DNA of 64,000 nt from positions 166 through 64,165 of the forward strand of contig DVKE01000048.1 of assembly GCA_018716225.1 (NCBI GenBank), read 5' to 3'. Origin of the DNA: Candidatus Onthousia faecigallinarum (lineage in GTDB: Bacteria; Bacillota_I; Bacilli_A; RF39; UBA660). Both the position numbers and the translations under genes were made by a program. Positions 1 to 64,000 of this stretch are shown here, one piece after another (positions within the stretch are counted from its first letter, which is position 1; the number at the start of each line of letters is the position of its first letter). The notes beneath the pieces were generated by a model, which was given only the letters and a program-made list of their open reading frames with translations, searched no databases and was not told the origin of the DNA.

Positions 1-410
1 ACCTTTTGATAATTTCTTAACGCCTCCTTTGTACTAGTCTTTTGATATAATTTTAATAATACTTGATTTAATAAATACGGTGTTATTGCATTTAATTTAT
101 ACATACCCAACTCCTTTTTTATTGCACCAAATGTTTCTTTATACCTTCTTGCAGTTGAATATTTATACTTAATTTCAAAATATTCTTTCATCCAATAATC
201 TAAATAATCAGAGTAAAACATTTCAGATTCTTGTTTTATTCCTCCATTTATAAATTCATTATATGCTTTTTATCCTGCTGCAAATGCTTCATTCTTTGTT
301 CTAAAACCACTTTTAGTAATTTGTTTTCTTTTTCCATTTACTTTACCAACTTCAAAACCATATTGGTATACATTTCCTCGTTTTCTAATATTGATCATTT
401 TCATCATCTC
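1..410 (-). pseudogene. Tyrosine integrase copy 1, N-terminal part; the gene continues beyond the left window edge. It has an in-frame TAA (plus coordinates 270-272) after about 45 codons
   Basis: Minus-strand translation from the ATG at 408-410 gives MMKMINIRKRGNVYQYGFEVGKVNGKRKQITKSGFRTKNEAFAAG*KAYNEFINGG..MFYSDYLDYWMKEYFEIKYKYS. This parallels the integrase N-terminal ORF at 3224-3559 (MLYSEYLDYWMREYFEINYKYS). It has an arm-binding (AP2-like) N-terminal segment. Confidence 0.5.
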
Positions 411-470
411 CCTTTCTATGACCACTATTATTTTACATCAAAAAAAGTATTAACAATTACTGTCAATACT

Positions 471-1361
471 TTATTTATTAGTTAATAAATTATTTTCTTC
501 TTTTACTTGTTTTTGAAGCAACTCTAAATCTTTCATACTTTTACTATTTTGTAATGATTTCATTTGTCTTTTTGCAGATTCATTTAGTCTTATTAATCTC
601 TCTCTTTGGGATAACCCATCTTCAATTAATTCTGCACTTGTATTCTGTAAATTATTTAAAATGACTAAATGTAGTAAATCAGTATAATCTCTAATATTTC
701 CATTTTTAGCTAATTCTGGATTTTTATCTCTCCACTGTTTTGCTGTCATACCAAATAACGCTACATTTAAAATATCTGCTTCATCTGAATAAACGTGTTG
801 TTTTTGACTTTCTGTTAAATTCGGAATTATGCATTCTTTTATTGCATCAGTATGAACAACATAATTAACTTTAGATAAAAGTCTTGTTGCGCTCCATTCT
901 ATTTTATATTGATATGCTTCATTTGTTTTTAATCTTTCAAACTCTTTTATTAAATACAACTTAAATTCAGGAGATAACCAACTTGCAAATTCAAATGCAA
1001 TATCTGGATGAGCAAATGTTCCTTTACTATATTTTCCACTACTTGGGATAATACCAATAGCATTAAAATCTCTTTTCCAACGATTAGGTGTCATAGTGAA
1101 ACGATTGTATCCAACTTCATCAATTTTAATTCTGTGTGATTCCACGGAATTAAAATTTTCATTATTTAGTTCTTCCCATAAACTATAATAATCAAATGAA
1201 TTTTTATTTGACATCCAATTTCTAATTACTCCAGATGGATCCTCAGGATTTGCTTGTTTTGCTAAATCCGTTAAAGAAATATAATTAACATTTTCTACTC
1301 TTAATATACCTATTTTATTTTCTTTTACTACTATTTCAGTTGTTACTGAATCTTTTTTCAA
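471..1361 (-). CDS. KilA-N domain protein (phage antirepressor-like)
   Basis: The motif GTFAHPDIAFEFASWLSPEF matches the KilA-N signature (G.WAHPDLA.EFA.WLSPEF). It lies next to integrase remnants. Confidence 0.75.
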   Translation of the reverse strand: MKKDSVTTEIVVKENKIGILRVENVNYISLTDLAKQANPEDPSGVIRNWMSNKNSFDYYSLWEELNNENFNSVESHRIKIDEVGYNRFTMTPNRWKRDFNAIGIIPSSGKYSKGTFAHPDIAFEFASWLSPEFKLYLIKEFERLKTNEAYQYKIEWSATRLLSKVNYVVHTDAIKECIIPNLTESQKQHVYSDEADILNVALFGMTAKQWRDKNPELAKNGNIRDYTDLLHLVILNNLQNTSAELIEDGLSQRERLIRLNESAKRQMKSLQNSKSMKDLELLQKQVKEENNLLTNK

Positions 1362-1521
1362 TATTTATCTCTCCTTTCTATTTAAATTTTAAAAAATGTC
1401 AACAAATTTATTTTTGTTAACATCCTTTATTTTCAATAAATTTTGTACACTTTTTTCATAATTGGTTGACAAGCAATAAATTTATTACCTTTTCTAATAT
1501 TGATTTTTCCCTTATTTTATG

Positions 1522-1566
1522 CTACTTTCCGCAACATTGTTTATATTTTTTGCCCGAACCACATGA
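1522..1566 (-). other. Divergent duplicate of the secA 3' end (encodes ..SCGSGKKYKQCCGK*), a putative att remnant
   Basis: Minus-strand translation gives GMFSSCGSGKKYKQCCGK-stop. It is about 78% nucleotide identical to the true secA 3' end at 5321-5365 (PCPCGSGKKYKQCCGK-stop), with a shared 11-nt run CATTGTTTATA. Confidence 0.6.
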
Positions 1567-1589
1567 ACTGAACATTCCTATATTTATGT

Positions 1590-1693
1590 TATTTATTGTA
1601 TTTATAGTACTATTTGTATTTATTGTATTCCGGTATCAGGTATCATCTGTATTTATCGTATTTATAGTATTATCTGTACTTATAGTATTTATC
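1590..1693. repeat. About 11 tandem copies of a 9-bp unit GTATTTATN (iteron-like)
   Basis: Read directly: gtatttatc gtatttata gtattatct gtacttata gtatttatc, with earlier gtatttata/gtatttatt copies. Confidence 0.7.
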
Positions 1694-1697
1694 TACT

Positions 1698-1725
1698 GTG
1701 GACTATTTGTGGACATTGACCACAT
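1698..1725. repeat. TGTGGAC(T/A) x2 plus CCACAT motif cluster (reverse-complement of the TGTCCACA motifs at 5196-5262)
   Basis: tgtggacta at 1698-1706, tgtggacat at 1708-1716, accacat at 1719-1725. Confidence 0.5.
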
Positions 1726-1829
1726 TCGTTCACTGAAATAAGTATATCATATTTTTCTTTTTTATAAAATGTGCAAATTTAATAATTAATAATATCTATT
1801 TTTTATAATAATGAAATGTTACATATCTT

Positions 1830-2462
1830 TTATTTAGTTTTTATATTATTATTAGCAATATAGGGTTCATATACGTTTTTATATTTTTCTATTGTTTCAT
1901 CTACATTAAACCAATAAACATTTGTTAATATTCCATCAGATGGATCTACTTCTGTTCTTTCTAATTTACCACCTAATGCTTTTAAAGTTTTGTCTGAGCC
2001 AAGATTATTAACATCGCAATCAAGCATTACCTTTTCTAAACCTACTTTTTTTGCCTCTAACATCCCTAAATATAGATTTATCTTGTTATATCCTTTTCTT
2101 CTCTCTGTTGGTCTAATTCCATAACCTATATGTCCACCAAATCTTAGCATTGCTTCATTCAAATTCCATCTTACATTAATAGTTCCTACAATTTTATTAT
2201 CATTTTCTCTAATTAATAGAAATGTCCTGCCTTGACATCTTCCAACACTTTTAGCATATTCTTCATCTTCCATCTTTAGGCATCTATCAAGTGCTTCTTC
2301 AAAAGTATAGCCATCATAAATTTTATCTAATGAACCAGAACCATTTATATCTGATCCATATTTAACAAATTCATCAAGATATTCAATTATTTCATTTTTT
2401 CTTTCTAGTGATGGTATTTCAAAATAAAATTTTTCCACTAATATCACATCCTTATACATCAA
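1830..2462 (-). CDS. GNAT family N-acetyltransferase
   Basis: 210 aa. It has an acetyl-CoA binding-type segment (RCQGRTFLLIREND..IGYGIRPTERRKGY). It sits inside the putative island. Confidence 0.55.
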   Translation of the reverse strand: MMYKDVILVEKFYFEIPSLERKNEIIEYLDEFVKYGSDINGSGSLDKIYDGYTFEEALDRCLKMEDEEYAKSVGRCQGRTFLLIRENDNKIVGTINVRWNLNEAMLRFGGHIGYGIRPTERRKGYNKINLYLGMLEAKKVGLEKVMLDCDVNNLGSDKTLKALGGKLERTEVDPSDGILTNVYWFNVDETIEKYKNVYEPYIANNNIKTK

Positions 2463-2507
2463 TTATAACATAATTTCTTAAATAATTTACATTTTCAGAT
2501 ATCTTAC

Positions 2508-3736
2508 TTAATTCACATTTGACCTTATACTATTTTCAAATAATTTAATTACTTCATTTTTATCAACTTCTGTACTTCTAATATAATACTTTTCAGTAGT
2601 TTCTATCCTTCTATTTCCTAGTACTTCAGCAATATCTTTTATTTCACAACCATTTCTTAAACTAATAGTTGCAAAACTTCCTCTTAAATCATAAAATCTA
2701 CATTTTACTCCTAATTCATGATGGATTATTTTAAAAGGATATTTAACAATATCAGTTCCAGAATATGTTCCATCTTTCCTAGTAAATACCATATCTACTT
2801 TATTGTGTCTTGAATTACTTTCTACAATTTTATATTCAACTAACTTACCATATTTATTTTTTACTTCCTCTAAAACATGTTTTTTATAATTCTTACTGTA
2901 TTGCTTTTTATAATTATCTTGTATCTTTTTATAGTCTAGTAAAATTTTATATAAAGTGTCACATATATAAATCTCTCTTTGACTTTCAACTGTTTTGGTG
3001 GTACCTAAATACCATCTTCCTATTTCTTCTTTATCTTTTGCATACACAGTTTTATTTATTTTAATAATTCTATTATCTAAATCTATATCATTCCAAGTTA
3101 AAGCAAATACTTCGCCTGTTCTCATACCTGTATAACATGCAGTAAGAAATGCAGTTATAAATACTTTATTATTTTTAAATCTATTTAAAATTAGTTCTAT
3201 CTCTTCATTAGTATAGACATGACCTACATTGTTTTTTTTAATTCGAATGATAATACTCTAGGTATCTGTAAATCTGCTGCTGGATTATATTTAATAAATC
3301 CAAAATAATAAGTAGCATCTCTTAATGAACTTTTAATTACTTTTTGATAGTTTCTTAATGCTTCTTTTGTAGTAGAAGTTTGATATAGTCTTAGTAATGC
3401 TTGATTTAAACTAAATGAAGTAATTGCAGATAGTTTATAGTTACCTAACTCTCTTTTAATATTACCAAAAGATTCTTTATATCTTTTTGCTGTAGAATAT
3501 TTATAATTTATTTCAAAGTATTCTCTCATCCAGTAATCTAAATATTCAGAATATAACATATTACACTCTTTTGTACTTTCTCCACTAATAAATTCTTCAT
3601 ATGCTCTTTTTCCTGCTATATATGCATCTCTTTTTGTTTTAAAACCTGATTTTGATATTTGTTTTCTTTTACCATTTACCTTTCCTGCTTCAAATCTATA
3701 TTCATATAGATTATTTCTTTTTCTAATACTAATAAT
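2508..3736 (-). pseudogene. Tyrosine recombinase / phage integrase copy 2, disrupted by at least two frameshifts
   Basis: The C-terminal catalytic ORF (2508-3125, stop-to-stop up to 3257) has the R..HxxR..Y motifs (HHELGVKCRFYDLRGSFAT..NRRIETTEKYY). The SAM-like N-terminal domain is a separate ORF (3224-3559) in another frame. The junction lies in an A8/T8 homopolymer (3231-3240). The arm-binding N-terminus (GIIISIRKRNNLYEYRFEAGKVNGKRKQ) is out of frame with the ATG at 3734-3736. Confidence 0.75.
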
Positions 3737-3743
3737 AATTCCT

Positions 3744-3777
3744 CATCTCCTTTACAAAAAAATGTTAGCACATACAT
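3744..3777 (-). terminator. Rho-independent terminator of trpS
   Basis: Minus strand reads AAATGTTAG-loop-CTAACATTT followed by a U7 run. It lies directly downstream of the trpS stop. Confidence 0.55.
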
Positions 3778-3793
3778 ACTAACATTTATTATT

Positions 3794-4786
3794 TTAAATA
3801 CTAAGTCCTACTTTTTCTTTTACTATTTCCATTTTTTTAGAAGCATATACTCTAGCCTTATTAGCACCATTTGTTAATATTTCTTTTAAATGCTTTTCAT
3901 CATTTCTATATTGATAAAATTTGTCTTGAATATCTTTAATAAATTTACAAACACTATCAGCAACTTCAATTTTAAAATCTTTATAATTATAATCCTTGTA
4001 TTTTTCATTTGCTTCCTCAATAGTCATATTGTTAACTACACATACTAATGATATTAAATTAGATATTCCTGGTTTATTATTTTCATCATAATAAACTTTA
4101 CCTTCACTATCGGTACAAGCAGACATTATTTTCTTTCTTGTTATTTCTATATCATCTAACATAAATATTGTTCCTTTATCATCCTTTGGAGCAGATTTAC
4201 TCATTTTAATTGTTGGATCTTGTAAGTTCATTATTTTTGCACCAATTTTTGGAATTTGATATTCTGGTAATTTGAAAGTATTACCATAAATATTATTAAA
4301 TCTCTCTCCAAAATCTCTAGTTTTTTCAATGTGTTGTCTTTGATCTGCACCTACTGGTACTATTTCAGCATCATATAATAATATATCTGCTGCCATTAAA
4401 GTTGGATAAATAAATAAGCCCATATCTTTTTCACTTTTTCCTAATTGTTGTTTTTTTGATTTAAACTGTGTCATTCTAGATAATTCACCAACACTACATT
4501 GAAATGACATTAAAAATCCTAAATTACAATGTTCTAAAACATCACTTTGCATAAATAATGCTGTATTTTTAATATCAATTCCACAAGCCATATACATTGC
4601 TGTTATATCTAATATGTTATTTCTTATTTCTTTTGGATTAATATAAGTTGTTAATCCATGAATATCTGCAATAAATATTAAGGAATTATATTTGTATTGT
4701 TGTTCTACAAATCCTTTTATACCTCCAATATAATTTGCTAAAGTTATACTTCCTGTAGGTCTTACCCCAGTAATCATTGTTTTCAT
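3794..4786 (-). CDS. trpS: Tryptophan--tRNA ligase
   Basis: 330 aa. It has the N-terminal class I signature region (TGVRPTGSITLANYIG) and a KMSKS motif. Similarity to B. subtilis TrpRS runs throughout. Confidence 0.9.
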   Translation of the reverse strand: MKTMITGVRPTGSITLANYIGGIKGFVEQQYKYNSLIFIADIHGLTTYINPKEIRNNILDITAMYMACGIDIKNTALFMQSDVLEHCNLGFLMSFQCSVGELSRMTQFKSKKQQLGKSEKDMGLFIYPTLMAADILLYDAEIVPVGADQRQHIEKTRDFGERFNNIYGNTFKLPEYQIPKIGAKIMNLQDPTIKMSKSAPKDDKGTIFMLDDIEITRKKIMSACTDSEGKVYYDENNKPGISNLISLVCVVNNMTIEEANEKYKDYNYKDFKIEVADSVCKFIKDIQDKFYQYRNDEKHLKEILTNGANKARVYASKKMEIVKEKVGLSI

Positions 4787-4799
4787 TAAATTTTCCTTC

Positions 4800-5045
4800 T
4801 TTCTTAATTTTTTATATTTTAAATCAATGATTAATATAACTTACACCATCGTTTCACATATTTTTCCATATAACCATCTCCTTCTTATAAATAAAAAAGA
4901 TTCCAGTCCTAAAAATTAAGACAAGAATCTTGTGCCACCTAATAATAGTTTCATTCCATATACAATCATATATGTTCTCTTGATAACGGGTAGAAACTCC
5001 CGATTTTTCATACTTTAATTAATTTCTGAAAAACTCTCTTTGGTC
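4800..5045 (-). promoter_or_regulatory. T-box riboswitch leader of trpS (Trp-specific)
   Basis: Minus-strand RNA contains an AGAGAG box. It has a T-box-like UAUUAGGUGGCACAAG (reverse complement of 4924-4945), where UGGC would pair with the tRNA-Trp G73-CCA end. A terminator hairpin AGAUUC..GAAUCU plus U6 follows (4888-4930). Confidence 0.5.
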
Positions 5046-5195
5046 CATTCAATATTCATCCATTGCAACTTTCCATCAACCAGTTGCTTTCTATAAATTT
5101 CATAAATATCTACTTCTCCAAATCACTGATTTAAAATATGGTTAGATTATATCACTAAACTTGCATTTTGTCAAAAATCAAAGTAATAAAAAAGG

Positions 5196-5262
5196 ATGTC
5201 CACATTTAAAATGTTGTCCACATCCTTATTTTACTTAGGTTTTCTCCACATTACGTGGACAA
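5196..5262. repeat. Cluster of four (A/T)TGTCCACA-like 9-mers (DnaA-box-like or arm-type sites)
   Basis: atgtccaca 5196-5204, ttgtccaca 5214-5222, ttctccaca 5242-5250, and ttgtccacg on the opposite strand at 5254-5262. Confidence 0.5.
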
Positions 5263-5320
5263 GTTATAAAACTTGAACCAACTTAATTTTTTTGAATTTC
5301 TCATTTTTCCTTATTTTATC

Positions 5321-7807
5321 TTACTTTCCACAGCATTGTTTATACTTCTTGCCACTGCCACATGGACAAGGATTATTTCGACCTATCTTCTTTACTTTTT
5401 TTGGTTGCTGCTTCGTTGCCCCTTTATCTTCATTGGTATGTTGTGTCTTCGCTACTTGCTTTCTTTCCACATTTTGCCGAATTTCCGCTTTTAATAAGAA
5501 CACAGTAATATCCCGATCAATCTTTTGTAACATTTGATCAAATAACTCAAAACCTTCGGTTGTATAAGCACGAAGAGGATCATCTTGACCATATTGTCTT
5601 AAATAAATACCCTCTCTTAAATGGCTCATCCGATTAATTTGTTCCATCCAATAATTATCAATAACTTGTAGAGATAAAGCCTTTTCAAACTCATTACTAA
5701 TTTCAACCGGAACGTCTTTAATCTTCTCCTCATATTCTGCTTTTGCTTTTTCATATAAGAATTCAATCATGTCTTTTTCTTTTAAGGAAGCAATATCTTC
5801 TTCTTTAATATCATGACGGAACAAATTTTGATTGGCAAAATCAGCAATATCATGAGCATCTTTTTCCGAAATATCACCATCTACAGTATGGGATTTTACT
5901 AAATCCATAACATGATTATACATAGAATTTAAAACGGTTTGATGAATAGAATCACTATCTAAAATCTCGTTTCTTTTTCCATACATGATTTCCCGTTGAT
6001 TATTCATAACATCATCATATTGTAATAATTGTTTTCTGGCATCAAAGTTATTTCCCTCTACTCGTTTTTGAGCCGTACTGATTGCCTTCGTAAAAGTTTT
6101 ACTTTGAATTGGTTGATCTCCAAATCCAAAAGATTTCATTAACTCCCGAATTCTTTCACTACCAAAACGTAGCATTAAATCGTCTTCCATGGAAACAAAG
6201 AATTGAGTAAAACCTGGATCCCCTTGTCGTCCAGAACGACCACGCAACTGATTATCAATACGACGAGATTCATGTCGCTCCGTACCAATTACACAAAGGC
6301 CACCCAAAGCTCTAATTTCATCAGATAATTTAATATCGGTACCACGACCAGCCATATTAGTAGCAATTGTTACTGATTTATGTTGTCCAATTTTTGAAAT
6401 AATTTCTGCTTCACGAGCATGATTTTTTGCATTTAATACCTCATGAGGAATATGAGCTTTTTTCAATAAATTACTAATAAGTTCACTCGTTTCAATCGCA
6501 ATAGTACCAACCAAAACCGGTTGTCCTTTTTCATATCTTTCTTTGATTTCTTTAATAATAGCCTTATATTTTGCTTCTTTTGTTGCATAAACAAGATCTG
6601 GTGCATCAATACGAATAATTGGTTTATTTGTAGGAATCTCAATAACATACATATTATAAATATTACGAAATTCTTCTTCTTCTGTTTTCGCAGTACCAGT
6701 CATACCAGCAAGCTTTTTATACATCCGGAATAAATTTTGGAAAGTAATGGTCGCTAAAGTCTTTGTCTCTTGATTAATTTTAACACCTTCTTTAGCCTCG
6801 ATCGCTTGATGTAATCCATCACTATAAGCACGACCTTTCATCAACCGTCCGGTAAAAGGATCTACAATGACAATCGCTCCATCTTGAACAACATAATCAA
6901 CATCTAATTTCATTGAATAGTTTGCCTTTAAAGCTTGATTGATGTAATGAACTAAAGTAGCATTTTCAAGTTCATATAAATTCTTAACATGAAACTTCTT
7001 CTCTGCTTTCTCACTACCTAAATCTGTTAAACTAACACTTTTTGTCGTTTCATCATAAATATAATCCTCATCTTCTTTTAAACTTTTCGCAAAACGATCA
7101 GCATCTATATAAAGATTAGCACTATTCATCTGTCCTCCAGAAATAATAAGAGGAGTTCTCGCTTCATCAATTAAAACCGAATCCACTTCATCCACAATGG
7201 CAAAATTAAGAGGCCGTTGTACTCTATTTTCTTTTCGAATCACCATATTATCTCTTAAATAATCAAATCCCACTTCATTATTCGTAGAATATAAAATATC
7301 ACATTGGTAAGCTTCTTGCTTCTCCTTAGCGCTCATATCTCTTGTATTAACACCAACAGTTAATCCTAAAAACCGATGAATTCCTCCCATCCATTCAGCA
7401 TCACGACCAGCCAAATATTCATTAACAGTAATAATATGAACACCATCACCCGTTAAAGCATTTAAATAAGCAGGAAGAACAGCCGTTAACGTTTTACCTT
7501 CACCAGTTTTCATTTCAGCAATATTACCATAATGAATCGCTAAAGCACCTAAAATTTGAACATAGAAAGGCTTTTCTCCAATAACTCGAAAAGCAGCTTC
7601 TCTTGCTACTGCAAAAGCTTCTACTAAAATATCTTCCAAAATTTCTCCTTTGGATAATCTTTCTTTAAATTCTACTGTTTTATGTTTTAAATCATCATCA
7701 CTTAATTTGCTCATATCATCATCAAGAGCAATAACTTCATCAGCTAACTTTTCAAACCGTTTTAATTCTTTATACTCTCGATCAAACAATTTACTAAATA
7801 TACCCAT
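5321..7807 (-). CDS. secA: Preprotein translocase ATPase SecA
   Basis: 828 aa. It has DEAD-like motor domains and a C-terminal zinc-binding tail CPCGSGKKYKQCCGK. Confidence 0.95.
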   Translation of the reverse strand: MGIFSKLFDREYKELKRFEKLADEVIALDDDMSKLSDDDLKHKTVEFKERLSKGEILEDILVEAFAVAREAAFRVIGEKPFYVQILGALAIHYGNIAEMKTGEGKTLTAVLPAYLNALTGDGVHIITVNEYLAGRDAEWMGGIHRFLGLTVGVNTRDMSAKEKQEAYQCDILYSTNNEVGFDYLRDNMVIRKENRVQRPLNFAIVDEVDSVLIDEARTPLIISGGQMNSANLYIDADRFAKSLKEDEDYIYDETTKSVSLTDLGSEKAEKKFHVKNLYELENATLVHYINQALKANYSMKLDVDYVVQDGAIVIVDPFTGRLMKGRAYSDGLHQAIEAKEGVKINQETKTLATITFQNLFRMYKKLAGMTGTAKTEEEEFRNIYNMYVIEIPTNKPIIRIDAPDLVYATKEAKYKAIIKEIKERYEKGQPVLVGTIAIETSELISNLLKKAHIPHEVLNAKNHAREAEIISKIGQHKSVTIATNMAGRGTDIKLSDEIRALGGLCVIGTERHESRRIDNQLRGRSGRQGDPGFTQFFVSMEDDLMLRFGSERIRELMKSFGFGDQPIQSKTFTKAISTAQKRVEGNNFDARKQLLQYDDVMNNQREIMYGKRNEILDSDSIHQTVLNSMYNHVMDLVKSHTVDGDISEKDAHDIADFANQNLFRHDIKEEDIASLKEKDMIEFLYEKAKAEYEEKIKDVPVEISNEFEKALSLQVIDNYWMEQINRMSHLREGIYLRQYGQDDPLRAYTTEGFELFDQMLQKIDRDITVFLLKAEIRQNVERKQVAKTQHTNEDKGATKQQPKKVKKIGRNNPCPCGSGKKYKQCCGK

Positions 7808-7890
7808 TTTAACATCTCCTTGCTCTCATTATTGTAACAAAAAAAGGGCGCTTTAGAAAGCTTTTCCCTTCATTTTTCTTAAGTTTTTAT

Positions 7891-8418
7891 TTATTCAGAC
7901 TCAATCAATCCATAACCGCCATCTTTTCTTTTATAAATGACATTATCTTTATCGGTATCTACATTTTTAAACAGATAAAACTGATGACCCAAAAGCTCCA
8001 TTTGTAAAATGGCTTCTTCTTCATCCATTGGTTTTACTTCTACCACTTTTCTTTTAATAATCTTATTTTGAGGTTCATCCTCACTAGAAAATTCTGTTTC
8101 ATTAAAGTCGATTACTGATTTTTCCTGACGAGCTTTTAATTTTGTTTTATTTTTTCGAATCTGACGTTCTATCACATCAACCGCTTTATCTACCGCTGCA
8201 TAAAAATCATCTTGATTTTCTTCAGAACGTATAATGAATTTATGTAGTGGTATCGTTATTTCTACAATTTGACGATGACCATGAACCTTGACAACGACAG
8301 TCGCTCTTACTTCATCCTTATTTTCTAGATATTTATCTAGTTTTTTTAACTTTTCCTCAATATAAGACTTCATTGCCTCTGTAACATTCAATTTGTCTCC
8401 ACGTATAATTATTTGCAT
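7891..8418 (-). CDS. hpf: Ribosome hibernation promoting factor (long form)
   Basis: 175 aa with S30AE/YfiA N-domain similarity. It lies upstream of secA as in Bacillus. Confidence 0.85.
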   Translation of the reverse strand: MQIIIRGDKLNVTEAMKSYIEEKLKKLDKYLENKDEVRATVVVKVHGHRQIVEITIPLHKFIIRSEENQDDFYAAVDKAVDVIERQIRKNKTKLKARQEKSVIDFNETEFSSEDEPQNKIIKRKVVEVKPMDEEEAILQMELLGHQFYLFKNVDTDKDNVIYKRKDGGYGLIESE

Positions 8419-8489
8419 AGAATATCACCTTCCTTAATTGAATTATAGCATAAGGGAAGAGAAAAAGCTAGGGCAAGAAAAAAGAACCG

Positions 8490-8708
8490 CTATTCTTGTC
8501 TGGCTGGTTCTTTTATAGGAGTTACATCAACTGCTTGATAGCCCTTGCTTGTTTCAAGCAAAGTAAACTCTACATACTGACCTTCAGTTAACGTCTTATA
8601 ACCCTCACAGTTAATTGTTGAGTAATGAACAAATATATCTTCACCCTTTTTGTAGTCAATAAAGCCATACCCCTTTTCATTATTGAACCACTTTACTCTT
8701 CCAATCAC
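8490..8708 (-). CDS. Cold-shock protein (CspA family)
   Basis: The sequence [24 protein letters not shown] is a classic CSD. Confidence 0.9.
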
Positions 8709-8844
8709 GCTACAATCACCTCACATTCTTTTTAGTCTACCACCTTGTATTTCCAAATGTTGTAAACAGAGCATAACAAAGAACCAAAAATAAAGATAGT
8801 TTTTTTCTTTAAAAAGTCATTTCTTTTCTCTAAATGGCATCTTC

Positions 8845-8879
8845 AACAAGATTTTGTCGAAATATGTCGAATCTTGTTG
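8845..8879. promoter_or_regulatory. 9-bp inverted repeat enclosing two tandem TGTCGAA heptamers (Spo0A-box-like), in the cspA/agrB divergent intergenic region
   Basis: The sequence is caacaagat tt TGTCGAA ata TGTCGAA tcttgttg. The heptamers are 10 bp apart. Confidence 0.45.
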
Positions 8880-8959
8880 TAACAACCAGATATTATAAAA
8901 AAAATAAGGAAAAACAAAGAAAAAAAGTAGTACTCTTTTTGATAGATAAGGTGATACAT

Positions 8960-9550
8960 ATGAAAGAAAAATTCTTAAAAAGTTCTATGAATTTTATTAC
9001 CAAAAACGAAACAATAGATGAGGAAACAAAAGAAAAAATAGCTTTTGGCTTAGAAGGACTATATCTTTCTGTTACAAAGCTAATAATTATCAATCTACTA
9101 GCCTTTTCATTAGGAATTTGGCTAGAATTTGTAATTTTCTTAGCGTTGTTCAATTTTTTAAGATTTTTTGGATTCGGAGCTCATGCCAACAATTCAAAAA
9201 CTTGTCTCATTACATCATCCCTTTTACTTGTTGGAACACCCTATCTATTTTTAAAATTATCTTTGCCGACATATCTTATTTACACCTTATGTACTACTTC
9301 CATTATTATTTTTATCCTTTATGCACCAGCAGATACAGAAAAAAGACCATTAACAAATAAAAAGAAAAGGAAGATAAGAAAATTTATGACTGTTATAGTT
9401 GCTTGTATTTTTACCATCCTTATTGTTATACTTAAAAATCACACCATAAAGATGTTATTACTTAGTAGTCTCATAGTAGAAAGCATTATGGTTTTACCCA
9501 TTACTTATAAAATATTAAAAATACCGTATCGGAACTATTTAAAGGTTTAA
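8960..9550 (+). CDS. agrB: AgrB-like autoinducing-peptide processing peptidase / membrane protein
   Basis: 197 aa from the ATG at 8960 (RBS AAGGTGA). It is a multi-TM protein. The GAHANNSKTC segment places His and Cys 7 residues apart, as in S. aureus AgrB H77/C84. Confidence 0.75.
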   Translation: MKEKFLKSSMNFITKNETIDEETKEKIAFGLEGLYLSVTKLIIINLLAFSLGIWLEFVIFLALFNFLRFFGFGAHANNSKTCLITSSLLLVGTPYLFLKLSLPTYLIYTLCTTSIIIFILYAPADTEKRPLTNKKKRKIRKFMTVIVACIFTILIVILKNHTIKMLLLSSLIVESIMVLPITYKILKIPYRNYLKV

Positions 9551-9595
9551 ACACATTGTTTGTGTTTAAATAAATTTTTATAAGGAGGTGAAAAC

Positions 9596-9715
9596 ATGAA
9601 AAAAAGAGTTGCAAAAATTGTCGCTGCCATTGCTTTAATGTTAACGGCTAGTGCTAGTACAGGATGTGTCTTTTTGATTGCAGATGAACCTAAAGCATTA
9701 AAAAATATGGACTAA
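9596..9715 (+). CDS. agrD: AgrD-like autoinducing peptide precursor (39 aa)
   Basis: It has a strong RBS TAAGGAGGTG. It has an amphipathic leader MKKRVAKIVAAIALMLTASAST, then a single Cys in GCVFLIA and a charged tail DEPKALKNMD. It lies immediately downstream of agrB. Confidence 0.6.
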   Translation: MKKRVAKIVAAIALMLTASASTGCVFLIADEPKALKNMD

Positions 9716-9747
9716 AAAAAGATTCCACATCGTCGAATCTTTTTTTA
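9714..9747. terminator. Bidirectional rho-independent terminator between convergent agrD and agrC
   Basis: The sequence is aaaaaa AGATTC cacatcgtc GAATCT ttttttt. Confidence 0.6.
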
Positions 9748-9758
9748 TTTTATCGAAA

Positions 9759-11045
9759 TTAAATGACCGTTAATCTCTGAATAAAGAAATCATTTAACAC
9801 ATTATTCTCAGTAGATAAATACTTTGATTTTTGTATTGTTTTAGTAGCATAGTATAATCCTTTTCCATGTCCTTTCCCCTTTGTTGTATACCCTTTCTTG
9901 TTCATATCTTCAACTTTAACATTTCCTTCATAAGTATTTGATATTACAAAATTAACTTCTTCCTCTAAAGAATATATTTCTAGTGTAACCTGCTTTCTCT
10001 TTGATTCCTTTGCTGCCTCAATAGCATTATCTAAATATATTCCTAATACAATCCCAATATTCCTGATTTGTTTTGTAGTAAGTCTTTCTATCTTCTTCGT
10101 TACTTTTGAACTTACATCTACAATCATTTGTACTTTCTCATTTTTTGCAACTGCTATCTTATAATATAGTAGACCTTTTAACCCACCTTTAGGAACATTC
10201 TTTAAATCTTCTATATATTCTTCATCTACTATAATACTTACCTTCAACATATCATCGATTTTATCAATAACTTTCTTATTCTTTGTCATACTCCTTAACA
10301 TCGATAAATTATTCTTTAACTCATGTCGATACATCTGCTCATCATCTATCCAATTTTCAAAATCTTGTACATAATCAAATAATATATTGTATTCATCACT
10401 TAACTTTTGATACTTATCCTTCTCATCCAGATAAAAATAAGCTAACAAAATAAAAATTACTATACTAATAGATGTAATAGTATAATATAAATTAAGCTTA
10501 AAAACAGAAACTATATTATAATATAATAATGTTATTACTATTATTATCAAGATAAAAAAAAGAATCAATGTTAAATAATTATTTCTATCTATCTTCCCAC
10601 ATAAATTTTTTATCTTTATCTTTAAAAAACTGAAAGTCGACATAAAATAAGAAAAAAAGCCTATTATAATATTATTAATTAAAGCTAAACATAAATTTTT
10701 TCGAATGGAATAATATGGTATAAAATTCAATTCAATAGAAACAACTAACAAATCAAAAAGAGTAATCAATATAAAAAATATCCCACTAATCAAAATTGAA
10801 TTTACAAAACTAATTCGAAACATTTTATGAAACACAATCCCATAAACCAAAAAAGACAACAATAATACAAAAGAATTATATTCAACTTTATAAAATAAAC
10901 AAACTGGCAAAATCATAAAAAGAAAATAAATTAAATTCGAAATACTAAATATCTTTCTATCACTTTCCACTAGTTTGCGTACTATCAATAATGCAATTAT
11001 TGCCATAAATGAAGATCCCAATACTTTAATCAACAACAGTGACAT
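9759..11045 (-). CDS. agrC: AgrC-like sensor histidine kinase (HPK10 / GHKL)
   Basis: 428 aa. The N-terminal half is polytopic. The C-terminal has an HATPase_c region (NAIEAA..GHGKGLYY) and a coiled HisKA-like region. Confidence 0.75.
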   Translation of the reverse strand: MSLLLIKVLGSSFMAIIALLIVRKLVESDRKIFSISNLIYFLFMILPVCLFYKVEYNSFVLLLSFLVYGIVFHKMFRISFVNSILISGIFFILITLFDLLVVSIELNFIPYYSIRKNLCLALINNIIIGFFSYFMSTFSFLKIKIKNLCGKIDRNNYLTLILFFILIIIVITLLYYNIVSVFKLNLYYTITSISIVIFILLAYFYLDEKDKYQKLSDEYNILFDYVQDFENWIDDEQMYRHELKNNLSMLRSMTKNKKVIDKIDDMLKVSIIVDEEYIEDLKNVPKGGLKGLLYYKIAVAKNEKVQMIVDVSSKVTKKIERLTTKQIRNIGIVLGIYLDNAIEAAKESKRKQVTLEIYSLEEEVNFVISNTYEGNVKVEDMNKKGYTTKGKGHGKGLYYATKTIQKSKYLSTENNVLNDFFIQRLTVI

Positions 11046-11758
11046 TTCTCCATCAACTCCTTTTTATGATTTCGAGCAACCGCATCAAGCTTCATACCAT
11101 TAGAAAAATAAATGACATTTGATTTCACATCAAAAGTACGAACCATATTAAGATTTACTAAAAAACCTCTATGTACCTTTAAAAAACGTTTATCTAATGT
11201 TTTCTCTAATTCAACGATAGACTTAGGAACTTTAAAGGTTCCATACGTAGTATAAACAATAGATCTCTTACTCTCTTGTTCCTTTTCAATATACACAATC
11301 TTACGAAATTCAATTTTATGAAGCATATAATTATATTCATAAGTTAAACATTTCTCCCTTGTATCATAATGTTTCATAATAATTTTTAAGACACTTAAAA
11401 TTTTGTCATCAATACCTCCACATTTAGAAATAAAATCTAATAAAAACAAACGATTCGTCAACGCCGTATATCTATATTCATCATACGCCGTCACAATAAC
11501 GATTAAAGAATTCCAATCTTCTACTTTTTCACGGATAAGTCTAGCAGCATCAATCCCAGAAGCATTACCCGTTCTAATATCAAGAAAATAAACCTTATAT
11601 CCGATATCAGCTGTTGTAATCCCATTAAAATCATGATCATAACAATCAAAAGAATAGATATTATAACTAGTATTATAATTCATCATGAACTTTCTGATAT
11701 CATTTTTCATAACTTCTAAAAACTTTTCATCATCATCACATAAAATAAAATTTAGCAT
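11030..11758 (-). CDS. agrA: LytTR-family response regulator (AgrA-like)
   Basis: It has a receiver domain (ILCDDDE) and a C-terminal LytTR DNA-binding domain (FLKVHRGFLVNLNMV). The start is chosen at MLNFIL, with RBS GGGAG 7 nt upstream. Confidence 0.75.
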   Translation of the reverse strand: MLNFILCDDDEKFLEVMKNDIRKFMMNYNTSYNIYSFDCYDHDFNGITTADIGYKVYFLDIRTGNASGIDAARLIREKVEDWNSLIVIVTAYDEYRYTALTNRLFLLDFISKCGGIDDKILSVLKIIMKHYDTREKCLTYEYNYMLHKIEFRKIVYIEKEQESKRSIVYTTYGTFKVPKSIVELEKTLDKRFLKVHRGFLVNLNMVRTFDVKSNVIYFSNGMKLDAVARNHKKELMEKCHCC

Positions 11759-11866
11759 ACTACAACTCTCCCTTCTAAAAATCATACATAGATAATTTTA
11801 CCATATTTTTCCTTTTTAGAACGAAAAAAGACAAGAAAAAAGAATAGTTATAAAGCCATATGTCGC

Positions 11867-12976
11867 TTATCTATTCTCTTTCTTCTTCTTCTTTTTTATA
11901 GTACCTTCTACTTTATCGATCAGATTATCTGTAACCTCTTTATTCTTTGGTGAAATAATAGTCGTTCGAAATACAAACCATACTACAATAATAAAGATTA
12001 AAATATACAGAATTTTACCAACTACAGGATCTTTTAAAGTATAAAAGATAGAAGCACTTGCAAATAAAATATCAATTCCATAAATAATAAGTACGGTTGT
12101 CCTCTGAGAAAAATTCATTCCTAAAAGTTGATGATGAATATGCTCTTTATCGGGCGAAAAAGGTGGTTGATGCCGCAGCATTCGTCTTATGATAGCAAAC
12201 AAAGTATCAAGAATCGGAATACCCAAAATAATAAGTGGTACAAATAAGCTTGTTAAAGCAGGACCTTTAAATTCTAATAAACTAATGACTGCTATAATAA
12301 AGCCTAAAAACATAGCACAATCACCACAGAATATTTTTGCTGGATAAAAATTATGAAGAAGGAAACCCAATGTTGCACCTAACATAATAAAAGTTAAAAT
12401 CATAACTAAACTTCCACTTCTTCCTTGAAAGAAACCTATGATACCAATAGTTAAAAAGAAAATACTACTGATACCACCACTTAACCCATCTAAGCCATCA
12501 ATCAAATTAATTATATTAGTACACGCAATGATAAAGAAAATAGTTAAAGGATATGACCAAATACCAAAATCCAAAGAATAACCGAAAGCTGTAATATTAT
12601 TTAAAAGGATTCCTCCATAAAAAACTATGACACAAGCAGCAATTAGCTGCCCTATTAATTTTTGTCCGGCTCGTATCGATTTAATATCATCAATAATTCC
12701 TGTCAAAATGATAATAAAACTACCAATTAAAATAGAGTTCATTTGAACACTTTGAACGCCAAAAAGCATATAACCAATTAAAAATGCAAGAAAGATTCCA
12801 ACCCCGCCTAACTTTGGAATCGGCTTTTTATGAATATGTCGATTTCCTTCATCACTTCTAGGATAGTCAATGGCACCAATATGTTTTGCAATCCTTTTCA
12901 TAAAAGGCATAATTGCAGCAGAACAAACAAAAGTAACAAAGACAATCTTTAATGCATTTAATATTTCTGCATTCAT
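11867..12976 (-). CDS. tagO: Undecaprenyl-phosphate N-acetylhexosamine-1-phosphate transferase (TagO/WecA family, GT4)
   Basis: It has RHIHKKPIPKLGG and NLIDGLDGL motifs and about 10 TM segments. Confidence 0.7.
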   Translation of the reverse strand: MNAEILNALKIVFVTFVCSAAIMPFMKRIAKHIGAIDYPRSDEGNRHIHKKPIPKLGGVGIFLAFLIGYMLFGVQSVQMNSILIGSFIIILTGIIDDIKSIRAGQKLIGQLIAACVIVFYGGILLNNITAFGYSLDFGIWSYPLTIFFIIACTNIINLIDGLDGLSGGISSIFFLTIGIIGFFQGRSGSLVMILTFIMLGATLGFLLHNFYPAKIFCGDCAMFLGFIIAVISLLEFKGPALTSLFVPLIILGIPILDTLFAIIRRMLRHQPPFSPDKEHIHHQLLGMNFSQRTTVLIIYGIDILFASASIFYTLKDPVVGKILYILIFIIVVWFVFRTTIISPKNKEVTDNLIDKVEGTIKKKKKKENR

Positions 12977-13082
12977 AACTATTTCCTCTTTTCTAACATT
13001 ATTATAACAATATTAAAAAAGGTTTACAAGAACAAAGAAAAAGGCATTCAAAATCCTATAAATACAACAAAACAAGAAACAA

Positions 13083-13679
13083 CTAACACTTTGAATTAGC
13101 ATAAGAAAAATTCACAATTTCAAAAAAATTTGATAAATAATTCATTTTCTCATTTTTATAATTCAAATAATAAGCATGTTCCCACATATCAACGTTTAAT
13201 AATGGAACGAATCCATAAGAAAGGGGACTATCTTGATTCATTGTATTAAGGATCGTTAAACTTCCATCAGGTTTTTTAACTAAAAAAGTATAGCCAGATC
13301 CCTTTAATGACATTGCATATTCAATAAACTTTGCTTTAAATTTTTCATAACTTCCAAAAGTTTCCTCTAACATTTTTAAAAGTGTAGTATTAGGAATCTC
13401 CCGATTTCTAGGATTGATACTTTGAAAATATAGATCGTGATTTACAACTCCTCCCCAATAAAAAAGAATATCATTTCGATAAGAAGCTGGAAACAAGGAT
13501 AAATGCTGATATAAGGTTTCAATAGGATATTGATAATTATAATGATTTTTTTCTAATAAAAGATTTAATTGATTTAAATAATTTCTTTGATGTTTCTGAT
13601 AATGAAGTCCCATAGTATGGGTATCAATAAAAGGTTCTAAATCTTGATACAAAAATGGTAGTGGTTGTAATTGATACAT
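13083..13679 (-). CDS. sodA: Superoxide dismutase (Mn/Fe)
   Basis: It has the DMWEHAYY motif and an N-terminal HxxxH region. Confidence 0.9.
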   Translation of the reverse strand: MYQLQPLPFLYQDLEPFIDTHTMGLHYQKHQRNYLNQLNLLLEKNHYNYQYPIETLYQHLSLFPASYRNDILFYWGGVVNHDLYFQSINPRNREIPNTTLLKMLEETFGSYEKFKAKFIEYAMSLKGSGYTFLVKKPDGSLTILNTMNQDSPLSYGFVPLLNVDMWEHAYYLNYKNEKMNYLSNFFEIVNFSYANSKC

Positions 13680-13739
13680 AACAGTACCTCCATTAAAAAA
13701 TATTCAAAAAAAAGAAAATTAGAATACTTATCTAATCTT

Positions 13740-14735
13740 CTATGACTCATTTTCTAATAATTTAATATTATCTAACAATACTCCTGTTCCCTCTACCACA
13801 CAAGTAAGTGGACTATCCGCAATGAAAACAGGTACCTTTAACTTTTCTTTTAGTAATGGAACAAGTCCATTCAACATAGAACCACCACCAGTTAAAATAA
13901 TACCTTTTTCCACAATGTCTGCGGATAACTCTGGAGGAGTTTGTTCTAATACTGCTGTCACTGCCTTAATAATTTTAGTAATCGATTCTCTTAAAGCCTC
14001 TTCTGTTTCTTCTTCTGTAATTTCAATAGTACTAGGAAGCCCAGTAACCAAATCTCTACCTCTTACTTCAAGTTTATGTTTTTTATCTGGATTAAAAATA
14101 TTAGCAAATTCAATCTTGATTTCTTCTGCTGTTTGTTCACCAATTAATAACTTATACTTTTCTCTTATATACTTAATAATGTCTTGATCAAAAACATTTC
14201 CAGCAATTCGTACGGAATCACTTGTAACAATGTCATTCAAAGAAAGAATAGCAATATCCGTTGTTCCTCCTCCAATATCAATAACCATATTAGCACTTGG
14301 TTTAGAAATATCCATCCCAGCACCTATAGCTGCTACCTTCGGTTCTTCTTCTAAAAATACTCGTCGTGCTCCTGTTCTTTCTGCCGCTTCTTTAATAGCA
14401 TTTTTTTCCACCGGTGTAATATTAGAAGGACAACAAATCAAAATACGTGGACGAGAAAGGAAATTACGAGCATGGATTTTACGGATAAAATAATCAAGCA
14501 TAATTTCCGTAATTTCAAAATCCGCAATAACCCCATCTTTCATTGGTTTAATTGCTTTTACTTTTCCAGGAGTCCGTCCCAACATTTCACTTGCTTCATG
14601 ACCCACCGCTACTACTTTTTTATTGTCTGTATCAATCGCTACAACACTAGGTTCGTTTAAAACAATTCCTTCTCCTTTTATATATATCAATACATTGGCA
14701 GTACCTAAATCAATCCCAATATCTTTCGCTAGCAT
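13740..14735 (-). CDS. mreB: Rod-shape determining actin-like protein MreB/Mbl
   Basis: It has DIGIDLGTANVLIY and GGGTTDIAILS motifs. Confidence 0.85.
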   Translation of the reverse strand: MLAKDIGIDLGTANVLIYIKGEGIVLNEPSVVAIDTDNKKVVAVGHEASEMLGRTPGKVKAIKPMKDGVIADFEITEIMLDYFIRKIHARNFLSRPRILICCPSNITPVEKNAIKEAAERTGARRVFLEEEPKVAAIGAGMDISKPSANMVIDIGGGTTDIAILSLNDIVTSDSVRIAGNVFDQDIIKYIREKYKLLIGEQTAEEIKIEFANIFNPDKKHKLEVRGRDLVTGLPSTIEITEEETEEALRESITKIIKAVTAVLEQTPPELSADIVEKGIILTGGGSMLNGLVPLLKEKLKVPVFIADSPLTCVVEGTGVLLDNIKLLENES

Positions 14736-14843
14736 AATTATCACGTCCTTTTACTGTTAATATTTTAACAAATTTTATAATTGATGTAAATCATTCAAAA
14801 TTATTTTATCCAGAAAAAAATTTTTTATACATAAAAAAAACGG

Positions 14844-15530
14844 TTATTCCGTTTTTTCTTCAGTAGTACTATTGTCATTAGTTTCACTAGACTTAGTTTC
14901 TACAGTTTTATCAAAGTAAGTATTAGGATTAACAATCTGTCCATTTTGGTATAACTCAAAATGTAAATGATTCCCTAAGTCTTTATCAAGCGTATTCGTA
15001 CCACTCTTCCCTATCACTTGTCCTTGTTTCACAGTATCATTTTTCTTAACACTAACTTCACTTAGACTCTGATAACTACTGATTAAATCATTGCTATGTT
15101 TTATTTCTACAATTGTTCCTAACAATTCATCCTCTGATACATTCGTTACTGTTCCATCTAAAACTGCTACCACATCAAAAGGAGTATCAAGAGTAAAGTC
15201 CATTCCTGTGTTTTGAATATAAGTATTCTCATGATATAAAATTGATTTTTCTTGTGTTTCACTATCACCCTGATAGTCATAATAGTATTTGGCTATTTGA
15301 ACTTTTTCATCAGTATAGGGTTTGATCATTGAAACCTCTTGATTAACAACTTCTATCTCATCGTCATTTGGTTCAATGATTGTTTGATTAACATAATCTA
15401 ATTGTTCCTCTTCGCCAACTGATGATTTCATGCTATTGCTAACAACAAAAGCTCCTATTCCAGTTAAAACAAAAGCCATCAAATAAACACTTGCAACAAC
15501 AACCCCTTTTTTTAATCTTAATTTTTTCAT
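14844..15530 (-). CDS. M23/LytM family peptidase with N-terminal TM (SpoIIQ-like)
   Basis: It has an N-terminal TM. The C-terminal LytM domain (GNHLHFELYQNG) has an intact HxH. Its size and architecture resemble clostridial SpoIIQ, and it lies adjacent to the mreB-like gene. Confidence 0.5.
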   Translation of the reverse strand: MKKLRLKKGVVVASVYLMAFVLTGIGAFVVSNSMKSSVGEEEQLDYVNQTIIEPNDDEIEVVNQEVSMIKPYTDEKVQIAKYYYDYQGDSETQEKSILYHENTYIQNTGMDFTLDTPFDVVAVLDGTVTNVSEDELLGTIVEIKHSNDLISSYQSLSEVSVKKNDTVKQGQVIGKSGTNTLDKDLGNHLHFELYQNGQIVNPNTYFDKTVETKSSETNDNSTTEEKTE

Positions 15531-15582
15531 TTTCTCACCTCATTAAAAGTTTGAACAAAATGAAAAAATTTATACTCTTATT

Positions 15583-15780
15583 TTATACTATTTTTGTTAC
15601 AGTAAAAAAATCCCAAATAAAATTTGTAATAAGATAAATCAAAGCTAAAGCGATCAAAAAATATAAAATTCTAGCTTGAAATATTTTATTTTTTTTAAAA
15701 ACACCATTTAAGTTAATGGAATCCATCGCAAAAACTACTAACACAGTTACAAATAAATAAAGGAAATATTTAGCACTCAT
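15583..15780 (-). CDS. Small two-TM membrane protein (hypothetical)
   Basis: The ORF has hydrophobic segments. The start is uncertain, since the longer ORF overlaps rpiB. Confidence 0.25.
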   Translation of the reverse strand: MSAKYFLYLFVTVLVVFAMDSINLNGVFKKNKIFQARILYFLIALALIYLITNFIWDFFTVTKIV

Positions 15781-16219
15781 AATGTTTCTCCTCATATTCT
15801 TTAATTTTGTTAATGCGTCTAATATGACGAACAGCATTAGAAAATGGTGTTGTCAAAAAGGCATGTATTAATTGCAAAGCTTCTTCTGTAGTAAATTTTT
15901 CAGATAAACAAATAATATTGGCATCATTGTCAGAGCGTGTTTCATAGACATCTTCTAAAGATACAACTCTAGCAGCACGCACTCCTTTTACTTTATTACA
16001 AGCAATACTAATTCCAATTCCCGAGCCACAAATAGCAATTCCATAGTCAATTTCTCTTTTTCTTAAAGCTTCCCCTAAAGCAAAAGCATAATCAGGATAA
16101 TCTACACTTTCACTACTAGAACAACCAAAATCAATTATTTCATATTCTTGTTTAAGTTTTGTAAGCAATTCCATTTTTAGTTTATAGCCACGATGATCAG
16201 ACGTAATCCCTATTTTCAT
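15770..16219 (-). CDS. rpiB: Ribose-5-phosphate isomerase B
   Basis: MKIGITSDHRGYKLK..ICGSGIGISIACNKV is RpiB/LacAB family. Confidence 0.85.
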   Translation of the reverse strand: MKIGITSDHRGYKLKMELLTKLKQEYEIIDFGCSSSESVDYPDYAFALGEALRKREIDYGIAICGSGIGISIACNKVKGVRAARVVSLEDVYETRSDNDANIICLSEKFTTEEALQLIHAFLTTPFSNAVRHIRRINKIKEYEEKHYEC

Positions 16220-16292
16220 AATTCTTTTATTTTTCTCCTTTCTATCTTTATTTTATCCACAAAAATGTGAATAATGAAAAAACAACGGAACA

Positions 16293-16514
16293 TTAAGCAG
16301 CTGTTTCGTTGTTTTGAGTAAATCCGTATTTTTTATTAAACTTATCAACACGTCCTGCACGAGATGCTCTTGCTTGTTGTCCTGTATAAAAAGGATGACA
16401 TTTAGAACATACTTCTACATGAATCTCGTCTTTTGTAGATTGAACTTCAAAAGTTTCTCCACAGGCACAAGTTACCTTACAAGTCTTATACTCTGGATGA
16501 ATTCCTTTTTTCAT
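16293..16514 (-). CDS. rpmE: 50S ribosomal protein L31
   Basis: [24 protein letters not shown] has a CxxC..CxxC motif. Confidence 0.9.
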
Positions 16515-16711
16515 TTTATCTCTCCTTCCGCCATGATAAATTAATTACCATAGTAATTCAATTCGCTAATTAATATATCAGATTTTTTTTAAATTTGCAA
16601 GGCTTTTTTCACTCACCAAATATTCCTTAAACTCATCCGATACATTTATCATTATCTATTCAATTCTCAAAATCTTGTACTGTCAAACTCTTTTGCAAAA
16701 GAGTCAACAGA

Positions 16712-17443
16712 TCATAATTTTAATTTTTTAACAATCAAATTAGCTATGGCCTGATAACCATCAGGACCTGGATGAATATTCGTAGGATTCGGTAAAAAAC
16801 TAGGATTGTTTTTAAATCCATAATAAGTATTAATATAGGTGATATCATATTTTGTACAAGAATCCTCTAATTTATCATTTAAATAAGAAAACATTCGATC
16901 AATCATAAGAGATGGCTCTTGATAAGGGTAATAATACCCTATAAAAATTATTTCTTTTTTAGCATATTTTCTTAACTCTTTAAATAACTGTTCTAAATTC
17001 TTATCTAAATCATCTATAATTTTAATAATATCCTCTTCTTGTAACGTTTCAATATCGATAGTTGACATATTAATAGCAGAAATCAGATCGTTAGCACCTA
17101 TTGATAAAGTTACTAAATCAGATTCCCTTAAACACTTTTTCAAAGATAAATCACTATCATTTACAGTAATATGTTGATTTGTGTCAAGCTGATGCTGTAA
17201 ATCAGAAATACGAGAACCAGAAACAGAAAAATCTTTAGAATAACCTCCTAACACTTGCTTTCGATCAAGATACAAAGCTAAATAATCACTATAACCATAA
17301 CTAACATCACCATAAGCATTTATTCCTAGAGAAAGAGAATCGCCAAGAGAAAGATAATTTATTTTATTAGTGTGAAAACAAGAATAAATAAGGTATATCA
17401 CAAAACAAAGTAAACAAAAAACAATTAATTTTTTATGTTTCAC
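16712..17443 (-). CDS. SGNH/GDSL hydrolase family protein (membrane-anchored)
   Basis: It has an N-terminal TM and an SLGDSLS block. Confidence 0.6.
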   Translation of the reverse strand: MKHKKLIVFCLLCFVIYLIYSCFHTNKINYLSLGDSLSLGINAYGDVSYGYSDYLALYLDRKQVLGGYSKDFSVSGSRISDLQHQLDTNQHITVNDSDLSLKKCLRESDLVTLSIGANDLISAINMSTIDIETLQEEDIIKIIDDLDKNLEQLFKELRKYAKKEIIFIGYYYPYQEPSLMIDRMFSYLNDKLEDSCTKYDITYINTYYGFKNNPSFLPNPTNIHPGPDGYQAIANLIVKKLKL

Positions 17444-17481
17444 AAAAACACTTCCCCAAAATAAAAATTAGAGTTTGTATA

Positions 17482-18735
17482 TTATATTTCTCTAATTTCT
17501 ACTTTAGCACCTACATTATTTAATTTTTCTACAATATTTTCATACCCTCGCAGAATATGCTCTACATTAGTAATTCTAGTAACTCCTTCTGCTATAAGAC
17601 CTGCAATTACCAAAGCAGCACCCGCTCTTAAGTCTGTAGCCACAACATCGCAGCCCTTTAATTTACTAGGACCAATAATGGTAGCTGTCTGATTTTTTAC
17701 CCTAATATCAGCTCCCATCTGGTTTAAATACGGAATATGCATAAAACGGTTTTCGTAAATGGTTTCTTCTATCTTACTCTTTCCTTCGCATTGGGTTAAA
17801 AGAGGGGTTAAAGGTTGTTGTAAGTCAGTAGCAAATCCGGGATAGGTCTGTGTTTTGACATGAATTCCCTTATACTTTTGTCCACAGCTAACAATAATAT
17901 AATCGGATCCAATATCAAGGAAAGCGCCCATTTCCTCTAACTTACTAGTTAAAGCCTCTATATGTTCAGGAATGATATTATCAATTTTCAAATTTTCACC
18001 ACAGGCAGCACCTAAAATAACATAAGTACCTGCTTCAATGCGATCTGGAATAACCTCATGAAAACATTTTCCAAGATGTTCTACTCCTTCAATTTCAATT
18101 CTAGAAGTTCCAGCCCCACTGATCTTTGCTCCCATATTATTAAGAAGTGTTGCTACATTAACAATTTCAGGTTCTTTGGCAGCGTTATCAATCACTGTTA
18201 TCCCTTCCGCCCGCACTGCTGCTAACATAATATTAATCGTGGCTCCAACACTAGCAAAATCCAAATAAATATTAGCACCTTTCAACTGGTTAGCCGTTAT
18301 CGTATAACAATTATCTTCTTCTACAATTTTTGCTCCCAACGCTTCAAATCCTTTTAAATGTAAATTAATCGGTCTTGCCCCAATGGAACAACCTCCTGGC
18401 AGAGTCATAACTACTTTTTTATATTTTCCAAGCAAGGCTCCCATAAAATAATAAGAAGCTCTTAATTTTTTAGCTAATTCTTCTGGTATTTCCCGATTTT
18501 CCAAGCAAGAGGGATCAATTACAACCGTTTCACTAGCTCTTTTTACTTTTGCTCCTAAATAAGTTAGAATTTCACACAAAACCTCGGTATCTGTGATATC
18601 TGGTACATTACAAATTGTTACTTCTTCATCAGACAAAATTGCTGCTGGAATTAAAGCAACGGCACTATTTTTCGCTCCACTAACACGAATGGTTCCCGTT
18701 AATTTTCTTCCTCCTGTTATCTCTAATATTTTCAT
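17482..18735 (-). CDS. murA: UDP-N-acetylglucosamine 1-carboxyvinyltransferase
   Basis: 417 aa. MKILEITGGRKLTGTIRVSGAKNSAV is a MurA N-terminus. Confidence 0.9.
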   Translation of the reverse strand: MKILEITGGRKLTGTIRVSGAKNSAVALIPAAILSDEEVTICNVPDITDTEVLCEILTYLGAKVKRASETVVIDPSCLENREIPEELAKKLRASYYFMGALLGKYKKVVMTLPGGCSIGARPINLHLKGFEALGAKIVEEDNCYTITANQLKGANIYLDFASVGATINIMLAAVRAEGITVIDNAAKEPEIVNVATLLNNMGAKISGAGTSRIEIEGVEHLGKCFHEVIPDRIEAGTYVILGAACGENLKIDNIIPEHIEALTSKLEEMGAFLDIGSDYIIVSCGQKYKGIHVKTQTYPGFATDLQQPLTPLLTQCEGKSKIEETIYENRFMHIPYLNQMGADIRVKNQTATIIGPSKLKGCDVVATDLRAGAALVIAGLIAEGVTRITNVEHILRGYENIVEKLNNVGAKVEIREI

Positions 18736-18754
18736 AAACTACCCACTCTCTTCG

Positions 18755-19627
18755 TTATATTATATTACATTCGCCTATATTGTTGCAAGGTGGTGTTTTA
18801 AAAACATCCACTAATTCTCTAATTTTATCCTTCATTGCTTCTTCTCCACTACCAATTACCTTACGAGGATCATAAATATTAGGATTTTCTTTGATAAACT
18901 CACTCACTGCATCATGCCATACTACTTGTAATTCAGTATTAATATTAATTTTATTAATTCCACAAGAGATAGCTTTCTGAATCATATCATAAGGAATTCC
19001 TGTTCCCCCATGCAACACCAAAGGAATTGTAAGAGCATCATGAATTTGTTGCATTCTAGCAAAATTCAAATTAGGTTCACCATGATACAATCCATGAACA
19101 GATCCAAGAGCAGGAGCTAAAGAATCAATGCCTGTTTGTACGAGTGCCATACAGTCTTCCAAAGTTGCTTGATAATTATCACCATAAATATTATCCTCCG
19201 TTCCCCCAACATGACCAACTTCAGCTTCCACACTAACTCCTCTAGCATGAGCATAATCAACTACTTGTTTAGTAATTTCTACATTTTTGGGTAGTTCAAA
19301 ACGACTCGCATCAATCATAACAGATAAAAAGCCAGCATCAATTGCCTCTTTACAAACTTCAAAACTACTTCCATGATCCAAATGCAAACAAACTGGAATC
19401 GTGATCGAAAGATCTTCGATTAATCCTTCTACCATTTTTCGAACCGTAAGAAAACCACCCATATACTTTTTAGCTCCCTCACTAACCCCTAAAATCACAG
19501 GTCGTTGTAACTCCTGCATAGTTTCTAAAATATACTTTGCCCACTCTAAATTATTAATATTAAAGTGGGGTACAGCATAATTATTACTTCTTGCTTCTTC
19601 TAACATCTCTTTAAAATTAACTATCAT
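18755..19627 (-). CDS. fba: Fructose-bisphosphate aldolase class II
   Basis: The start is chosen at MIVNFKEML, with RBS GAAGGTGA. The YAVPHFNINN..LHLDHG motif is class II FBA. Confidence 0.85.
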   Translation of the reverse strand: MIVNFKEMLEEARSNNYAVPHFNINNLEWAKYILETMQELQRPVILGVSEGAKKYMGGFLTVRKMVEGLIEDLSITIPVCLHLDHGSSFEVCKEAIDAGFLSVMIDASRFELPKNVEITKQVVDYAHARGVSVEAEVGHVGGTEDNIYGDNYQATLEDCMALVQTGIDSLAPALGSVHGLYHGEPNLNFARMQQIHDALTIPLVLHGGTGIPYDMIQKAISCGINKININTELQVVWHDAVSEFIKENPNIYDPRKVIGSGEEAMKDKIRELVDVFKTPPCNNIGECNII

Positions 19628-19728
19628 TTTTTCACCTTCACTTCTATCATATAGAAAAGAACTCATTTTGTCAAAAAGAAACGCTAAAAACCAAAGAAAG
19701 AAAGCTAACCCATAAGGCTAGCCTCTTC

Positions 19729-19884
19729 TTACTTTTTATTTTGATTTGGACAATCTGATCCATAATCACTAGAATCGCGAGAAAACATTTCTTTTTCATT
19801 CACTTCTTCTGCACTAGGGCAAGAATTTGGACAACTTTTATTATTTTTCTTTTGATTCTTTTCTTGATTTCTCTTGTTTTTCAT
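19729..19884 (-). CDS. Small Cys-containing protein (51 aa, hypothetical)
   Basis: The sequence is MKNKRNQEKNQKKNNKSCPNSCPSAEEVNEKEMFSRDSSDYGSDCPNQNKK. It has RBS GGAGGGATTAAAATG and a downstream hairpin followed by a T-run. Confidence 0.3.
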   Translation of the reverse strand: MKNKRNQEKNQKKNNKSCPNSCPSAEEVNEKEMFSRDSSDYGSDCPNQNKK

Positions 19885-19929
19885 TTTAATCCCTCCATTT
19901 CTATTATGGAAAGAAAAAGAAAATTTATA

Positions 19930-20472
19930 CTAAAAAGAAAAAAGGTATTGCAATCCTAAAAGAAATAACAAAATACTACCAATAACATTGGCAATTTTTC
20001 CAAATTTTAAACTTAATTTTTTACCAAATTTTAAGCCAACATAAGTAAACATAGCACTAATCAAACTAAAAACAACCCCACAAAGAATCATATTTTCTTG
20101 ATCCATCGAAAGTCCTATTCCAACAGAAAAACTATCTAAACTAACACTAAAAGCAAAAAGAATCGCTTGCCAAAACCCACCTGCAAAACTTACTTTTTTT
20201 TCGCCTAATTCTTTAGAATTAAAAAGCATCTCGAAAGCAAGAATAAGAAAAATAATTCCAGCGAAATGATCGGGATGAAGAAAGAAGGAAGCTAGCACAA
20301 AGGAACCAATCATCCCTCCTAAAATAGGCATAAAAAAATGAAAAACACCGACAAGAAAACTTAAAAAAACAATACTTTTTCGTTCTAAATTCAAAGTGCC
20401 ATAGATCATAGAAAGAGAAAAAGCATCCATACTCAAACTAATTCCAATTAAAATTAAATGCACAAGATCCAT
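19930..20472 (-). CDS. mntP: MntP/DUF204 family membrane protein (putative Mn efflux)
   Basis: It has two DUF204 repeats (SMDAFSLS, SLDSFSVG). Confidence 0.6.
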   Translation of the reverse strand: MDLVHLILIGISLSMDAFSLSMIYGTLNLERKSIVFLSFLVGVFHFFMPILGGMIGSFVLASFFLHPDHFAGIIFLILAFEMLFNSKELGEKKVSFAGGFWQAILFAFSVSLDSFSVGIGLSMDQENMILCGVVFSLISAMFTYVGLKFGKKLSLKFGKIANVIGSILLFLLGLQYLFSF

Positions 20473-20520
20473 AAAAGACCTCCCTATTAAAACCTATGAG
20501 GAAAGCCTTTTTCTTATGAA

Positions 20521-21054
20521 CTATCCAAAATATTTTGTAATTAAGTCCTGCACAAAGAATTTATATTCTACTGCATTTGTATTGGTTTCTTCTGCTTCTA
20601 ATAAACAAAGAGGTGGAAACAATACACACCACCAATTCTCCCCCTTTCCTTCTCCTAAAGTTACAACCAAAGATTCGTAATATCCTTCTTTATAAGTAAC
20701 CCCTTTATATTTTTTCTCTGGAAAATAATTAAGGCCATAATGAACTTGGAACAAATCATCTTCTTTATTCTCTAATAACGTCCGAGAAACAACCCCTTCA
20801 AAACGATTGACATTATTTTTTAATAAACTTCTAGTGGTAGAAACATCATGACTATTTTCAAGTAGACTCGTAATATCTTTTTGCAAAGCATCTCGTACTT
20901 TGATTTTATTGTTCTGATCTTCCACACTATTGGAAGCGGCAATTACGCGAAAACGAATCGCTTCATCGGGAATAATAACTTCTGTAGAATTTTTATTTTT
21001 TGAACCAAATATGCCAATTAAAATTAAACTAGCAATAATTAGGATCTTCTTCAT
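20521..21054 (-). CDS. spoIIR: Stage II sporulation protein R
   Basis: It has IPDEAIRFRVIAASNS and ENWWCVLFPPLCL motifs matching B. subtilis SpoIIR. It lies next to prmC-prfA as in Bacillus. Confidence 0.85.
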   Translation of the reverse strand: MKKILIIASLILIGIFGSKNKNSTEVIIPDEAIRFRVIAASNSVEDQNNKIKVRDALQKDITSLLENSHDVSTTRSLLKNNVNRFEGVVSRTLLENKEDDLFQVHYGLNYFPEKKYKGVTYKEGYYESLVVTLGEGKGENWWCVLFPPLCLLEAEETNTNAVEYKFFVQDLITKYFG

Positions 21055-21100
21055 AAGAAAACCACCTTTCTACTTTCATAGTGGGTAGTTTCCTTTTTTC

Positions 21101-21928
21101 TTATTCATTTTTGGGTAAAACAAAAAGCATTCTATTTCGACCTTGCATATCTTTTTCCACAACAACTCTTCGATCTGGGTATGTTTTTTCCACAAGACTT
21201 GTTAATAAATCCTTTTGATCCGATCCTATTTCAAAAGCAAAAAGAGTAGAATCTTTTTGATAAGGGTAAGATGTTTCTAAAATTTGGCGATAGCAATCGA
21301 TCCCTTCTTTTCCGCCATACAAAGCCAAAGATGGCTCATTTCCTCTTACAATTTTCTCAATTTCTTCTCCATCTTTAATATAAGGAGGATTGGAAACAAT
21401 AATATCATATTGTTCAATAGGAAGATTAGAAAACCAATCACTCTGATAAAAAGTAACATCTGCTTCTAGTCTCTTTGCATTTTCCTTCGCTACGATAAGA
21501 GCCTTTTCACTTTTATCCACTAAAGTAACAAGAAGATTAGGAAGTTTTTTCTTTAACGTAATACCAATACAGCCACTTCCACATCCAAGATCTAAAACAG
21601 ACAAATTGTTTTTTCCACAATTCTGTTCATACTGCAAAACCTTTTCAACTAGTTCTTCCGTTTCAAAGCGTGGAATTAACACATCTTGATTTACCAAAAA
21701 CTCATAGCCATAAAAATTGACATGCCCGATCACATATTGGATCGGATAATTGTTTTTTAAAGCCAAGACTTTTCTTTGATATTCTTGAACCAAATTAGGT
21801 TCTACCTCTAGATCCAAAATCAGCAAAAGTTCTAAGGGATTTTTCTTTAATAAATCGGCCAGTAAAAGCTTTGCATGACTACTGCTGATATACTTCTTAC
21901 CATATACAATTAAATCTTCAACGCGCAT
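21101..21928 (-). CDS. prmC: Release factor glutamine methyltransferase
   Basis: It has the NPPY motif (VSNPPYI) and a SAM-binding DLGCGSG motif. Confidence 0.9.
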   Translation of the reverse strand: MRVEDLIVYGKKYISSSHAKLLLADLLKKNPLELLLILDLEVEPNLVQEYQRKVLALKNNYPIQYVIGHVNFYGYEFLVNQDVLIPRFETEELVEKVLQYEQNCGKNNLSVLDLGCGSGCIGITLKKKLPNLLVTLVDKSEKALIVAKENAKRLEADVTFYQSDWFSNLPIEQYDIIVSNPPYIKDGEEIEKIVRGNEPSLALYGGKEGIDCYRQILETSYPYQKDSTLFAFEIGSDQKDLLTSLVEKTYPDRRVVVEKDMQGRNRMLFVLPKNE

Positions 21929-22127
21929 ATTTTCTTTTTCCTTTGGAATAAGTTTTTAGAAAAGAAGGATTAAAAACGGTTTTCTCTTTTTCGAAATAAA
22001 GATGAGAAGACAAAGTATGACAATGAGTACAAAAAGTCTTATCCTCTTCTAAAATATAAGGTTTATCAAGCGAAAAACAATCTGGATAAAAAGTGATTTT
22101 TCCACAATTTAAACACATCTTTTTCAT
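21918..22127 (-). CDS. Small zinc-ribbon protein (hypothetical)
   Basis: 69 aa with CxxC..CxxC motifs (CLNCG, CTHCH). Its start overlaps the prfA stop (ATGA) and its end overlaps the prmC start. Confidence 0.4.
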   Translation of the reverse strand: MKKMCLNCGKITFYPDCFSLDKPYILEEDKTFCTHCHTLSSHLYFEKEKTVFNPSFLKTYSKGKRKYAR

Positions 22128-23185
22128 TCTACTTCACCAGCCAACTTTCTTTTTTGATCTTCCATAATTAAAGCTTCGATAATATCATCCAATTGACCAT
22201 TCATCACCCGATCAAGATTATTTGTTGTATAGCCTATTCTATGATCCGTTACTCTATTCTGAGGATAATTATAGGTACGGATCTTTTCTGCCCGATCACC
22301 CGTGCCAATTTTATTCCTTCTAGCACTGCCTAACTCTTCTTCTTGTTTTCTTAATTCTTGTTCATAAAGGCGGGCTTTTAAGACTTTCATGGCTTGTTCT
22401 TTGTTTTGAATCTGACTTCTTTCATTTTGACAAGTAACAACGGTATTGGTTGGTAAATGAGTGATACGTACCGCACTATCGGTGGTATTTACCCCTTGTC
22501 CTCCACAACCAGAAGAACGATAAATATCAATTCGTAAATCCTTAGGATCTATTTCGACATTGACATCTTCTGCTTCTGGCATTACTAAAACCGTAGCAGT
22601 AGAAGTTTGAATCCGACCATTACTTTCTGTAACTGGTACTCTTTGTACCCTATGAGAACCACTTTCATACTTTAATTTCGAATAAACATTGTTTCCTTTT
22701 ACCATAAATTCAATTTGACTAAAACCACCAGCCGTTCCTTCTTCCGCATTCAAAACTTCAATCTTAAAACCTTCTTTTTCAGCATATTTCGAATACATCC
22801 GAAACAAATCCCCTGCAAAAATATTCGCTTCATCTCCTCCAGCTGCACCTCTAATTTCTACAATAACATTCTTTTTATCATTAGGATCTTTTGGAATCAA
22901 TAAAACTTCCAACTCTTGTTCTTTTTTCTTCTTTTCTTCTTCCAAACGATCCAATTCTTCTTTTGCCATGTCCTTAAGCTCTGGATCTTTTACCATTTCT
23001 TTCGTCTCTGTAATATCTTGCATAATCTTTTTATAATCACGATAAGCCAAAACAATCTCTTCTAAATCGGCTACTTCTTTCGAGATTTCTTTTGTCTTTT
23101 GCACATTATTTAAAACATTAGGATCCATTAATTCCTTTTGTAATTCATTATATTTTTTTTCTGTAACTTCTAATCGCTCGATCAT
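22124..23185 (-). CDS. prfA: Peptide chain release factor 1
   Basis: It has the GGQ motif (SGCGGQGVNTTDSAVRITHLPT). Confidence 0.95.
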   Translation of the reverse strand: MIERLEVTEKKYNELQKELMDPNVLNNVQKTKEISKEVADLEEIVLAYRDYKKIMQDITETKEMVKDPELKDMAKEELDRLEEEKKKKEQELEVLLIPKDPNDKKNVIVEIRGAAGGDEANIFAGDLFRMYSKYAEKEGFKIEVLNAEEGTAGGFSQIEFMVKGNNVYSKLKYESGSHRVQRVPVTESNGRIQTSTATVLVMPEAEDVNVEIDPKDLRIDIYRSSGCGGQGVNTTDSAVRITHLPTNTVVTCQNERSQIQNKEQAMKVLKARLYEQELRKQEEELGSARRNKIGTGDRAEKIRTYNYPQNRVTDHRIGYTTNNLDRVMNGQLDDIIEALIMEDQKRKLAGEVE

Positions 23186-23249
23186 CTACGATCACCCTTT
23201 CTTAAATCGTCGTTAGTATTGTATCATAAGAAAAAGAAAAAAACTAGAG

Positions 23250-23705
23250 CTATTGCTCTAATTCTAAATCATCTTCATCGACTACCACAAGATCTTTTAA
23301 ATCCTCATCAGCACTATCATCGTAGTCATCTTCATCTTCGTCACCAGATCCATAATTATCTTCTTCTACTTCTTCTGGCAAAATAGCATCATCTTTAACA
23401 TCCTCAATGTCTTCTTCATCCTCATCTTCATCATCCGTTACTTTTAAAACCTTATCCGAAGTATGCCGACTTCTTAAATCCCAACATCCATCTTCCAACA
23501 TAAGAAAACGTTTATCAGTCGTCAAAGAAGTATAATAATCTCCTATTTTTTCTTCAAAAGTCTTCTTTGGCAATTCCAATAGATCAATAATCTTATGGAA
23601 AAGATCAGCCGTATTCATTTTATGGTTCTCCTCTAAAATGTAATAGGTGAGATCTTTATAAGACAGTAATTCTAAATCCTCTTTTTTCATTTTTGATAAC
23701 TTCAT
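23250..23705 (-). CDS. rpoE: DNA-directed RNA polymerase delta subunit
   Basis: It has an N-terminal HARE-HTH-like domain and a long D/E-rich acidic tail. Confidence 0.75.
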   Translation of the reverse strand: MKLSKMKKEDLELLSYKDLTYYILEENHKMNTADLFHKIIDLLELPKKTFEEKIGDYYTSLTTDKRFLMLEDGCWDLRSRHTSDKVLKVTDDEDEDEEDIEDVKDDAILPEEVEEDNYGSGDEDEDDYDDSADEDLKDLVVVDEDDLELEQ

Positions 23706-23831
23706 TAATTTTCCTCCTATATATAAAATAAAAGCTAAAGCATTATATGCACCGAAAAAGCTTTTGTTCCTTTTTTAACCATATAAACTTATATCATTTT
23801 TTAATAGAACATGCAATAGTTTTTTTATACT

Positions 23832-25571
23832 TTACATTTTTTCTGGAATTTCAATGCCTAATATAGTCAATAATTCCACATTAGTATCATAGACCATTTT
23901 CGTTAAAACTAACCAACTTTCTTGTCTTTTTTGGTTTTCTTCTCTTAAAATATAATGTTTTTCATAAAAGCGATTATATGCACTAGTTAGTTGATATAAA
24001 TACTCTGCAATAATATTTAATTCCTTTAATTCAAAAGCTTTTGTTAATACTTCCGCTTTCTGTAAAAGAAGGAGAATAATTTCTTTTTCTTCCTCTACTT
24101 CATACATTTTTTGATAAGAGAGAGATTGTTTTTTCGCTTTTGCTAACAAAGATTTCATCCGAATCGTCGCATATAGAAGGTAGGGACCTGTTTTGCCATC
24201 CACATCAATAAATTTGCTGGGTTCAAAAATATAATCAGTAGTACGATTTGGTAAAATATCGGCATATTTGACCGCTGCAATCATAATTTTTTCGGCAATA
24301 TCATCTCGTTCTTTTCCAGTGATTTCTTCCCGCATATGAGTTTTAATTTCTTCTTTCACACTATCTAGTAATGTTTTGAGTGACATAGCATTTCCATCAC
24401 GGGTTTTAAAGGGTTTCCCATCACTGCCATTCATCGTACCAAAGCCTAAAAATAATAACTTCGTAGAAGAAGGAACAATTTTGGTTTTATAAGCAGCCCG
24501 AAAGACTTGGGTAAAATAGAGTTCTTGGCGAACATCTACGACATACCAAATCTCATCAGGAGAAAACCGTTTCATCCGAGAATCAAGGGTTGCCAATTCC
24601 CTTGTAGCATAAAGTGTCGCGCCATCATTTTTAACAACTACCAAACTTGGCATCGGTGCAATATCCGTATCTTCTTTTACCTCAATGACTTTAGCACCTT
24701 CACTATCTACTAAGTAGCCTTCTTTTTGAAGACGCTCTAACATAGGAGGAATATAAGGATAGCAATCACTTTCTCCTTCCCAAAGATCAAAATCCGTATG
24801 AAGACGTTGATAAACACTTTTAATATCCGCAATCGATATCTGTTTAATCTTATCCCATAAAGCAACATACCCTGCTTTTAAAGCTTCTAATTCCGCCGTA
24901 ATCCTTCGTACTTCTTCCATAATTTTTTCATTTTCTTTCGCTTTCGTACTAGCAACTGGATAAATCTCTTCTAAATCTTTGGCCGTAATAGGAAGAGGAT
25001 CCCATTCTTTTTCCTCTTTTCCACTGAAATAATTTAAATTAGGATAACGCTCTCTTATCTCATAAATCACCATTCCAGACTGTCTACCAATATCCCCAAA
25101 ATGAACATCACTAATGACATCACACCCCAAATGACGCGCTAACCGTTTTAAAGATTCCCCAATATTAGCTGGCCTCAAATGACCAACATGAAGCGTTTTA
25201 GCAATATTTGCCCCTCCATAATCAAGGAAAACTTTACGCTTTGAAACCAAATCATAAGAGCTTGCTGGATCAGCGAAAAACCGGTTCATAGCCGAAAGAA
25301 GAAATTCATCTTTAAAAGTTAAATTAATGAAACCAACTCCTGCTATACTAACAGAGGAAAAATAACCACTATCTTCTAAAACAGAAACCATAGTCAAAGC
25401 AATCTCATGGGGATTTTTATGCATTACTTTAGCAAGCTTCATCGCATCATTTAATTGATAATCTCCCAAATCCGGCCGATTACTTCGCAATAACTTAACT
25501 TCAGTAAGAGGAATCTCTGCCCCCCTAAAAGCTACTAATAGTTTTTGCTCTACTTCTTTTAATATACTCAT
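23832..25571 (-). CDS. argS: Arginine--tRNA ligase
   Basis: 579 aa. It has the HIGH motif HVGHLRPANIGE and a C-terminal DALR-like domain. Confidence 0.9.
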   Translation of the reverse strand: MSILKEVEQKLLVAFRGAEIPLTEVKLLRSNRPDLGDYQLNDAMKLAKVMHKNPHEIALTMVSVLEDSGYFSSVSIAGVGFINLTFKDEFLLSAMNRFFADPASSYDLVSKRKVFLDYGGANIAKTLHVGHLRPANIGESLKRLARHLGCDVISDVHFGDIGRQSGMVIYEIRERYPNLNYFSGKEEKEWDPLPITAKDLEEIYPVASTKAKENEKIMEEVRRITAELEALKAGYVALWDKIKQISIADIKSVYQRLHTDFDLWEGESDCYPYIPPMLERLQKEGYLVDSEGAKVIEVKEDTDIAPMPSLVVVKNDGATLYATRELATLDSRMKRFSPDEIWYVVDVRQELYFTQVFRAAYKTKIVPSSTKLLFLGFGTMNGSDGKPFKTRDGNAMSLKTLLDSVKEEIKTHMREEITGKERDDIAEKIMIAAVKYADILPNRTTDYIFEPSKFIDVDGKTGPYLLYATIRMKSLLAKAKKQSLSYQKMYEVEEEKEIILLLLQKAEVLTKAFELKELNIIAEYLYQLTSAYNRFYEKHYILREENQKRQESWLVLTKMVYDTNVELLTILGIEIPEKM

Positions 25572-25575
25572 ACCT

Positions 25576-25950
25576 TCATCTCCATTCTACTTGATAAAAA
25601 TGATCAAAACCATTTCCTTCTATCTGATAACACACCTCAAAACAATGATCTTTTACAGTTATTTTTTTTGTCTCTAATCCAATCACGCCTGTTTTTTTCA
25701 AATCTTTCAAATAAACTTCAAATCTTGAATTCTTTTTCCCAAATTTATAACTTAAAATCGCTTCTTCTGTTTCCCGTAACAAGATTTTTTCTTTTAAAAA
25801 AAGCGTAATTTTCGTATTCTTATTTTCCTTAAAAACAAGGCGATCTTCCTCTTCCTGATAAATTCCCTTTAAATCAAAAGTAATCTCTTGATCTCCATTT
25901 TTTAGTTTCGTATGTACTAGTACTTTCAAAAAAATCACTTCACTTTTCAC
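25576..25950 (-). CDS. DUF1934 (YwiB-like) protein
   Basis: 124 aa. It sits upstream of argS as ywiB-argS does in Bacillus. Confidence 0.5.
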   Translation of the reverse strand: MKSEVIFLKVLVHTKLKNGDQEITFDLKGIYQEEEDRLVFKENKNTKITLFLKEKILLRETEEAILSYKFGKKNSRFEVYLKDLKKTGVIGLETKKITVKDHCFEVCYQIEGNGFDHFYQVEWR

Positions 25951-26107
25951 CTAACGATTATAGCAAAAGGTAAGAAAAGAAACAAGAGAAATTCCCCACT
26001 CTTTCTTCTCAAGCTCAAGTATACCATGTGTCCTAATCTTCGTAAATAGTTTTAATTTCTAATCATGATTTTTTTATTTTTGGTAAAACTAACATCAGGT
26101 GGTATTC

Positions 26108-28069
26108 ATGAAAAAATGGAAAAAAATTTTAAAATGGCTGTTTCTTTTTGTTATAGTTATTCTTATTTTGCACGCTGGAATGTATCTTTATGCTTATATT
26201 ACACCAAAATTACAAATAAAAAGCGCCAACAGTTTCACCATGTTTGATAAAGATAATAACGTTTTCTTTCAAGGAAGCGGAAATCAAGAATGGATTGAGC
26301 TTGATCGTATTTCTCCTTATTTAATTGAAGCAACAATTAATACCGAAGATAAAAACTTCTATAAACATAAGGGTTTCGATTATCTACGAATTTTAAAAGC
26401 TCTTTATGTCAATATTATTTCTGGTTCTACCCAACAAGGCGCTAGTACCATTACCCAACAATATGCCAAAAATTTATTTTTAGATTTTGACAAAACTTGG
26501 GCTAGAAAATGGGATGAAATGTGGTACACGATCGAGATTGAAACACATTATAGTAAAGATGAAATTTTAGAAGGATATTTAAATACGATCAATTATGGTC
26601 ATGGCATGTATGGAATAGAAAATGCTAGTCAGTTTTATTTTAATAAAAGTGCCAGTGATCTAACCCTAGCAGAAGCAGCTATGTTAACAGGGATTCCCAA
26701 ATCTCCAAGCAATTACTCTCCCTTAGTCGATGAAGCAAAAGCAAAGGAACGGCAAGAATTAATACTTAAAAATATGAAAGAAGATAAAGTAATTACCGAA
26801 GAAGAATATCAAGAAGCAATCAACGAACCACTTACTTATGTGGGAGAAAAAATGGATAATGATATTACTACCGTGATGTATTATCAAGATGCTGTTTTAA
26901 AAGAATTACAAGAGATCAAAGAAATTCCAAGTACCTTCTTAGAAACAGGAGGACTTAGAATTTATACCAATTTAGATCGAGCGATGCAAGAAGAATTAGA
27001 AGAAAATATCAAGGAAACAATGCCCGAAAGTGAACTTGAAGTAGCAAGCATCATGATGGATCCTGAAACAGGGAAAATATTCGCTTTGGCAGGAGGAAAA
27101 AATTATACCACATCGGAATTTAATCGAGCTATCTCAGCGAGAAGGCAAGTGGGATCCACGATGAAGCCGATTCTTTATTACGCAGCTTTAGAAAATGGCT
27201 TCACCGCTTCCACTACTTTTACAAGCCAAGAAACAACGTTTACTTTTGCCAATCAACAAACTTATTCTCCTCAAAACTATAATCAAAAATATGGAAACAA
27301 ACCAATCTCCATGGCCACTGCCATTGCTTATTCAGAAAATATTTATGCCGTAAAAACACATATGTTTTTAGGGGAAGAAACTCTCATCAATATGGCAAAA
27401 AGACTTGGAATCACTTCAAAATTAGATAAAGTTCCATCTCTTGCCCTTGGAACAAGTGAAATCAGTATGAGTGAAATGGTCGGTGCCTATGCTGCCTTTG
27501 CCAACGAAGGTTATAAAGTAAAACCTCATCTCATTGAAAAAGTACTTGATAAAGAAGGAAATGTATTATATGAAGCGGAAGAAGAAAAAGATGCTATTTT
27601 AAATCCAAATCTTACTTTTATTTTAAGCAATTTATTAACTGGAACCTATGATGCTACTTTTATTGATTACAATTATCCAACCGCAGTCAATCTAGCTTCC
27701 AGAATGACCCATACATATGCCTTAAAAAGTGGTACAACCAATACCGATAACTGGTATATTGGTTATAACAAAGATGTCGTCACTGCCGTATGGTGTGGCT
27801 ATGATGACAATCGTGATCTAAATTCGAGTGAATATAAATACGCTCAAAATATCTGGCTAGCGAATATGGAAGATTATATGGAAGGCAAAGAAGATGCTTG
27901 GTACACGCAACCAGATAATGTCGTAGGAGTCCTTGTTAACCCAATATCTGGAAAACCTGCAACCGATCAAGATGAAAAAAAGAAATTAATGTATTATATT
28001 AAAGGAACAGAACCAACTGCAAGCGATCCTGTCTTTGATGAGAAACTAGGCGATAATATTGCCTCATAA
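26108..28069 (+). CDS. Class A penicillin-binding protein (transglycosylase/transpeptidase)
   Basis: It has GT51 motifs (EDKNFYKHKGFD, TITQQYAKN) and TP motifs STMKP and KSGTTN. It has a signal anchor. The RBS AGGTGG lies 5 nt before the ATG at 26108. Confidence 0.85.
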   Translation: MKKWKKILKWLFLFVIVILILHAGMYLYAYITPKLQIKSANSFTMFDKDNNVFFQGSGNQEWIELDRISPYLIEATINTEDKNFYKHKGFDYLRILKALYVNIISGSTQQGASTITQQYAKNLFLDFDKTWARKWDEMWYTIEIETHYSKDEILEGYLNTINYGHGMYGIENASQFYFNKSASDLTLAEAAMLTGIPKSPSNYSPLVDEAKAKERQELILKNMKEDKVITEEEYQEAINEPLTYVGEKMDNDITTVMYYQDAVLKELQEIKEIPSTFLETGGLRIYTNLDRAMQEELEENIKETMPESELEVASIMMDPETGKIFALAGGKNYTTSEFNRAISARRQVGSTMKPILYYAALENGFTASTTFTSQETTFTFANQQTYSPQNYNQKYGNKPISMATAIAYSENIYAVKTHMFLGEETLINMAKRLGITSKLDKVPSLALGTSEISMSEMVGAYAAFANEGYKVKPHLIEKVLDKEGNVLYEAEEEKDAILNPNLTFILSNLLTGTYDATFIDYNYPTAVNLASRMTHTYALKSGTTNTDNWYIGYNKDVVTAVWCGYDDNRDLNSSEYKYAQNIWLANMEDYMEGKEDAWYTQPDNVVGVLVNPISGKPATDQDEKKKLMYYIKGTEPTASDPVFDEKLGDNIAS

Positions 28070-28111
28070 TTTTTAAAAAAGTTCATATAGTATAGGGAAA
28101 GGACTGATATT

Positions 28112-28465
28112 ATGAATCAAAATGGATTTTCTATTCCCTCACAGAGTACCGCTCCACCCTATCAAAACTTTTACCCCCAAAATATGATGTCAAACAACAA
28201 CAACAATAATAATAACAATATGCAACAAGATGCTAGTTATGCCGAGAACATCCTAACTTTAAACGTAGGAAAATTTGCCAACTTTTACATGTCATTTTCT
28301 GATTCCCTAGAATGGCGAGATCGTATATTCTCAGGTATCATTCAAGCAGCTGGAAGAGATTATGTTATCATAAGAGAGCAAAATTCCAACACAAGGGTTC
28401 TTTTATGGACTGTGTACCTTAACTATGTCGAATTTAATGAACAAATTAATGTAAAAGAAATGTAA
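28112..28465 (+). CDS. gerQ: Spore coat protein GerQ (YwdL family)
   Basis: It has an N/Q-rich N-terminal region and a C-terminal block ENILTLNVGKFANFYMSFSDSLEWRDRIFSGIIQAAGRDYVII..LLWTVYLNYVEFNE matching GerQ. Confidence 0.7.
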   Translation: MNQNGFSIPSQSTAPPYQNFYPQNMMSNNNNNNNNNMQQDASYAENILTLNVGKFANFYMSFSDSLEWRDRIFSGIIQAAGRDYVIIREQNSNTRVLLWTVYLNYVEFNEQINVKEM

Positions 28466-28523
28466 GGATAGAATTGTAACATCCTTTTTTCTTTGCTATA
28501 ATATCTATAATAGAGGTGAAAAA

Positions 28524-29066
28524 ATGTATATACTATATATTATTATTGGTGTTAGTCTATTTTTATTTTTATTTATTTTTGCAATCACATTAATATCCTA
28601 TAAAAACAAATATTCTTTTTTGTATATAAAATTAAAAGAAGCAGATAATAACATGGATATTCTTCTCCAAAAGAAAGAAGAACTAATGCTCAAAATCATC
28701 CCCTTTTTAGAGGAAATCGATCACAAAGAAGATCTTCCTGATCTCATCAAATTAAAATCAAAAAAATTAGATCATTATGAATTATATAAAGAGTTAGAAA
28801 AAAATTATAATGAACTTGTGGATATTATGGAAACCTATGAATCAAAATTAAATAATAAAGAGTTAAGTCATTTTATTGATAAATTAAATGATAATGAAAA
28901 TGATCTAAGAGCAGCCTTAAAGTACTATAACGATAGTGCTACGGAGATTAATCATTTGATTCATCACTTTCCTTCTAATTTATTAAAATTAGTAAATCAC
29001 TATGAAGATATCGAATTATATACCTTTAAAAAACAAGATCGTTTTGAACTATTAACAGAACAATAA
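28524..29066 (+). CDS. lemA: LemA family protein
   Basis: It has an N-terminal TM and a YYNDSATEINHLIHHFPSNL block typical of LemA. Confidence 0.55.
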   Translation: MYILYIIIGVSLFLFLFIFAITLISYKNKYSFLYIKLKEADNNMDILLQKKEELMLKIIPFLEEIDHKEDLPDLIKLKSKKLDHYELYKELEKNYNELVDIMETYESKLNNKELSHFIDKLNDNENDLRAALKYYNDSATEINHLIHHFPSNLLKLVNHYEDIELYTFKKQDRFELLTEQ

Positions 29067-29088
29067 AACTCAAGGCCAAAGCTTTGAG

Positions 29089-29751
29089 TTATTTTAATTC
29101 CCACTGAATGGGTTCCATCCCTTTTGAAATTAAAAATTGATTTGTCTTGGAAAAAGGTCTACTACCAAAGAAACCTTGATAGGCAGATAAAGGAGAAGGA
29201 TGAGCCGATTCTACAATGTAATGAATTGGATTCGTAATTAATTTCTTCTTAGCTCTAGCATATCCTCCCCAAAGAATAAAAACAACGGGAGTAGTTTTTT
29301 GATTTAATAATTCAATTACCCGATCGGTAAAGATTTCCCAACCTCTCCCTCTATGAGAAGCAGCTTTATCTTTCTCGACCGTTAATACACTATTTAATAA
29401 CAAAACTCCTTGCAATGTCCAAGGCGTAAGATTCGAAGTCGTTGGAATAGGACATCCTAAATCATCATGCATCTCTTTAAAAATGTTAACCAGACTTGGA
29501 GGTTTCGGAACACCATTTTGAACCGAAAAAGAAAGACCATGAGCTTGATTTTCTCCATGATAAGGATCTTGTCCTAAAATAACAACCTTCACCTCTTCAT
29601 AAGGAGTTTGCCGAAAAGCATTAAAAATTTCATTTTTCTTTGGATAAATCACCTTATGATCATATTCTGTTTCCACAAAAGAAATTAAATCTTTAAAATA
29701 GGGTTTATCATACTCTTCTTTTAAATAAATATCCCAATCATTTCCTATCAT
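29089..29751 (-). CDS. ung: Uracil-DNA glycosylase
   Basis: GQDPYHGENQAHGLSFSV is a family-1 UDG. Confidence 0.9.
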   Translation of the reverse strand: MIGNDWDIYLKEEYDKPYFKDLISFVETEYDHKVIYPKKNEIFNAFRQTPYEEVKVVILGQDPYHGENQAHGLSFSVQNGVPKPPSLVNIFKEMHDDLGCPIPTTSNLTPWTLQGVLLLNSVLTVEKDKAASHRGRGWEIFTDRVIELLNQKTTPVVFILWGGYARAKKKLITNPIHYIVESAHPSPLSAYQGFFGSRPFSKTNQFLISKGMEPIQWELK

Positions 29752-29762
29752 AAAAACACCTC

Positions 29763-30218
29763 CTACTTATGGTATTTTTCATTATGATTAATTTTATAAG
29801 CACGATATAATTGTTCTAAAAAAAGAACGCGAAACAATTGATGAGGAAAAGTCATTTTTGAAAAACTTAAAGTCATTTGAGCTCTCTTCGTTAAAGAAGA
29901 AGCAAGACCATAACTTCCACCAATGACAAAACAAAGGTTAGCATGCTGCATTTCTAATTTATCAAGATTAGCAGCAAAAGAAAGAGAATCAAGCTGTTTT
30001 CCCGCAATATCAAGCGTAATAACATAGTCTTTTTCTTCGATATGTTTCAAAAGCTCTTCCCCTTCTTTTTCCTTCGTCTTATGAATATCTTCATAATGGA
30101 AATCCGAAACTTCTATAATTTTTAATTTGGCATATTTTGAAATTCTCTTTTCATATTCGCAAACCGCTGCTTGAAGATAATCTTCTTTTAATTTTCCAAC
30201 ACATAATACTTTTATCAT
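29763..30218 (-). CDS. rlmH: 23S rRNA (pseudouridine1915-N3)-methyltransferase RlmH
   Basis: 151 aa with a SPOUT fold signature. Confidence 0.8.
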   Translation of the reverse strand: MIKVLCVGKLKEDYLQAAVCEYEKRISKYAKLKIIEVSDFHYEDIHKTKEKEGEELLKHIEEKDYVITLDIAGKQLDSLSFAANLDKLEMQHANLCFVIGGSYGLASSLTKRAQMTLSFSKMTFPHQLFRVLFLEQLYRAYKINHNEKYHK

Positions 30219-30976
30219 ACTTCTAATAATTCACTCGCTTCCTCTTGTTTTGCTACTAATAAGACAGGATGATATTCTGTTTCTTTTAATTTATTGAAAG
30301 TAGTAGAATAAGCCAACTCTTCTGTATTATTATGTTCACTAAGATGCGCTAACACTACATATTTAGTATCCTTGCCAACTAATTCTTGCAAATACTCACT
30401 TGTTGTTTCATTAGATAAATGACCAACATCACTAAGAATTCTTTGTTTTAAAACATAAGGATACGGTCCATCCATCAACATTTTTTCATCATGATTGCTT
30501 TCCATATAATAGATTTCTTTATTTTTTAACAATTTCAAATACTTACGATTTAAATAGCCCGTATCCGTAATATAAACTAAACTATGTTCCAAATAAGTAA
30601 ACAGAAAACCAACACTACCAGGAGCATCATGTGAAGTATGAATTAAATTTAAGGTAATATCATTTAAATGCATTTCATCTTGATAAAATTCAATGCGATC
30701 AAGGGGCAAAATATCTTTTAGTTCCGGATACATCTCTTCACGAATATAAACTCTAAACTGACTATGTTTTAATAAAACAGAAAGACCAGAAATATGATCT
30801 CGATGGGTATGGGTTAACAAGAGAAAAGAAACATCAGATAAACAGACACCCATCCAATCAAGTTCTCTTAACAACCGATGATAGGTGATACCGATATCGA
30901 TAAGAAAAGAAGTGGTTCCACATGTTACAAAAGAACAGTTTCCTTTAGAACCACTTGCTAATACTTTGAATTCCAT
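30215..30976 (-). CDS. MBL-fold metallo-hydrolase (YycJ/WalJ-like)
   Basis: It has the HTHRDH motif and a YycJ-like N-terminus MEFKVLASGSKGNCSFV. Confidence 0.75.
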   Translation of the reverse strand: MEFKVLASGSKGNCSFVTCGTTSFLIDIGITYHRLLRELDWMGVCLSDVSFLLLTHTHRDHISGLSVLLKHSQFRVYIREEMYPELKDILPLDRIEFYQDEMHLNDITLNLIHTSHDAPGSVGFLFTYLEHSLVYITDTGYLNRKYLKLLKNKEIYYMESNHDEKMLMDGPYPYVLKQRILSDVGHLSNETTSEYLQELVGKDTKYVVLAHLSEHNNTEELAYSTTFNKLKETEYHPVLLVAKQEEASELLEV

Positions 30977-32493
30977 TAGAACAAACTCATCGGATTCATC
31001 GAAGAAGATCCCCGACTATATGGATATCCTCTCCATAAACTAAAGTGTAAATGTACTCCGGTTGCGGCTCCTGTTTGACCCATTGTACCAATCGTATCAC
31101 CAATCGATACTTCTTGCCCTACACTGACATATCTTTCTGCTAAATGAGCATACATCGTATAGTAACCATTATTATGATTAATAACAATGTATTGACCATT
31201 ATCATATTTATAAGTAGATGCCACAACAATACCGTTATTAGAAGCATAAATAGGTGAACCATATCCAGCTCCTGCAATATCCATACCATCATGTAGGGTA
31301 CCCCAACGATAAGCATATGGACTACTAATATAGTATGGTGTTCTTGTTGGCCATAACCAGTATCCTTCCACTTTACTATTGCCACTTAAACTACTATCCG
31401 TACCACCACCAGAATATCTTTGTTTCGTTCCTTTTACAATAATTCTTTTGGTCGGCTCACTCACCACTTGAGTAGCAGAAGTATCGATCGTAGCATTTTC
31501 CACCTGACCATTCACTTTTTCCAATACAGAAGTAACTAACTGAGAACCATTAACTCCTTCTTGAATAGTTTCTTCATAGGTTGTATATTGCGAATTATCA
31601 TATCTTGTTTCTGTTTCATAAGGAATATCTTGTAAAGCTACTTGCCTTTCTACTTCAATTAAACGAAATTGTGGTTTAATGATACTAATATTAACACTTT
31701 GTCCTTCATATAATAGACTATTCGCATCAGTAAACTCTGGATTAGCAATTAAAAATTCTTCATTCGATAATTTATTATTAAAGGAAACATCACTAATCGT
31801 ATCCCCCTTTTGAACTGTATATTTTTGTTGTTCTTCTAACGTACCATACAAAAGATACTTACTAAGATCGGCACTATTTTCATAAATTTTCTCATCCGAA
31901 GGAATATTTTTTTCTTTTATCGTAACTTTGTTTTCAAGATAAATATTTTCAATTAATGATCCTGTACTTCCACTCGCTATTTCAGCTTGCTGATTATTAA
32001 TATATTTATCGTATCGATCACTACCAACAAAAGCCCGGATCGTAGTATCCATAGCATCTTCAAAAACTTGTTCATCTAAAACATAAATTGTCTGATCAAC
32101 TCCTTCTACTACTTCTCCTTGTTCATTTGTAGTATCAATACCCGAAATGGTAACCTCATACCCTTTAATAGTAAAAGGTTCAATATCCTTTATTTTTTCA
32201 TAAATTTCTTGCGTAGTAGAAATGTTTTCATTGTAAGTAACATCCTTAACAATCTTCAAATCCTCAGGAGCATATACTTTATCAACCTGATACTGCTCTC
32301 TTAACATTTGTTGCTCATTATCAATATACTGATCCAAAGCTGTAGCATCTTCTACTAAGCCAATTGATTTTCCTGCCAAATAAACCCGATATACATTCTG
32401 AGGTTCCAAAGCTTTCGTATTTGGCGTAAAAAATAAAATAACAAAACTGACAATCGCAGCAATTGAAATAATAAGAACATTTTTAAAATTCAT
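30976..32493 (-). CDS. LysM- and M23-domain peptidoglycan metalloendopeptidase
   Basis: It has an N-terminal TM, a LysM domain (YTVQKGDTISDVSF..) and a C-terminal M23 domain (GVHLHFSLW). Confidence 0.7.
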   Translation of the reverse strand: MNFKNVLIISIAAIVSFVILFFTPNTKALEPQNVYRVYLAGKSIGLVEDATALDQYIDNEQQMLREQYQVDKVYAPEDLKIVKDVTYNENISTTQEIYEKIKDIEPFTIKGYEVTISGIDTTNEQGEVVEGVDQTIYVLDEQVFEDAMDTTIRAFVGSDRYDKYINNQQAEIASGSTGSLIENIYLENKVTIKEKNIPSDEKIYENSADLSKYLLYGTLEEQQKYTVQKGDTISDVSFNNKLSNEEFLIANPEFTDANSLLYEGQSVNISIIKPQFRLIEVERQVALQDIPYETETRYDNSQYTTYEETIQEGVNGSQLVTSVLEKVNGQVENATIDTSATQVVSEPTKRIIVKGTKQRYSGGGTDSSLSGNSKVEGYWLWPTRTPYYISSPYAYRWGTLHDGMDIAGAGYGSPIYASNNGIVVASTYKYDNGQYIVINHNNGYYTMYAHLAERYVSVGQEVSIGDTIGTMGQTGAATGVHLHFSLWRGYPYSRGSSSMNPMSLF

Positions 32494-32494
32494 T

Positions 32495-33838
32495 TTATTC
32501 CTCCTCTTGTTCTCTTGTCATGTTTAAAAACGTTGATGTATCTTTTTTAAATAATAATGGAATCGTCGCTTGTGGTCCATTTCTGTGTTTTGCAATAATA
32601 AATTCACTCATACTATTCGCATCTTTTTTCGCTTCTTTAGAATAATAATCTTCTCGATATAGAAAACCTACTAAATCAGCATCTTGTTCAATAGAACCTG
32701 ATTCACGAAGATCGGATAGCATTGGTCTTTTATCTTCTCTTCCCTCCACACTACGAGAAAGTTGTGCAAGAGCAATAATCGGAATATGTAACTCCATTGC
32801 TAAAGTCTTCAAACTTCGAGAAATATCAGCTACTTCTTGTTGCCGATTTGATCCATAATTCCTACCTCCTGATATTAATTGTAAATAATCGATGATTACT
32901 AAGTCAAGCCCATCACTAGAAGAAGATAGTCTCCGACACTTGGCCCGAATTTCGCCAATACTGATTCCTGGAGTATCATCGATATATAAATTCGCATGAC
33001 TTAATTGACTTGCCGCTTCATTAAATCTTTTCCAATCACTATTTAACATTCTACCAGTTCGAAGTTTATAACCTTCTATCTGTCCTAAAGAAGATAAAAT
33101 ACGATTGGCAAGTTGTTCTGCCCCCATTTCAAGGTTGAAGACAGCCACTGTTTTTTCCGTATGTGTCGTTACATAAGTAGCAAGATTTAAAGCAAAAGCC
33201 GTTTTACCCATACCAGGACGAGCCGCCACAATAATAAGTTCATTTTCGTGAAGACCAGCTGTAATTTTATCAAGATCATACCAACCAGTAGCAATTCCTG
33301 TAATTTCGCCTTTTAAATCCGCCAACTTTTCCAAATCTGCCTGCGTCTTTACAAGCACATCCTGAATACTTTTAAATTCACTTGTTTTACGATTCTTAGC
33401 AATAGTTAAAATCTTCTTTTCGGCCGAATCTAAAATATCATTAACACTATTCTTTGCCTCATAACCAGAAGTAGCAATATCCGTTGCTGTTTCAATTAAT
33501 CTTCGCAAAAGGGCACTATCTAAAACTTCTTTAATATAATATTCAATATTAGCAGCAGTAGGAACAAATTGAATTACTTCCGTTAAATAAGTAACACCTC
33601 CAACTTCATTTAACCAATTTTGTTTTGTAAGTTCACTCGTAACTGTAGTCAAATCCACTGGAATTTTCTGTTCTACTAAATTCTGCAAAGCTTTAAAGAT
33701 TTTTGCATTTTTATTATCAAAGAAATCCGTTTCCTCTAAATTCTCAACCGCAGTTTGAAGAGCATTTTGAGATAAGAAACAAGCCCCTAAAACACTCTCT
33801 TCTGCTTCTAAATTATTTGGTAATTGTTTTAAGGCCAT
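32495..33838 (-). CDS. dnaB: Replicative DNA helicase (DnaB family)
   Basis: It has Walker A (GMGKTAFA) and the DnaB N-terminal domain. Confidence 0.95.
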   Translation of the reverse strand: MALKQLPNNLEAEESVLGACFLSQNALQTAVENLEETDFFDNKNAKIFKALQNLVEQKIPVDLTTVTSELTKQNWLNEVGGVTYLTEVIQFVPTAANIEYYIKEVLDSALLRRLIETATDIATSGYEAKNSVNDILDSAEKKILTIAKNRKTSEFKSIQDVLVKTQADLEKLADLKGEITGIATGWYDLDKITAGLHENELIIVAARPGMGKTAFALNLATYVTTHTEKTVAVFNLEMGAEQLANRILSSLGQIEGYKLRTGRMLNSDWKRFNEAASQLSHANLYIDDTPGISIGEIRAKCRRLSSSSDGLDLVIIDYLQLISGGRNYGSNRQQEVADISRSLKTLAMELHIPIIALAQLSRSVEGREDKRPMLSDLRESGSIEQDADLVGFLYREDYYSKEAKKDANSMSEFIIAKHRNGPQATIPLLFKKDTSTFLNMTREQEEE

Positions 33839-33856
33839 TTCTTACTTCTAACCTCC

Positions 33857-34303
33857 TCACTTCACTAAATGCACTTTTACTTTCGCAAGAACCCCTTTAT
33901 ATAATTCTATCACAATCGTATGAAAACCTAAAGTAGATAACGAATTTTCCATCTGAATTGCATTCTTCTCTATTTTATACCCTACTTTTTCCAAAGCATC
34001 TTTAATTTGTTTGGCACTAACACTTCCAAAGACTTTATCTTGTTCCCCGGTACGAACCGTAAAAGTTAAAACTTCTTTTTCTAACTTTTCTTTCATTTCA
34101 ATTGCTTCTTGCTTTTTCTTCTCGTCAGAAAGAGCTTGATTCTTCTTTTCTTCTTCTAATTTTGCCAAGTTAATACCATTCGCTACAACAGCATAACCTT
34201 TTTTGATTAAAAAGTTTTGGGCATAACCATCTTTTACTTCTTTTATTTGCCCTTTTTTTCCTTGATTTTTCAAGTCTTTTATAAAGATAACCTTCATTTT
34301 CAT
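33857..34303 (-). CDS. rplI: 50S ribosomal protein L9
   Basis: [31 protein letters not shown]. Confidence 0.9.
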
Positions 34304-35289
34304 TCCTCCTTTTTGAGAATTTGTAAAAGTTTTTGTTCCACTTTACTAATAGAACTATTAGAAATTCTAGCAGCGGCCCCCATTTGATCTCCTCCACCGC
34401 CTAATTTACCTAAAATATTAGCAACATTATACTTTCCGAGGCTTCGACCACTAACATAAACATCTTTCTCATTGATCTTACCAATTACAAAAGATAATTC
34501 GATATTATTGAAGAAAAGAAGAGTATCCGCTGTTTTTGCAAGTTCATCCTTGCGATATATAGTATAAGGGCTTCCTTTCGAAATTGCAATTTTTTCATTT
34601 AAAATATCAACATTCGTAATCATCGTCTGTCGTTCCATATACTCTTTTAAATCTTGTTTTAACAAATATTGTACTTTTTTACTACTTGCTCCCATCATCG
34701 CTAAATAATAAGCACTATAATAGGTGTTAGCATTGGTTTTTAAAGTAAAATTATTTGTATCTAAAACAACTCCCGCTAAAATTAAAGTAGCATAATAAGG
34801 ATCAAGAGTAATTTGGTAACTTTCTAATAAATTTGTAACCATTTCACAAGTACTTGATACTTCATTATCGATAATACGTAAAGAGGATTCGATAGAAGTT
34901 GCCCCAGTATCATGGTGATCAAAAATAATAATTTGATCTTCCAAAAAAAAATCTAATACTTTCGAACTCTGAATCAAATCTGTTTTATTCGTATCAAGAA
35001 TTAATAATAAGTTTCTTTTCTGCCGAATATATAAATTGTCTTCGACTTTATCACTAGTAAGAATATTGATGCATCCATCTAACTCTTGCAATACCTTAGC
35101 AACACCAAGCTCATGCCTTTTATCATCAATAATGAGATAACAATTTTTATGTAAACGGGAAAGCAAAAAATACATACCAAGAGAACTACCAAGCGCATCT
35201 AAATCTAAATCCTTATGAGACATAATAAAAATGCTTTTCGCTTGTCGAAGATGTTTTTTAATTTCTTTTTTCTTATCTACTATCTTCAT
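34300..35289 (-). CDS. DHH-family phosphoesterase (NrnA-like)
   Basis: It has DHH (FDHHD) and DHHA1 regions. The start is chosen at MKIVDKK, with a perfect RBS AAGGAGG 5 nt upstream. The ORF could extend to 35343 (TTG). Confidence 0.65.
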
Positions 35290-35365
35290 AATTGCCTCCT
35301 TTTCATTCATATATATTATATAATATTTTTTTATAATAATCAAAAAAAGTAAATGATCAACTCAT

Positions 35366-35581
35366 CTACTTTGTATAAGGTAATAAGGCAATCGCTCTAG
35401 CTCTTTTAATTTGTTCTGCAATATAACGTTGATGACGAGCACAGTTTCCTGTAACACGTCTTGGAACTATTTTACCTTTTTCATTGATATATTTTTTTAA
35501 GATATCAACATCTTTATAATTGATTTGTTTTCCAGTACACATTAAACATACTTTTTTCTTCTTACGATAAAATTCGGCCAT
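35366..35581 (-). CDS. rpsR: 30S ribosomal protein S18
   Basis: 71 aa S18 signature. Confidence 0.9.
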
Positions 35582-35596
35582 CTTTTTCCCTCCTTT

Positions 35597-36100
35597 TTAA
35601 AATGGTAAATCATCATCACTAATTTCAATGCTAGCACCAAAATCAGCATAGGGATTACTTGAGACATCAGTACCGCTTTGGTTATTTGTACTTCCAGAAT
35701 CACTAGGAAAATCATATGGGGTAGGCTCTTGAGTAGGAGCAGAAAAATTATTTGTAGATGTACTATTGTTGTTATTTGAAGCTCCCTTTGGGGTTAAAAA
35801 CTCAACATTATCAGCTACAACTTCGGTAACATATCTTCTTTGACCATTTTGATCATCATAGCTACGTACTTGTATTCTTCCTTCTACTGCAACCTGTGTT
35901 CCTTGATGAACATATTTTTTTACATTCTCTGCTTGTTTTCTCCAGACAACACAGTTAATAAAGTCTGCTTCTCTTTCTCCTGATTGATTCGTAAAATTAC
36001 GGTTGACTGCCAAAGTAAAGGTTGCAACCGCAGTATTATTTCCAGTATAACGAAGCTCTGGATCTCTTGTTAGTCTCCCTATTAAAAATACTTTATTCAT
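35597..36100 (-). CDS. ssb: Single-stranded DNA-binding protein
   Basis: It has an OB fold and a C-terminal acidic DDDLPF tail. Confidence 0.95.
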   Translation of the reverse strand: MNKVFLIGRLTRDPELRYTGNNTAVATFTLAVNRNFTNQSGEREADFINCVVWRKQAENVKKYVHQGTQVAVEGRIQVRSYDDQNGQRRYVTEVVADNVEFLTPKGASNNNNSTSTNNFSAPTQEPTPYDFPSDSGSTNNQSGTDVSSNPYADFGASIEISDDDLPF

Positions 36101-36114
36101 AGTTACCTCTTTTC

Positions 36115-36402
36115 TTAATCATCAACACGAACGATTAAATGACGCAATAAGTTTTCATTGATACGAGCTAGACGATCAAATTCCTTTGTAGCTTCAGGTT
36201 CAGCTTCTACTACAAATAAGAAATAATAACCATTCTTGTATTTCTTAATTTCATAAGCTAACTCTCTTTGACCCATTGCTTTTTCTTCTACAATTTTAGC
36301 TTTGTGATCCGTTAAAACCTTCTTTAGATTATCAGCTTCCTTTTTAATTGCTGCCTCCTCTAAATCTGGTTTTACGATAAACATAATTTCATACTTGTTC
36401 AT
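36115..36402 (-). CDS. rpsF: 30S ribosomal protein S6
   Basis: MNKYEIMFIVKPDLEE. Confidence 0.9.
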   Translation of the reverse strand: MNKYEIMFIVKPDLEEAAIKKEADNLKKVLTDHKAKIVEEKAMGQRELAYEIKKYKNGYYFLFVVEAEPEATKEFDRLARINENLLRHLIVRVDD

Positions 36403-36545
36403 CTTTCCACCTCCTTCTGGCCATAAGACCTATTTCTAGGTAAGGAGTATTTCAAATACTCGTTGCTAGTATAACAAATAATTGCTAAAAAGTCTACTAT
36501 TTTTTGGTACCCTTTTAACCGATTGATACAATATCTATGTCTTTG

Positions 36546-37652
36546 TTACTTAGATACATTAAAACGAAAATGACAAATATCTCCATCTTGCATAATATAA
36601 TCTTTTCCTTCCAACCGAGCCTTACCTGCCTCTTTGACTTTTAATTCACTACCACAATCAATCAAATCTTGATAAGAAATAACTTCCGCTTTAATAAATC
36701 CCTTTTCAAAATCCGTATGAATAATCCCAGCACATTGCTTTGCATTCATTCCTTTCTGAAAAGTCCAAGCTCGAACCTCATCTTTTCCTACCGTAAAATA
36801 AGTAGCAAGTCCTAACAAATCATACGTAGCTTTTACTAAAGCATCAAGTCCAGAACAAGAAAGCCCCAAGGCTTCTAACATTTCTTTTTTATCCTCATCA
36901 TCTAGTTCACTTAACTCTTCTTCTACTTTAGCACATAAAACAATAACAGAGGATTTTTCTTTTTGAGCATATTTCTTTACTTCTTGCACATAATGATTAT
37001 CTTCCTTTCCAAGATCACTTTCTTCAATATTCGCTAAATAAATCATCGGCTTCATGGTTAAAAATTGATAAGACTTTAAAGCTTTTTTCTCTTCTTCACT
37101 AAATTCTACCAATCGTAAAGGAGTATTTTTTTCCAAAGATTCTTTGGCTTTTTCTAATGCTTCTAATTCTAATAAATCGTTTTTATCTTTTGTCGTCCTT
37201 GCTTTTTTAGAAATTCTCTCTAATCGATTCTGAATCACTTCCAAATCACTAATCGAAAGCTCCAAATTAATCGTTTCTATATCACGAATAGGATCAACAT
37301 TACCATCAACATGAATAATATTACCTTTCTCAAAACAACGCACAACTTCCACAATTGCATCCGTTTCTCGAATATGAGCAAGAAATTTATTTCCTAATCC
37401 TTCCCCTTTACTAGCACCCTTAACAAGACCAGCAATATCTGTAAATTCATAACTAGTCGGAATCACTCTTTCTGGTTGATACATGGAAGCTAAACGTTCT
37501 AATCTTTCATCTTTTACATTCACAACCCCAACATTAGGATCAATGGTAGCAAAAGGATAATTCTCAGCTAATATATGTTGATTCGTAATTGCATTAAATA
37601 AAGTACTTTTCCCTACATTTGGTAATCCTACAATTCCCGCTTTTAAACTCAT
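36546..37652 (-). CDS. ychF: Ribosome-binding ATPase YchF
   Basis: It has the G1 motif GLPNVGKST and a TGS domain. Confidence 0.9.
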   Translation of the reverse strand: MSLKAGIVGLPNVGKSTLFNAITNQHILAENYPFATIDPNVGVVNVKDERLERLASMYQPERVIPTSYEFTDIAGLVKGASKGEGLGNKFLAHIRETDAIVEVVRCFEKGNIIHVDGNVDPIRDIETINLELSISDLEVIQNRLERISKKARTTKDKNDLLELEALEKAKESLEKNTPLRLVEFSEEEKKALKSYQFLTMKPMIYLANIEESDLGKEDNHYVQEVKKYAQKEKSSVIVLCAKVEEELSELDDEDKKEMLEALGLSCSGLDALVKATYDLLGLATYFTVGKDEVRAWTFQKGMNAKQCAGIIHTDFEKGFIKAEVISYQDLIDCGSELKVKEAGKARLEGKDYIMQDGDICHFRFNVSK

Positions 37653-37775
37653 AATAACACCTCTTTTAAACAGTTATATTATAACGCATTCCCAAATGAA
37701 GATCAATTTCGTTTTTATATCACAACAAAAAAGCTCATCCGATCATTTGATGAACTTAACTTCAAAAGAAACCTG

Positions 37776-39371
37776 CTATAAAGAAGGAAGCACTCCTGGT
37801 CCAAGTGGTAAACCTATCAAATACCAACAAACCGTTAAGAAAATCCAAGTAAAGGCAATCACACCAAAGTAGGGTATTACATAACCAATACTTTCCCGAA
37901 TAGAAATTGGCTTTTTCTTATCTTGATTATAAATATTAAGATATCCTATATAAATGGCAAACCCAGCTAAAAGAGGTGTAATTCCAGCCGTAATAGAAGT
38001 TCCAACTCTTAAAATAAATTGGGCAAATTGAGGTGATAAGTTAGATTGCATAAAAGCCGGAACGACCACAGGAGAAAAAATTTCCCATTTGGCAGTAGGA
38101 GTTGTAATAAACAAATTCGCAATTCCAATAATAATAATAGTAAAAATAATTAAAGGAATACCAGTAAAATTAAGACTGCCTAATAAGTTAGCTAATAAGC
38201 AACCAATAACAGTACCAATATTAGTTTGTTTAAACACCGAAATAAATTGACTAACGACAAATAACAATATTAACATTTCACCCATTGGAAGAAAAGTCTC
38301 TTTACATCCCTGAATAAGTTCTTTGTCATTCTTAATTGTCTTTGCCCCAATTCCATAAGCAAGGCCCATACCACAAAACAATAAAGACATCATATAAGTA
38401 AAACCATCTTGAAAATAAGAATTACTACCAAATAACTGTCCCAAATAAGTATCCTCATTCATATCAAGTAACATTCCGGACATAGGAAGATTAGGTATCA
38501 ACATATATATAAACAAAAGAATAATAACAATACCTGTAATATAAGCAAACTTTAAACCTCTTTTTTCTCGTTTTTCCTTTTCGATCTTCATCTGCTCTAA
38601 TTCTTCTTCATCTATAATTTGTAACTCTTCCGTTTTAGCAGTTTCTTCTTTTTCTTTCATTTTACCAATTCGGGGAGCAATAATTTTTTCAATAACGATA
38701 GTACCAATCAATGGTAGCAAGAAAGAAAAAGCAATAATAATGAACAAGTTAGATGTTAAACTAATATGAGTTGAATCATCAATCAAACGAGCAGCAGACG
38801 TTGTATAAGGAATTAAATTAACATCTAAAGATCCAACAAATAAGGATACGCCATATCCAAAACTAACCCCACAAAAAGCAGTAATAATTCCTAAAAAAGG
38901 ATGCCTATTATTATATTGATATATCATAGCAGCCAACGGAATTAATAAAACATAACCAACTTCATTAATTAAAGAAGAAATAGTCGCTAAAAACAAAACA
39001 ATAAAAGTTAGTACTCTTTTATCAATTTTACTTAATTTTCTCTTACAAAAAGTATCAAGAAAACCAGTTGCAGTTGCAACACTAACTCCAATTAAAGTAA
39101 TAATTAACATTCCAAGAGGAGCAAAACTAAGAAAATCTCGAAGAGCATTACTAAAAATATATTTCATGCCATCAAAACTTAGCATATTATTAACAGTAAC
39201 TAAGGTTGAATTCAACTTATAAGTTTGAGTATTTATTTCACTATAAGTTCCTTGCATCTGTAGACCGGATAAAATAGCACTAAGAATAATAACAAAAATG
39301 GTTAACAACAAAAAAACGGTAATAGGATGAAAATAAAATTTTTTCAATTTTAATTTTTTCTTTTCCTTCAT
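37776..39371 (-). CDS. AbgT family transporter
   Basis: 531 aa polytopic protein. The SFAPLGMLIITLIGVSVATATGF block is AbgT/YdaH-like. Confidence 0.6.
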   Translation of the reverse strand: MKEKKKLKLKKFYFHPITVFLLLTIFVIILSAILSGLQMQGTYSEINTQTYKLNSTLVTVNNMLSFDGMKYIFSNALRDFLSFAPLGMLIITLIGVSVATATGFLDTFCKRKLSKIDKRVLTFIVLFLATISSLINEVGYVLLIPLAAMIYQYNNRHPFLGIITAFCGVSFGYGVSLFVGSLDVNLIPYTTSAARLIDDSTHISLTSNLFIIIAFSFLLPLIGTIVIEKIIAPRIGKMKEKEETAKTEELQIIDEEELEQMKIEKEKREKRGLKFAYITGIVIILLFIYMLIPNLPMSGMLLDMNEDTYLGQLFGSNSYFQDGFTYMMSLLFCGMGLAYGIGAKTIKNDKELIQGCKETFLPMGEMLILLFVVSQFISVFKQTNIGTVIGCLLANLLGSLNFTGIPLIIFTIIIIGIANLFITTPTAKWEIFSPVVVPAFMQSNLSPQFAQFILRVGTSITAGITPLLAGFAIYIGYLNIYNQDKKKPISIRESIGYVIPYFGVIAFTWIFLTVCWYLIGLPLGPGVLPSL

Positions 39372-39372
39372 A

Positions 39373-39567
39373 TTATACCTCTTTCATCAACACTTTTTTT
39401 ATTTTTTTATTAAATTCAATTCGAGGAATAAAAATCATTCGACCACAACCACAGCATTTAATTTTAATATCTGCCCCTAACCGAATAATTTCCCATTCGT
39501 TACTACCACAAGGATGCTTTTTTTTCATAATAACATGGCTTCCAAGCGTATATTCTTTATTTTCCAT
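39373..39567 (-). CDS. DUF951-like small protein
   Basis: 64 aa with CGS..CCGCG cysteines. Confidence 0.4.
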   Translation of the reverse strand: MENKEYTLGSHVIMKKKHPCGSNEWEIIRLGADIKIKCCGCGRMIFIPRIEFNKKIKKVLMKEV

Positions 39568-40363
39568 GATGCACCTCTATCTGTGGATAAGGAATTTCAA
39601 TTCCTGCTTCATCCAATGCTAACTTTAAATCTTTTCTCATTTTTCTTTCGATTTCAAAATCTTTTGTAGCTTTTACTTTACCAGCAATTCGATAAACAAC
39701 TGCCGAATCATCTAAATTTTCAATTCCCCATAATTCGATAGGTCCTTTTAAATCAGAATAAGTTTGATTCATTTTTTCTATTGTTTGATGAATAACTTTT
39801 TCTACTTGCTCTAAGTCTGCTTCATAACTGACTGACAAATCAATTAAAGCAAGAGAAGCATGATGACTATAATTGATGATTTCGTTAATAGAATGATTTG
39901 AAATAGTCATTTCAGCTCCTTTATAATCACGAATTCGAGTCGTCCGAAGGCCAATCGAAATCACATCCCCTCGAAAGCCATTAATCGAAACATTATCTCC
40001 TACTTCAAAAGCTTCTTCAATTAAAATAGAAATACCAGCCAAAAAATCTTTAGCAATATCTTGAAAAGCAAGAGATAAAACAGCTACTCCAATTCCAAGT
40101 CCTGCAAAAAGACTAGTAACATTAATATGATAAGCCGTAAGCACAAACAAAAAAGTAATTATAATGATAAGATATTTAATAATATTATTAATAATACTTT
40201 TTGAAGTCTCAATTCTTTTCTTATTTTTAGTACTCATTTGTTTCTTTACTAAAGCTTGATTAATTAAATGAGTTATCACTTGATAAATGATATAAGCAGC
40301 TGCTATATAAATAATTGGTTTTAAAACATACTGAAAAATCTCAGTTTCAAAAAACTCGGTCAA
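39557..40363 (-). CDS. Mechanosensitive ion channel family protein (MscS-like)
   Basis: It has 3 TM segments and an MscS beta-domain (GDVISIGLRTTRIR). Confidence 0.7.
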   Translation of the reverse strand: MTEFFETEIFQYVLKPIIYIAAAYIIYQVITHLINQALVKKQMSTKNKKRIETSKSIINNIIKYLIIIITFLFVLTAYHINVTSLFAGLGIGVAVLSLAFQDIAKDFLAGISILIEEAFEVGDNVSINGFRGDVISIGLRTTRIRDYKGAEMTISNHSINEIINYSHHASLALIDLSVSYEADLEQVEKVIHQTIEKMNQTYSDLKGPIELWGIENLDDSAVVYRIAGKVKATKDFEIERKMRKDLKLALDEAGIEIPYPQIEVHHGK

Positions 40364-40380
40364 AATATTACATCACACCT

Positions 40381-41271
40381 TTACTGATCTAAATTCATAA
40401 TTTCAAGAATTCTAGTTAAATCATTTGCATTTGTAAATTTAATTTCAATTTTATTATTTTTAATTTTTACTTTTGTTCCCAATTTTTCACAAAGATTATC
40501 CGCTACATAATCATATTCATTATGCTCTTTTTTTGTTTTTGATATTTCCTTTTTACGATGATATTCCAAAGGAGAAGAAGTTAATTCTTCTAATTTTCGA
40601 ACACTAAGGCCATCATTTACAACCTTATCAGCCAATTCCAAAATCTGCTTTTTATCGTTTAATTTACTTAAAATACGAGCATGGCCCATGGTTAACTGAC
40701 CTGTTGTAATATAATCTTTTACTTCTTCTGGAAGTTGTAAAAGACCTAACATATTCGTAACATGACTACGACTCTTTCCTACTTTCTTTGCTAGTTCTTC
40801 TTGGGTTAAATGAAGAGATTCTTGTAATTTTTGATAAGCGGTCGCTTCCTCTAAAGCAGACAAATCCTCTCTTTGTAAGTTCTCAAGAAGAGCAATTTCC
40901 ATCATCTCTTCATCGGTAAAGTTTTTAACAATCGCCGGTATTGTTTCTAAACCAGCCATCCGACTTGCTTTTACTCTACGTTCTCCAGCAATGATCTCAT
41001 ATCCTTTTACACTTTTTTTCGCAATAATAGGTTGAAAAACGCCATGTTTTTTAATTGAATCTGCAAGTTCTTGTAAAGATTCTTCCTCAAAATTTTTACG
41101 AGGTTGATAAGGATTACTACGTAGCTCATCCAATTTAAGATTAACAATACTCTCTTTTGGCGTACTATCAATAATTCGCTCTTCTACTTGACTAATATCC
41201 ATCTGTTCACTACTGAACAATTCTTCTAATCCTTTTCCCAACGCTCTTCTTTTAGTTTCCATTTTGTTCAA
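40381..41271 (-). CDS. spo0J: Chromosome partitioning protein ParB/Spo0J
   Basis: GERRVKASRMAGLETIPAIV has the ParB box and an HTH. Confidence 0.9.
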   Translation of the reverse strand: MNKMETKRRALGKGLEELFSSEQMDISQVEERIIDSTPKESIVNLKLDELRSNPYQPRKNFEEESLQELADSIKKHGVFQPIIAKKSVKGYEIIAGERRVKASRMAGLETIPAIVKNFTDEEMMEIALLENLQREDLSALEEATAYQKLQESLHLTQEELAKKVGKSRSHVTNMLGLLQLPEEVKDYITTGQLTMGHARILSKLNDKKQILELADKVVNDGLSVRKLEELTSSPLEYHRKKEISKTKKEHNEYDYVADNLCEKLGTKVKIKNNKIEIKFTNANDLTRILEIMNLDQ

Positions 41272-42037
41272 TCACTTCCTTTGCTAGATTTAAATAAGCC
41301 TCTGCCCCTTTACTTTTTGGATCATAAACAATAATTGGTTCTCCATGACTTGGCGCTTCTGTTAAACGAATTAACCGAGGGATAATGGTATTATAAACCT
41401 TTTCTTTGAAAAATTTGCGTATATCATCAACCACTTCAAATCCCAAGTTTGTTCTTGAATCTAACATAGTTAAGAGTACTCCTTCAATATCTAAGTTTGG
41501 ATTTAATTGCTTTTGAGCTAACCGAATGGTATTCAAAAGTTGCATAATTCCCTCTAAAGCAAAAAATTCACATTGAACAGGAATAATAACAGAATCACTT
41601 GCTGTTAAAGCATTCGTGGTAATAAGGCCTAACGAAGGAGGACAATCAATGATAATAAAATCAAATTTATCTTTGATTAATGCCAGATGTTGTTTTAATT
41701 GAGCACCTTTTACAAAGCTAGGATCTGTTTGACTTTTCTCCATTAATTCAATATCAAGTCCAGCTAAATTGATCGTAGCCGGCAAAACATAAAGTTGTTT
41801 ATATTTCGTCTTAACCATAGCATCAAGAATATTACACTTGTTGGTCAAAACATCATAAACACTTCTTTCAATATCTCCTTTATTAATTCCAACACCAGTA
41901 GTCGTATTTCCTTGCGGATCAAGATCGATCAACAAAACCCTTTTTCCAAAAAAAGCTAGTGAAGCTGAAAGGTTAATACTAGTAGTTGTCTTTCCTACTC
42001 CGCCTTTTTGATTCACTAATGAAATAACCTTTCCCAT
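41252..42037 (-). CDS. soj: Chromosome partitioning ATPase ParA/Soj
   Basis: It has Walker A KGGVGKTT. The start is chosen at MGKVISL, with RBS GAGTGA. The longer ORF extends to 42118. Confidence 0.9.
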   Translation of the reverse strand: MGKVISLVNQKGGVGKTTTSINLSASLAFFGKRVLLIDLDPQGNTTTGVGINKGDIERSVYDVLTNKCNILDAMVKTKYKQLYVLPATINLAGLDIELMEKSQTDPSFVKGAQLKQHLALIKDKFDFIIIDCPPSLGLITTNALTASDSVIIPVQCEFFALEGIMQLLNTIRLAQKQLNPNLDIEGVLLTMLDSRTNLGFEVVDDIRKFFKEKVYNTIIPRLIRLTEAPSHGEPIIVYDPKSKGAEAYLNLAKEVIEQNGN

Positions 42038-42140
42038 ATTTATCACTCTCTTCTTTTTCCATCTAGTACTCTTATTTATTGTATCAAAAATAAAAAGAGT
42101 TGAAAACCATTTTAGCAAAAAAAGTAGATTTCTCTACTTC

Positions 42141-43646
42141 TTAACTTTCTTTTTCCTTGGTAATTTTGATTACAATTTGATAATTCTTTTCAAAGTCCAT
42201 CTCTTCAATATCTACTTTGAAACCACTCGCTTCGATATCTTTTACAGTATTACGAATTAATTCGATAGATTCATTTAAATCATAATGAGGTTTTGCCTCC
42301 ACAGTTTGTTGTTTGATACCTTCCAATTTCTGAACATCGTCCGCAAAAATAGGATTATGAGCGAAAGGATTACTATAAGTATCCAAATAAGGTATTTTGT
42401 CTTCTTCTTTTGATGATGGAGCTGTTAAACTAGAATCAACAACAGGAGGAGTTTTTCCAACTCCAGCAAGAAGAGTGTCCATAGAAGTAGGAGTCGATGA
42501 TTCCATTTCCTTTTTCGAAGGAGTAAAATCATCTGCCGTAATTCCTGGGGTAGGAATAATATTTGCATTAATATTACTGCCTTCTTGGTTATTTGGTTTA
42601 TTCTCTTGTCTTTCTTCCTCTTTATCATCTAATGGTTGAAAGAAACGAAAAGTAGATGGAGAAGGATCACTTGATGAAGAGGTTGATGAATTATCATCAG
42701 AAGATTTTGATTCCGTCGTTCCTTTTAATAAATCATCAGTATTAACGTTTTTCGGAATACTTTGAGGAATATCTTGAGCCGTTGCCTTCATCTCATCTAA
42801 ATTAATAGGCATACTAGCAGTGCTTGTCAAATCACTATCAATAGTCTTCGGTACATCTTCACCATAATCAATAAATTTTGGAGGAGTACTATAATCAATT
42901 CCAACACTTTGATTGAACTCTGAAGAAGTAGAAGCTGGGATAGAAGTTGTAGAAGTATTCGAAGAAGATACTTTCGTTTCTGGTTCATTTACCGGTACTG
43001 CCTTTGTTTTTAATAATTGCTCCATTTCTTCTGTTGAAACGGTTGGCTTTTGATTAATCTTCTCTTCCAATTCCCGAACAGTCATTTTTTTATCAATAAT
43101 TTCCTTTAGCAATTCTTTTTGCTTTTCTTTATCTGGAACACTAAGAAGAGCTCTAGCATGTCTTTCTGAAATTTGATCTTTTAATAAAGCATCTTGCACT
43201 TCTTCTGGTAAAGATAATAATCGAAGTTTATTCGCAACTGCACTTTGACTTTTTCCCATTGTCTTAGCAAGTTCTTCTTGAGTCATCTGATCAAGTTCCA
43301 AAATCTTTTGATAAGTTCTTGCTTCTTCAATAGGATTCAAATTTTTCCTTTGTAAATTTTCAAGTAAAGCTACCTTACTACTTTCTTTATCATCTAAATT
43401 ACGAACAATCGCTGGAATTTTCGTAAGACCAGCTAATGCAGAAGCCTTATATCGACGCTCTCCAGCAATAATTTCATATTTATTTCCAATATTTCGAACA
43501 ATAATTGGTTGAATTACTCCATGCTCCTTAATAGAAACAGCTAATTCTTTCAACGATTTCTCATCAAAAACCTGTCTTGGCTGAAAACGATTTGGAATAA
43601 TATCATCTAAATATAAATATACAACTTCATTTTCATTATTTTGCAT
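42141..43646 (-). CDS. noc: ParB-family Noc-like protein with a long low-complexity S/T/P-rich C-terminal extension
   Basis: The N-terminal 200 aa is ParB/Noc-like (GERRYKASALAGLTKIPAIV). It is followed by about 270 aa of low complexity, then a short conserved C-terminal domain. Confidence 0.6.
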   Translation of the reverse strand: MQNNENEVVYLYLDDIIPNRFQPRQVFDEKSLKELAVSIKEHGVIQPIIVRNIGNKYEIIAGERRYKASALAGLTKIPAIVRNLDDKESSKVALLENLQRKNLNPIEEARTYQKILELDQMTQEELAKTMGKSQSAVANKLRLLSLPEEVQDALLKDQISERHARALLSVPDKEKQKELLKEIIDKKMTVRELEEKINQKPTVSTEEMEQLLKTKAVPVNEPETKVSSSNTSTTSIPASTSSEFNQSVGIDYSTPPKFIDYGEDVPKTIDSDLTSTASMPINLDEMKATAQDIPQSIPKNVNTDDLLKGTTESKSSDDNSSTSSSSDPSPSTFRFFQPLDDKEEERQENKPNNQEGSNINANIIPTPGITADDFTPSKKEMESSTPTSMDTLLAGVGKTPPVVDSSLTAPSSKEEDKIPYLDTYSNPFAHNPIFADDVQKLEGIKQQTVEAKPHYDLNESIELIRNTVKDIEASGFKVDIEEMDFEKNYQIVIKITKEKES

Positions 43647-43748
43647 TTTAATCCCTCACTTTTTATTCTTCACACGAATCCTATGTTACCATTATAGCAT
43701 CAAAAAAAAGGAAAATCTACTATTTTCCAAAAAAGTGTTTTCATAAAT

Positions 43749-45468
43749 GTAACAGTTCAGACTTAGACACTGAAAAAGAAGAGTAATTTCAAAGTTGCTC
43801 TTTTATTATGAAAATAATATTTGTTTATTAAATATAGCTTTGATAGATTCAAAAGGATTTATTCCTCTTTTTATAGAGGTCTTTATTATCGATAGAGTAT
43901 TTACATAATGTTTCGCTGCTTCCATACTTCTAAATCCACCTGATATTTTTGTTTTAGTTTTAAACATTCTTAAATCTTGCTCACTTAAATTATTATCAAA
44001 TGGTACTTCAAAATCTTTTATAAAGTATAAATGATTACTTTTGTACTTCTTTAATCTTCTGTATAGTTTGTTTGCTTTCTCTTTATAGTAACTGGATTTT
44101 ATTAATTTGTTTTCCTCCTTTGCTAATTCTAAAAGACTATCAAATTCTTTTTCATATTCTTTTATCTTATCCTTATCAAATTTTTTTAATCCAAAACTAA
44201 TAGCTATTTTTTTAGTATTATTCATCCTAAAAATAAATTCTTTCAACTTTGTTGCCCAAGTTATATTTTTTATATTTTGAATCAGTTCCTCTAAGTATCT
44301 TCCTACATGAATATTACATTCATAATTTTCTATTCCATATCTTTGTAATGTAGTATCATGATCTCCCATAATACCACCACAAAAACGGGTAAGGATATTA
44401 TCCTCTTGAATAGGGCTATGTCCCTTATTTTTATGTGCTTTATAAATAACAGTATTTTCATTACTATAATTTCTCACATACATATTCTTCTCATTAAACT
44501 TAGTTCCCGTTTCGTCGGTATAGGTGTACTTACTATCAAGTATATCCTTTTCTAAGATTTCTAGTGTAGGGATACATTTATGACTAAACTCATAAAAAAT
44601 ATTTACAAGATTTCCTTTTGATATTCGAATTACTCCATCTGTTATTACATTAAAGAAATAGTCAATCTATCATATGATATAACATTATAAACACCTAATT
44701 CAATGGAAAGTGCTTTTATACTGTTATCATAAGTAACATCAGTATAGAACTCTTTTGGAAGAGTATCTTTTGCATTTTCTTCATATCTAAATACATGTTT
44801 TTCAACATAAGGCTTTATTTCTATTCCTAGTTTATATTTTATTATATTTTCTTTTGATGCCTTGCCTTTTATAGTATGAGAAAATTCTCTTACTTCCACT
44901 TTTTTCTTTTCAATTAATTTTTCAACAGTTTCTTTATTTAATGAATGGCCAATATGTCCATATTGTCCCCCTGATTTCTTTATGCTCTTGATTCTATAAT
45001 TGTATATGTTAGAGCCTGTCTTCTTTTTAGGAGTAGTCATATTAGTGGATGATGGTTTCGAAGAATTAGAACTATTTTTATTATTTTTGTTTTTTAATCT
45101 GTCTATTTCTTCTAATAATTGTGTAATTTTTTCATCTTTTTCTTGGATAATTTTATTTAATTTCTTTATTTCTAAATTGAGGTTATAAATAATTAGTGAT
45201 TGTTCATTTATTTTTTGTAATGATGCGTCTAATTTTTTAGAAATTTCTTCCAATTGCTTAAACATATCTGTCATATATCCTTTACCCATTTAAATCACTA
45301 TCCTCTATAGATTATAGTATTACAATAAATCATTTATAAATCAATAGTTTTGAAGCGATTTCTTAAATCTGTGGATAAAGTAAAAATAAGAGTCCATAAA
45401 ACCCTTATTTTTCAATACCTATTTTATTCAATTGTGCATAATTTTTTGTTTAAGATCTGAACTGTTAC
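43749..45468. mobile_element. IS66-family insertion sequence (single-transposase type), 1720 bp, with 13-bp terminal inverted repeats GTAACAGTTCAGA and an 8-bp target site duplication TCATAAAT
   Basis: The left end is GTAACAGTTCAGA at 43749-43761. The right end is its reverse complement at 45456-45468. The duplications TCATAAAT lie at 43741-43748 and 45469-45476. Confidence 0.75.
43806..45289 (-). pseudogene. IS66-family transposase, frameshifted near 44645-44666
   Basis: The N-terminal ORF (44645-45289) has a coiled-coil and KSGGQYGHIGHS block. The C-terminal ORF (43806-44483, stop-to-stop up to 44666) has the YTDETGTK DDE region and DNNLSEQDLR..KISGGFRSMEAAKHYVNTLSIIKT. The two are in different frames. 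Confidence 0.7.
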
Positions 45469-45487
45469 TCATAAATAAATTTACGAC

Positions 45488-45997
45488 TTAATGACAACTA
45501 GAAGAGCCTGACAAATAATTAGAAGAACAATATTCATCATTAGAAAGCTCAACAATAATAGCAGAAGAAGCAAGCTCTAGATTTGAAAACCCACCGCCAA
45601 AACAATAGGTACGAATATTGCCAGTTCCATAGATACAGCGTCCATCATGATCATAGAACCAAGAATCATTTGCTTCTAATATTTTTCGATTTTCTTCTTC
45701 TAAACCTTCGCCACTTTCCATGCAATATTCTTGATCTGTTACAAAACAGACATATGTTTTTGTAATAGTAAAATCCTCTACTTCATGCTTTAAATACGTA
45801 GTCCGATGTAAAGAACTAGGATCTGTTACATAATCGATTTCAGCAATAGAATCACCATTATACAAATCTTCTGTCCCATACCGATAAATGGTTCCTGTTC
45901 CACTAAAACTATTTTTTTCATCTGAAGAACCACATCCAGTTAACACAAACACAAATAACACAATAACAAAACCATAAAAAATACGCTTTTTCATCAA
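45488..45997 (-). CDS. Lipoprotein (hypothetical)
   Basis: It has a signal peptide plus lipobox LTGC. Confidence 0.5.
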   Translation of the reverse strand: MMKKRIFYGFVIVLFVFVLTGCGSSDEKNSFSGTGTIYRYGTEDLYNGDSIAEIDYVTDPSSLHRTTYLKHEVEDFTITKTYVCFVTDQEYCMESGEGLEEENRKILEANDSWFYDHDGRCIYGTGNIRTYCFGGGFSNLELASSAIIVELSNDEYCSSNYLSGSSSCH

Positions 45998-46068
45998 AAT
46001 CCTCCACCTAATATCTTACTCTTTTACAATATACCATATAATAAAACATTTTACTATATACTATTATA

Positions 46069-46728
46069 TTATGCTTCATTTTTTTTAATCATTAAAATAG
46101 TACGTTTACTTTCTTCTTTTGGCAATAAAAAGGAAATTTTCTTCTCTAAAGTCCAATGCTTTTTCTGCAAAAGATCAGAAGAAAGATCTAATTCTTCTTC
46201 AACATTTCCTTTCATCGCTAAAAATACTCCATTTTTTTGAACCAGAGGCATACACCAACCTAACAATTTAGGCAAGGAAGCGACTGCCCGGGCCGTAACA
46301 ATATCAAATTTTCGATTCTGTCTAGCCAAATCCTCCGCCCGAACATGAACTGCTTCAATTCCAACAAGACCTAACGCTTCTACCACTTCATTTAAATAGT
46401 TAATTCTTTTTTGTAAAGCATCAATTAAAGTAACTTTTAAATTTGGAAAAAAGATTTTTAAAACAATTCCCGGAAATCCCGCTCCACTTCCTACATCACA
46501 AAGACTAAGATCTCCTTCAAAAGAATAAGCTTTCACCAAAGTTAAGCTATCATAAAAATGCTTTAAATATACTTCTTCTTTTTCAACAATACGCGTTAAG
46601 TTCATTTGTTTATTTGTTTTTATTAATATTTCATAAAACTGTTCCAACTGATGCATCTTCTCATCTGTTACAGAAATTCCTAAACGTTCTAATTCTTTTT
46701 TAAATTCTTCTTCGGTCATATTAATCAC
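46069..46728 (-). CDS. rsmG: 16S rRNA (guanine527-N7)-methyltransferase
   Basis: GidB family; [10 protein letters not shown]. Confidence 0.9.
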
Positions 46729-48610
46729 CTCTTCTTTTTAAAAAGACAGATAAAATAGCAATATCACTAGGATTTACTCCACTGATTCGACTCGCTTGTC
46801 CTAAAGTAAGAGGACGAACTTCTTCTAACTTTTGCCTTGCTTCAGAAGCTAAATTAGAAATAAGAGTATAATCAATATCAAGTGGAATCTTTTTATTTTC
46901 TAAAGATAACATCTTTTCCGCTTCTTTCTCTGCTTTTTTAATATACCCCTCATATTGAATTTTAATCTCAACTTCTTCTAAAACTTCTTTTTCATAAGGC
47001 AATTCTACAAAAGAAGCCAAATCTTCTATTTTTATTTCTGGTCTTTTTAAAAGATCATAAAGACAAATACTATCTTTTAAAGGAGTCGTATTTAATTCCA
47101 TTAAAATCTCATTTACTTTCTTAGTAGGAGTAATCCTAGTCTGCTGTAAAAATTGTATTAATTCCGTAATTTTTTCCTTTTTTGTAATAAATTTATGATA
47201 AATATCCGAAGAAATTAATCCTACCTGATACCCATATTCTCTCAATCTTAAATCAGCATTGTCATTTCTTAATAAAAGACGATACTCTGCGCGAGAAGTT
47301 AATAATCGATAAGGATCTCTTACTCCTTTTGTTACTAAATCATCAATTAAAACGCCAATATAAGCTTCGTTTCTTTTTAAAATAAGAGGTTCTCTTTTCT
47401 CAAGTTTTAAACAAGCATTAATTCCTGCCATTAAACCTTGTCCTGCCGCTTCTTCATAACCACTTGTACCATTAATCTGTCCTGCTGTATATAATCCTTC
47501 CACTAATTTCGTTTCTAAGGTTGGCTGAATCTGCTTGGAATCAATTGCATCATATTCAATCGCATAAGCATAACGTAAAATTTTAGCGTTTTCTAATCCT
47601 TGTAAACTATGAACCATCTCTTCTTGAACATATTCTGGCATACTCGTAGAAAAACCTTGCAAATAAATATCATCATAAGATAAACTCTCTGGCTCTAAAA
47701 ATAACTGATGTCTCTCTTTTTCTGCAAAACGAACCACTTTATCTTCAATCGAAGGACAATATCTTGGTCCAATTCCCTCAACATATCCTCCATACATACT
47801 AGATTCATTTAAATGTTCTTTAATAATATGATGCGTTTGTTGATTAGTATAAATCAAATGACAAGGAATCTGATACTGATAAGCCAAAGCTGTTTTATTA
47901 TCGAAAGAAAACGTGATATCTTCCTTACTTCCTTCTTCTAAAGCTGTTTTAGAAAAATCAATACTACTCTTCTCAATTCTAGGTGGCGTTCCTGTTTTTA
48001 GTCGTTTAATCGTAAAGCCAAGATCTCTTAAACGATCACTTAAAAACTTACTTGCTTTTTCTCCATGAGGCCCTTCTTGTTTTTTACTACTACCAATTAA
48101 TATAGAAGCCTTCAAATAAGTACCAGTTGTTAAAATGACGGCCTTTCCTGCTACTTTCACTCCATCTTCTAAAATAACACCATGAATCGTATGATCTTCT
48201 ACGATTAAATCTTCTACCATCGCTTCCCGAATCGTAAGGTTTTTTTGTCCAAAAAGTGTTTTTTTCATCTCTTCTTTATAGATTACCTTATCTGCTTGAG
48301 CCCTTAAAGCTTGAACAGCAGGACCCTTTTTCGTATTTAATAACTTCATCTGTAAAGAACTTTTATCCGTATTCTTCGCCATTTCTCCGCCCAAAGCATC
48401 GATCTCACGCACAACAATTCCTTTCGCTGGTCCTCCAATCGAAGGATTACAAGGCATATCGGCGATATTATTTATATTTCCTGTTATTAATAAGGTTTCA
48501 TGGCCCATCCGAGCACAAGCTAAACACGCTTCACAACCCGCATGACCTCCACCTACTACAATGACATCATACTTCACATTATCACTTCCTAAATCTATTT
48601 TCCAACACAA
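46721..48610 (-). CDS. mnmG: tRNA uridine 5-carboxymethylaminomethyl modification enzyme MnmG
   Basis: 629 aa; FAD-binding [13 protein letters not shown]. Confidence 0.95.
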
Positions 48611-49956
48611 AAATTAGCAAATAAAGTATCTAAAAGTTCATCATCATAACTTTCTCCTGTAATAGAACCAAGTGAAGATAAAACGTCTTGCAAATCGATT
48701 TCAATCATATCAAGACTTCGATCTTCTTTTAATCCCCTCTTAGCTTCTTCTAAACTATTAAGAGCCTGCTCTGCTAACACAATTTGCCTTTCTGTCGTTA
48801 AAAAAGTATCTTTCTCACTAATTAAATCCAATGAAAACATCTTTTTTATTTCATCCTTTAAAGGTAAAATTCCCTCAAAAGAAGTAGTATTCGTTGAAAC
48901 AACATGAGAAAAAGGAAAATCCTCTTTTTTTAATACTGGTTTTAAATCATTCTTATTTAAAACAATAATACTATTTTTATCTTTAATTTCTGATAAAATT
49001 AAGCGATCGTTTTCATTTAAAGGTTCATGAGCATTAAAAATAGCCAAAATCAAGTCAGCTTGTTTTATCATTTCAAGACTTTTTTCTACGCCAATCTTCT
49101 CCACAAGATTATCCGTATCTCGAATACCCGCCGTATCAATTAAAGAAAGTTCAATTCCATCAAAAATAATATTTCCTTCGATAATATCTCTCGTTGTGCC
49201 CTCAATATCCGTAACAATTGCTTTATCTTTTTGTAAAAAGGCATTCAAAATACTACTTTTTCCAACATTAGGTCGACCAATAATTACTGTCTTAATCCCA
49301 TTCTTAATCACTTGACCTTCTCTACTTTCTTTAATTAATTGTTTTAGTTCGGGTTCTAAGCGTTCGATTTCTTTTTTTATATCTTCTTTTGTTACTTCTT
49401 CAATATCTTGATATTCTGGATAATCAATATTGACTTCAATGTTAGCGATGAAATGTTTTAAACGTTCCCGAAAACTATTTATATAATTTTTTAAATGTCC
49501 TTCTAAGGAAGACATGGCCATTTTTCTTTGCTCTTCTGTTTTACTATTAATAATATCCATAACAGCTTCCGCTTCCGTCAAATCAATTCTACCATTTAAA
49601 AAAGCTCTCTTCGTAAATTCCCCAGGTTCTGCTAATCTTGCTCCTTCCTGTTGCAATAACTCAAAAACTTTTAAGGTTGTCTCAATTCCGCCATGACAAT
49701 TAATTTCCACTACATCTTCTCTCGTAAAAGTTTTAGGAGCCTTCATAAAGGATACTAATACTTCATCTATTTTTTCTTTTTTATTTATAATATAACCATA
49801 AGAAATGGTATGACTTGCTACTTTTTCTAAATCTCTTGAAAATATTTTATTCACAATAGGAATTGCCTCTGTACCACTTACTCGTATAATAGAAATAGCC
49901 CCAACACCTAATTTTGTCGCAATCGCTACAATCGTATCACTAACCTCTTCTTGCAT
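48595..49956 (-). CDS. mnmE: tRNA modification GTPase MnmE
   Basis: It has the DTIVAIAT N-terminus, G-domain GRPNVGKSS and a C-terminal CVGK. The start is chosen at MQEEV. The longer ORF extends to 50022. Confidence 0.9.
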
Positions 49957-50677
49957 TTTTACTATATACCTTTCCTTTCGATTCAAGAATATAAATAGCT
50001 TTCTCTCCATAAAATGCTTCATTTTCTCGTTTCGTCATAGTTGTCTTGTCAATAGAACGAAGAAATTCCTCTTTGCTACTCCAGTAAAGAAAAGCATTAC
50101 CATGAATACGAACATGTTCTAAAGAATAGCTACTCTTTAAAATATCTTGTGTTAAAGTAGAAGAAAGTAAAGAAAAATTGACAACCGAAAAACTTTTAGG
50201 GTTTTCATAAATTTCTAACTGATAAGGATTATCAACCAAACGATCTCCTTCCATATACTTCATCGTTTGTAACACTTTTCTAGCATGGTTAAGATATTGA
50301 TCAAAATTGTCATAATAAATTACTAATGAAACCCTAGAGCGAATATCTTTATCATAAATATGGTTACAATCAAGATACTCTTCTCTTTCCTTATATTTAA
50401 CAAAGAAAGCTTTTTGTAATGTATTGCTTAAACCAAAATGATTTCTGCTAAGCCCCTTATCTTTTGATGAATCGTAAGGAGCAAAAACACATCCATCCTC
50501 TCCTACTTCAAGACTTTGTAAAAACTTTTGTTCTTTTTCTAATGCATCCATTTGCTTTAAGCAGCTACAATATTCTATAATAGAAGGTTTTTTCTCCAAA
50601 CGCATTTTTGTGGAGTTAGCTTCTGCTAAACGCTTCCCTTTTAGAATCAATAAATCTTCCAATTCATTTTGTTTCAT
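49940..50677 (-). CDS. Hypothetical protein (245 aa) inserted between jag and mnmE
   Basis: It is a long ORF with no recognisable motifs. Confidence 0.4.
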   Translation of the reverse strand: MKQNELEDLLILKGKRLAEANSTKMRLEKKPSIIEYCSCLKQMDALEKEQKFLQSLEVGEDGCVFAPYDSSKDKGLSRNHFGLSNTLQKAFFVKYKEREEYLDCNHIYDKDIRSRVSLVIYYDNFDQYLNHARKVLQTMKYMEGDRLVDNPYQLEIYENPKSFSVVNFSLLSSTLTQDILKSSYSLEHVRIHGNAFLYWSSKEEFLRSIDKTTMTKRENEAFYGEKAIYILESKGKVYSKNARRG

Positions 50678-50742
50678 AAATTCACCTCATTAATTGCCTT
50701 TATTATAGTAAAAACTTATTTTAAAGTAAAGAAAAAAGAAGA

Positions 50743-51351
50743 CTAATCTTCTTTTGGCTTGATAACAACTGCCCTATTTGGTTCTTCTCCTACACTTTCT
50801 GTATAAACGTATTTATTATTAGATAAAGCATTATGAACAATCCTTCTTTCATAAGAATTCATAGAATCCAGCTTTACTTCTATTTTCGTTTCTTTTACTT
50901 CTTTCGCTATTTTTCTAGCAAGCATTTCAAGATGTTTATCATTTTTTTCTTTATAATCAGAAACATCTAAGAAAAAGCGATAGTTATAATGTATTTCTTT
51001 CTGCAAAATTTGTTTTATTAAAAAAGTAAGAGCATTTAAATTCTTCCCATTTTTACCAATCAATAAAGCATCATGATTAGAATAAATTCGATAAGTTGGG
51101 ATATCATGAGTCATTTGTACTTCTATTTCTGCTTGAAATCCCATATCATAAAGTAATTGTTTTAACAAAGATTTAATATAATCTTTTACTTCTCTTTTTT
51201 CTATAACTTCTATCTCTACTTTTTTACTAAAAAGAGATTTTATTTCTTCTTTCATTGTAATAATTAAATTTTCTTCCGTCTCTTGCAAATCTAAAACAGC
51301 TTTATTTTTTGTTTCTTCAAATGTTTTACCAATATAACTATGCTTTACCAC
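50743..51351 (-). CDS. jag: RNA-binding protein Jag/KhpB (KH + R3H)
   Basis: It has a Jag N-terminal domain and KH/R3H C-terminal domains. Confidence 0.85.
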   Translation of the reverse strand: MVKHSYIGKTFEETKNKAVLDLQETEENLIITMKEEIKSLFSKKVEIEVIEKREVKDYIKSLLKQLLYDMGFQAEIEVQMTHDIPTYRIYSNHDALLIGKNGKNLNALTFLIKQILQKEIHYNYRFFLDVSDYKEKNDKHLEMLARKIAKEVKETKIEVKLDSMNSYERRIVHNALSNNKYVYTESVGEEPNRAVVIKPKED

Positions 51352-52279
51352 GATTCTTTTCCATTCCCTTCTTTATAATAATTGATTGAACAATCGCAAA
51401 TATATTTTGAACAACCCAATAAATACCAAGCGCACTAGGCATAAACAAAGCTGTAATAATAATAATAACACTCATAAAAACTGGCATCATTTTAGAAGAT
51501 GCACCAGCAGACTGCATAGACTCATTAACTTTAAATGTAAATACTGTTGAAGCTCCAATTAAGACCATTAATAAAATATACATAAAAATTGTCTTGGTTC
51601 CAAAACCTACTATAGGAGAAGTTCCAAGTTGTAATCCTAAAAAGTTTTCTTCAAAAATCGCTGGAATTCGGTTGATTGCTTCCAAGAAAGCAAAGAAAAG
51701 TGGTAATTGAATAAAGGATACAAGACAACTCGTAAAAGGATTGAAATGATACTTTTGATAGACCATCATCATCTCTTGGTTCTGCTTCAACATACTTTCT
51801 TGATCCGTCTTATTAGCATATTTTTTTTGAATCCTTTGTAGTTCCGGCTGCGCTTTTTTCATCAACTCAGATTGTACAGACATCTTTTTCGTAAGTGGAA
51901 AAATAAGAAACCGAATAAGAATCGTTATAATAATGATACTAACAGCATAACTACCAATATGTTTTCCTATCCATAAAATAACAAAAGCAAGAGGCTTTAC
52001 AAAAATACTGGTCCAAAGACCTTCATAACCACCAGAAGTAATGGAAAATTCTGTACATTTTGGTAAATCCTCAATCTTAACCCCATTTTCTTCATAAAGT
52101 TTTACAGTCTTTTCATTTGTTGGCTGGCATAAAATATTTTCTGTTAAAGACTGTCCTGTTTCCGGATTCTGTACTGCATTATTATCTTTATCCGTTAACG
52201 TTGTCTGACATCCTGTTAATAATAATACTAAGACACACAGAATAGCAATTTTTAATTTATGCGATTTTTTCTTTTTCAT
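51338..52279 (-). CDS. yidC: Membrane protein insertase YidC/SpoIIIJ (lipoprotein)
   Basis: It has the lipobox LLTGC and a 60-kDa insertase core. Confidence 0.9.
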   Translation of the reverse strand: MKKKKSHKLKIAILCVLVLLLTGCQTTLTDKDNNAVQNPETGQSLTENILCQPTNEKTVKLYEENGVKIEDLPKCTEFSITSGGYEGLWTSIFVKPLAFVILWIGKHIGSYAVSIIIITILIRFLIFPLTKKMSVQSELMKKAQPELQRIQKKYANKTDQESMLKQNQEMMMVYQKYHFNPFTSCLVSFIQLPLFFAFLEAINRIPAIFEENFLGLQLGTSPIVGFGTKTIFMYILLMVLIGASTVFTFKVNESMQSAGASSKMMPVFMSVIIIITALFMPSALGIYWVVQNIFAIVQSIIIKKGMEKNRGKA

Positions 52280-52620
52280 TTTCTTGCTCCTCTACTTATT
52301 TTTTCTAATAATATAAATAAACTTTCTCTCATCTGTTGATAAGAAATAGATAAACAACTTCCTCTTACCATTATAATACAATCATAACAAAAAAAATAGT
52401 CCTTTTGAAAATCTCTTAAAATGGCTCGTACCTGCCGTTTCAAACGATTTCGAACAACAGCATTACCTACTTTTTTACCTACAGATATACCAAATCGGCC
52501 ATAAGAATAAGAGTTTTTAGAATAAAAAATGACAAAAAAAGGACTTTTGTTAGAAGCTGCATGATGTATCATCTCTTGAAAAACAGTATTTTCTTTTATA
52601 ATATACTTTTTATTCACCAA
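52276..52620 (-). CDS. rnpA: Ribonuclease P protein component
   Basis: 114 aa with the RNR motif (VVRNRLKRQVR). Confidence 0.9.
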   Translation of the reverse strand: MVNKKYIIKENTVFQEMIHHAASNKSPFFVIFYSKNSYSYGRFGISVGKKVGNAVVRNRLKRQVRAILRDFQKDYFFCYDCIIMVRGSCLSISYQQMRESLFILLEKISRGARK

Positions 52621-52668
52621 ACTTACTCCTCTCTATTGAGCAAAAAACCACTGTAAAAACAGTGGAAT

Positions 52669-52797
52669 TTATTTTACTAATTCTTTACGACCTTTTTGTC
52701 GACGATTGGATAAAACATTGCTATTTGCATTTTTACGAGCGAAAAAACCATGCTTCTTTGCTCTTTTTCTTGTATTTGGTTGATATGTTCTCTTCAT
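52669..52797 (-). CDS. rpmH: 50S ribosomal protein L34
   Basis: The sequence is [42 protein letters not shown] (42 aa). It is absent from the ORF track because it is under 60 aa. Confidence 0.9.
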
Positions 52798-52959
52798 TCT
52801 CTCCACCTCCAGACATGAAATCTACATTATTATAATAAGAAGAAAAAGAATTTGTCAAGGAAATTTTGATCATCCATTTAAGTTCTAACAGATAAACCAA
52901 AAAAAGACTAAGAATTTATGTTATTATGAATTTTTCTTCCCCCTAACTTAAAAAGCCCT

Positions 52960-53160
52960 TCCCCACAAGCTATTTTTTATTTTTCCACAAAATTCACAGG
53001 CTGTGGAAAACAAAAATAAACATGTGCATAACAAATCTGTGGAAAATGTGGAAAACTCTATTTTTCCTTAAAATAAAACACAATTATCTGTGGAGAAAAT
53101 TGTCGAAAAATTGTGGATAAAATTTTTTTCAATTTTTTCTATTCCTTTTTCCACAGTTTT
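52960..53160. promoter_or_regulatory. oriC: oriC part 1: DnaA-box cluster upstream of dnaA, with an adjacent TGTCGAA heptamer
   Basis: Seven boxes match TTATCCACA within 1 mismatch: 52981-52989, 53002-53010, 53038-53046, 53047-53055, 53089-53097, 53112-53120 (perfect) and 53147-53155. TGTCGAA lies at 53101-53107. Confidence 0.85.
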
Positions 53161-53206
53161 AGAGTATTATAATGATGATTTATTCTTGATGTGGGGAGAT
53201 GGTAGC

Positions 53207-54568
53207 TTGAATGTAGATATCTTATGGACAAACGTACTGAACAAAATAAAAGATGAACTATCTTCCCTAGCTTACACCACTTGGTTTAGTGATGTAAATC
53301 TTAAAGAGTTAAAAGATGGAACTGCGATTATTACAGTACCTATGTCCATCCATAAAAAACACTTAGCTGACAATTATACAGAACTAATAAAAAGTGCATT
53401 AAATGAAGTAACGGGAACAAATTTTGAATTAGAATTTCTTTTACCAGAAGAAATTACAGAAGCACCCAAAGAAAAAGAAGAGGATATAATAGAACCAGGA
53501 ATTCCTCAAGCTTTAAAGCAAAAATCAAATTTAAATAGCAATTATACTTTTGAAAATTTTATAGTAGGGAATAGTAATAAATTTGCGCAAGCAGCTGCAT
53601 TATCCGTAGCAGAAAATCCTGGTAAAATGTATAATCCTTTATTTATATATGGCAATAGTGGCTTAGGGAAAACTCATCTCATGCATGCAATTGGAAATTA
53701 TATTGTAGAAAATTCCAATCGCCGCGTTCTCTATGTAACAAGCGATCAATTTCGCGATGATTTTGTTGGAATCAATAAAAAAGATGAAAATGGAACAAAT
53801 TTTAACTATGTAGATTTCTTTAAAAACAAATATCGCAACATTGATGTATTAATTATTGATGATATTCAATTTTTAGGAGGAGCTACCCAAACGCAACAAG
53901 AATTTTTCCACACTTTTACCAATTTATATAATGATAGTAAACAAATTATTATCTCCTCAGACCGTTCGCCAAATGACTTAAAATTATTAGAAGAGCGTCT
54001 GAGAACAAGATTCTGCTGGGGCTTAACTGTAAACATTTATCCACCAGACTTTGAATTAAGAAAAGAAATATTACGAAAAAAAATTATTTCAGGAAATTTT
54101 GAAGCAGAAATTCCTGAAGATGTCATTGAATATATTGCTTCGAACATGGGAAGTGATGTAAGACAACTAGAAGGTTCTATCACAAGACTTATCGCATACT
54201 CAACAATTATGGGAGGAACAAAAATCGATTTAAACCTTGCAATTGAAGCCTTAAAAGACTTTATCAGCAAGGGAATGACTGAAAAAAACGACATTGCAAG
54301 AATCCAAAAAATCGTCGCGGAATACTTTCAAATATCAGCAGAAGATATTCGATCAAAAAAACGAAGTAGTAACATTGCATTTCCAAGACAAATAGCCATG
54401 TATCTGTGTAGAAAATTAACAAATGAATCCTTTCCTAAAATAGGAACAGAATTTGGTGGAAAAGATCATTCAACCGTAATGCATTCTGTAGAAAAAATTG
54501 AAAACGAAATAAAAATGAATAAAGATTTATATAACATTATTGAAAAATTAAAAAATGATATAAAGTGA
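53207..54568 (+). CDS. dnaA: Chromosomal replication initiator protein DnaA
   Basis: It has the AAA+ motif GNSGLGKTHL and a domain IV HTH. The preferred start is TTG 53207 (M-NVDILWTNVL, RBS GGAG). The in-frame ATG 53189 and the longer ORF from 53090 overlap DnaA boxes. Confidence 0.9.
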   Translation: MNVDILWTNVLNKIKDELSSLAYTTWFSDVNLKELKDGTAIITVPMSIHKKHLADNYTELIKSALNEVTGTNFELEFLLPEEITEAPKEKEEDIIEPGIPQALKQKSNLNSNYTFENFIVGNSNKFAQAAALSVAENPGKMYNPLFIYGNSGLGKTHLMHAIGNYIVENSNRRVLYVTSDQFRDDFVGINKKDENGTNFNYVDFFKNKYRNIDVLIIDDIQFLGGATQTQQEFFHTFTNLYNDSKQIIISSDRSPNDLKLLEERLRTRFCWGLTVNIYPPDFELRKEILRKKIISGNFEAEIPEDVIEYIASNMGSDVRQLEGSITRLIAYSTIMGGTKIDLNLAIEALKDFISKGMTEKNDIARIQKIVAEYFQISAEDIRSKKRSSNIAFPRQIAMYLCRKLTNESFPKIGTEFGGKDHSTVMHSVEKIENEIKMNKDLYNIIEKLKNDIK

Positions 54569-54571
54569 TAC

Positions 54572-54665
54572 CTGTGAATAACTTTTTCTTATAAACATAC
54601 TTTTCCACAAAGAAAAGTTAAAAAAAATGATATAATAAAAAAGAAATATGAGTTTTCCACAGTTT
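54572..54665. promoter_or_regulatory. oriC: oriC part 2: DnaA boxes plus AT-rich unwinding region between dnaA and dnaN
   Basis: tgtgaataa at 54572-54580, ttttccaca at 54601-54609 and 54654-54662, and an A/T-rich run at 54618-54650. Confidence 0.75.
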
Positions 54666-54710
54666 CCACTCTATAAATATAAATAATATTAAAGAAAGAA
54701 GGAATATAAT

Positions 54711-55838
54711 ATGAAATTTACAATTAAAAAAGAAATACTATTAGAAGCACTTAATAAAGTGTCAAAAGCAATATCCACAAAAAATGTGATACCTGTGTTA
54801 GCTGGAATAAAATTCAACTTAACCAAAAAGAAATTAACTCTAACTGCAAGTGATAATGATATTACCATTGAAACTTATATTGATTGCAATGATGAATCAC
54901 TTATTAATGTAAAACAAGAAGGATGTATCATTATCCAAGGAAAATATATTCTAGATATTGTAAGAAAACTACCAGATGATTATATTAATATTGAAGTAGT
55001 AGATGAATTAAAAATTTTAATTTACACAGAAAATAGTGAATTTAATTTAAATGGTATTAGCGAAAAAGAATATCCTACCATTGAATTAAATGAAAGTAAA
55101 AATTATATTGAATTATCCCCAGAAGTATTAAAAGAAATTGTCAATCAAACTGCTTTTGCTACAAGCATTGATGAAAATAAAGCAATTTTAAATGGAATTA
55201 ACTTTAATATTAGTGGTAATATTCTAGAATGTAATGCTACTGATTCTTATCGTTTGGCAAGAAAAATAGTGAAGCTAGAAAAAGCCGCAAGTGAAAATCA
55301 AAATATAGTAATACCTAGTAGAAATATTGTAGAATTCACAAGAATTATTGATGATTCCGATGAAAAAATAACAATTCATATCTTTAATAATAAAATTTTA
55401 TTTAAATATCAAAATCTATCTTTCCAATCAAGATTAATTAATGGAACCTACCCAAATACTTCTAATTTACTACCAAAAGAATCCTTAGTAAAAATTCACT
55501 TTAATATTAATGAATTTTATGATGTAGTAGATAGAGTTAGCATTCTAACTTCTGATAAAGATAAAAATGTAGTAACGTTAGAATCAAATGGAAATCAAGT
55601 ATTAATGAAATCATCAAGTGCTGAAATAGGTAGAGTAGAAGAAAAAATGAATGTAGAAAAAGATAATGATATGGATATTAAAATCTCCTTTAGTGCAAAA
55701 TATATGATGGAAGCTTTAAAATCTTTTTCTACAAAAACAGTGGAATTATATTTTGTAGGAGAAATCAAACCAATTTTATTAAAAAGTAATGAAGATGAAA
55801 GCTTAACTCAGTTAGTATTACCAATTAGAACTTATTAA
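54711..55838 (+). CDS. dnaN: DNA polymerase III beta sliding clamp
   Basis: 375 aa in three-domain clamp organisation. Confidence 0.9.
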   Translation: MKFTIKKEILLEALNKVSKAISTKNVIPVLAGIKFNLTKKKLTLTASDNDITIETYIDCNDESLINVKQEGCIIIQGKYILDIVRKLPDDYINIEVVDELKILIYTENSEFNLNGISEKEYPTIELNESKNYIELSPEVLKEIVNQTAFATSIDENKAILNGINFNISGNILECNATDSYRLARKIVKLEKAASENQNIVIPSRNIVEFTRIIDDSDEKITIHIFNNKILFKYQNLSFQSRLINGTYPNTSNLLPKESLVKIHFNINEFYDVVDRVSILTSDKDKNVVTLESNGNQVLMKSSSAEIGRVEEKMNVEKDNDMDIKISFSAKYMMEALKSFSTKTVELYFVGEIKPILLKSNEDESLTQLVLPIRTY

Positions 55839-55946
55839 AAAGTTCTATTTTTTTCCACAATAGCCAAAATTCGACAAAATCCGACAATAAAATATAGTAT
55901 ACTGAGAACCAAAAACAGTTACTATCACTGTAAGGGGAGAGGAAAA

Positions 55947-56417
55947 ATGGAAGAAAAAGCATATGAAATCAATGATGCTACATTAGCGATAATACCAGAA
56001 AAAAAGAAAGGATCTTTAATTTTAGAGGAAGAGTTTCAATATGAGAATTCAAAAAATCCACTAGAATTAATCAACTATAGTTGTAAATACTTTGGTAGTA
56101 CTTACGAAGGAAGGAGAGATGGAGCAAAAGAAATTCTGTTAAGTAAATACAAATTACCTATTATGATTGAAGACAGTAGAAATTTAATTTTTTTACCAAC
56201 AGAATCGCCAGAAAGCAATGATTGTGCCTGGCTTGCTCTCAATAAAATTAAGAATGTAGAGAAAATTGATAATGAGAAAGACAAAACCATAGTAGAATTT
56301 CATAATGGCCAAAGATTAGTATTAAATATCTCGTACAATTCTATGCAAAATCAAATATTACGGGCAAGTAGATTAGATTCTATTTTAAGAAATAGAAAAA
56401 ATCGAGAAAAGTTATAA
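55947..56417 (+). CDS. comK: ComK-family competence transcription factor
   Basis: It aligns with B. subtilis ComK: YEINDATLAIIPE / YEVNGATIAVLPE; SCKYFGSTYEGRRDGAKE / SCRFFGSSYAGRKAGTYE; LPIMIEDSRNLIFLPTESPESNDCAWLAL / PPIMVDPSNQIFLFPTLSSTRPQCGWISH; ISYNSMQNQILRASRL / ISYNSFENQVYRTAWL. Confidence 0.8.
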   Translation: MEEKAYEINDATLAIIPEKKKGSLILEEEFQYENSKNPLELINYSCKYFGSTYEGRRDGAKEILLSKYKLPIMIEDSRNLIFLPTESPESNDCAWLALNKIKNVEKIDNEKDKTIVEFHNGQRLVLNISYNSMQNQILRASRLDSILRNRKNREKL

Positions 56418-56639
56418 AAAGCTGAGATGAAAAAGTAAAGGCAAGTTTGAAAAGTTAAATGCAACCTTTAACAAAATAGGGAGGGCAGTTAGAAAAACTT
56501 TTCAGAAAAATTATAAAAAAAGCGAAGAAATTCGTTTTTTTCGTGATTAAATATCGTATCTATGATATAATAAGTTTGCGTGTATAGGAGTACTAAAACA
56601 GGGTTAAGGTGATAATATGGAAGTTTTTTTAAGGAAAAA

Positions 56640-57782
56640 ATGATAATATCAAAATTAAATCTAACAAATTTTAGAAATTACTCGAAATTAAATATAGGAT
56701 TAAGTCCGCATATGAATATTTTTATAGGGAACAATGCAGCTGGTAAAACAAATATTTTAGAAGCTATTTCCATATTAGCTTTGACGAAATCATATCGAAA
56801 TGGTCAAGAATCCAATTTAATTCAAGATCAAAAGAAGAAAGCTAAAATAAAAGGAACTATCAAGGATCATCATCAATATAAAGAACTAGCAATTGAAATT
56901 GCCGAAAATGAAAAACAAGTCAAGGTAAATGGAAAAATTATTCATCGAATTGCTGATTATATAAAAAATTTTCATGTGATTGTATTTACTCCTGATGATT
57001 TAGAAATCATAAAAGGATCTCCCAGTGTTCGCCGTAATCTATTAAATATGGAATTAAGCCAAATATCTCAAAAATATTTAGTAACTTCAAACGAATATAA
57101 TAAAATTTTAAAAACGCGCAATGAATATCTTAAAATTCTATTTTCAAATCATATTGCCGATAAGACATATCTTGATATTTTAACAGATCAACTAATCGAG
57201 AAAGCAATTTATATTTATCAAGAAAGGGAAAAATATTTGGATAAAATAGAAAGAAATCTTAATTCTATTTTTTTAAACATTACAAAAGAAGGAGCTTTAC
57301 AACTAAAATATGTTCCAAATATTGAAATAGAATCTTTTGAAACAGAAAAATTAAGAGAGCAATTAAAGAAGAGTTTTAAAAAGAATTATCAACGAGAGCT
57401 TCATGTAGGAATGACTTTAATAGGACCTCATAGAGATGATTTTCTCTTTTTTCTTCAAAAGAAAGATATGAAAATTTATGCTTCTCAAGGTCAACAAAAA
57501 AGTGCTATTTTAGCTTATAAACTTGCGACGATTCCTATTTTTAAAGAATATAGCAATACTTCTCCAGTTTTGCTATTAGATGATATTTTTAGTGAACTAG
57601 ATTTGAAAAAAAGAAATAGAGTTTTAAAATATATAGGAAAAGATATTCAAAGTATTATTACTACGACAGATTTAAAAAACATTTCAAAAAAAGTACTTTT
57701 GGAAGCAACGATATTTTCCGTTAAAAATGGAAATGTAGAAAGGAATGAAACTAATGGAAGAAAAAGTAGAAACAAAATATGA
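56640..57782 (+). CDS. recF: DNA replication and repair protein RecF
   Basis: It has Walker [10 protein letters not shown] and an SMC-like signature. Confidence 0.9.
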
Positions 57783-59679
57783 TTCATCCGCAATACAAGT
57801 ATTAGAAGGATTAGAAGCAGTAAGAAAAAGACCAGGAATGTATATTGGTACTACTAGTTCTAGAGGTTTACATCATTTAGTATGGGAAATTGTGGATAAT
57901 GCGATTGATGAAGCCCTAGCTGGATATTGTACTCATATAGAAGTAACTATTGGAAAAGATAATAGTATTACGGTAAAAGATGATGGAAGAGGAATTCCAG
58001 TTGATATTCACCCTAAAACAGGGAAAAGTACCGTAGAAACGGTTTATACGGTCTTACATGCGGGAGGAAAATTTGGTGGAGGAGGCTATAAAGTCTCTGG
58101 AGGGCTTCATGGTGTAGGAGCAAGTGTAGTAAATGCTTTGTCAACTTGGCTAGAAGTAAAAGTCTATAAAGATGGGAAAGTATATTATCAAAAATATGTT
58201 AATGGAGGACATCCTGTAGAGCCCTTAAAGGTAATAGGGGAATGTGATGAAGATCGAACAGGAACTACAGTTACTTTTTTACCAGACAAATCAATTTTCC
58301 AAGAAACGACAGTATTTGATTATGATACCTTAAAAAATAGATTAAGAGAACTTGCCTTTTTAAATAGAGGCTTAAGAATTACTCTTTATGACGATAGAGA
58401 GGCAGGCAAAAAAGATAGTTTTTGCTATGAAGGTGGCTTAAGAGAGTATGTAGCTATGTTGAATAAGTCAAAACAACCCATTCATCCGACCATCATTGAT
58501 GTAGTGGGGGAAGAGAATGATGTTTCAGTTGAAGTAGCACTCCAATATAATGAAAGTTATAATCCAAGCATTTATTCTTTTGTAAATAATATCAATACTC
58601 CAGAAGGCGGAACGCATGAAGATGGAGTTCGAATGGCATTAACTAGGATTTTAAACAAATATGCTCAAAATAGTGGTATGTTAAAAAGTAATGATGAACC
58701 TCTTACTGGAGATGATGTAAGAGAAGGATTAACGATGATTATTTCCGTAAAACACCCAAACCCACAATTTGAAGGGCAGACAAAAACAAAACTAGGAAAT
58801 AGTGAGGTAAGAGGAATTGCCAATCGTATCTTTTCTAGTGCTTTTGAAAGATTTTTAATGGAACATCCAGATGAAGCGAAAGTAATTGTGGAAAAAGCAA
58901 TGACTGCAAGTAGAGCAAGAGTAGCAGCTAAAAAGGCAAGAGAATTAACCCGTAGGAAAGGAGATTTAGATATTACCAATTTCTATGGAAAACTATCAGA
59001 TTGCAAAAGTAAAGATGCTAGTGAATGTGAAATATTCTTAGTCGAAGGAGATTCTGCTGGCGGTTCTGCTCTTAAAGGAAGAAATAGTATGACACAAGCC
59101 ATCCTTCCTTTAAGAGGAAAAATATTAAATGTAGAAAAAGCAAGATTAGATAGAGCTCTTTCGAACGAAGAAATAAGAACAATTATTACTGCTTTTGGAA
59201 CCGGAATAGGGGAAGAATTTGATTTATCAAAATTACGTTATAACAAAATTATAATTATGACCGATGCTGATGTAGATGGCTCGCATATTAGAGTTTTATT
59301 ATTAACTCTTTTCTATCGTTTCTTTAAGCCAATTGTGGAAGCAGGACATGTCTATGCTGCTCAACCACCACTTTTTGTTATAAAGCATGGAAAAACTATT
59401 AAGTATGTTTTAAATGAACAAGAACGTGATGAATATTTAAAAACATTATCTCCAAATACCAAATATGAGATATCTCGTATGAAAGGGTTAGGAGAGATGG
59501 ATGCTGAAGAGTTAAACGAAACAACTATGGATATTAATCGCCGTGTCTTAAGACAAATTACAGTCGATGATGCCGTCGCAGCAGATGAAGTATTCTCTAA
59601 ATTGATGGGAGAAGAGGTTGAACCTCGTCGTGAATTTATCGAACAAAATGCTACTTTTGTTGAGAACTTGGATGTATAG
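57754..59679 (+). CDS. gyrB: DNA gyrase subunit B
   Basis: It has GHKL ATPase, Toprim and EGDSAGG motifs. The start is chosen at the second ATG ([10 protein letters not shown]). Confidence 0.95.
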
Positions 59680-59690
59680 GAGGGGGATTT

Positions 59691-62144
59691 ATGGACCGTT
59701 TAGAAACTAATAATATTGTAAAAGAAGTACAGGATTCTTTTTTGGAATATTCAATGAGTGTTATAGTAGCAAGAGCATTACCAGATTTAAGAGATGGGTT
59801 AAAACCAGTTCATAGAAGAATTCTTTACTCTATGTATGAATCAGGATATACACCAGATAAACCACATAAAAAAAGTGCTAGAATTGTGGGAGATGTTATG
59901 GGTAAATATCATCCTCATGGAGATTCTAGTATTTATGAAGCAATGGTACGTATGGCTCAAGACTTTTCATATCGTTATATGCTAGTTGATGGCCATGGAA
60001 ACTTTGGTAATATTGAAGGATATGGTGCCGCTGCAATGCGTTATACTGAGTCTCGCCTTTCTAAAATTTCTTTGGAGTTATTAAAAAATATTAACAAAAA
60101 TACCGTTAATTTTGTACCAAACTTTGATGAAACAGAAAAAGAACCAGAAGTTCTACCATCTCGTTTTCCGAATATCTTAGTAAATGGTACGACAGGAATT
60201 GCCGTAGGTATGGCTACCAACATTCCACCACATAATTTAGGCGAAGTCATTGATGGTTGTGTAGCTTATATTGATAATCCAGATATTGATTTAGATGGTC
60301 TAATGCAATATATTAAGGGACCTGATTTTCCAACAGGAGCAACGATTCTTGGAAATAGTGGCATAAGAAAAGCTTATGAAACTGGAAGAGGAACCATTAC
60401 AATTCGGAGTAAAGCTCAAATAGAGGAAAAAAATGGAAAACAATATATCATTATTGATGAAGTTCCTTATGGAGTAAATACTTTAGAGTTAAAAAATAAA
60501 GTAGCAGAACTTGTTCATAATAAGACAATAGAAGGGATTTCAGACTACCATTCAGATTTAAAAGATGGAATTAAGATTACAATTACTTTAAAGAAGGATG
60601 CAAACGCTCAAGTAATATTAAATCAATTGTATAAACACACTGCTTTTCAAACAACTTATGGAATTATATTCTTAATGCTTGATCAAGGAGTACCAAAAAC
60701 TTTAGGATTAAAAGATATTATTTCAAAATATATTGATTATCAAAAAGAGATTATTATTAGAAGAACAAAATTTGATTTAGATAATGCTGAAAAAAGAGTA
60801 CATATTTTAGAAGGATTAAAAATAGCTTTAGATCATATTGAAGAAGTAATTAAATTAATTAGAGGCTCTAAGTCAGATGAAGAAGCAAGAAAAGGGTTAA
60901 TGAATCATTTTGGATTAAGCGAGATTCAAGCAAATTCTATTTTGGAAATGAGATTGCGTCGTTTAACGGGCTTAGAACGAGAAAAAATAGAAAATGAACT
61001 AAATGAGTTACTAAAATTAATCGAAGAATTAAAAGCCATTTTAGCTAGTGAAAAACGAATATTAGAAGTTATTAAGACCGAACTACTAGAAATTAAAACT
61101 AAATTTGCAGATGAGCGTCGCACGAATATAGATATGACAGCTATCGAATATATTGAAGATGAATCTTTGATTCCAGTGGAAGATATTATTGTAACCTTAA
61201 CAAATAAAGGATATATTAAAAGAGTGCGTTCAGATACTTATCGAGCCCAAAATAGGGGAGGAGTTGGAATTAAAGGAATGACTACCAATGAAGAAGACTT
61301 TGTAGAACAAGTTATTTCTATGAAAACACATGATTATATCTTATTCTTCTCTAACAGAGGTAAAGTATATCGTTTAAAAGGATACGAAATACCAGAATAT
61401 GGAAGGCAATCTAAAGGTTTACCAGTAGTTAATTTATTATCCTTAGAAAAGAATGAGAACATTAGTTCGATGATAGAGTTAAAAAGCAATGATGAAAGTT
61501 GTAAATATTTGTTGTTTGCTACTCAAAAAGGATTAGTAAAGAGAACTGAAATAACTGAGTTTGATAATATTCGTAAAAGTGGAAAAATTGCTATTATTTT
61601 AAAAGAAAATGATCAATTAATTGCTGTTAGAAAAACCACAGGAAATGATGAAGTGGTAATTGGTGCCGACAATGGAAGAATGGTAAGATTTAATGAAAAT
61701 GAAATTCGCTCTATGGGAAGAGGAACTTCCGGAGTGAAAGGAATCGATCTAGAAGATAGTAAAGTTATCGGTTGTGAAGTTATCAATCCAGGACAACAAA
61801 TATTAATTGTAACAGAAAATGGATATGGTAAAAAAACTTATATTGATGAATATCGGTTAACACATAGAGGAAGCAAAGGAGTAAAAGCATTAAATATTAC
61901 CGAGAAAAACGGAAATATGGTTGCTTTGAAGTACATTAATCCAGAATATATAGAAAAATTAGATATTATGATCATCACAAACAATGGAATTATTATGAGA
62001 ATGCCATTAGATCAAATTTCTACCTTAAAAAGAGCTACACAAGGAACTCGTTTAATACATTTAAAAGATGAGCAAAAAGTTGCTACTGTGGCAATTGTAG
62101 AAAAAGAAGAGTCCGAAGAAGGAAATATATCAGCGGAAGTGTAG
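59691..62144 (+). CDS. gyrA: DNA gyrase subunit A
   Basis: It has the active-site Tyr region ([11 protein letters not shown]) and a C-terminal beta-pinwheel. Confidence 0.95.
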
Positions 62145-62157
62145 AGAATGAATTAAT

Positions 62158-62195
62158 TCAAAACAATGTTTCACGTGAAACATTGTTTTTTTTTG
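62158..62195 (+). terminator. gyrA rho-independent terminator (14-bp perfect palindrome plus T9)
   Basis: The sequence is AAACAATGTTTCAC GTGAAACATTGTTT ttttttttt. Confidence 0.7.
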
Positions 62196-62203
62196 ATAGT
62201 CTG

Positions 62204-62610
62204 TTCAATGTTTCACGTGAAACATAGCATAATTTCCTTATTTTATAAGGAATTGATAAAAACAGGATAACTAGTTCTATGAATAAAAGAGAGAAAGGTG
62301 GGAATAGAGAAAAACAATTTTTTTCAAAATAAAGGTATAGAATTATTTCCTAGAAAATAATCCAAACACAGGAAGAGATCAATGTTTCACGTGAAACATA
62401 GCATAATTTCCTTATTTTATAAGGAATTGATAAAATAAAAATATCTAGTTTTAAGAATAAAAGAAAGGAAAAAATTAAAAAGATAATCTCGCTTTATTAA
62501 AATAAAGGTATAGAATTATTTCCCGGGAAATAAATTAAGCACAGAAAAAGATCAATGTTTCACGTGAAACATAGCATAATTTCCTTATTTTATAAGGAAA
62601 ACGTGAAATC
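62204..62610. repeat. Tandem 174-bp repeat (2 full plus 1 partial unit), each unit carrying perfect palindromes ATGTTTCACGTGAAACAT and TTCCTTAT-TTT-ATAAGGAA (plus TTATTTCCCGGGAAATAA in unit 2)
   Basis: Units start at 62204, 62378 and 62552 (period exactly 174). The conserved 60-bp core is tcaatgtttcacgtgaaacatagcataatttccttattttataaggaattgataaaa. Confidence 0.8.
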
Positions 62611-62658
62611 AGAAACTTGGAAATTTTAACTAGCTGTTTTTTGACTCGATAAAAACAC

Positions 62659-62687
62659 TTGAAAAAATATAAAAAAAAAGGTAATAT
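62659..62687 (+). promoter_or_regulatory. Sigma-A-type promoter of the SRP RNA gene (TTGAAA-17-TAATAT)
   Basis: -35 TTGAAA at 62659-62664, a 17-nt spacer, and -10 TAATAT at 62682-62687. Confidence 0.5.
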
Positions 62688-62691
62688 AAAT

Positions 62692-62771
62692 ACGTGCAAT
62701 AAGTAAATGTGGAATCAGGTCAGGATGGAAACATAGCAGCCTTAACATAATTTACTTATGTGCACTTTTTT
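62692..62771 (+). ncRNA. ffs: Signal recognition particle RNA (small 4.5S type)
   Basis: It has the domain IV signature CAGGUCAGG-AU-GGAA-ACAU-AGCAGCC. A long terminal helix pairs GUGCAAUAAGUAAAU with AUUUACUUAUGUGCAC. A U7 run follows. Confidence 0.7.
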
Positions 62772-62805
62772 TGATCTTGAATTACTATAAAAGGAATGTG
62801 ATAAA

Positions 62806-63267
62806 ATGATAAATAATTATATGAATATAGCAATCAATGAAGCTAAAAAAGCTTATCAAAAAGGTGAGGTTCCAGTGGGAGCGGTAATCATAAAAGAAGG
62901 AAAAATAATTGCCAAAGCTCATAATCAAAAAGAATCCAAAAATAGCGTCCTTGCTCATGCAGAAATCATTGCTATAAAAAAAGCTTCTAAAAAACTAAAA
63001 AATTGGCGTTTAAACGATTGCGAAATTTATATTACTTTAGAACCCTGCCCTATGTGTGCCAGTGCAATACAACAGGCTAGAATTAAAAAGGTTTATTATG
63101 GATGTGAAATTAGTGAGTCCGAAAACTCTAAAATAATAAATCGGATTTTTTCTACAACCAATCGTAATCAAAAAATTGATAAAGTAGAAAATATAAAAAA
63201 TGAAAAATGTAAAAAAATAATACAAACTTTTTTTCAGGAAAAGCGCAATAAAACAAACGTTCGATAA
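62806..63267 (+). CDS. tadA: tRNA-specific adenosine deaminase
   Basis: It has HAE and PCxxC zinc ligands (AHAEIIAI, EPCPMC). Confidence 0.9.
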   Translation: MINNYMNIAINEAKKAYQKGEVPVGAVIIKEGKIIAKAHNQKESKNSVLAHAEIIAIKKASKKLKNWRLNDCEIYITLEPCPMCASAIQQARIKKVYYGCEISESENSKIINRIFSTTNRNQKIDKVENIKNEKCKKIIQTFFQEKRNKTNVR

Positions 63268-63333
63268 ACAAAAGAATTTTGATTGGAAATATAAGAAAAT
63301 ATGCTATAATAGAAATTGACAGGAAGTGATATC

Positions 63334-64000
63334 GTGTACCAAGCTTTATATAGAAAATACCGTCCTAAAAAATTCAGTGAAGTAGTAGGACAAAATTCTG
63401 TAATAACAGTTTTAAAAAATACAGTAAGAACAAAACATATTGGACATGCTTACCTGTTTTCAGGACCAAGAGGTACAGGGAAAACAACGATCGCCAAAAT
63501 TTTTGCAAGAGCTGTAAATTGCTTAGAAACAACAGATGGAGAAATTTGCGAAAAATGTAAAAACTGTCAGATTTCTTCTTCTCCAGAATGTATGGACATT
63601 ATAGAAATTGATGCTGCATCTAATAATGGCGTAGATGAAATAAGAGATTTAAGAAACAAAGTAAATATCCTTCCAGCGGAGTTAAACTATAAAGTCTATA
63701 TTATTGATGAAGTTCATATGCTGACAATTGGTGCTTTTAATGCATTGTTAAAAACTTTAGAAGAACCTCCACATCATGTAATCTTTATTTTAGCTACAAC
63801 AGATCCTCAAAAAATACCTGCTACCATTATTTCTAGATGTCAATGCTTTCAGTTTAAGAAATTAACAGAACTAGAAATAACAGAACATTTAAAAGAAATT
63901 TCTTTGAAAGAGAATATTAAAGTAGAAGATGACGTTTTAAAAGAGATTGCAAAATCATCTGATGGAGGAATGCGAGATGCCATAGGACTGCTGGATAAAA
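63334..64000 (+). CDS. dnaX: DNA polymerase III subunit gamma/tau (5' partial, continues past window)
   Basis: It starts at GTG with RBS AGGAAGTGA. It has Walker A GPRGTGKTT and a CxxC zinc module. Confidence 0.85.
   Translation, partial: MYQALYRKYRPKKFSEVVGQNSVITVLKNTVRTKHIGHAYLFSGPRGTGKTTIAKIFARAVNCLETTDGEICEKCKNCQISSSPECMDIIEIDAASNNGVDEIRDLRNKVNILPAELNYKVYIIDEVHMLTIGAFNALLKTLEEPPHHVIFILATTDPQKIPATIISRCQCFQFKKLTELEITEHLKEISLKENIKVEDDVLKEIAKSSDGGMRDAIGLLDK

Follow-up and report, generated by a model that had tools for sequence, protein, structure and literature searches.

The window, the whole stretch of 64,000 nucleotides that was analysed, comes from an uncultured gut bacterium and carries near its left end the essential gene secA and, behind the 3′ end of secA, two units that are here termed element 2 and element 1. 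All of the features listed in an earlier note on this DNA were recovered in place, and the locus is composed as follows.

5321-7807, minus strand: secA (828 aa; Pfam SecA_DEAD, SecA_PP_bind, SecA_SW and SEC-C)
5358-5364, minus strand: core CATGTGG at the secA junction, attL of element 2, where in every host the host sequence ends and element sequence starts
5321-5365, minus strand: replacement secA tail of element 2, encoding PCGSGKKYKQCCGK and a stop
5188-5320, minus strand: left (secA-proximal) arm of element 2, with ATAAAATAAGG at 5309-5319 and a hairpin plus U-run at 5188-5225
5146-5174, minus strand: sigma-70 promoter of the T-box-trpS cassette (TTGACA, 17 nt, TG-n-TATAAT; 12/12 consensus matches)
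4914-5135, minus strand: T-box leader (RF00230, full model 1-219, 81.5 bits, under the Rfam gathering score of 93; E = 2.8e-17)
3794-4786, minus strand: trpS, cargo slot 1 of element 2, encoding an intact TrpRS of 330 aa (TIGR00233, 308 bits versus a cut-off of 177)
2508-3752, minus strand: integrase 2 (Pfam pieces: catalytic 2508-3125, SAM-like 3224-3559)
1830-2462, minus strand: GNAT acetyltransferase of 210 aa, cargo slot 2 of element 2 (Pfam Acetyltransf_1, Acetyltransf_3)
1566-1700, minus strand: right arm of element 2, with five ATAAATAC repeats within 1598-1692
1559-1565, minus strand: second copy of the core CATGTGG, at the junction of element 2 and element 1, where three left-hand contexts converge
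1522-1566, minus strand: spare secA tail of element 1, encoding SCGSGKKYKQCCGK and a stop, the same sequence that ends the functional secA of the related contig L004
1391-1521, minus strand: left arm of element 1, with ATAAAATAAGG at 1510-1520 and a predicted terminator hairpin plus U-run at 1391-1425
471-1361, minus strand: KilA-N-domain protein of 296 aa, cargo of element 1 (Pfam KilA-N, 1.5e-17)
1-425, minus strand: N-terminal part of integrase 1, cut by the window edge (arm-binding domain piece at 270-425, Pfam)

Element 2 (5364 to 1566, 3.8 kb) thus reads tail, terminator, promoter, T-box leader, trpS, integrase, GNAT gene and repeat-rich arm, and supplies the last 13-14 codons and the stop of secA, while element 1 extends from 1565 to beyond base 1 with a tail, a terminator, the KilA-N gene and an integrase with a nonsense codon. 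Gene and Pfam annotation revealed no excisionase, relaxase or replication gene in either element. At the end of secA the G+C content drops, amounting to 25.4% in 1-5320 versus 30.9% in the rest of the window. The T-box specifier UGG (5045-5047), followed by A, is Trp-specific, and the part of the T-box-trpS cassette that is common to other contexts begins at about 5180. The GNAT protein, modelled with a pLDDT of 87, shows generic fold matches of the RimL/RimJ/MccE/SpeG type, and the KilA-N protein matches the PADLOC phage-defence candidate PDC-S22 over its full length (3.3e-108, residues 8-281 of 296) as well as PHROG 2657, a transcriptional regulator.

The minus-strand segment 1522-1566 repeats the final 45 nt of secA with 35 of 45 positions identical, and the similarity, extending beyond the duplicate described in the earlier note, spans 79 nt (1490-1568 versus 5289-5367, 60/79). 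When the 64-kb window was simulated 200 times with a first-order Markov model, the best match of a 45-mer was 29 (mean 25.6) and that of a 79-mer 46, so that the similarity holds against random sequence. Over the 14 codons after the first, all nine nucleotide differences between the two tails are synonymous, including a Ser change from AGT to TCG and a stop change from TAA to TAG. Related contigs hold up to five tails per array; 46 distinct spare tails give a pN/pS of 0.10, and in a metagenome sample not chosen by tail sequence the reading frame is open and the four zinc ligands are kept in 14 of 14. The secA tails are under selection. Behind nearly every tail ATAAAATAAGG is conserved, and RNA folding predicts a terminator hairpin with U-run behind both tails of the window, of which the one at 5188-5225 would stop secA transcription.

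In SecA, the core at 5358-5364 corresponds to Pro-Cys-Gly of the CPCG zinc-finger motif. Three different left contexts, those of the window, of L002 and of the L004 secA, converge exactly at its second copy, 1559-1565, and the window, L008 and L012 each have a different tail behind the same right arm of element 2. Exact copies of the last 26 nt of this arm (1565-1590, the final base being shared with the core) occur in 14 metagenome contigs, which were picked by the arm alone and in which at least 11 different tails follow. Across 17 independent junctions of this one right-hand arm, the partner switch always falls between [A/T]TG[T/C] and GG, about 25 nt upstream of CATTGTTTATA, the 11-nt block present in both tails (1535-1545 and 5334-5344) that had been proposed as the crossover core; the crossover is instead located in C[A/T]TG[T/C]GG (5358-5364). 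The five ATAAATAC copies in the right arm all lie on the minus strand, with 17 copies in the whole window versus 7 expected, and probably serve as arm-type binding sites of the integrase.

Occupancy of the site differs between strains, all related sequences being metagenome assemblies. Within one species, defined by a secA body of 99.5-99.8% identity, three different inserts lie between the same two tails: a 1.1-kb GNAT cassette devoid of an integrase in L002 and L006, the 3.8-kb trpS element in the window, and larger inserts with an intact integrase in L001, L003 and L005. While the secA body of the window is 99.5-99.8% identical to that of L002 and L006, identity falls to 85-86% over the tail and the first bases of the arm (5399-5309). 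Conversely, element 2 with its T-box, trpS, integrase, GNAT gene and arm is 99.6-100% identical in L008 and L012, whose secA shares 72-75% DNA identity, and an identical TrpRS protein is found behind secA in at least four different host backgrounds; element 2 thus moves a complete trpS between different bacterial species. Element 1 is present in another species, L004, with 99.4% identity from window base 1568 leftwards, its tail there forming the working end of a 910-aa SecA. The claims of the earlier note that elements integrated at the secA 3′ end with replacement tails, and that two tandem integrations took place at one att site, are upheld.

Very probably, therefore, the region consists of two small integrative elements in tandem, each placed site-specifically in the last 14 codons of secA. 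A phage-type tyrosine integrase would have put each element into the secA 3′ end by a crossover in C[A/T]TG[T/C]GG, within the Pro-Cys-Gly codons of the zinc-finger tail, which is why each element carries the remaining 13 codons, a stop and a terminator of its own. Upon integration the tail of the newcomer would become the working secA end and the old end would be displaced downstream as a spare, with element 2 as the later arrival. 

The tail of the window secA differs from the L008 tail at 5 of its first 18 nt, the element being otherwise 99.7% identical. This mismatch needs an additional gene-conversion or mosaic step and counts against the two-element model, as do the lack of excisionase, relaxase and replication genes, the absence of a circular or attP junction from a metagenome collection with 14 copies of the arm, and the origin of all related sequences from metagenome assemblies.

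Both integrases of the window, which share 77% DNA identity (1-300 versus 3339-3638), are currently disabled. As the earlier note had recognized, integrase 1 has an in-frame stop: its TAA codon at 270-272 stands in place of a Gln codon of the intact orthologue P0144, and in related conspecific contigs an IS element interrupts the gene as well. In integrase 2, ORF1 with the arm-binding and SAM-like domains extends up to ELKK at a run of eight A (A8, 3232-3239) and ORF2 with the catalytic domain carries on in the -1 frame; besides, an ATG start is missing (AAGGAG is followed by ATT) and a private His-to-Asn change affects LGH at codon 2613-2615. Without help in trans, the array is therefore probably unable to move here.

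The main frameshift of integrase 2, which had been read as decay of a multiply frameshifted integrase, recurs. Among 18 distinct integrase copies, 14 diverged ones have A8 at the same place, three unsplit copies A9, one lineage A7 and none A10, and both halves show purifying selection when A8 lineages are compared with one another (dN/dS 0.06-0.19 for ORF1 and 0.14-0.37 for ORF2, dS 0.2-1.0). Given this selection on both halves, A8 is probably not plain decay but part of a switch that turns the enzyme on and off. The integrase would be in frame with A9 and out of frame with A8, the usual state, whose product would be just the DNA-binding N-terminal half, and switching would most likely proceed by slipped-strand mutation and/or transcriptional slippage. 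Against a switch, the preference of an A+T-rich genome for AAA codons could alone keep the Lys-Lys-Asn run homopolymeric, and the run is not followed by a conserved RNA structure. Transposases of the IS1 and IS3 families are known for -1 frameshifting at A-rich heptamers, and homopolymers act as contingency loci. As in IS1 and IS3, a DNA-binding ORF is followed, across an A run (A AAA AAA in the zero frame), by a catalytic ORF read in -1, and as in those elements and contingency loci unsplit variants differ by one A; unlike in IS1 and IS3, the enzyme is a tyrosine integrase and not a DDE transposase, and a downstream stimulatory structure is absent.

It is possible, if rather doubtful, that the A8 copies are dead relics, cis-mobilizable cassettes with an ordinarily inactivated integrase that are moved in trans by an intact related one. 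Runs of nine A are mutation hotspots prone to contraction, and no conserved RNA structure was found downstream of the run. Unsplit close relatives exist (P0136-P0144), intact integrases and an excisionase occur inside the arrays of L001, L021 and L061, and single copies bear extra lesions, such as those of the two window integrases, truncations in L009 and L019 and a stop codon in L053. Against this reading, both ORFs remain open with dN/dS values of 0.06-0.37 among A8 lineages at dS of up to 1.0, the -1 relation survives a nearby 3-nt deletion in L054, A8 predominates with A10 lacking, and the arm repeat of the arrays' intact integrases is GATAATAT and not ATAAATA.

Exchange of cassettes by homologous recombination or transformation via the tails and arm motifs, with no site-specific recombination, is improbable. 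Tails share 35-45 nt at about 80% identity in addition to ATAAAATAAGG, the window secA tail is mosaic relative to L008, relatives encode competence-type pilus genes (T2SSE/T2SSF in L004), and a circular or attP junction, in which an arm would be followed by its own tail, was not found in a metagenome collection that holds just 14 arm copies. Such exchange would, however, scatter breakpoints in the tail and require a second homologous flank, whereas the break falls on one and the same stretch of 4-5 nt in each of the 17 right-arm junctions. This stretch marks the left border of the homology, beyond which arm and secA are devoid of any similarity, and every complete element has an integrase and arm-type repeats adjoining the core.

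That trpS is a host gene at an ancestral secA-prfB site, the tail having been duplicated locally and integrases having inserted nearby later, is most improbable: although T-box-trpS follows secA in L025, L027 and L033, with prfB further downstream in L027 and L033, and the unit, found also elsewhere in related genomes at 76-88% identity, looks like the ordinary trpS of the lineage, trpS is missing from the 12 kb behind secA in the same-species L002 and L006, TrpRS sequences of 91-100% identity go with SecA sequences of 66-79%, hosts share the entire 3.8-kb unit, non-coding arms included, at 99.6-100% identity, and trpS is the second or third cassette of the array in L009, L013 and L020. The three former contigs do show trpS after secA with no adjoining same-strand integrase, an arrangement that the earlier note had set against its own reading; integration at secA stands nonetheless because TrpRS in these contigs is 91-93% identical to that of the window, versus 66-79% for SecA, and because trpS is absent here from strains of the same species.

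Site-specific integration as proposed here is a known mechanism with a new target, secA, and an unusual integrase. With integrons the arrays share co-oriented single-gene cassettes separated by recombination sites beside a fixed chromosomal point; unlike in integrons, each complete unit has its own integrase, attC hairpins are absent, and the integrases score 56.7 bits, far below the integron-integrase threshold of 265. Integration into a gene 3′ end with provision of a replacement end is known from e14 in icd of E. coli, ICESt1/ICESt3 in fda and Tn5801-type elements in guaA. As in those, integration relies on a tyrosine integrase with a crossover inside the coding region, the displaced end forms a direct repeat, and the element supplies a similar, non-identical gene end so that the target gene stays intact. 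Unlike in those, integration takes place at the zinc-finger tail of secA, for which a literature search found no published description as an integration target, and the elements, of about 3.6-4.5 kb, are devoid of phage, conjugation and replication genes.

Streptococcal ICEs, IMEs and CIMEs undergo tandem accretion, as a review describes (PMC5704250, citing Pavlovic 2004 and Bellanger 2011). Here, too, successive integrations at one att site have left functional and decayed elements between att copies, and, like CIMEs, some units lack an integrase, as the L002 cassette does; unlike in streptococcal accretion, the units have no conjugation or mobilization module, att copies number up to five, and every spare att copy still codes for a usable gene end. 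Tycheposons of Prochlorococcus are cargo elements with tyrosine recombinases and tRNA/tmRNA-type targets (bioRxiv 10.1101/2020.12.28.424599), and islands of Dehalococcoides target ssrA (PMC3146451). As in these, small cargo-carrying elements stack at one conserved gene in streamlined genomes, and newcomers displace older elements, leaving partial target copies and fragmented integrases. The integrase family differs, and the target is not a tRNA or tmRNA gene but a protein-coding end, so that constraint acts on the amino-acid sequence of the repeats, as reflected by their pN/pS of 0.10.

All genes between positions 1 and 8700 of the window lie on the minus strand, and two copies of the end of secA stand among them.

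Features around the 3' end of secA in the window, in descending coordinates
7891-8418, minus strand, hpf
5321-7807, minus strand, secA; SecA retains the SEC-C motif
4914-5135, minus strand, probable T-box leader (RF00230)
3794-4786, minus strand, trpS (TIGR00233), intact
2508-3740, minus strand, pieces of integrase 2 (Pfam matches)
1830-2462, minus strand, GNAT gene
about 1581-1692, A/T-rich repeat block
1522-1566, minus strand, second copy of the secA end
471-1361, minus strand, KilA-N gene
425 to beyond base 1, minus strand, start of the second integrase (integrase 1)

The two 45-nt tails, the working copy at 5321-5365 and the spare copy at 1522-1566, agree at 35 of 45 positions within a similarity that spans 79 nt (60/79). 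As the best chance match to the 45-mer in 200 simulated windows was 29/45, the duplication of the secA tail proposed in the earlier note is real. Past the first codon, the remaining 14 codons differ at nine nucleotides, none of which changes the translation (one serine codon has switched from AGT to TCG), so the second tail has been kept as coding sequence. A third, weak tail-like match at 39332-39407 is A/T-rich low-complexity sequence that does not encode SEC-C and was discarded.

A search of public assemblies with the exact KilA-N and TrpRS proteins returned 16 loci, and the related loci (numbered L001 to L061) derive from MAGs of uncultured Bacilli or Tenericutes from animal and human guts. 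Among contigs of the window's own species, with hpf 99.8-100% and the secA body 99.5-99.8% identical, three different inserts are found between secA and the KilA-N unit, namely a 1.1-kb cassette with GNAT only (L002, L006), the 3.8-kb trpS unit (the window, L010, L011, L014), or, ahead of the GNAT cassette, a larger element that encodes an excisionase and an undamaged integrase of 425 aa (L001, L003, L005). In a different organism (L004; secA 68% identical, 910 aa), window bases 1568 to 1 recur at 99.4% identity joined directly to secA, and the tail that had been taken for a remnant is there the working end of SecA. The trpS unit as a whole, from T-box leader, trpS and integrase to GNAT gene and right arm, reappears in L008 and L012 at 99.6-100% identity, compared with 72-75% for secA; behind secA of at least two more backgrounds (L007/L015, L009, L016) it is present in part. 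These loci are unlikely to be assembly artefacts, since several junctions between host and element recur in independent assemblies (L007 and L015; L008 and L052; L010, L011 and L014). Presence or absence among close relatives is bounded exactly by the repeats, and unrelated hosts share one element at one site; the strain differences and the sharing of one element between hosts support what had been the main interpretation, integration into the 3' end of secA with delivery of a replacement tail.

Two of the same-species configurations show further detail. The unit of the larger insert (L001:1-8650, also L003 and L005) exceeds 8.6 kb, has no secA within 10 kb, its left end lying outside the view, and encodes cI/Cro-like HTH proteins, a sigma-70 region-4-like protein, PemK and the excisionase; upstream of it in L001 lie alr, VanZ and an acyltransferase gene. 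Just left of the window's start, at L002:11529-12806, integrase 1 is broken by an IS element encoding a DDE_Tnp_1 transposase. The GNAT gene, arm and tail with which element 1, the KilA-N unit, ends in L004 are all absent, and mgsA is the neighbouring gene; this probably accounts for the breaks of contigs such as L010 at this point.

The crossover can be placed from the alignment of seven att copies, in which the sequence left of C[A/T]TG[T/C]GG is either the body of secA or an arm rich in TAAATA-type repeats, and the sequence to the right consists of the tail, the stop codon, a conserved ATAAAATAAGG and, beyond that, sequence peculiar to each element. In the window, L008 and L012, the right arm of the trpS unit runs into three different tails, which diverge from the first codon past TGT. 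For a sample independent of the tail sequence, a metagenome collection was scanned with the last 26 nt of the arm alone, and the 14 contigs recovered carry at least 11 different tails, with the switch of partners always at [A/T]TG[T/C]|GG; the crossover therefore lies at 5358-5364 and 1559-1565. The identical core CATTGTTTATA (5334-5344), which the earlier note had put forward as a candidate crossover site, has to give way: wherever one arm meets its 14 or more different tails, the junction falls about 25 nt upstream of this core. Each element brings all 13 codons downstream of the crossover. The first 18 nt of the window's secA tail past the core (5341-5359) begin with GGCAGTGGCAAGAAGTAT, and GGTTCGGGCAAAAAGTAC opens the tail in L008, L016 and L017, whose trpS unit is 99.7% identical apart from this stretch, with 5 of the 18 nt changed; tail and arm are identical beyond it, and the difference has the appearance of local mosaicism or of gene conversion from one tail to another.

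Selection acts on the spare tails. In the arm-selected sample, 14 of 14 tails are open and keep the four zinc ligands. The pN/pS of 46 distinct spare tails, 0.10, equals that of 22 tails attached to secA, a value biased downwards because the larger set was picked by motif. Up to five tails are present per array (L020, L059). A spare tail would become the working end of secA once the upstream unit leaves or its own unit moves, and persistence would be limited to units with a usable tail. The spare tails are thus a case of selection on a sequence that is currently without expression.

Each tail is followed by a hairpin with a U-run in the RNA fold (5188-5225 and 1391-1425), plausibly the terminator that the element provides for secA. 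In the trpS unit, element 2, a promoter with 12/12 consensus positions and an extended -10 (5146-5174) drives the probable T-box leader and trpS. This leader covers positions 1-219 of the RF00230 model at 81.5 bits (gathering score 93; E = 2.8e-17) and, ahead of trpS, has UGG-A as its specifier; its T-box sequence itself is divergent. Promoter, leader and gene (5180-3806) are shared with other contexts at 78-94% identity and occupy the gap between the terminator and the ribosome-binding site of the integrase. This gap behaves as a cargo slot, since other units with the same integrase type and arm hold other genes or nothing there; the GNAT gene marks a second slot after the integrase. The right arm contains five ATAAATAC repeats in 95 nt, putative arm-type sites for the N-terminal arm-binding domain of the integrase. 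GTCCAC/GTGGAC motifs are present in both arms of element 2 (5255-5275, 5188-5225, 1695-1730) and recur in the left arms of the L053, L054 and L061 units; some copies form the terminator hairpin and the remaining ones might be a binding site for a protein.

Two observations identify trpS as cargo: genomes that share 66-79% identity in SecA share 91-100% in TrpRS, and strains of the same species lack trpS at the secA site. T-box-trpS units with 76-88% identity reside at unrelated sites in related genomes, and in L025, L027 and L033 secA is followed by trpS with no neighbouring integrase on the same strand, prfB lying further downstream in two of them, so that the gene looks like the ordinary trpS of the lineage caught in the cargo slot. 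The 64-kb window holds no second trpS; strains of the L002 type must hold trpS elsewhere, and the window copy is therefore probably an extra one. That an essential-type gene with its own promoter and T-box is transferred at 99.6-100% identity between hosts with 72-75% identical secA raises the question of selection for an extra or replacement TrpRS, and affects the use of single-copy 'marker' genes in binning and phylogeny of such MAGs. A second aminoacyl-tRNA synthetase gene apparently travels in these secA arrays as well: tyrS (412 aa; L007:15772-17010 and L022:11518-12753), located some kilobases downstream from trpS, shows 96% identity between two hosts.

The pieces of both integrases match the Pfam families Arm-DNA-bind_4, Phage_int_SAM_3 and Phage_integrase. 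Reconstructed Int2 aligns end to end with intact relatives of 409-426 aa, with the conserved Arg, YDLRG box and Tyr. The enzyme is of the ordinary phage type, and its identity to integrases of C. difficile phages does not exceed 33%. The reading frame of int2 runs through ...SFELKK to GAA TTA AAA AAA AC, a run of eight A (A8, 3232-3239), and continues in the -1 frame with NNVGHVYTNEE... The earlier note had listed the gene as a multiply frameshifted integrase in a decayed island. The int1 of L004 shares the A8 run with its position and frame relation, as do 13 other distinct copies; these copies diverge from one another up to dS ~1. One lineage has A7, and three unsplit copies have A9 (L045-L048, L049, L053), that of L053 with a stop codon shortly before the run. 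In comparisons among A8 lineages, the upstream ORF gives dN/dS values of 0.06-0.19 and the downstream ORF values of 0.14-0.37. The split integrase is therefore not drifting as a pseudogene, and the conservation of A8 in diverged copies with purifying selection on both ORFs speaks against simple decay; repeated plain decay from A9 ancestors is a possible explanation. The run constitutes a -1 frameshift heptamer, TT[A AAA AAA]C, and the -1 reading ELKK-NNVGHVY aligns with intact relatives. A downstream stimulatory hairpin or pseudoknot was not found among 10 diverged copies (RNAalifold, -1.06 kcal/mol, without meaningful covariation). A classical ribosomal frameshift signal is in our view less likely than slipped-strand on/off switching and/or slippage in transcription. 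The literature on frameshift control of tyrosine integrases returned nothing relevant; should the A8/A9 run act as a switch, a tyrosine integrase would be throttled in a way that we did not find in the searchable literature.

In the window itself, a TAA replaces the Gln codon of the intact orthologue P0144 in int1, which is clearly dead; contigs of the same species add an IS element within int1 and lack the distal part of element 1. Int2 has no ATG, AAGGAG being followed 7-8 nt on by ATT as is common to the trpS-unit lineage, and a private substitution turns the His of the conserved LGH (2613-2615) into Asn. Judged by these lesions, both integrases are probably inactive in the window.

With a tyrosine recombinase of arm-binding, core-binding and catalytic domains, direct target repeats and an element-borne end that restores the gene, the units belong to the 3'-end-targeting integrative elements. 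The L002 GNAT-only cassette, with att on both sides and no functional recombination gene, corresponds to the definition of a CIME, and the CIME status of the window's two elements hinges on the integrase output of the A8 alleles. Genes of an ICE or IME (relaxase, oriT, coupling protein, type IV secretion) are absent from 1-5320 and from the complete units L004, L008 and L045, and every ORF of at least 40 aa in 1-5320 belongs to integrase, KilA-N, GNAT or trpS. No match to a circular form (attP, 'own arm, 40-46 nt, own left arm') was obtained in metagenome contigs, a search of low power with 14 arm copies. PICI-like phage satellites of about 10-15 kb encode an integrase, a repressor, primase or replication functions and packaging interference, and units of 3.6-4.5 kb with one or two cargo genes do not fit this class. 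Carriage by phages was rejected, as no TrpRS relative is encoded in viral contigs. Integrons can be dismissed with scores of 56.7 bits (cut-off 265) and 34 bits (cut-off 435) to integron-integrase models; they combine attC with IntI, whereas here the recombination sites are the ends of coding genes.

The mechanism is familiar, a 3'-end-targeting integrase that replaces the gene end plus tandem accretion. The latter is shared with the streptococcal ICE/IME/CIME arrays for which it has been described (PMC5704250), and the secA arrays resemble the tRNA- or tmRNA-targeted islands of Prochlorococcus and Dehalococcoides (PMC3146451). In contrast to these known systems, the target is the zinc-finger tail of secA, the units are very small and without transfer genes, amino-acid-level constraint acts on the repeats and the integrase contains a conserved homopolymer. 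No report of secA as att site was found in the literature.

The KilA-N protein is a full-length match to PADLOC PDC-S22 (3.3e-108; residues 8-281 on profile positions 5-275 of 281) and thus a phage-defence candidate. Other secA units encode a PD-T4-6/mad6-like kinase, PDC-M59A/B (a 340-aa protein and a Fic protein), a NucC-like PD-(D/E)xK nuclease, MqsR with a SocA-type partner, PemK, NUDIX proteins, peptidases and several GNATs. By homology, the array is largely a collection of defence candidates, and the end of secA presents itself as a hotspot for the collection and exchange of genes in uncultured small-genome gut Bacilli, many of them candidate anti-phage systems (PDC-S22, PD-T4-6-like kinases, PDC-M59, NucC-like nucleases).

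A tentative overall reading, to which we give distinctly less than even weight, is that these units represent an undescribed family of miniature integrative elements of uncultured gut Bacilli that use the SecA zinc-finger codons as att site, carry a working spare secA end per unit and control their own tyrosine integrase by a conserved A8/A9 homopolymer, with the DNA-binding half as default product and the full recombinase arising rarely via slippage. Such elements would build integron-like phage-defence arrays and shuttle complete, self-regulated housekeeping genes for synthetases, T-box-trpS and apparently tyrS, between genera.

The structural model of the window GNAT (pLDDT 87) matches RimL, RimJ, MccE, SpeG and ArsN about equally (TM 0.55-0.6), and the protein has no sequence match in the PDB and no NCBIfam or PADLOC family. 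A cargo directed against aminoacyl-tRNA-synthetase inhibitors, composed of an MccE/MccF-like GNAT, peptidases and a resistant TrpRS, is unsupported, the GNAT matches being unspecific; TrpRS keeps, by eye, what we take to be the His whose change to Asn gives indolmycin resistance. A 363-aa cargo protein (L007:12970-14061) joins an N-terminal region similar to HelD (8.4e-35), an RNA-polymerase recycling factor, to a C-terminal GNAT domain.

Beyond the arrays, an agr-like quorum-sensing cluster (AgrB, a short peptide ORF, a HATPase_c_5 kinase and a LytTR regulator) at 8834-9550 on the plus strand and upstream adjoins csp-hpf-secA and is conserved in several related hosts. Rfam matches above the gathering score identify an L31-Firmicutes ribosomal leader at 16522-16553 on the minus strand and a small SRP RNA at 62683-62781 on the plus strand.

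Follow-up and report, generated by a model that had tools for sequence, protein, structure and literature searches.

Agr signalling has so far been studied almost solely in pathogens and in a few clostridia. In the latter, separate agrBD and agrCA operons are already known, and peptide and two-component system can be uncoupled, as in the cases of C. difficile agr1 with RgaS-RgaR and of C. perfringens agrBD with VirS-VirR. In addition, clostridial agr systems are sometimes non-autoregulatory (PMC10602386). As for the signal molecule, that of C. acetobutylicum, whose AgrD sequence reads ...GKCVLVTLYEPKMP..., has been seen by mass spectrometry to be a six-membered, tail-less macrocycle, [CVLVTL]. 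The last ring residue in S. aureus is M32, and D33-E34, which come directly next, contact K139 and R70 of AgrB.

Here we describe a locus of Candidatus Onthousia faecigallinarum, an uncultured gut bacterium with a small genome that belongs to the class Bacilli. The locus lies in a 64-kb stretch of DNA, the whole of which is referred to as the window, and its features are collected in Table 1. Judged from its sequence, it appears to be a genuine agr-type cell-to-cell signalling system of the ordinary kind, and an agr-type quorum-sensing system working through an autoinducing peptide is very probably the best explanation overall. In our verdict the kind of system is known, the variant is lineage-wide and the lineage is undescribed. 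New here are the LytTR-type repeat pair restricted to agrBD, the TGTCGAA boxes about 100 nt before agrB and the presence of SpoIIR in the window.

Table 1. Features of the agr-type locus, in window coordinates
Feature	Position	Strand	Details
LytTR-type direct repeat pair, 21 bp apart	8803..8840	+	box 1 TTCTTTAAAAAGT, 8806-8818; box 2 TTCTCTAAATGGC, 8827-8839; candidate AgrA site
Perfect 10-bp inverted repeat enclosing tandem TGTCGAA boxes	8844..8879	+	CAACAAGATT / AATCTTGTTG; boxes 8855-8861 and 8865-8871
agrB	8960..9550	+	membrane cysteine peptidase, 196 aa, predicted catalytic His75 and Cys82
RBS and agrD	9582..9715	+	RBS AAGGAGGTG, 9582-9590; agrD, 9596-9715; 39-aa precursor MKKRVAKIVAAIALMLTASASTG-CVFLIA-DEPKALKNMD
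Bidirectional intrinsic terminator	9713..9747	both units	A7, stem GATTCCAC/GTCGAATC, T7
agrC-like sensor histidine kinase	9759..11045	-	428 aa; 415 aa if the start is 11006
agrA-like response regulator	11030..11758	-	242 aa, receiver and LytTR DNA-binding domains
Conserved element upstream of agrA	11795..11813	-	AGGAAAAATATGGTAAAAT

Organization of the locus

The four genes agrB, agrD, agrC and agrA are all intact, carry the full set of catalytic and phosphotransfer residues and sit where an initial sequence-only reading had placed them; its proposal of an agr-type locus is borne out, since an AgrB, an AgrD-like peptide, a kinase and a LytTR regulator are all found. As to the bounds given in that reading, the genes are indeed there, but agrB has its start at the ATG at 8960 and not at 8834 or 8845, which yields a protein of a length in keeping with the 194-200 aa of the relatives. 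Two starts, 11045 and 11006, can be considered for agrC, and with the former the agrA stop overlaps the agrC start by 16 nt. The start of agrA is the ATG at 11758, preceded by the RBS AAGGGAG, and gene callers give the same 242 aa.

The agrB and agrD genes form one transcription unit, and agrA and agrC, in the order regulator then kinase, form a second, convergent unit on the minus strand. Both units end at a shared bidirectional terminator, so that strands and hairpin confirm the two opposed units postulated earlier. The hairpin has 16-nt arms, 94% complementary, and a 3-nt loop, and its folding on the two strands amounts to -13.2 and -14.1 kcal/mol (z-scores -3.1 and -2.6). Of 67 relatives, nearly all have an equivalent hairpin, made of A-run, stem and T-run, where agrD and agrC meet (median gap 23 nt). 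A scan for consensus promoters and terminators, which returned promoter-like sites at chance rate, missed the hairpin because its stem has fewer than three G-C pairs by the rule of the tool.

The convergent layout is common to every related locus long enough to judge, in about 60 species of uncultured gut Bacilli; being fixed across the clade, it is not a peculiarity of this genome. The same locus is also found on a 1.6-Mb contig. A description of the convergent agrBD/agrAC layout was not found in the open-access literature, where absence is no proof of novelty. Moreover, neither RNAIII nor any other agr-linked RNA family is found by Rfam in the 64-kb window, and a staphylococcal-type agrBDCA operon with RNAIII is ruled out by the two convergent units, the terminator between them and the lack of RNAIII in the window.

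Two apparent variants were also rejected. An agr-defective form with a short agrC, on a metagenome scaffold (L088), is explained by a run of N in the scaffold. A locus (L082) with an AgrB 81% identical and the core CVILLA, considered as a second specificity group within the species, belongs to a sister species instead, because its flanking secA is only about 88% identical.

Probable signal synthesis by AgrB and AgrD

AgrB is strongly matched by Pfam PF04647 (E 8e-35, 120 bits against a cut-off of 23), the profile that had been suggested as a check, and by NCBIfam NF002210 (E 2e-36), and it contains at least four hydrophobic segments. The His and Cys seven residues apart that had been noticed in GAHANNSKTC are His75 and Cys82 when numbered from the ATG at 8960, and they are invariant in 25 relatives, as are R68 and the motif APxDTxKRP. 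Over 170 aa the protein shares 26% identity with AgrB of S. aureus, whose H77/C84 align with His75/Cys82 and whose R70 aligns with R68. No AgrB relative is detectable by sequence among solved structures.

The 39-aa ORF begins 45 nt past agrB, 5 nt downstream of its RBS, and has a lone Cys at position 24. Its assignment as AgrD precursor, originally based on the good RBS and the single Cys24, is supported by the homologous small ORF that sits after agrB in about 75 related loci. The NCBIfam AgrD family model TIGR04223 scores the window peptide at 17.0 bits, just under the cut-off of 19, and at E up to 1 it picks up 29 of the 42 family members, the best of them with 2.4e-6. Pfam as a whole gives no match for the window peptide. 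The Pfam AgrD model PF05931, also suggested as a check and narrower than TIGR04223, matches neither the window peptide nor any of the 42 relatives searched, a result not counted against the AgrD reading because the model is staphylococcal. Across 76 species G23, C24, E31, P32 and the terminal D are invariant, and the DEPKALKNMD tail, rightly recognised as AgrD-like, belongs to a conserved [D/E]-E-P-K-A-L follower that is an AgrD feature. The Cys-plus-5 cores are distinct in 72 instances among the 76 species, and the exact window peptide is recorded in 207 blocks of a public collection.

The leader had been described as amphipathic. It consists, however, of MKKR, a hydrophobic core and A-S-A-S-T-G, and it looks like a Sec signal peptide and not like an amphipathic helix. 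Such an N-terminus, with K/R, hydrophobic core and S-T-G-C, also fits a permissive lipoprotein pattern, and a few family members give weak matches to lipoprotein signal models. That the ORF has no part in AgrB processing and encodes instead a small lipoprotein or a secreted peptide, which would imply a diacylglyceryl-modified CVFLIADEPKALKNMD, is nevertheless scarcely credible: the ORF is found always after agrB, and both the follower and the TIGR04223 matches are features of AgrD. In particular, the lipoprotein reading is rejected because position -3 is Ser (in 70 of 76 relatives), where a lipobox has Leu or another large hydrophobic residue; the two genuine lipoproteins of the window carry L-T-G-C.

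Probable ring size and processing of the signal

In the AgrD peptides of the 76 species, the hypervariable block comprises the five residues after Cys, at 1.9-3.0 bits each, between the invariant G-C and [D/E]-E-P. At position 29, where 11 residue types occur, the variability (2.81 bits) is as high as that within the ring. Furthermore, the C-x5-X-E-P-K spacing of C. acetobutylicum AgrD is that of C-VFLIA-D-E-P-K here, and D30-E31 come after A29, the AgrB equivalent of R70 being the invariant R68. Since in S. aureus and C. acetobutylicum a single residue parts the ring end from the conserved Glu(-Pro), the end of the ring is placed at Ala29. In other words, the entropy profile, the C. acetobutylicum spacing and the S. 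aureus D-E pair after the ring make a six-residue macrocycle, C-V-F-L-I-A (C24 to A29), the likelier product, and we favour it with some confidence.

The sequence-only reading had instead predicted C-V-F-L-I, a thiolactone ring of five residues that bears a short N-terminal tail, that is, a cut by AgrB between Ile28 and Ala29. Most autoinducing peptides characterised in the literature do have five-membered rings, the Listeria signal CFMFV among them. Here a five-residue ring is unlikely and is not the best supported form, as it would leave out a position as variable as those of the ring, the conserved follower begins only at D/E30, and the spacing in the two known precursors puts the ring end one residue further on. 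The computed [M+H]+ values are m/z 647.3585 for cyclo-CVFLIA and 892.4597 for STG-[CVFLIA], against 576.3214 and 821.4226 under the five-residue reading. The correction matters in practice, a synthetic five-ring peptide being probably inactive or inhibitory.

On the six-residue reading, and as the protein families suggest, AgrB would cut the precursor after Ala29, releasing DEPKALKNMD, and would join the new carboxyl end to the Cys24 thiol to give a thiolactone. The signal-peptide-like leader would be removed afterwards at one of two candidate sites: a cut after the invariant A-x-A at Ala20 would leave an S-T-G tail, and a cut after the likewise invariant S-x-G at Gly23 would give a tail-less signal. 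A thiolactone of the latter form would, as in clostridia, be converted by rearrangement into an all-amide cyclopeptide.

Probable signal perception by AgrC and AgrA

AgrC matches HATPase_c_5 (E 7e-11) and aligns end to end with the staphylococcal AgrC model of NCBIfam (E 1.6e-15, far below the cut-off of the model), and its best match among solved structures is the kinase module of S. aureus AgrC (E 6e-10). Seven hydrophobic segments occupy residues 1-206, an N box and a G box are present, and His241 in RHELKN is aligned to RHDYVN of S. aureus AgrC. AgrA matches the LytTR domain (PF04397, E 1.4e-14) and the AgrA model of NCBIfam (E 2e-12), scores 24 bits against Response_reg, below the cut-off of 30.2, and has the LytTR domain of S. 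aureus AgrA as its best solved-structure match (E 5e-6). These results agree with the HPK10-type polytopic kinase and the LytTR response regulator expected beforehand.

The sensor half of AgrC shows a median identity of 26.6% to its relatives, and the kinase half one of 46.5%; AgrB and AgrA, like the kinase half, lie at 46-49%. This fast-diverging sensor half and the 72 cores in 76 species are counted as support for a co-diversification of ligand and receptor, by which the released peptide would bind the hypervariable seven-helix sensor of AgrC and AgrC would phosphorylate AgrA, as is inferred from their families.

The adjacent kinase and regulator might, however, answer another cue, with the peptide acting through a different receptor. 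Uncoupled and non-autoregulatory agr circuits are documented in clostridia (PMC10602386), and the two gene pairs are here on separate transcription units. We regard this as improbable, given the adjacency of the four genes in the same arrangement in about 60 species, the sensor half that diverges much faster than the kinase half in parallel to the hypervariable AgrD core, and the LytTR-type repeats upstream of agrB.

Candidate regulatory elements

The repeat pair upstream of agrB is a candidate AgrA binding site for agrBD autoinduction. It is the best match in the 64-kb window to a position matrix derived from the relatives (16.9 bits), a match that is weak alone because 1 of 20 shuffles equalled it. 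The ATG follows the pair after 155 bp, and 68 relatives have a pair at the same place (repeat spacing 20-22 bp; consensus TTCCGTTAATTGT / CCTTAAATGGT); the pair is also kept in the alignment with the sister species. The window boxes are degenerate, box 1 having CTT where relatives have CCG, and the TCCGTTAAT of the relatives agrees at 9/9 positions with the 9-mer consensus published for AgrA. Among held-out relatives, 23 of 41 score at least 12 bits upstream of agrB, against 0 of 58 upstream of agrA. Of the two promoters, only that of agrBD has a conserved LytTR-type repeat pair. Scanning the window with the matrix gave no other convincing AgrA target, the next match (13.4 bits) lying inside a gene.

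If the -10 is TATTAT at 8891-8896, the LytTR boxes are about 50 nt upstream of it, a greater distance than that of the AgrA boxes in P2 and P3 of S. aureus and a point against the proposed reading. AgrA is predicted to bind the 21-bp-spaced repeats and would thereby raise signal production; as the agrA-agrC promoter has no such repeats, only signal synthesis would stand inside the feedback loop.

Upstream of agrA a different element is conserved, likely an extended -10 promoter (TGnTAAAAT) and possibly an operator besides. TGGTAAAAT occurs at the same place in 45 of 58 relatives, and the 19-mer TGGAAANATATGGTAAAAT is found once per locus, always upstream of agrA (30 loci). A sigma-H or sigma-F reading was rejected, as the spacing fits poorly to the consensus sequences.

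Between the repeat pair and agrB, the tandem TGTCGAA boxes constitute the only perfect TGNCGAA-N3-TGNCGAA in the window, where 0.16 would be expected even with one mismatch allowed. In a set of 81 loci the density of TGTCGAA is 3.27 per kb upstream of agrB and 0.05 per kb elsewhere, a 65-fold enrichment, with at least one copy in 51 of the loci and the perfect tandem in 19. Its position is fixed at about 100 nt before the agrB ATG, in either orientation. TGTCGAA is the core of the Spo0A 0A-box (PMC3485338), and we give somewhat less than an even chance to the boxes being Spo0A sites, a candidate operator through which the master regulator of sporulation would be linked to signal production. 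The window encodes SpoIIR (Pfam, 131 bits against a cut-off of 25; TIGR02837, E 5e-40) and a SpoIIQ-like protein (E 7e-51); a spo0A gene is absent from its 64 kb.

That absence, together with the placement of the boxes where an AgrA-dependent promoter might be expected and the second conserved, 10-bp-phased element TGGAAAnATATGGTAAAAT upstream of agrA, by which the locus has other unexplained operators, leaves room for a different reading, possible rather than probable, in which the boxes bind AgrA or another regulator or belong to the core promoter. Against it, the boxes keep their place but reverse their orientation from one sub-clade to another, so that they cannot be a -35 or -10 element. 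They are spaced at 10 bp, and the repeats bound by LytTR proteins at 21-22 bp. The tandem, of the form 7+3+7, is arranged as at B. subtilis abrB. Finally, the genome encodes sporulation genes, and the sequence is exactly that of the 0A-box core (PMC3485338).

Implications

Returning to the Spo0A reading, we put forward as a tentative proposal, on balance doubtful, that the uncultured gut Bacilli of a whole lineage, which have small genomes and form spores, share a fixed convergent agr module with a private six-ring peptide per species, in which agrBD, and not the receptor genes, would be directly controlled by Spo0A through tandem 0A boxes beside the AgrA site. If true, quorum sensing and the sporulation decision would be hard-wired at one promoter in gut commensals. 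Spore formation governs the transmission of gut anaerobes, and TGTCGAA boxes bound by Spo0A would offer a simple, testable link from population sensing to spore formation. More generally, the locus shows agr to be conserved as a core trait in a large group of uncultured gut Bacilli, from animals and humans alike, whose 72 predicted signal cores in 76 species are a candidate peptide set for studies of gut cross-talk.

Comparison with known systems

With S. aureus agrBDCA the locus shares the His/Cys pair seven apart and the conserved R70 of AgrB, the D-E pair right after the ring (here the predicted one), the alignment of the kinase His boxes RHDYVN and RHELKN, a LytTR regulator, which in S. 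aureus binds 21-bp-spaced repeats and here has a candidate repeat pair of the same spacing, and the hypervariability of signal core and receptor sensor. In contrast, S. aureus has all four genes in one operon, divergent from RNAIII, where here there are two convergent units and no RNAIII in the window; its ring of five residues and its amphipathic-helix leader differ from the predicted six-residue ring and the signal-peptide-like leader, and the S. aureus-type Pfam AgrD model does not match the peptide.

C. perfringens agrBD with VirR-VirS resembles this locus in the regulator-then-kinase order and in a signal-peptide-like AgrD leader with small residues before the Cys. Its tail-less signal [CLWFT] would be a further likeness. 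However, virRS is not linked to agrBD in that species, agrBD is not activated by VirR, and the ring is five-membered (PMC10602386). In the C. difficile system of agr1 and RgaS-RgaR, direct repeats allow a LytTR regulator to activate agrBD, and the circuit promotes sporulation (PMC10602386), as would be the case here. Its kinase is encoded elsewhere and is insensitive to the AgrD peptide; the link known there leads from agr to sporulation, Spo0A boxes on the agr promoter being unreported.

For C. acetobutylicum no convergent arrangement of the agrBD and agrCA operons is described, the kinase gene precedes the regulator gene, the AgrD leader is long and charged and unlike a signal peptide, a LanM-like gene, missing here, follows the locus, and Spo0A boxes are unreported at an agrBD promoter that here has candidate ones. 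On the other hand, signal synthesis and sensing are on separate transcription units in both, the AgrD spacing C-x5-X-E-P-K is the same, with a six-membered macrocycle that is likewise predicted here, and C. acetobutylicum is a spore former in which agr feeds into sporulation, sporulation genes being present here too.

The agr locus and its genes

The stretch from 8800 to 11815 carries four genes, all intact, and we conclude that they make up a real quorum-sensing system of the agr type. The sequence-only reading had placed here an AgrB-like peptidase and a 39-residue peptide, convergent with a histidine kinase and a LytTR response regulator; its gene calls and convergent architecture are right, with corrected start codons. 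Against Pfam AgrB (PF04647), agrB scores 120 bits (cut-off 23). The open reading frame from 8834 implied by the earlier coordinates is an upstream extension of agrB, as AgrB relatives are 194-200 aa long and alignments begin at the Met of 8960. Public gene calls for this AgrB also begin 32-42 codons too early (database protein P0001, 238 aa; 228-aa calls in the public locus copies L084-L093) and span, over 8834-8959, the tandem TGTCGAA boxes, whereas all relatives agree with a form of 196 aa.

AgrC has seven hydrophobic segments within residues 1-206, N and G boxes, and His241 in a RHELKN motif aligned with RHDYVN of S. aureus. Among solved structures, the top match of the kinase is the S. aureus AgrC kinase module, and that of the regulator the S. 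aureus AgrA LytTR domain. The hairpin between the two gene pairs, read as their terminator, has a folding energy of -13.2 kcal/mol (z -3.1) on one strand and -14.1 kcal/mol (z -2.6) on the other.

Features of the agr locus and sporulation genes of the window
Feature	Position	Strand	Description
LytTR-type repeat pair	8806-8818, 8827-8839		orthologous position, conserved in sister species
Tandem TGTCGAA boxes	8855-8871		TGTCGAAATATGTCGAA, enclosed by perfect 10-bp inverted repeat
agrB	8960-9550	+	196-aa membrane protein, ATG 8960; PF04647 E 8e-35
agrD	9596-9715	+	39 codons, 45 bases 3' of agrB; ribosome-binding site AAGGAGGTG
Hairpin	9713-9747	both	A7/stem/T7, between agrD and agrC stop codons
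agrC	9759-11045	-	428-aa histidine kinase, HATPase_c_5 E 7e-11; overlaps agrA by 16 nt
agrA	11030-11758	-	242-aa response regulator, LytTR domain E 1.4e-14; first gene of minus-strand pair
agrA-agrC element	11795-11813	-	TGGAAAnATATGGTAAAAT, 19 nt, just 5' of agrA
SpoIIQ-like M23 protein	14844-15530	-	
SpoIIR	20521-21054	-	Pfam 131 bits (cut-off 25); TIGR02837 E 5e-40; confident

The agrD product, MKKRVAKIVAAIALMLTASASTGCVFLIADEPKALKNMD, has no match in Pfam and scores 17.0 bits, just below the cut-off of 19, against the AgrD family TIGR04223 of NCBIfam. The reality of this small ORF is settled by comparative evidence. A search restricted to one genome per species gave 317 loci with AgrB relatives, and about 75 of the 80 fetched, the best of the 317, have a homologous small ORF 3' of agrB. 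TIGR04223 is matched by 29 of 42 such ORFs (best E 2.4e-6). Moreover, the exact 39-aa peptide is recorded in 207 blocks of a public assembly collection, and ten sampled locus copies show a DNA identity of 99.6-100%.

Genomic context and conservation of the convergent layout

The window is an origin-proximal part of the chromosome, with dnaA, dnaN, gyrB, gyrA, rsmG, mnmG, mnmE, parB/noc, dnaB and ssb. The relatives are metagenome-assembled genomes (uncultured Bacilli, "Tenericutes", Candidatus Onthousia, Faecenecus, Faecimonas, Clostridium sp. CAG:417) from chicken, rabbit, ruminant, mouse and human gut, and one copy of the locus sits on a 1.6-Mb contig (ENA ERZ21549426, s367.ctg000510c). In close relatives the flanks of agr are syntenic, with secA, hpf and a cold-shock gene before it and a WecA/MraY-type transferase after it; therefore, the locus belongs to the chromosomal core and is not a mobile insert.

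The convergent layout is a clade-wide trait: in all fetched loci of sufficient length, which represent about 60 species, agrB and agrD lie on one strand and agrC and agrA on the opposite one. The stop codons of agrD and agrC are separated by a median of 23 nt, and by as little as 2 nt, and nearly all loci have an A-run/stem/T-run hairpin at this junction, sometimes overlapping the coding ends. Some relatives have two tandem agrC paralogues (L057 5788-8426, L063 5821-8447), and another locus, L036, a duplicated agrD-agrC pair (5650-8661), which suggests receptor duplication within the module. An apparent natural agr-defective variant in L088 (3896-3995), a metagenome scaffold copy, was rejected, the 415-bp loss in agrC being a run of N at a scaffolding gap.

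Elsewhere in the window, the interval between the noc/parB genes and rsmG encodes a DUF6444 protein and a 225-aa piece of an IS66-family transposase (43806-45289, minus strand), apparently an insertion sequence close to the origin that has been split or has decayed. Adjoining trpS (471-3125, minus strand) is what is probably the remnant of an integrated element, with genes for a tyrosine recombinase truncated to 205 aa, a GNAT acetyltransferase and a KilA-N domain protein. At 40381-43646 (minus strand) a ParA gene lies between two ParB/Noc-family genes, the second of which encodes a 501-aa protein, extended at the C-terminus by about 280 residues without a family match.

The predicted signal peptide

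Across 76 species, AgrD begins with the conserved leader MKKRxAKxLAAVAMLATxSASxG, after which an invariant Cys precedes exactly five hypervariable residues (1.9-3.0 bits each; 72 distinct cores). The follower consists of [D/E], an E-P pair present without exception, K-A-L-K-N-M in most cases, and D at the end. The sequence-only reading had proposed a five-residue thiolactone ring, C-V-F-L-I, which is probably one residue short. Firstly, the AgrD of C. acetobutylicum, GK-CVLVTL-YEPKMP (PMC10301443 supplement), has the same spacing from Cys to E-P-K as the window peptide, and it yields the signal [CVLVTL], a six-membered ring without a tail (PMC12312760) that was found by mass spectrometry (PMC8251862). 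Secondly, the ring of S. aureus AgrD ends at M32, immediately followed by D33 and E34, which contact K139 and R70 of AgrB, E34 being essential (PMC10482373); likewise, D30-E31 of the window directly follow Ala29, and R68 of its AgrB, invariant in the family, aligns with R70. Thirdly, residue 29 varies as much as the other residues of the ring. Because of these three comparisons, the AgrB cut is predicted after Ala29, the fifth variable residue, so that a six-residue ring, C-V-F-L-I-A, appears rather likely and the shorter ring unlikely. The calculated [M+H]+ values are 647.3585 for cyclo-CVFLIA and 892.4597 for STG-[CVFLIA], compared with 576.3214 and 821.4226 for the five-residue ring.

Judged by its sequence, the leader is a Sec-type signal peptide: it opens with positive charges, continues with a hydrophobic core and closes with small residues. 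Its end displays two invariant small-x-small motifs as possible cleavage sites. A cut after Ala20 (A-S-A then S) would leave an S-T-G tail, while a cut after Gly23 (S-T-G then C) would give a tail-less signal, whose thiolactone would be expected to rearrange into an all-amide ring, as in clostridia (PMC8251862). The last residues of the leader are lipobox-like as well, as if the peptide were lipidated; we do not think that AgrD is a lipoprotein, given the Ser at -3 in 70 of 76 relatives, as opposed to L-T-G-C in the two genuine lipoproteins of the window.

The sensor half of AgrC has a median identity to the window of 26.6% (56 species), against 46.5% for its kinase half, 48% for AgrB and 48-49% for AgrA. 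Since the rapid divergence of the sensor goes together with the hypervariability of the AgrD core, a pairing also seen in the staphylococcal agr groups, the comparison argues that the neighbouring kinase would be the receptor for the AgrD peptide.

Candidate regulatory elements

In the relatives, a pair of 13-nt direct repeats (consensus TTCCGTTAATTGT and CCTTAAATGGT), 20-22 bp apart (21 bp in 48 loci), starts 150-160 bp 5' of the agrB ATG. This is a LytTR architecture and a candidate AgrA site; TCCGTTAAT agrees with the AgrA consensus. The pair of the window is degenerate. It is the top matrix match in 64 kb (16.9 bits), but one of 20 shuffles equalled this score. Among the held-out agrB promoters, 23 of 41 contain the pair, against 0 of 58 agrA promoters, so that positive feedback would appear to act on signal synthesis (agrBD) only. 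The 19-nt element of agrA occurs once per locus, always just 5' of this gene, and is exact in 30 loci (among L003-L080); its sequence suggests an extended -10 element plus a 10-bp-phased repeat, which may include an operator. Some relatives carry a perfect tandem, TGGTAAAATATGGTAAAAT. Transcription of the two units is predicted to start near 8890-8900 and 11785-11790.

The least expected result of the analysis is represented by the TGTCGAA boxes. Over 81 loci, their density is 3.27 per kb in the 260 nt 5' of agrB against 0.05 per kb elsewhere, with at least one box in 51 loci and a perfect 7+3+7 tandem in 19; all perfect tandems in 675 kb of fetched sequence lie 5' of agrB. The boxes are found about 100 nt 5' of the agrB ATG (interquartile range 99-104) in both orientations, and this flip between loci excludes a core promoter element. 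The 7+3+7 tandem is the arrangement of abrB. In both Bacillus and C. difficile, the Spo0A binding site has TGTCGAA at its core (PMC3485338), and we tentatively regard the boxes as candidate Spo0A sites, a possibility that we consider somewhat short of probable. Three tandem 0A-like sites occur in the window, against 0.16 expected by chance. The two besides that of agrB are near-tandems with one mismatch each (53091-53107, plus strand; 55870-55886, minus strand), one at the very start of dnaA and the other just past dnaN.

SpoIIR and the SpoIIQ-like protein are both encoded in the window, and therefore the organism carries sporulation genes. These sporulation-specific genes are found in a 1.6-Mb genome, although close relatives carry "Tenericutes" or Bacilli database labels.

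Comparison with known agr systems

Clostridia are already known to have agrBD and agrCA in separate operons (PMC12312760). No description of the convergent, regulator-first form was found in the searchable literature, an incomplete library, so that novelty is unproven. The kind of system is well known and the variant is not described in that literature. The variant combines a convergent, regulator-first layout with a shared terminator, a signal-peptide-like leader with an invariant G-C, a probable six-residue ring, apparent feedback restricted to agrBD, and boxes that are candidate Spo0A sites.

Follow-up and report, generated by a model that had tools for sequence, protein, structure and literature searches.

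Conserved TGTCGAA boxes at agrB, comK and oriC of an uncultured Bacilli lineage are predicted operators of one regulator, probably Spo0A

The heptamer TGTCGAA recurs at three regulatory places in the stretch of DNA analyzed here (64,000 nucleotides, hereafter the window): upstream of the quorum-sensing gene agrB, upstream of a comK gene and within the origin of replication. This raises the question of whether a single regulator acts at all three and, if so, which one. A preliminary description of the sequence had proposed one regulator, most simply Spo0A, and that proposal is supported as far as sequence goes. Relatives that have diverged in the surrounding DNA still carry the heptamer at all three loci. 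Because it is kept at all three places in related genomes, TGTCGAA at agrB, comK and oriC is very probably a real regulatory site. On its sequence properties we consider it probable, with some room left for doubt, that the heptamers are operators of one regulator, namely, the phosphorylated form of Spo0A. The features on which the argument turns are collected in Table 1.

Table 1. Predicted sites and genes at the agr locus, oriC and comK (positions are those of the window)
Feature	Position	Strand	Remarks
csp, cold-shock protein gene	8490..8708	-	Pfam CSD; divergent from agrB
LytTR/AgrA-type direct repeats	TCTTTAAAAAGT 8806-8817 + TCTCTAAATGGC 8827-8838	+	21-bp period; repeat search
Inverted repeat, perfect, 10 bp	8844-8853 CAACAAGATT + 8870-8879 AATCTTGTTG		Encloses both agrB boxes
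Putative 0A-box 1, TGTCGAA	8855..8861	+	105 nt 5' of agrB ATG at 8960
Putative 0A-box 2, TGTCGAA	8865..8871	+	3 bp after box 1; 10-bp period
agrB	8960..9550	+	Pfam AgrB E=8e-35; ribosome-binding site AAGGTGA before likely start 8960
agrD	9596..9715	+	39-aa autoinducing-peptide precursor (…STGCVFLIADEPKALK…)
agrC-like histidine kinase	9759-11045	-	Pfam HATPase_c_5; NCBIfam AgrC match weak
LytTR response regulator	11030-11785	-	Pfam LytTR; NCBIfam AgrA match weak
oriC DnaA-box cluster	52981..53155		Six TTWTCCACA boxes, 5' of dnaA
One-mismatch DnaA box TGTGGAGAA	53090-53098		On the other side of the oriC 0A-box
Putative single 0A-box, TGTCGAA	53101..53107	+	Among DnaA boxes, about 106 nt before likely TTG start 53207
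Perfect DnaA box TTATCCACA	53112-53120	-	
DnaA box TTTTCCACA, the lineage's own form	55851..55859	+	11 bp 5' of the distal comK 0A-box
Putative comK distal 0A-box, TTCGACA on +	55870..55876	-	At the -35 position
Putative comK proximal 0A-box, TCCGACA on + (= TGTCGGA, one mismatch)	55880..55886	-	About -25 to -19
Predicted -10 TATAGT of the comK promoter	55893..55898	+	6 bp after the proximal box
comK	55947..56417	+	Pfam ComK E=2.4e-43; between dnaN and recF

The agr genes lie in a neighborhood with the order secA-hpf-csp<>agrBD<agrCA, which is kept in relatives, the hpf-csp<>agrB portion being present in all clades checked. The agrC-like kinase and LytTR regulator genes (9759..11785, minus strand) are convergent to agrBD, and relatives likewise have a 39-aa open reading frame 3' of agrB. 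The automatic call for agrB gives a protein of 238 aa from an ATG at 8834 that runs over the boxes. AgrB homologues are 194-202 aa long, and their length of about 197 aa, together with the ribosome-binding site, makes 8960 the likely start. The csp<>agrB intergenic region (8709-8959) contains both boxes, which form a tandem, TGTCGAA-ATA-TGTCGAA, at 8855-8871, 89 bp 5' of agrB. The 18-mer TTGTCGAAATATGTCGAA (8854-8871, plus strand), described earlier as a tandem TGTCGAA element, does contain both and is hereby confirmed. Since csp and agrB have one common intergenic region, the boxes may control the divergent csp as well. LytTR sites are pairs of imperfect direct repeats about 21 bp apart, situated just 5' of a promoter, and a pair of this type (8806..8838) stops 16 nt before the first box. 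Its equivalents (ccGTAAATtGT ... ccTTAAATGGT) are found 5' of agrB in most clades, box-less ones included, and across clades the repeats end 15-19 nt short of the first box. A window-wide search for TAAANNG-N14-TAAANNG returned 21 matches against 20 expected, the pattern being too degenerate.

As a single heptamer, TGTCGAA is not enriched in the window (7 copies against 4.9 expected), with four of the seven being the intergenic sites at agrB, comK and oriC. The tandem TGTCGRA-N3-TGTCGRA, in contrast, occurs twice against an expectation of 0.00, and when up to two mismatches are allowed there are four occurrences against 0.65 expected, all four at agrB, comK and oriC. The specificity extends to a sequence set of 674 kb, made up of the window and some 610 kb from relatives, in which every tandem (at most one mismatch) is non-coding and lies 5' of agrB, 5' of comK, in oriC or 5' of a kinase gene adjoining agr.

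The last of these settings is seen in the clade of L057 and L068 (relatives are given by locus number), where three phased boxes, TGTCGAAtttTGTCGAAtaaTGTCAAA (L068 2415-2441), lie 11 bp 5' of a TATAAT; L070-L080 and L085-L087 also belong to this three-box clade. The boxes of L068 are about 40 bp 5' of a gene for a 411-aa multi-pass membrane HisKA/HATPase kinase that adjoins agr, and the agr locus beside this kinase has its own agrB upstream region without boxes. The 411-aa HisKA kinase may serve in sporulation and be subject to feedback by Spo0A.

For the conservation of the agrB boxes, 80 loci from metagenomes (AgrB identity 42-81%) were pooled with the loci collected earlier and grouped into 34 clusters (<85% amino-acid identity). 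The exact heptamer is present in 17 of the 34 clusters, always 75-115 bp 5' of the agrB ATG, and missing from the other half; in 8 of the 34 it forms a tandem with a 10-bp period. Its background elsewhere in the same loci is 12 in 206.5 kb (0.058 per kb), and a naive binomial P for box conservation at agrB, uncorrected for the shared ancestry of the clusters, is about 1e-24. The flanking DNA is unalignable between clades while the heptamer stays. The closest relative, L003 (81% identity), has three phased boxes 5' of agrB, and the tandem is kept in both L003 and L008, with 3 boxes there. The box reads TGTCGAA in the clade of the window and TTCGACA in most others, at the same position, with L019, L026, L027, L039 and others being inverted relative to the window, L003, L009, L011 and L012; despite this inversion between clades, the boxes hold their distance to the LytTR repeats and to the ATG. 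The palindromic TCGA core may ease orientation flips of this kind, which occur at both agrB and oriC and are awkward for an orientation-dependent activator. The extended motif derived from 23 agrB-upstream boxes is aWTT-TGTCGAA-aWWt. The relatives carry the label "uncultured Bacilli bacterium," and human-gut metagenomes are the source of several of the loci.

Several further candidates around the agrB boxes were considered and set aside. The inverted repeat enclosing both boxes had been given as perfect and 9 bp long; it is perfect, but its arms, 16 nt apart in our repeat search, measure 10 bp. Folded as DNA, the segment 8844..8879 does better than shuffled sequences (z = -2.97), yet the repeat is absent from L003, and the window shows no enrichment of the repeat's 9-mer (30 copies against 25 expected with at most one mismatch). 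We therefore dropped it as an operator or hairpin and regard it as probably species-specific and incidental. A near-perfect 21-bp palindrome, ATCTTGTTG-TAA-CAACCAGAT, lies at 8871-8891, directly 3' of box 2, and with it a span of 48 bp holds a 9-mer resembling CAACAAGAT three times. The palindrome is not kept in L003 and was dropped as a functional element. A TACTWT pattern, counted by hand as a possible -10 of agr, failed under a stricter criterion. No -10 element is consistently placed 3' of the agr boxes across the clades compared.

At comK the pair TTCGACA-AAA-TCCGACA (55870-55886) is the reverse-complement twin of the agrB tandem. The earlier account of this site was right in both the reverse-complement pair and the TATAGT -10, but its coordinates, 55872-55889, were 2 nt too high. 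A promoter scan returned TCGACA-16-TATAGT with 10 of 12 matches. The order dnaA-dnaN-comK-recF-gyrB-gyrA holds in all ComK loci fetched (L088-L094), and alignment shows box-N6-TATART to be invariant in six lineages (the window, L001, L088, L090, L091 and L092), at 54-76% ComK identity. Additional boxes are phased with it at 10 bp, to give two in the window and L001 and four in L088. The exact box was not found at comK in L093 and L094 (46-50% ComK identity). The DnaA box 5' of the comK boxes is also present in L001, at about 2137-2145. DnaA might act on comK too, or the spacer between dnaN and comK might be part of the origin.

The origin has a single copy of the heptamer. It had been said to abut the perfect DnaA box, and the copy is indeed at 53101, but a gap of 4 bp separates the two. 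Two further DnaA boxes, at 54601 and 54653, fall between dnaA and dnaN, and across the window there are 20 DnaA boxes against 1.9 expected. The automatic call for dnaA, 492 aa from a GTG at 53090, runs across the oriC box; the homologue length of about 452 aa and a ribosome-binding site point to TTG 53207 as the likely start. The window, L091 and L092 have in common gtggagaaa(t/a)tTGTCGAAaa inside the DnaA-box array. L088/L089 and L090 instead carry TTCGACA about 25 bp further 5' and have a DnaA-type box where the window has its oriC 0A-box (TGTGGAAAA in L088 and TGTTGATAA in L090). With an exact box in the DnaA-box cluster in five lineages, each of these five origins keeps one consensus box. 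At the place of the window's oriC box, L088 has a DnaA box only one base different, which makes the window's box ambiguous when taken alone. Far from the origin, in or near prmC and prfA, four matches to the TTTTCCACA DnaA box, all on the plus strand, fall within about 950 bp (21153-22106).

Spo0A is named as the probable binder because of the heptamer itself, its 3-bp spacer, its A/T flanks and the presence of sporulation genes in the window. TGTCGAA is the 0A-box core, which Spo0A of B. subtilis and Spo0A of C. difficile both recognize, through contacts with G2, C4 and G5, and 0A boxes have been described with A/T flanks (PMC3485338). The core is exact at 8855, 8865, 53101 and 55870 (minus strand), with one mismatch, TGTCGGA, at 55880 (minus strand). 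Box pairs in the same orientation with a 3-bp gap are present, as in high-affinity Spo0A dimer sites, and the 23 agrB-upstream sites match the A/T-rich flanks of 0A boxes. In core, spacing, flanks and conserved regulatory location alike, the sites thus qualify as predicted 0A-box operators. SpoIIR, GerQ and a SpoIIQ-like protein are encoded in the window, and BofA is encoded just past its end on the identical contig L096. From these four we take the organism to be an endospore former and to possess spo0A, a gene whose product is described as the master regulator in all endospore formers (10.1101/2022.02.07.479450). A tblastn search with B. subtilis Spo0A found no spo0A in the window or the fetched loci. 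The 10 kb of L096 past the window end, where bofA, holB, rsmI, pth and mfd lie, contain no spo0A, sigH, spoIIA/E/G or abrB and no further box.

Conservation shows that a protein binds, not which protein, and regulators of the OmpR/PhoB family, too, typically have direct repeats with a period of 10 bp as their sites. A different regulator, for instance of the OmpR/PhoB type, whose sites resemble 0A boxes by coincidence would accord with Spo0A not having been located in the window or the fetched loci, and the three boxes before the agr-adjoining histidine kinase could reflect autoregulation of another two-component system. All seven core positions, the A/T flanks and the spacing nevertheless match Spo0A, the targets (comK, oriC/dnaA and a sensor kinase) mirror known Spo0A targets, and the genome belongs to a spore former, so that we hold a different regulator to be distinctly improbable. 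At agrB the boxes precede an agr operon with a LytTR regulator, and the preliminary description had raised the alternative that the direct repeats are AgrA (LytTR) autoinduction sites. The boxes, however, are 10 bp apart, against about 21 bp for LytTR repeats, and the heptamer is also found at comK and oriC, where no 21-bp-period repeats were seen. A distinct conserved LytTR pair lies just 5' (16 bp from the boxes, with a 21-bp period) and is kept even in clades without TGTCGAA; we accordingly reject AgrA as the reader of the TGTCGAA repeats and leave it hardly any probability.

The heptamers could also be degenerate DnaA boxes (TGTCGAAAA against TGTGGAAAA of the lineage), with DnaA as the common regulator: the difference is one base, the oriC box of the window takes the place of a true DnaA box of L088, and a perfect DnaA box lies 11 bp 5' of the comK boxes. 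Within 200 bp 5' of agrB in the 34 clusters, however, there are 23 copies of TGTCGAA but none of TGTGGAA or TGTGGAT, and given this absence the agrB boxes cannot be taken for DnaA boxes. At agrB and comK the fourth position, where selection for DnaA binding would favor G, is invariably C; with this fourth base, no box at either gene matches the DnaA 9-mer TTWTCCACA (TGTGGAWAA). DnaA as the common regulator is therefore very improbable, while for the oriC box alone the reading as a degenerate DnaA box is unlikely to a much lesser degree. The heptamers might, finally, need no dedicated regulator, being either chance occurrences or parts of promoters, with TCGACA serving as a -35 or CGAAT as the -10 of a sigma-H promoter. 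TCGACA does score as a -35 at comK, and ACAAGATTT-N11-GTCGAATCT at the agrB site of the window resembles the sigma-H consensus. Yet the most conserved comK box is 6 bp from the -10 and not at -35, GAAT and AAGA are not conserved in L003, L009, L011 and L012, the orientation flips, and the tandem has an expectation of zero. The sigma-H promoter was dropped for its lack of conservation in related clades, and we consider this whole class of explanation next to negligible. Binding by Spo0A remains the reading that we prefer.

Paired Spo0A 0A-boxes at a repressed promoter are familiar from B. subtilis abrB. They are also known from the A2c promoter of phages phi29 and Nf, where Spo0A footprints two boxes 3 bp apart and represses transcription (PMC2731898). 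Its site 0A-1 shares with the sites described here the TGTCGAA core, the same-orientation pair with a 3-bp gap and the overlap with a core promoter (PMC2731898); the present sites differ in being predicted and in belonging to an uncultured low-GC Bacilli host with other targets. At PcomK of B. subtilis, Spo0A~P binds both activating and repressing sites, A1-A3 and R1-R2 (PMC3297582), and the comK promoter of the window is similar in its predicted direct Spo0A input and in sites near the core promoter that suit repression. The B. subtilis sites have 1-2 mismatches each and act with Rok (PMC3297582), whereas those found here are consensus or have one mismatch, the key box is between -35 and -10, and comK lies between dnaN and recF. 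In B. subtilis oriC, Spo0A~P binds 0A boxes overlapping DnaA boxes (PMC5295017; also Castilla-Llorente 2006, known here through its citation in PMC2731898), and Spo0A~P blocks replication at origin 0A boxes (PMC2731898). The origin of the window is reminiscent of this in having a 0A-box of DnaA-box-like sequence within a DnaA-box array beside dnaA, but has one consensus box per origin, in a position and orientation that vary between clades. In C. difficile, RgaR activates agrB1D1 through repeats with critical G residues at -51 and -72 (PMC10602386). The 21-bp-period repeats 5' of agrB and the possible link between agr and sporulation are alike in the two systems, while the TGTCGAA boxes are an extra element beside the LytTR repeats. 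A full-text literature search found no report of direct Spo0A binding to, or control of, an agr promoter. Spo0A input to comK and oriC is thus already known in B. subtilis, and the agr link is a new predicted connection, which the comparison across relatives supports well.

The identity, spacing, positions and conservation of the motif are established, and we infer from them the following scheme, including Spo0A as the binder and the way in which it acts at each site. Two boxes 3 bp apart would hold one Spo0A dimer. At comK, where the conserved box is situated between -35 and -10 and the window has a second box over -35, occupancy by Spo0A~P would exclude RNA polymerase and turn competence off once Spo0A~P is high; repression by promoter occlusion is the predicted effect to which we commit here. 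At agr, the box pair 16 bp 3' of the LytTR repeats and before agrB would allow Spo0A to gate quorum-sensing autoinduction. Repression or anti-activation, as an orientation-independent block of AgrA-dependent transcription, is the effect that we favor, without confidence and at about even chances, and co-activation is a tentative second possibility. At oriC, the box among the DnaA boxes suggests that Spo0A~P might hinder DnaA assembly or dnaA transcription. Jointly, the three sites would, once a cell commits to sporulation, switch off the programs that compete with it, namely, signaling, competence and new replication rounds. That this entire scheme holds across the lineage, with Spo0A binding between the AgrA repeats and agrBD, gating autoinduction, shutting comK and touching oriC, we put at somewhat below even.

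If confirmed, one regulator would tie together sporulation, peptide quorum sensing, competence and replication initiation, and, if the scheme is true, a compact three-way commitment switch would be contained in about 47 kb around the origin. The known direction in clostridia is that agr promotes sporulation; gating of agr by Spo0A would, if true, reverse that direction and close a feedback loop. The comK and oriC sites would carry models established in B. subtilis over to a distant organism with a much smaller genome, and the conserved module in which LytTR repeats precede paired 0A boxes by 16 bp would offer a handy system for studying two response regulators on one promoter. Confirmation would also yield a regulatory map, open to testing, for a gut lineage that is uncultured and has been seen in metagenomes alone.

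Several features of the window lie apart from the boxes. Mobile-element remnants at 471-3559 include a KilA-N protein and a phage integrase split in two open reading frames (2508-3125 and 3224-3559), and IS66-family transposase fragments are inserted near the origin at 43806-45289, with a parB-like gene on one side and rsmG on the other. At 40381-43646, parA is flanked by two ParB-family genes (296 aa and 501 aa); the 501-aa protein is unusually long, with ParB domains only in its N-terminal 200 residues. Rfam recognizes no known RNA family at the agrB, comK or oriC sites, and the only families at the gathering score are the small SRP RNA (62683-62781) and the L31 ribosomal-protein leader (16522-16553). 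The segment 52806-64000 of the window equals L096 1-11195, being 100% identical to ENA ERZ27280775 k141_262410 (117,897 bp), which extends about 53 kb past the window end, and strains 97.6-99.9% identical are present in three other samples.
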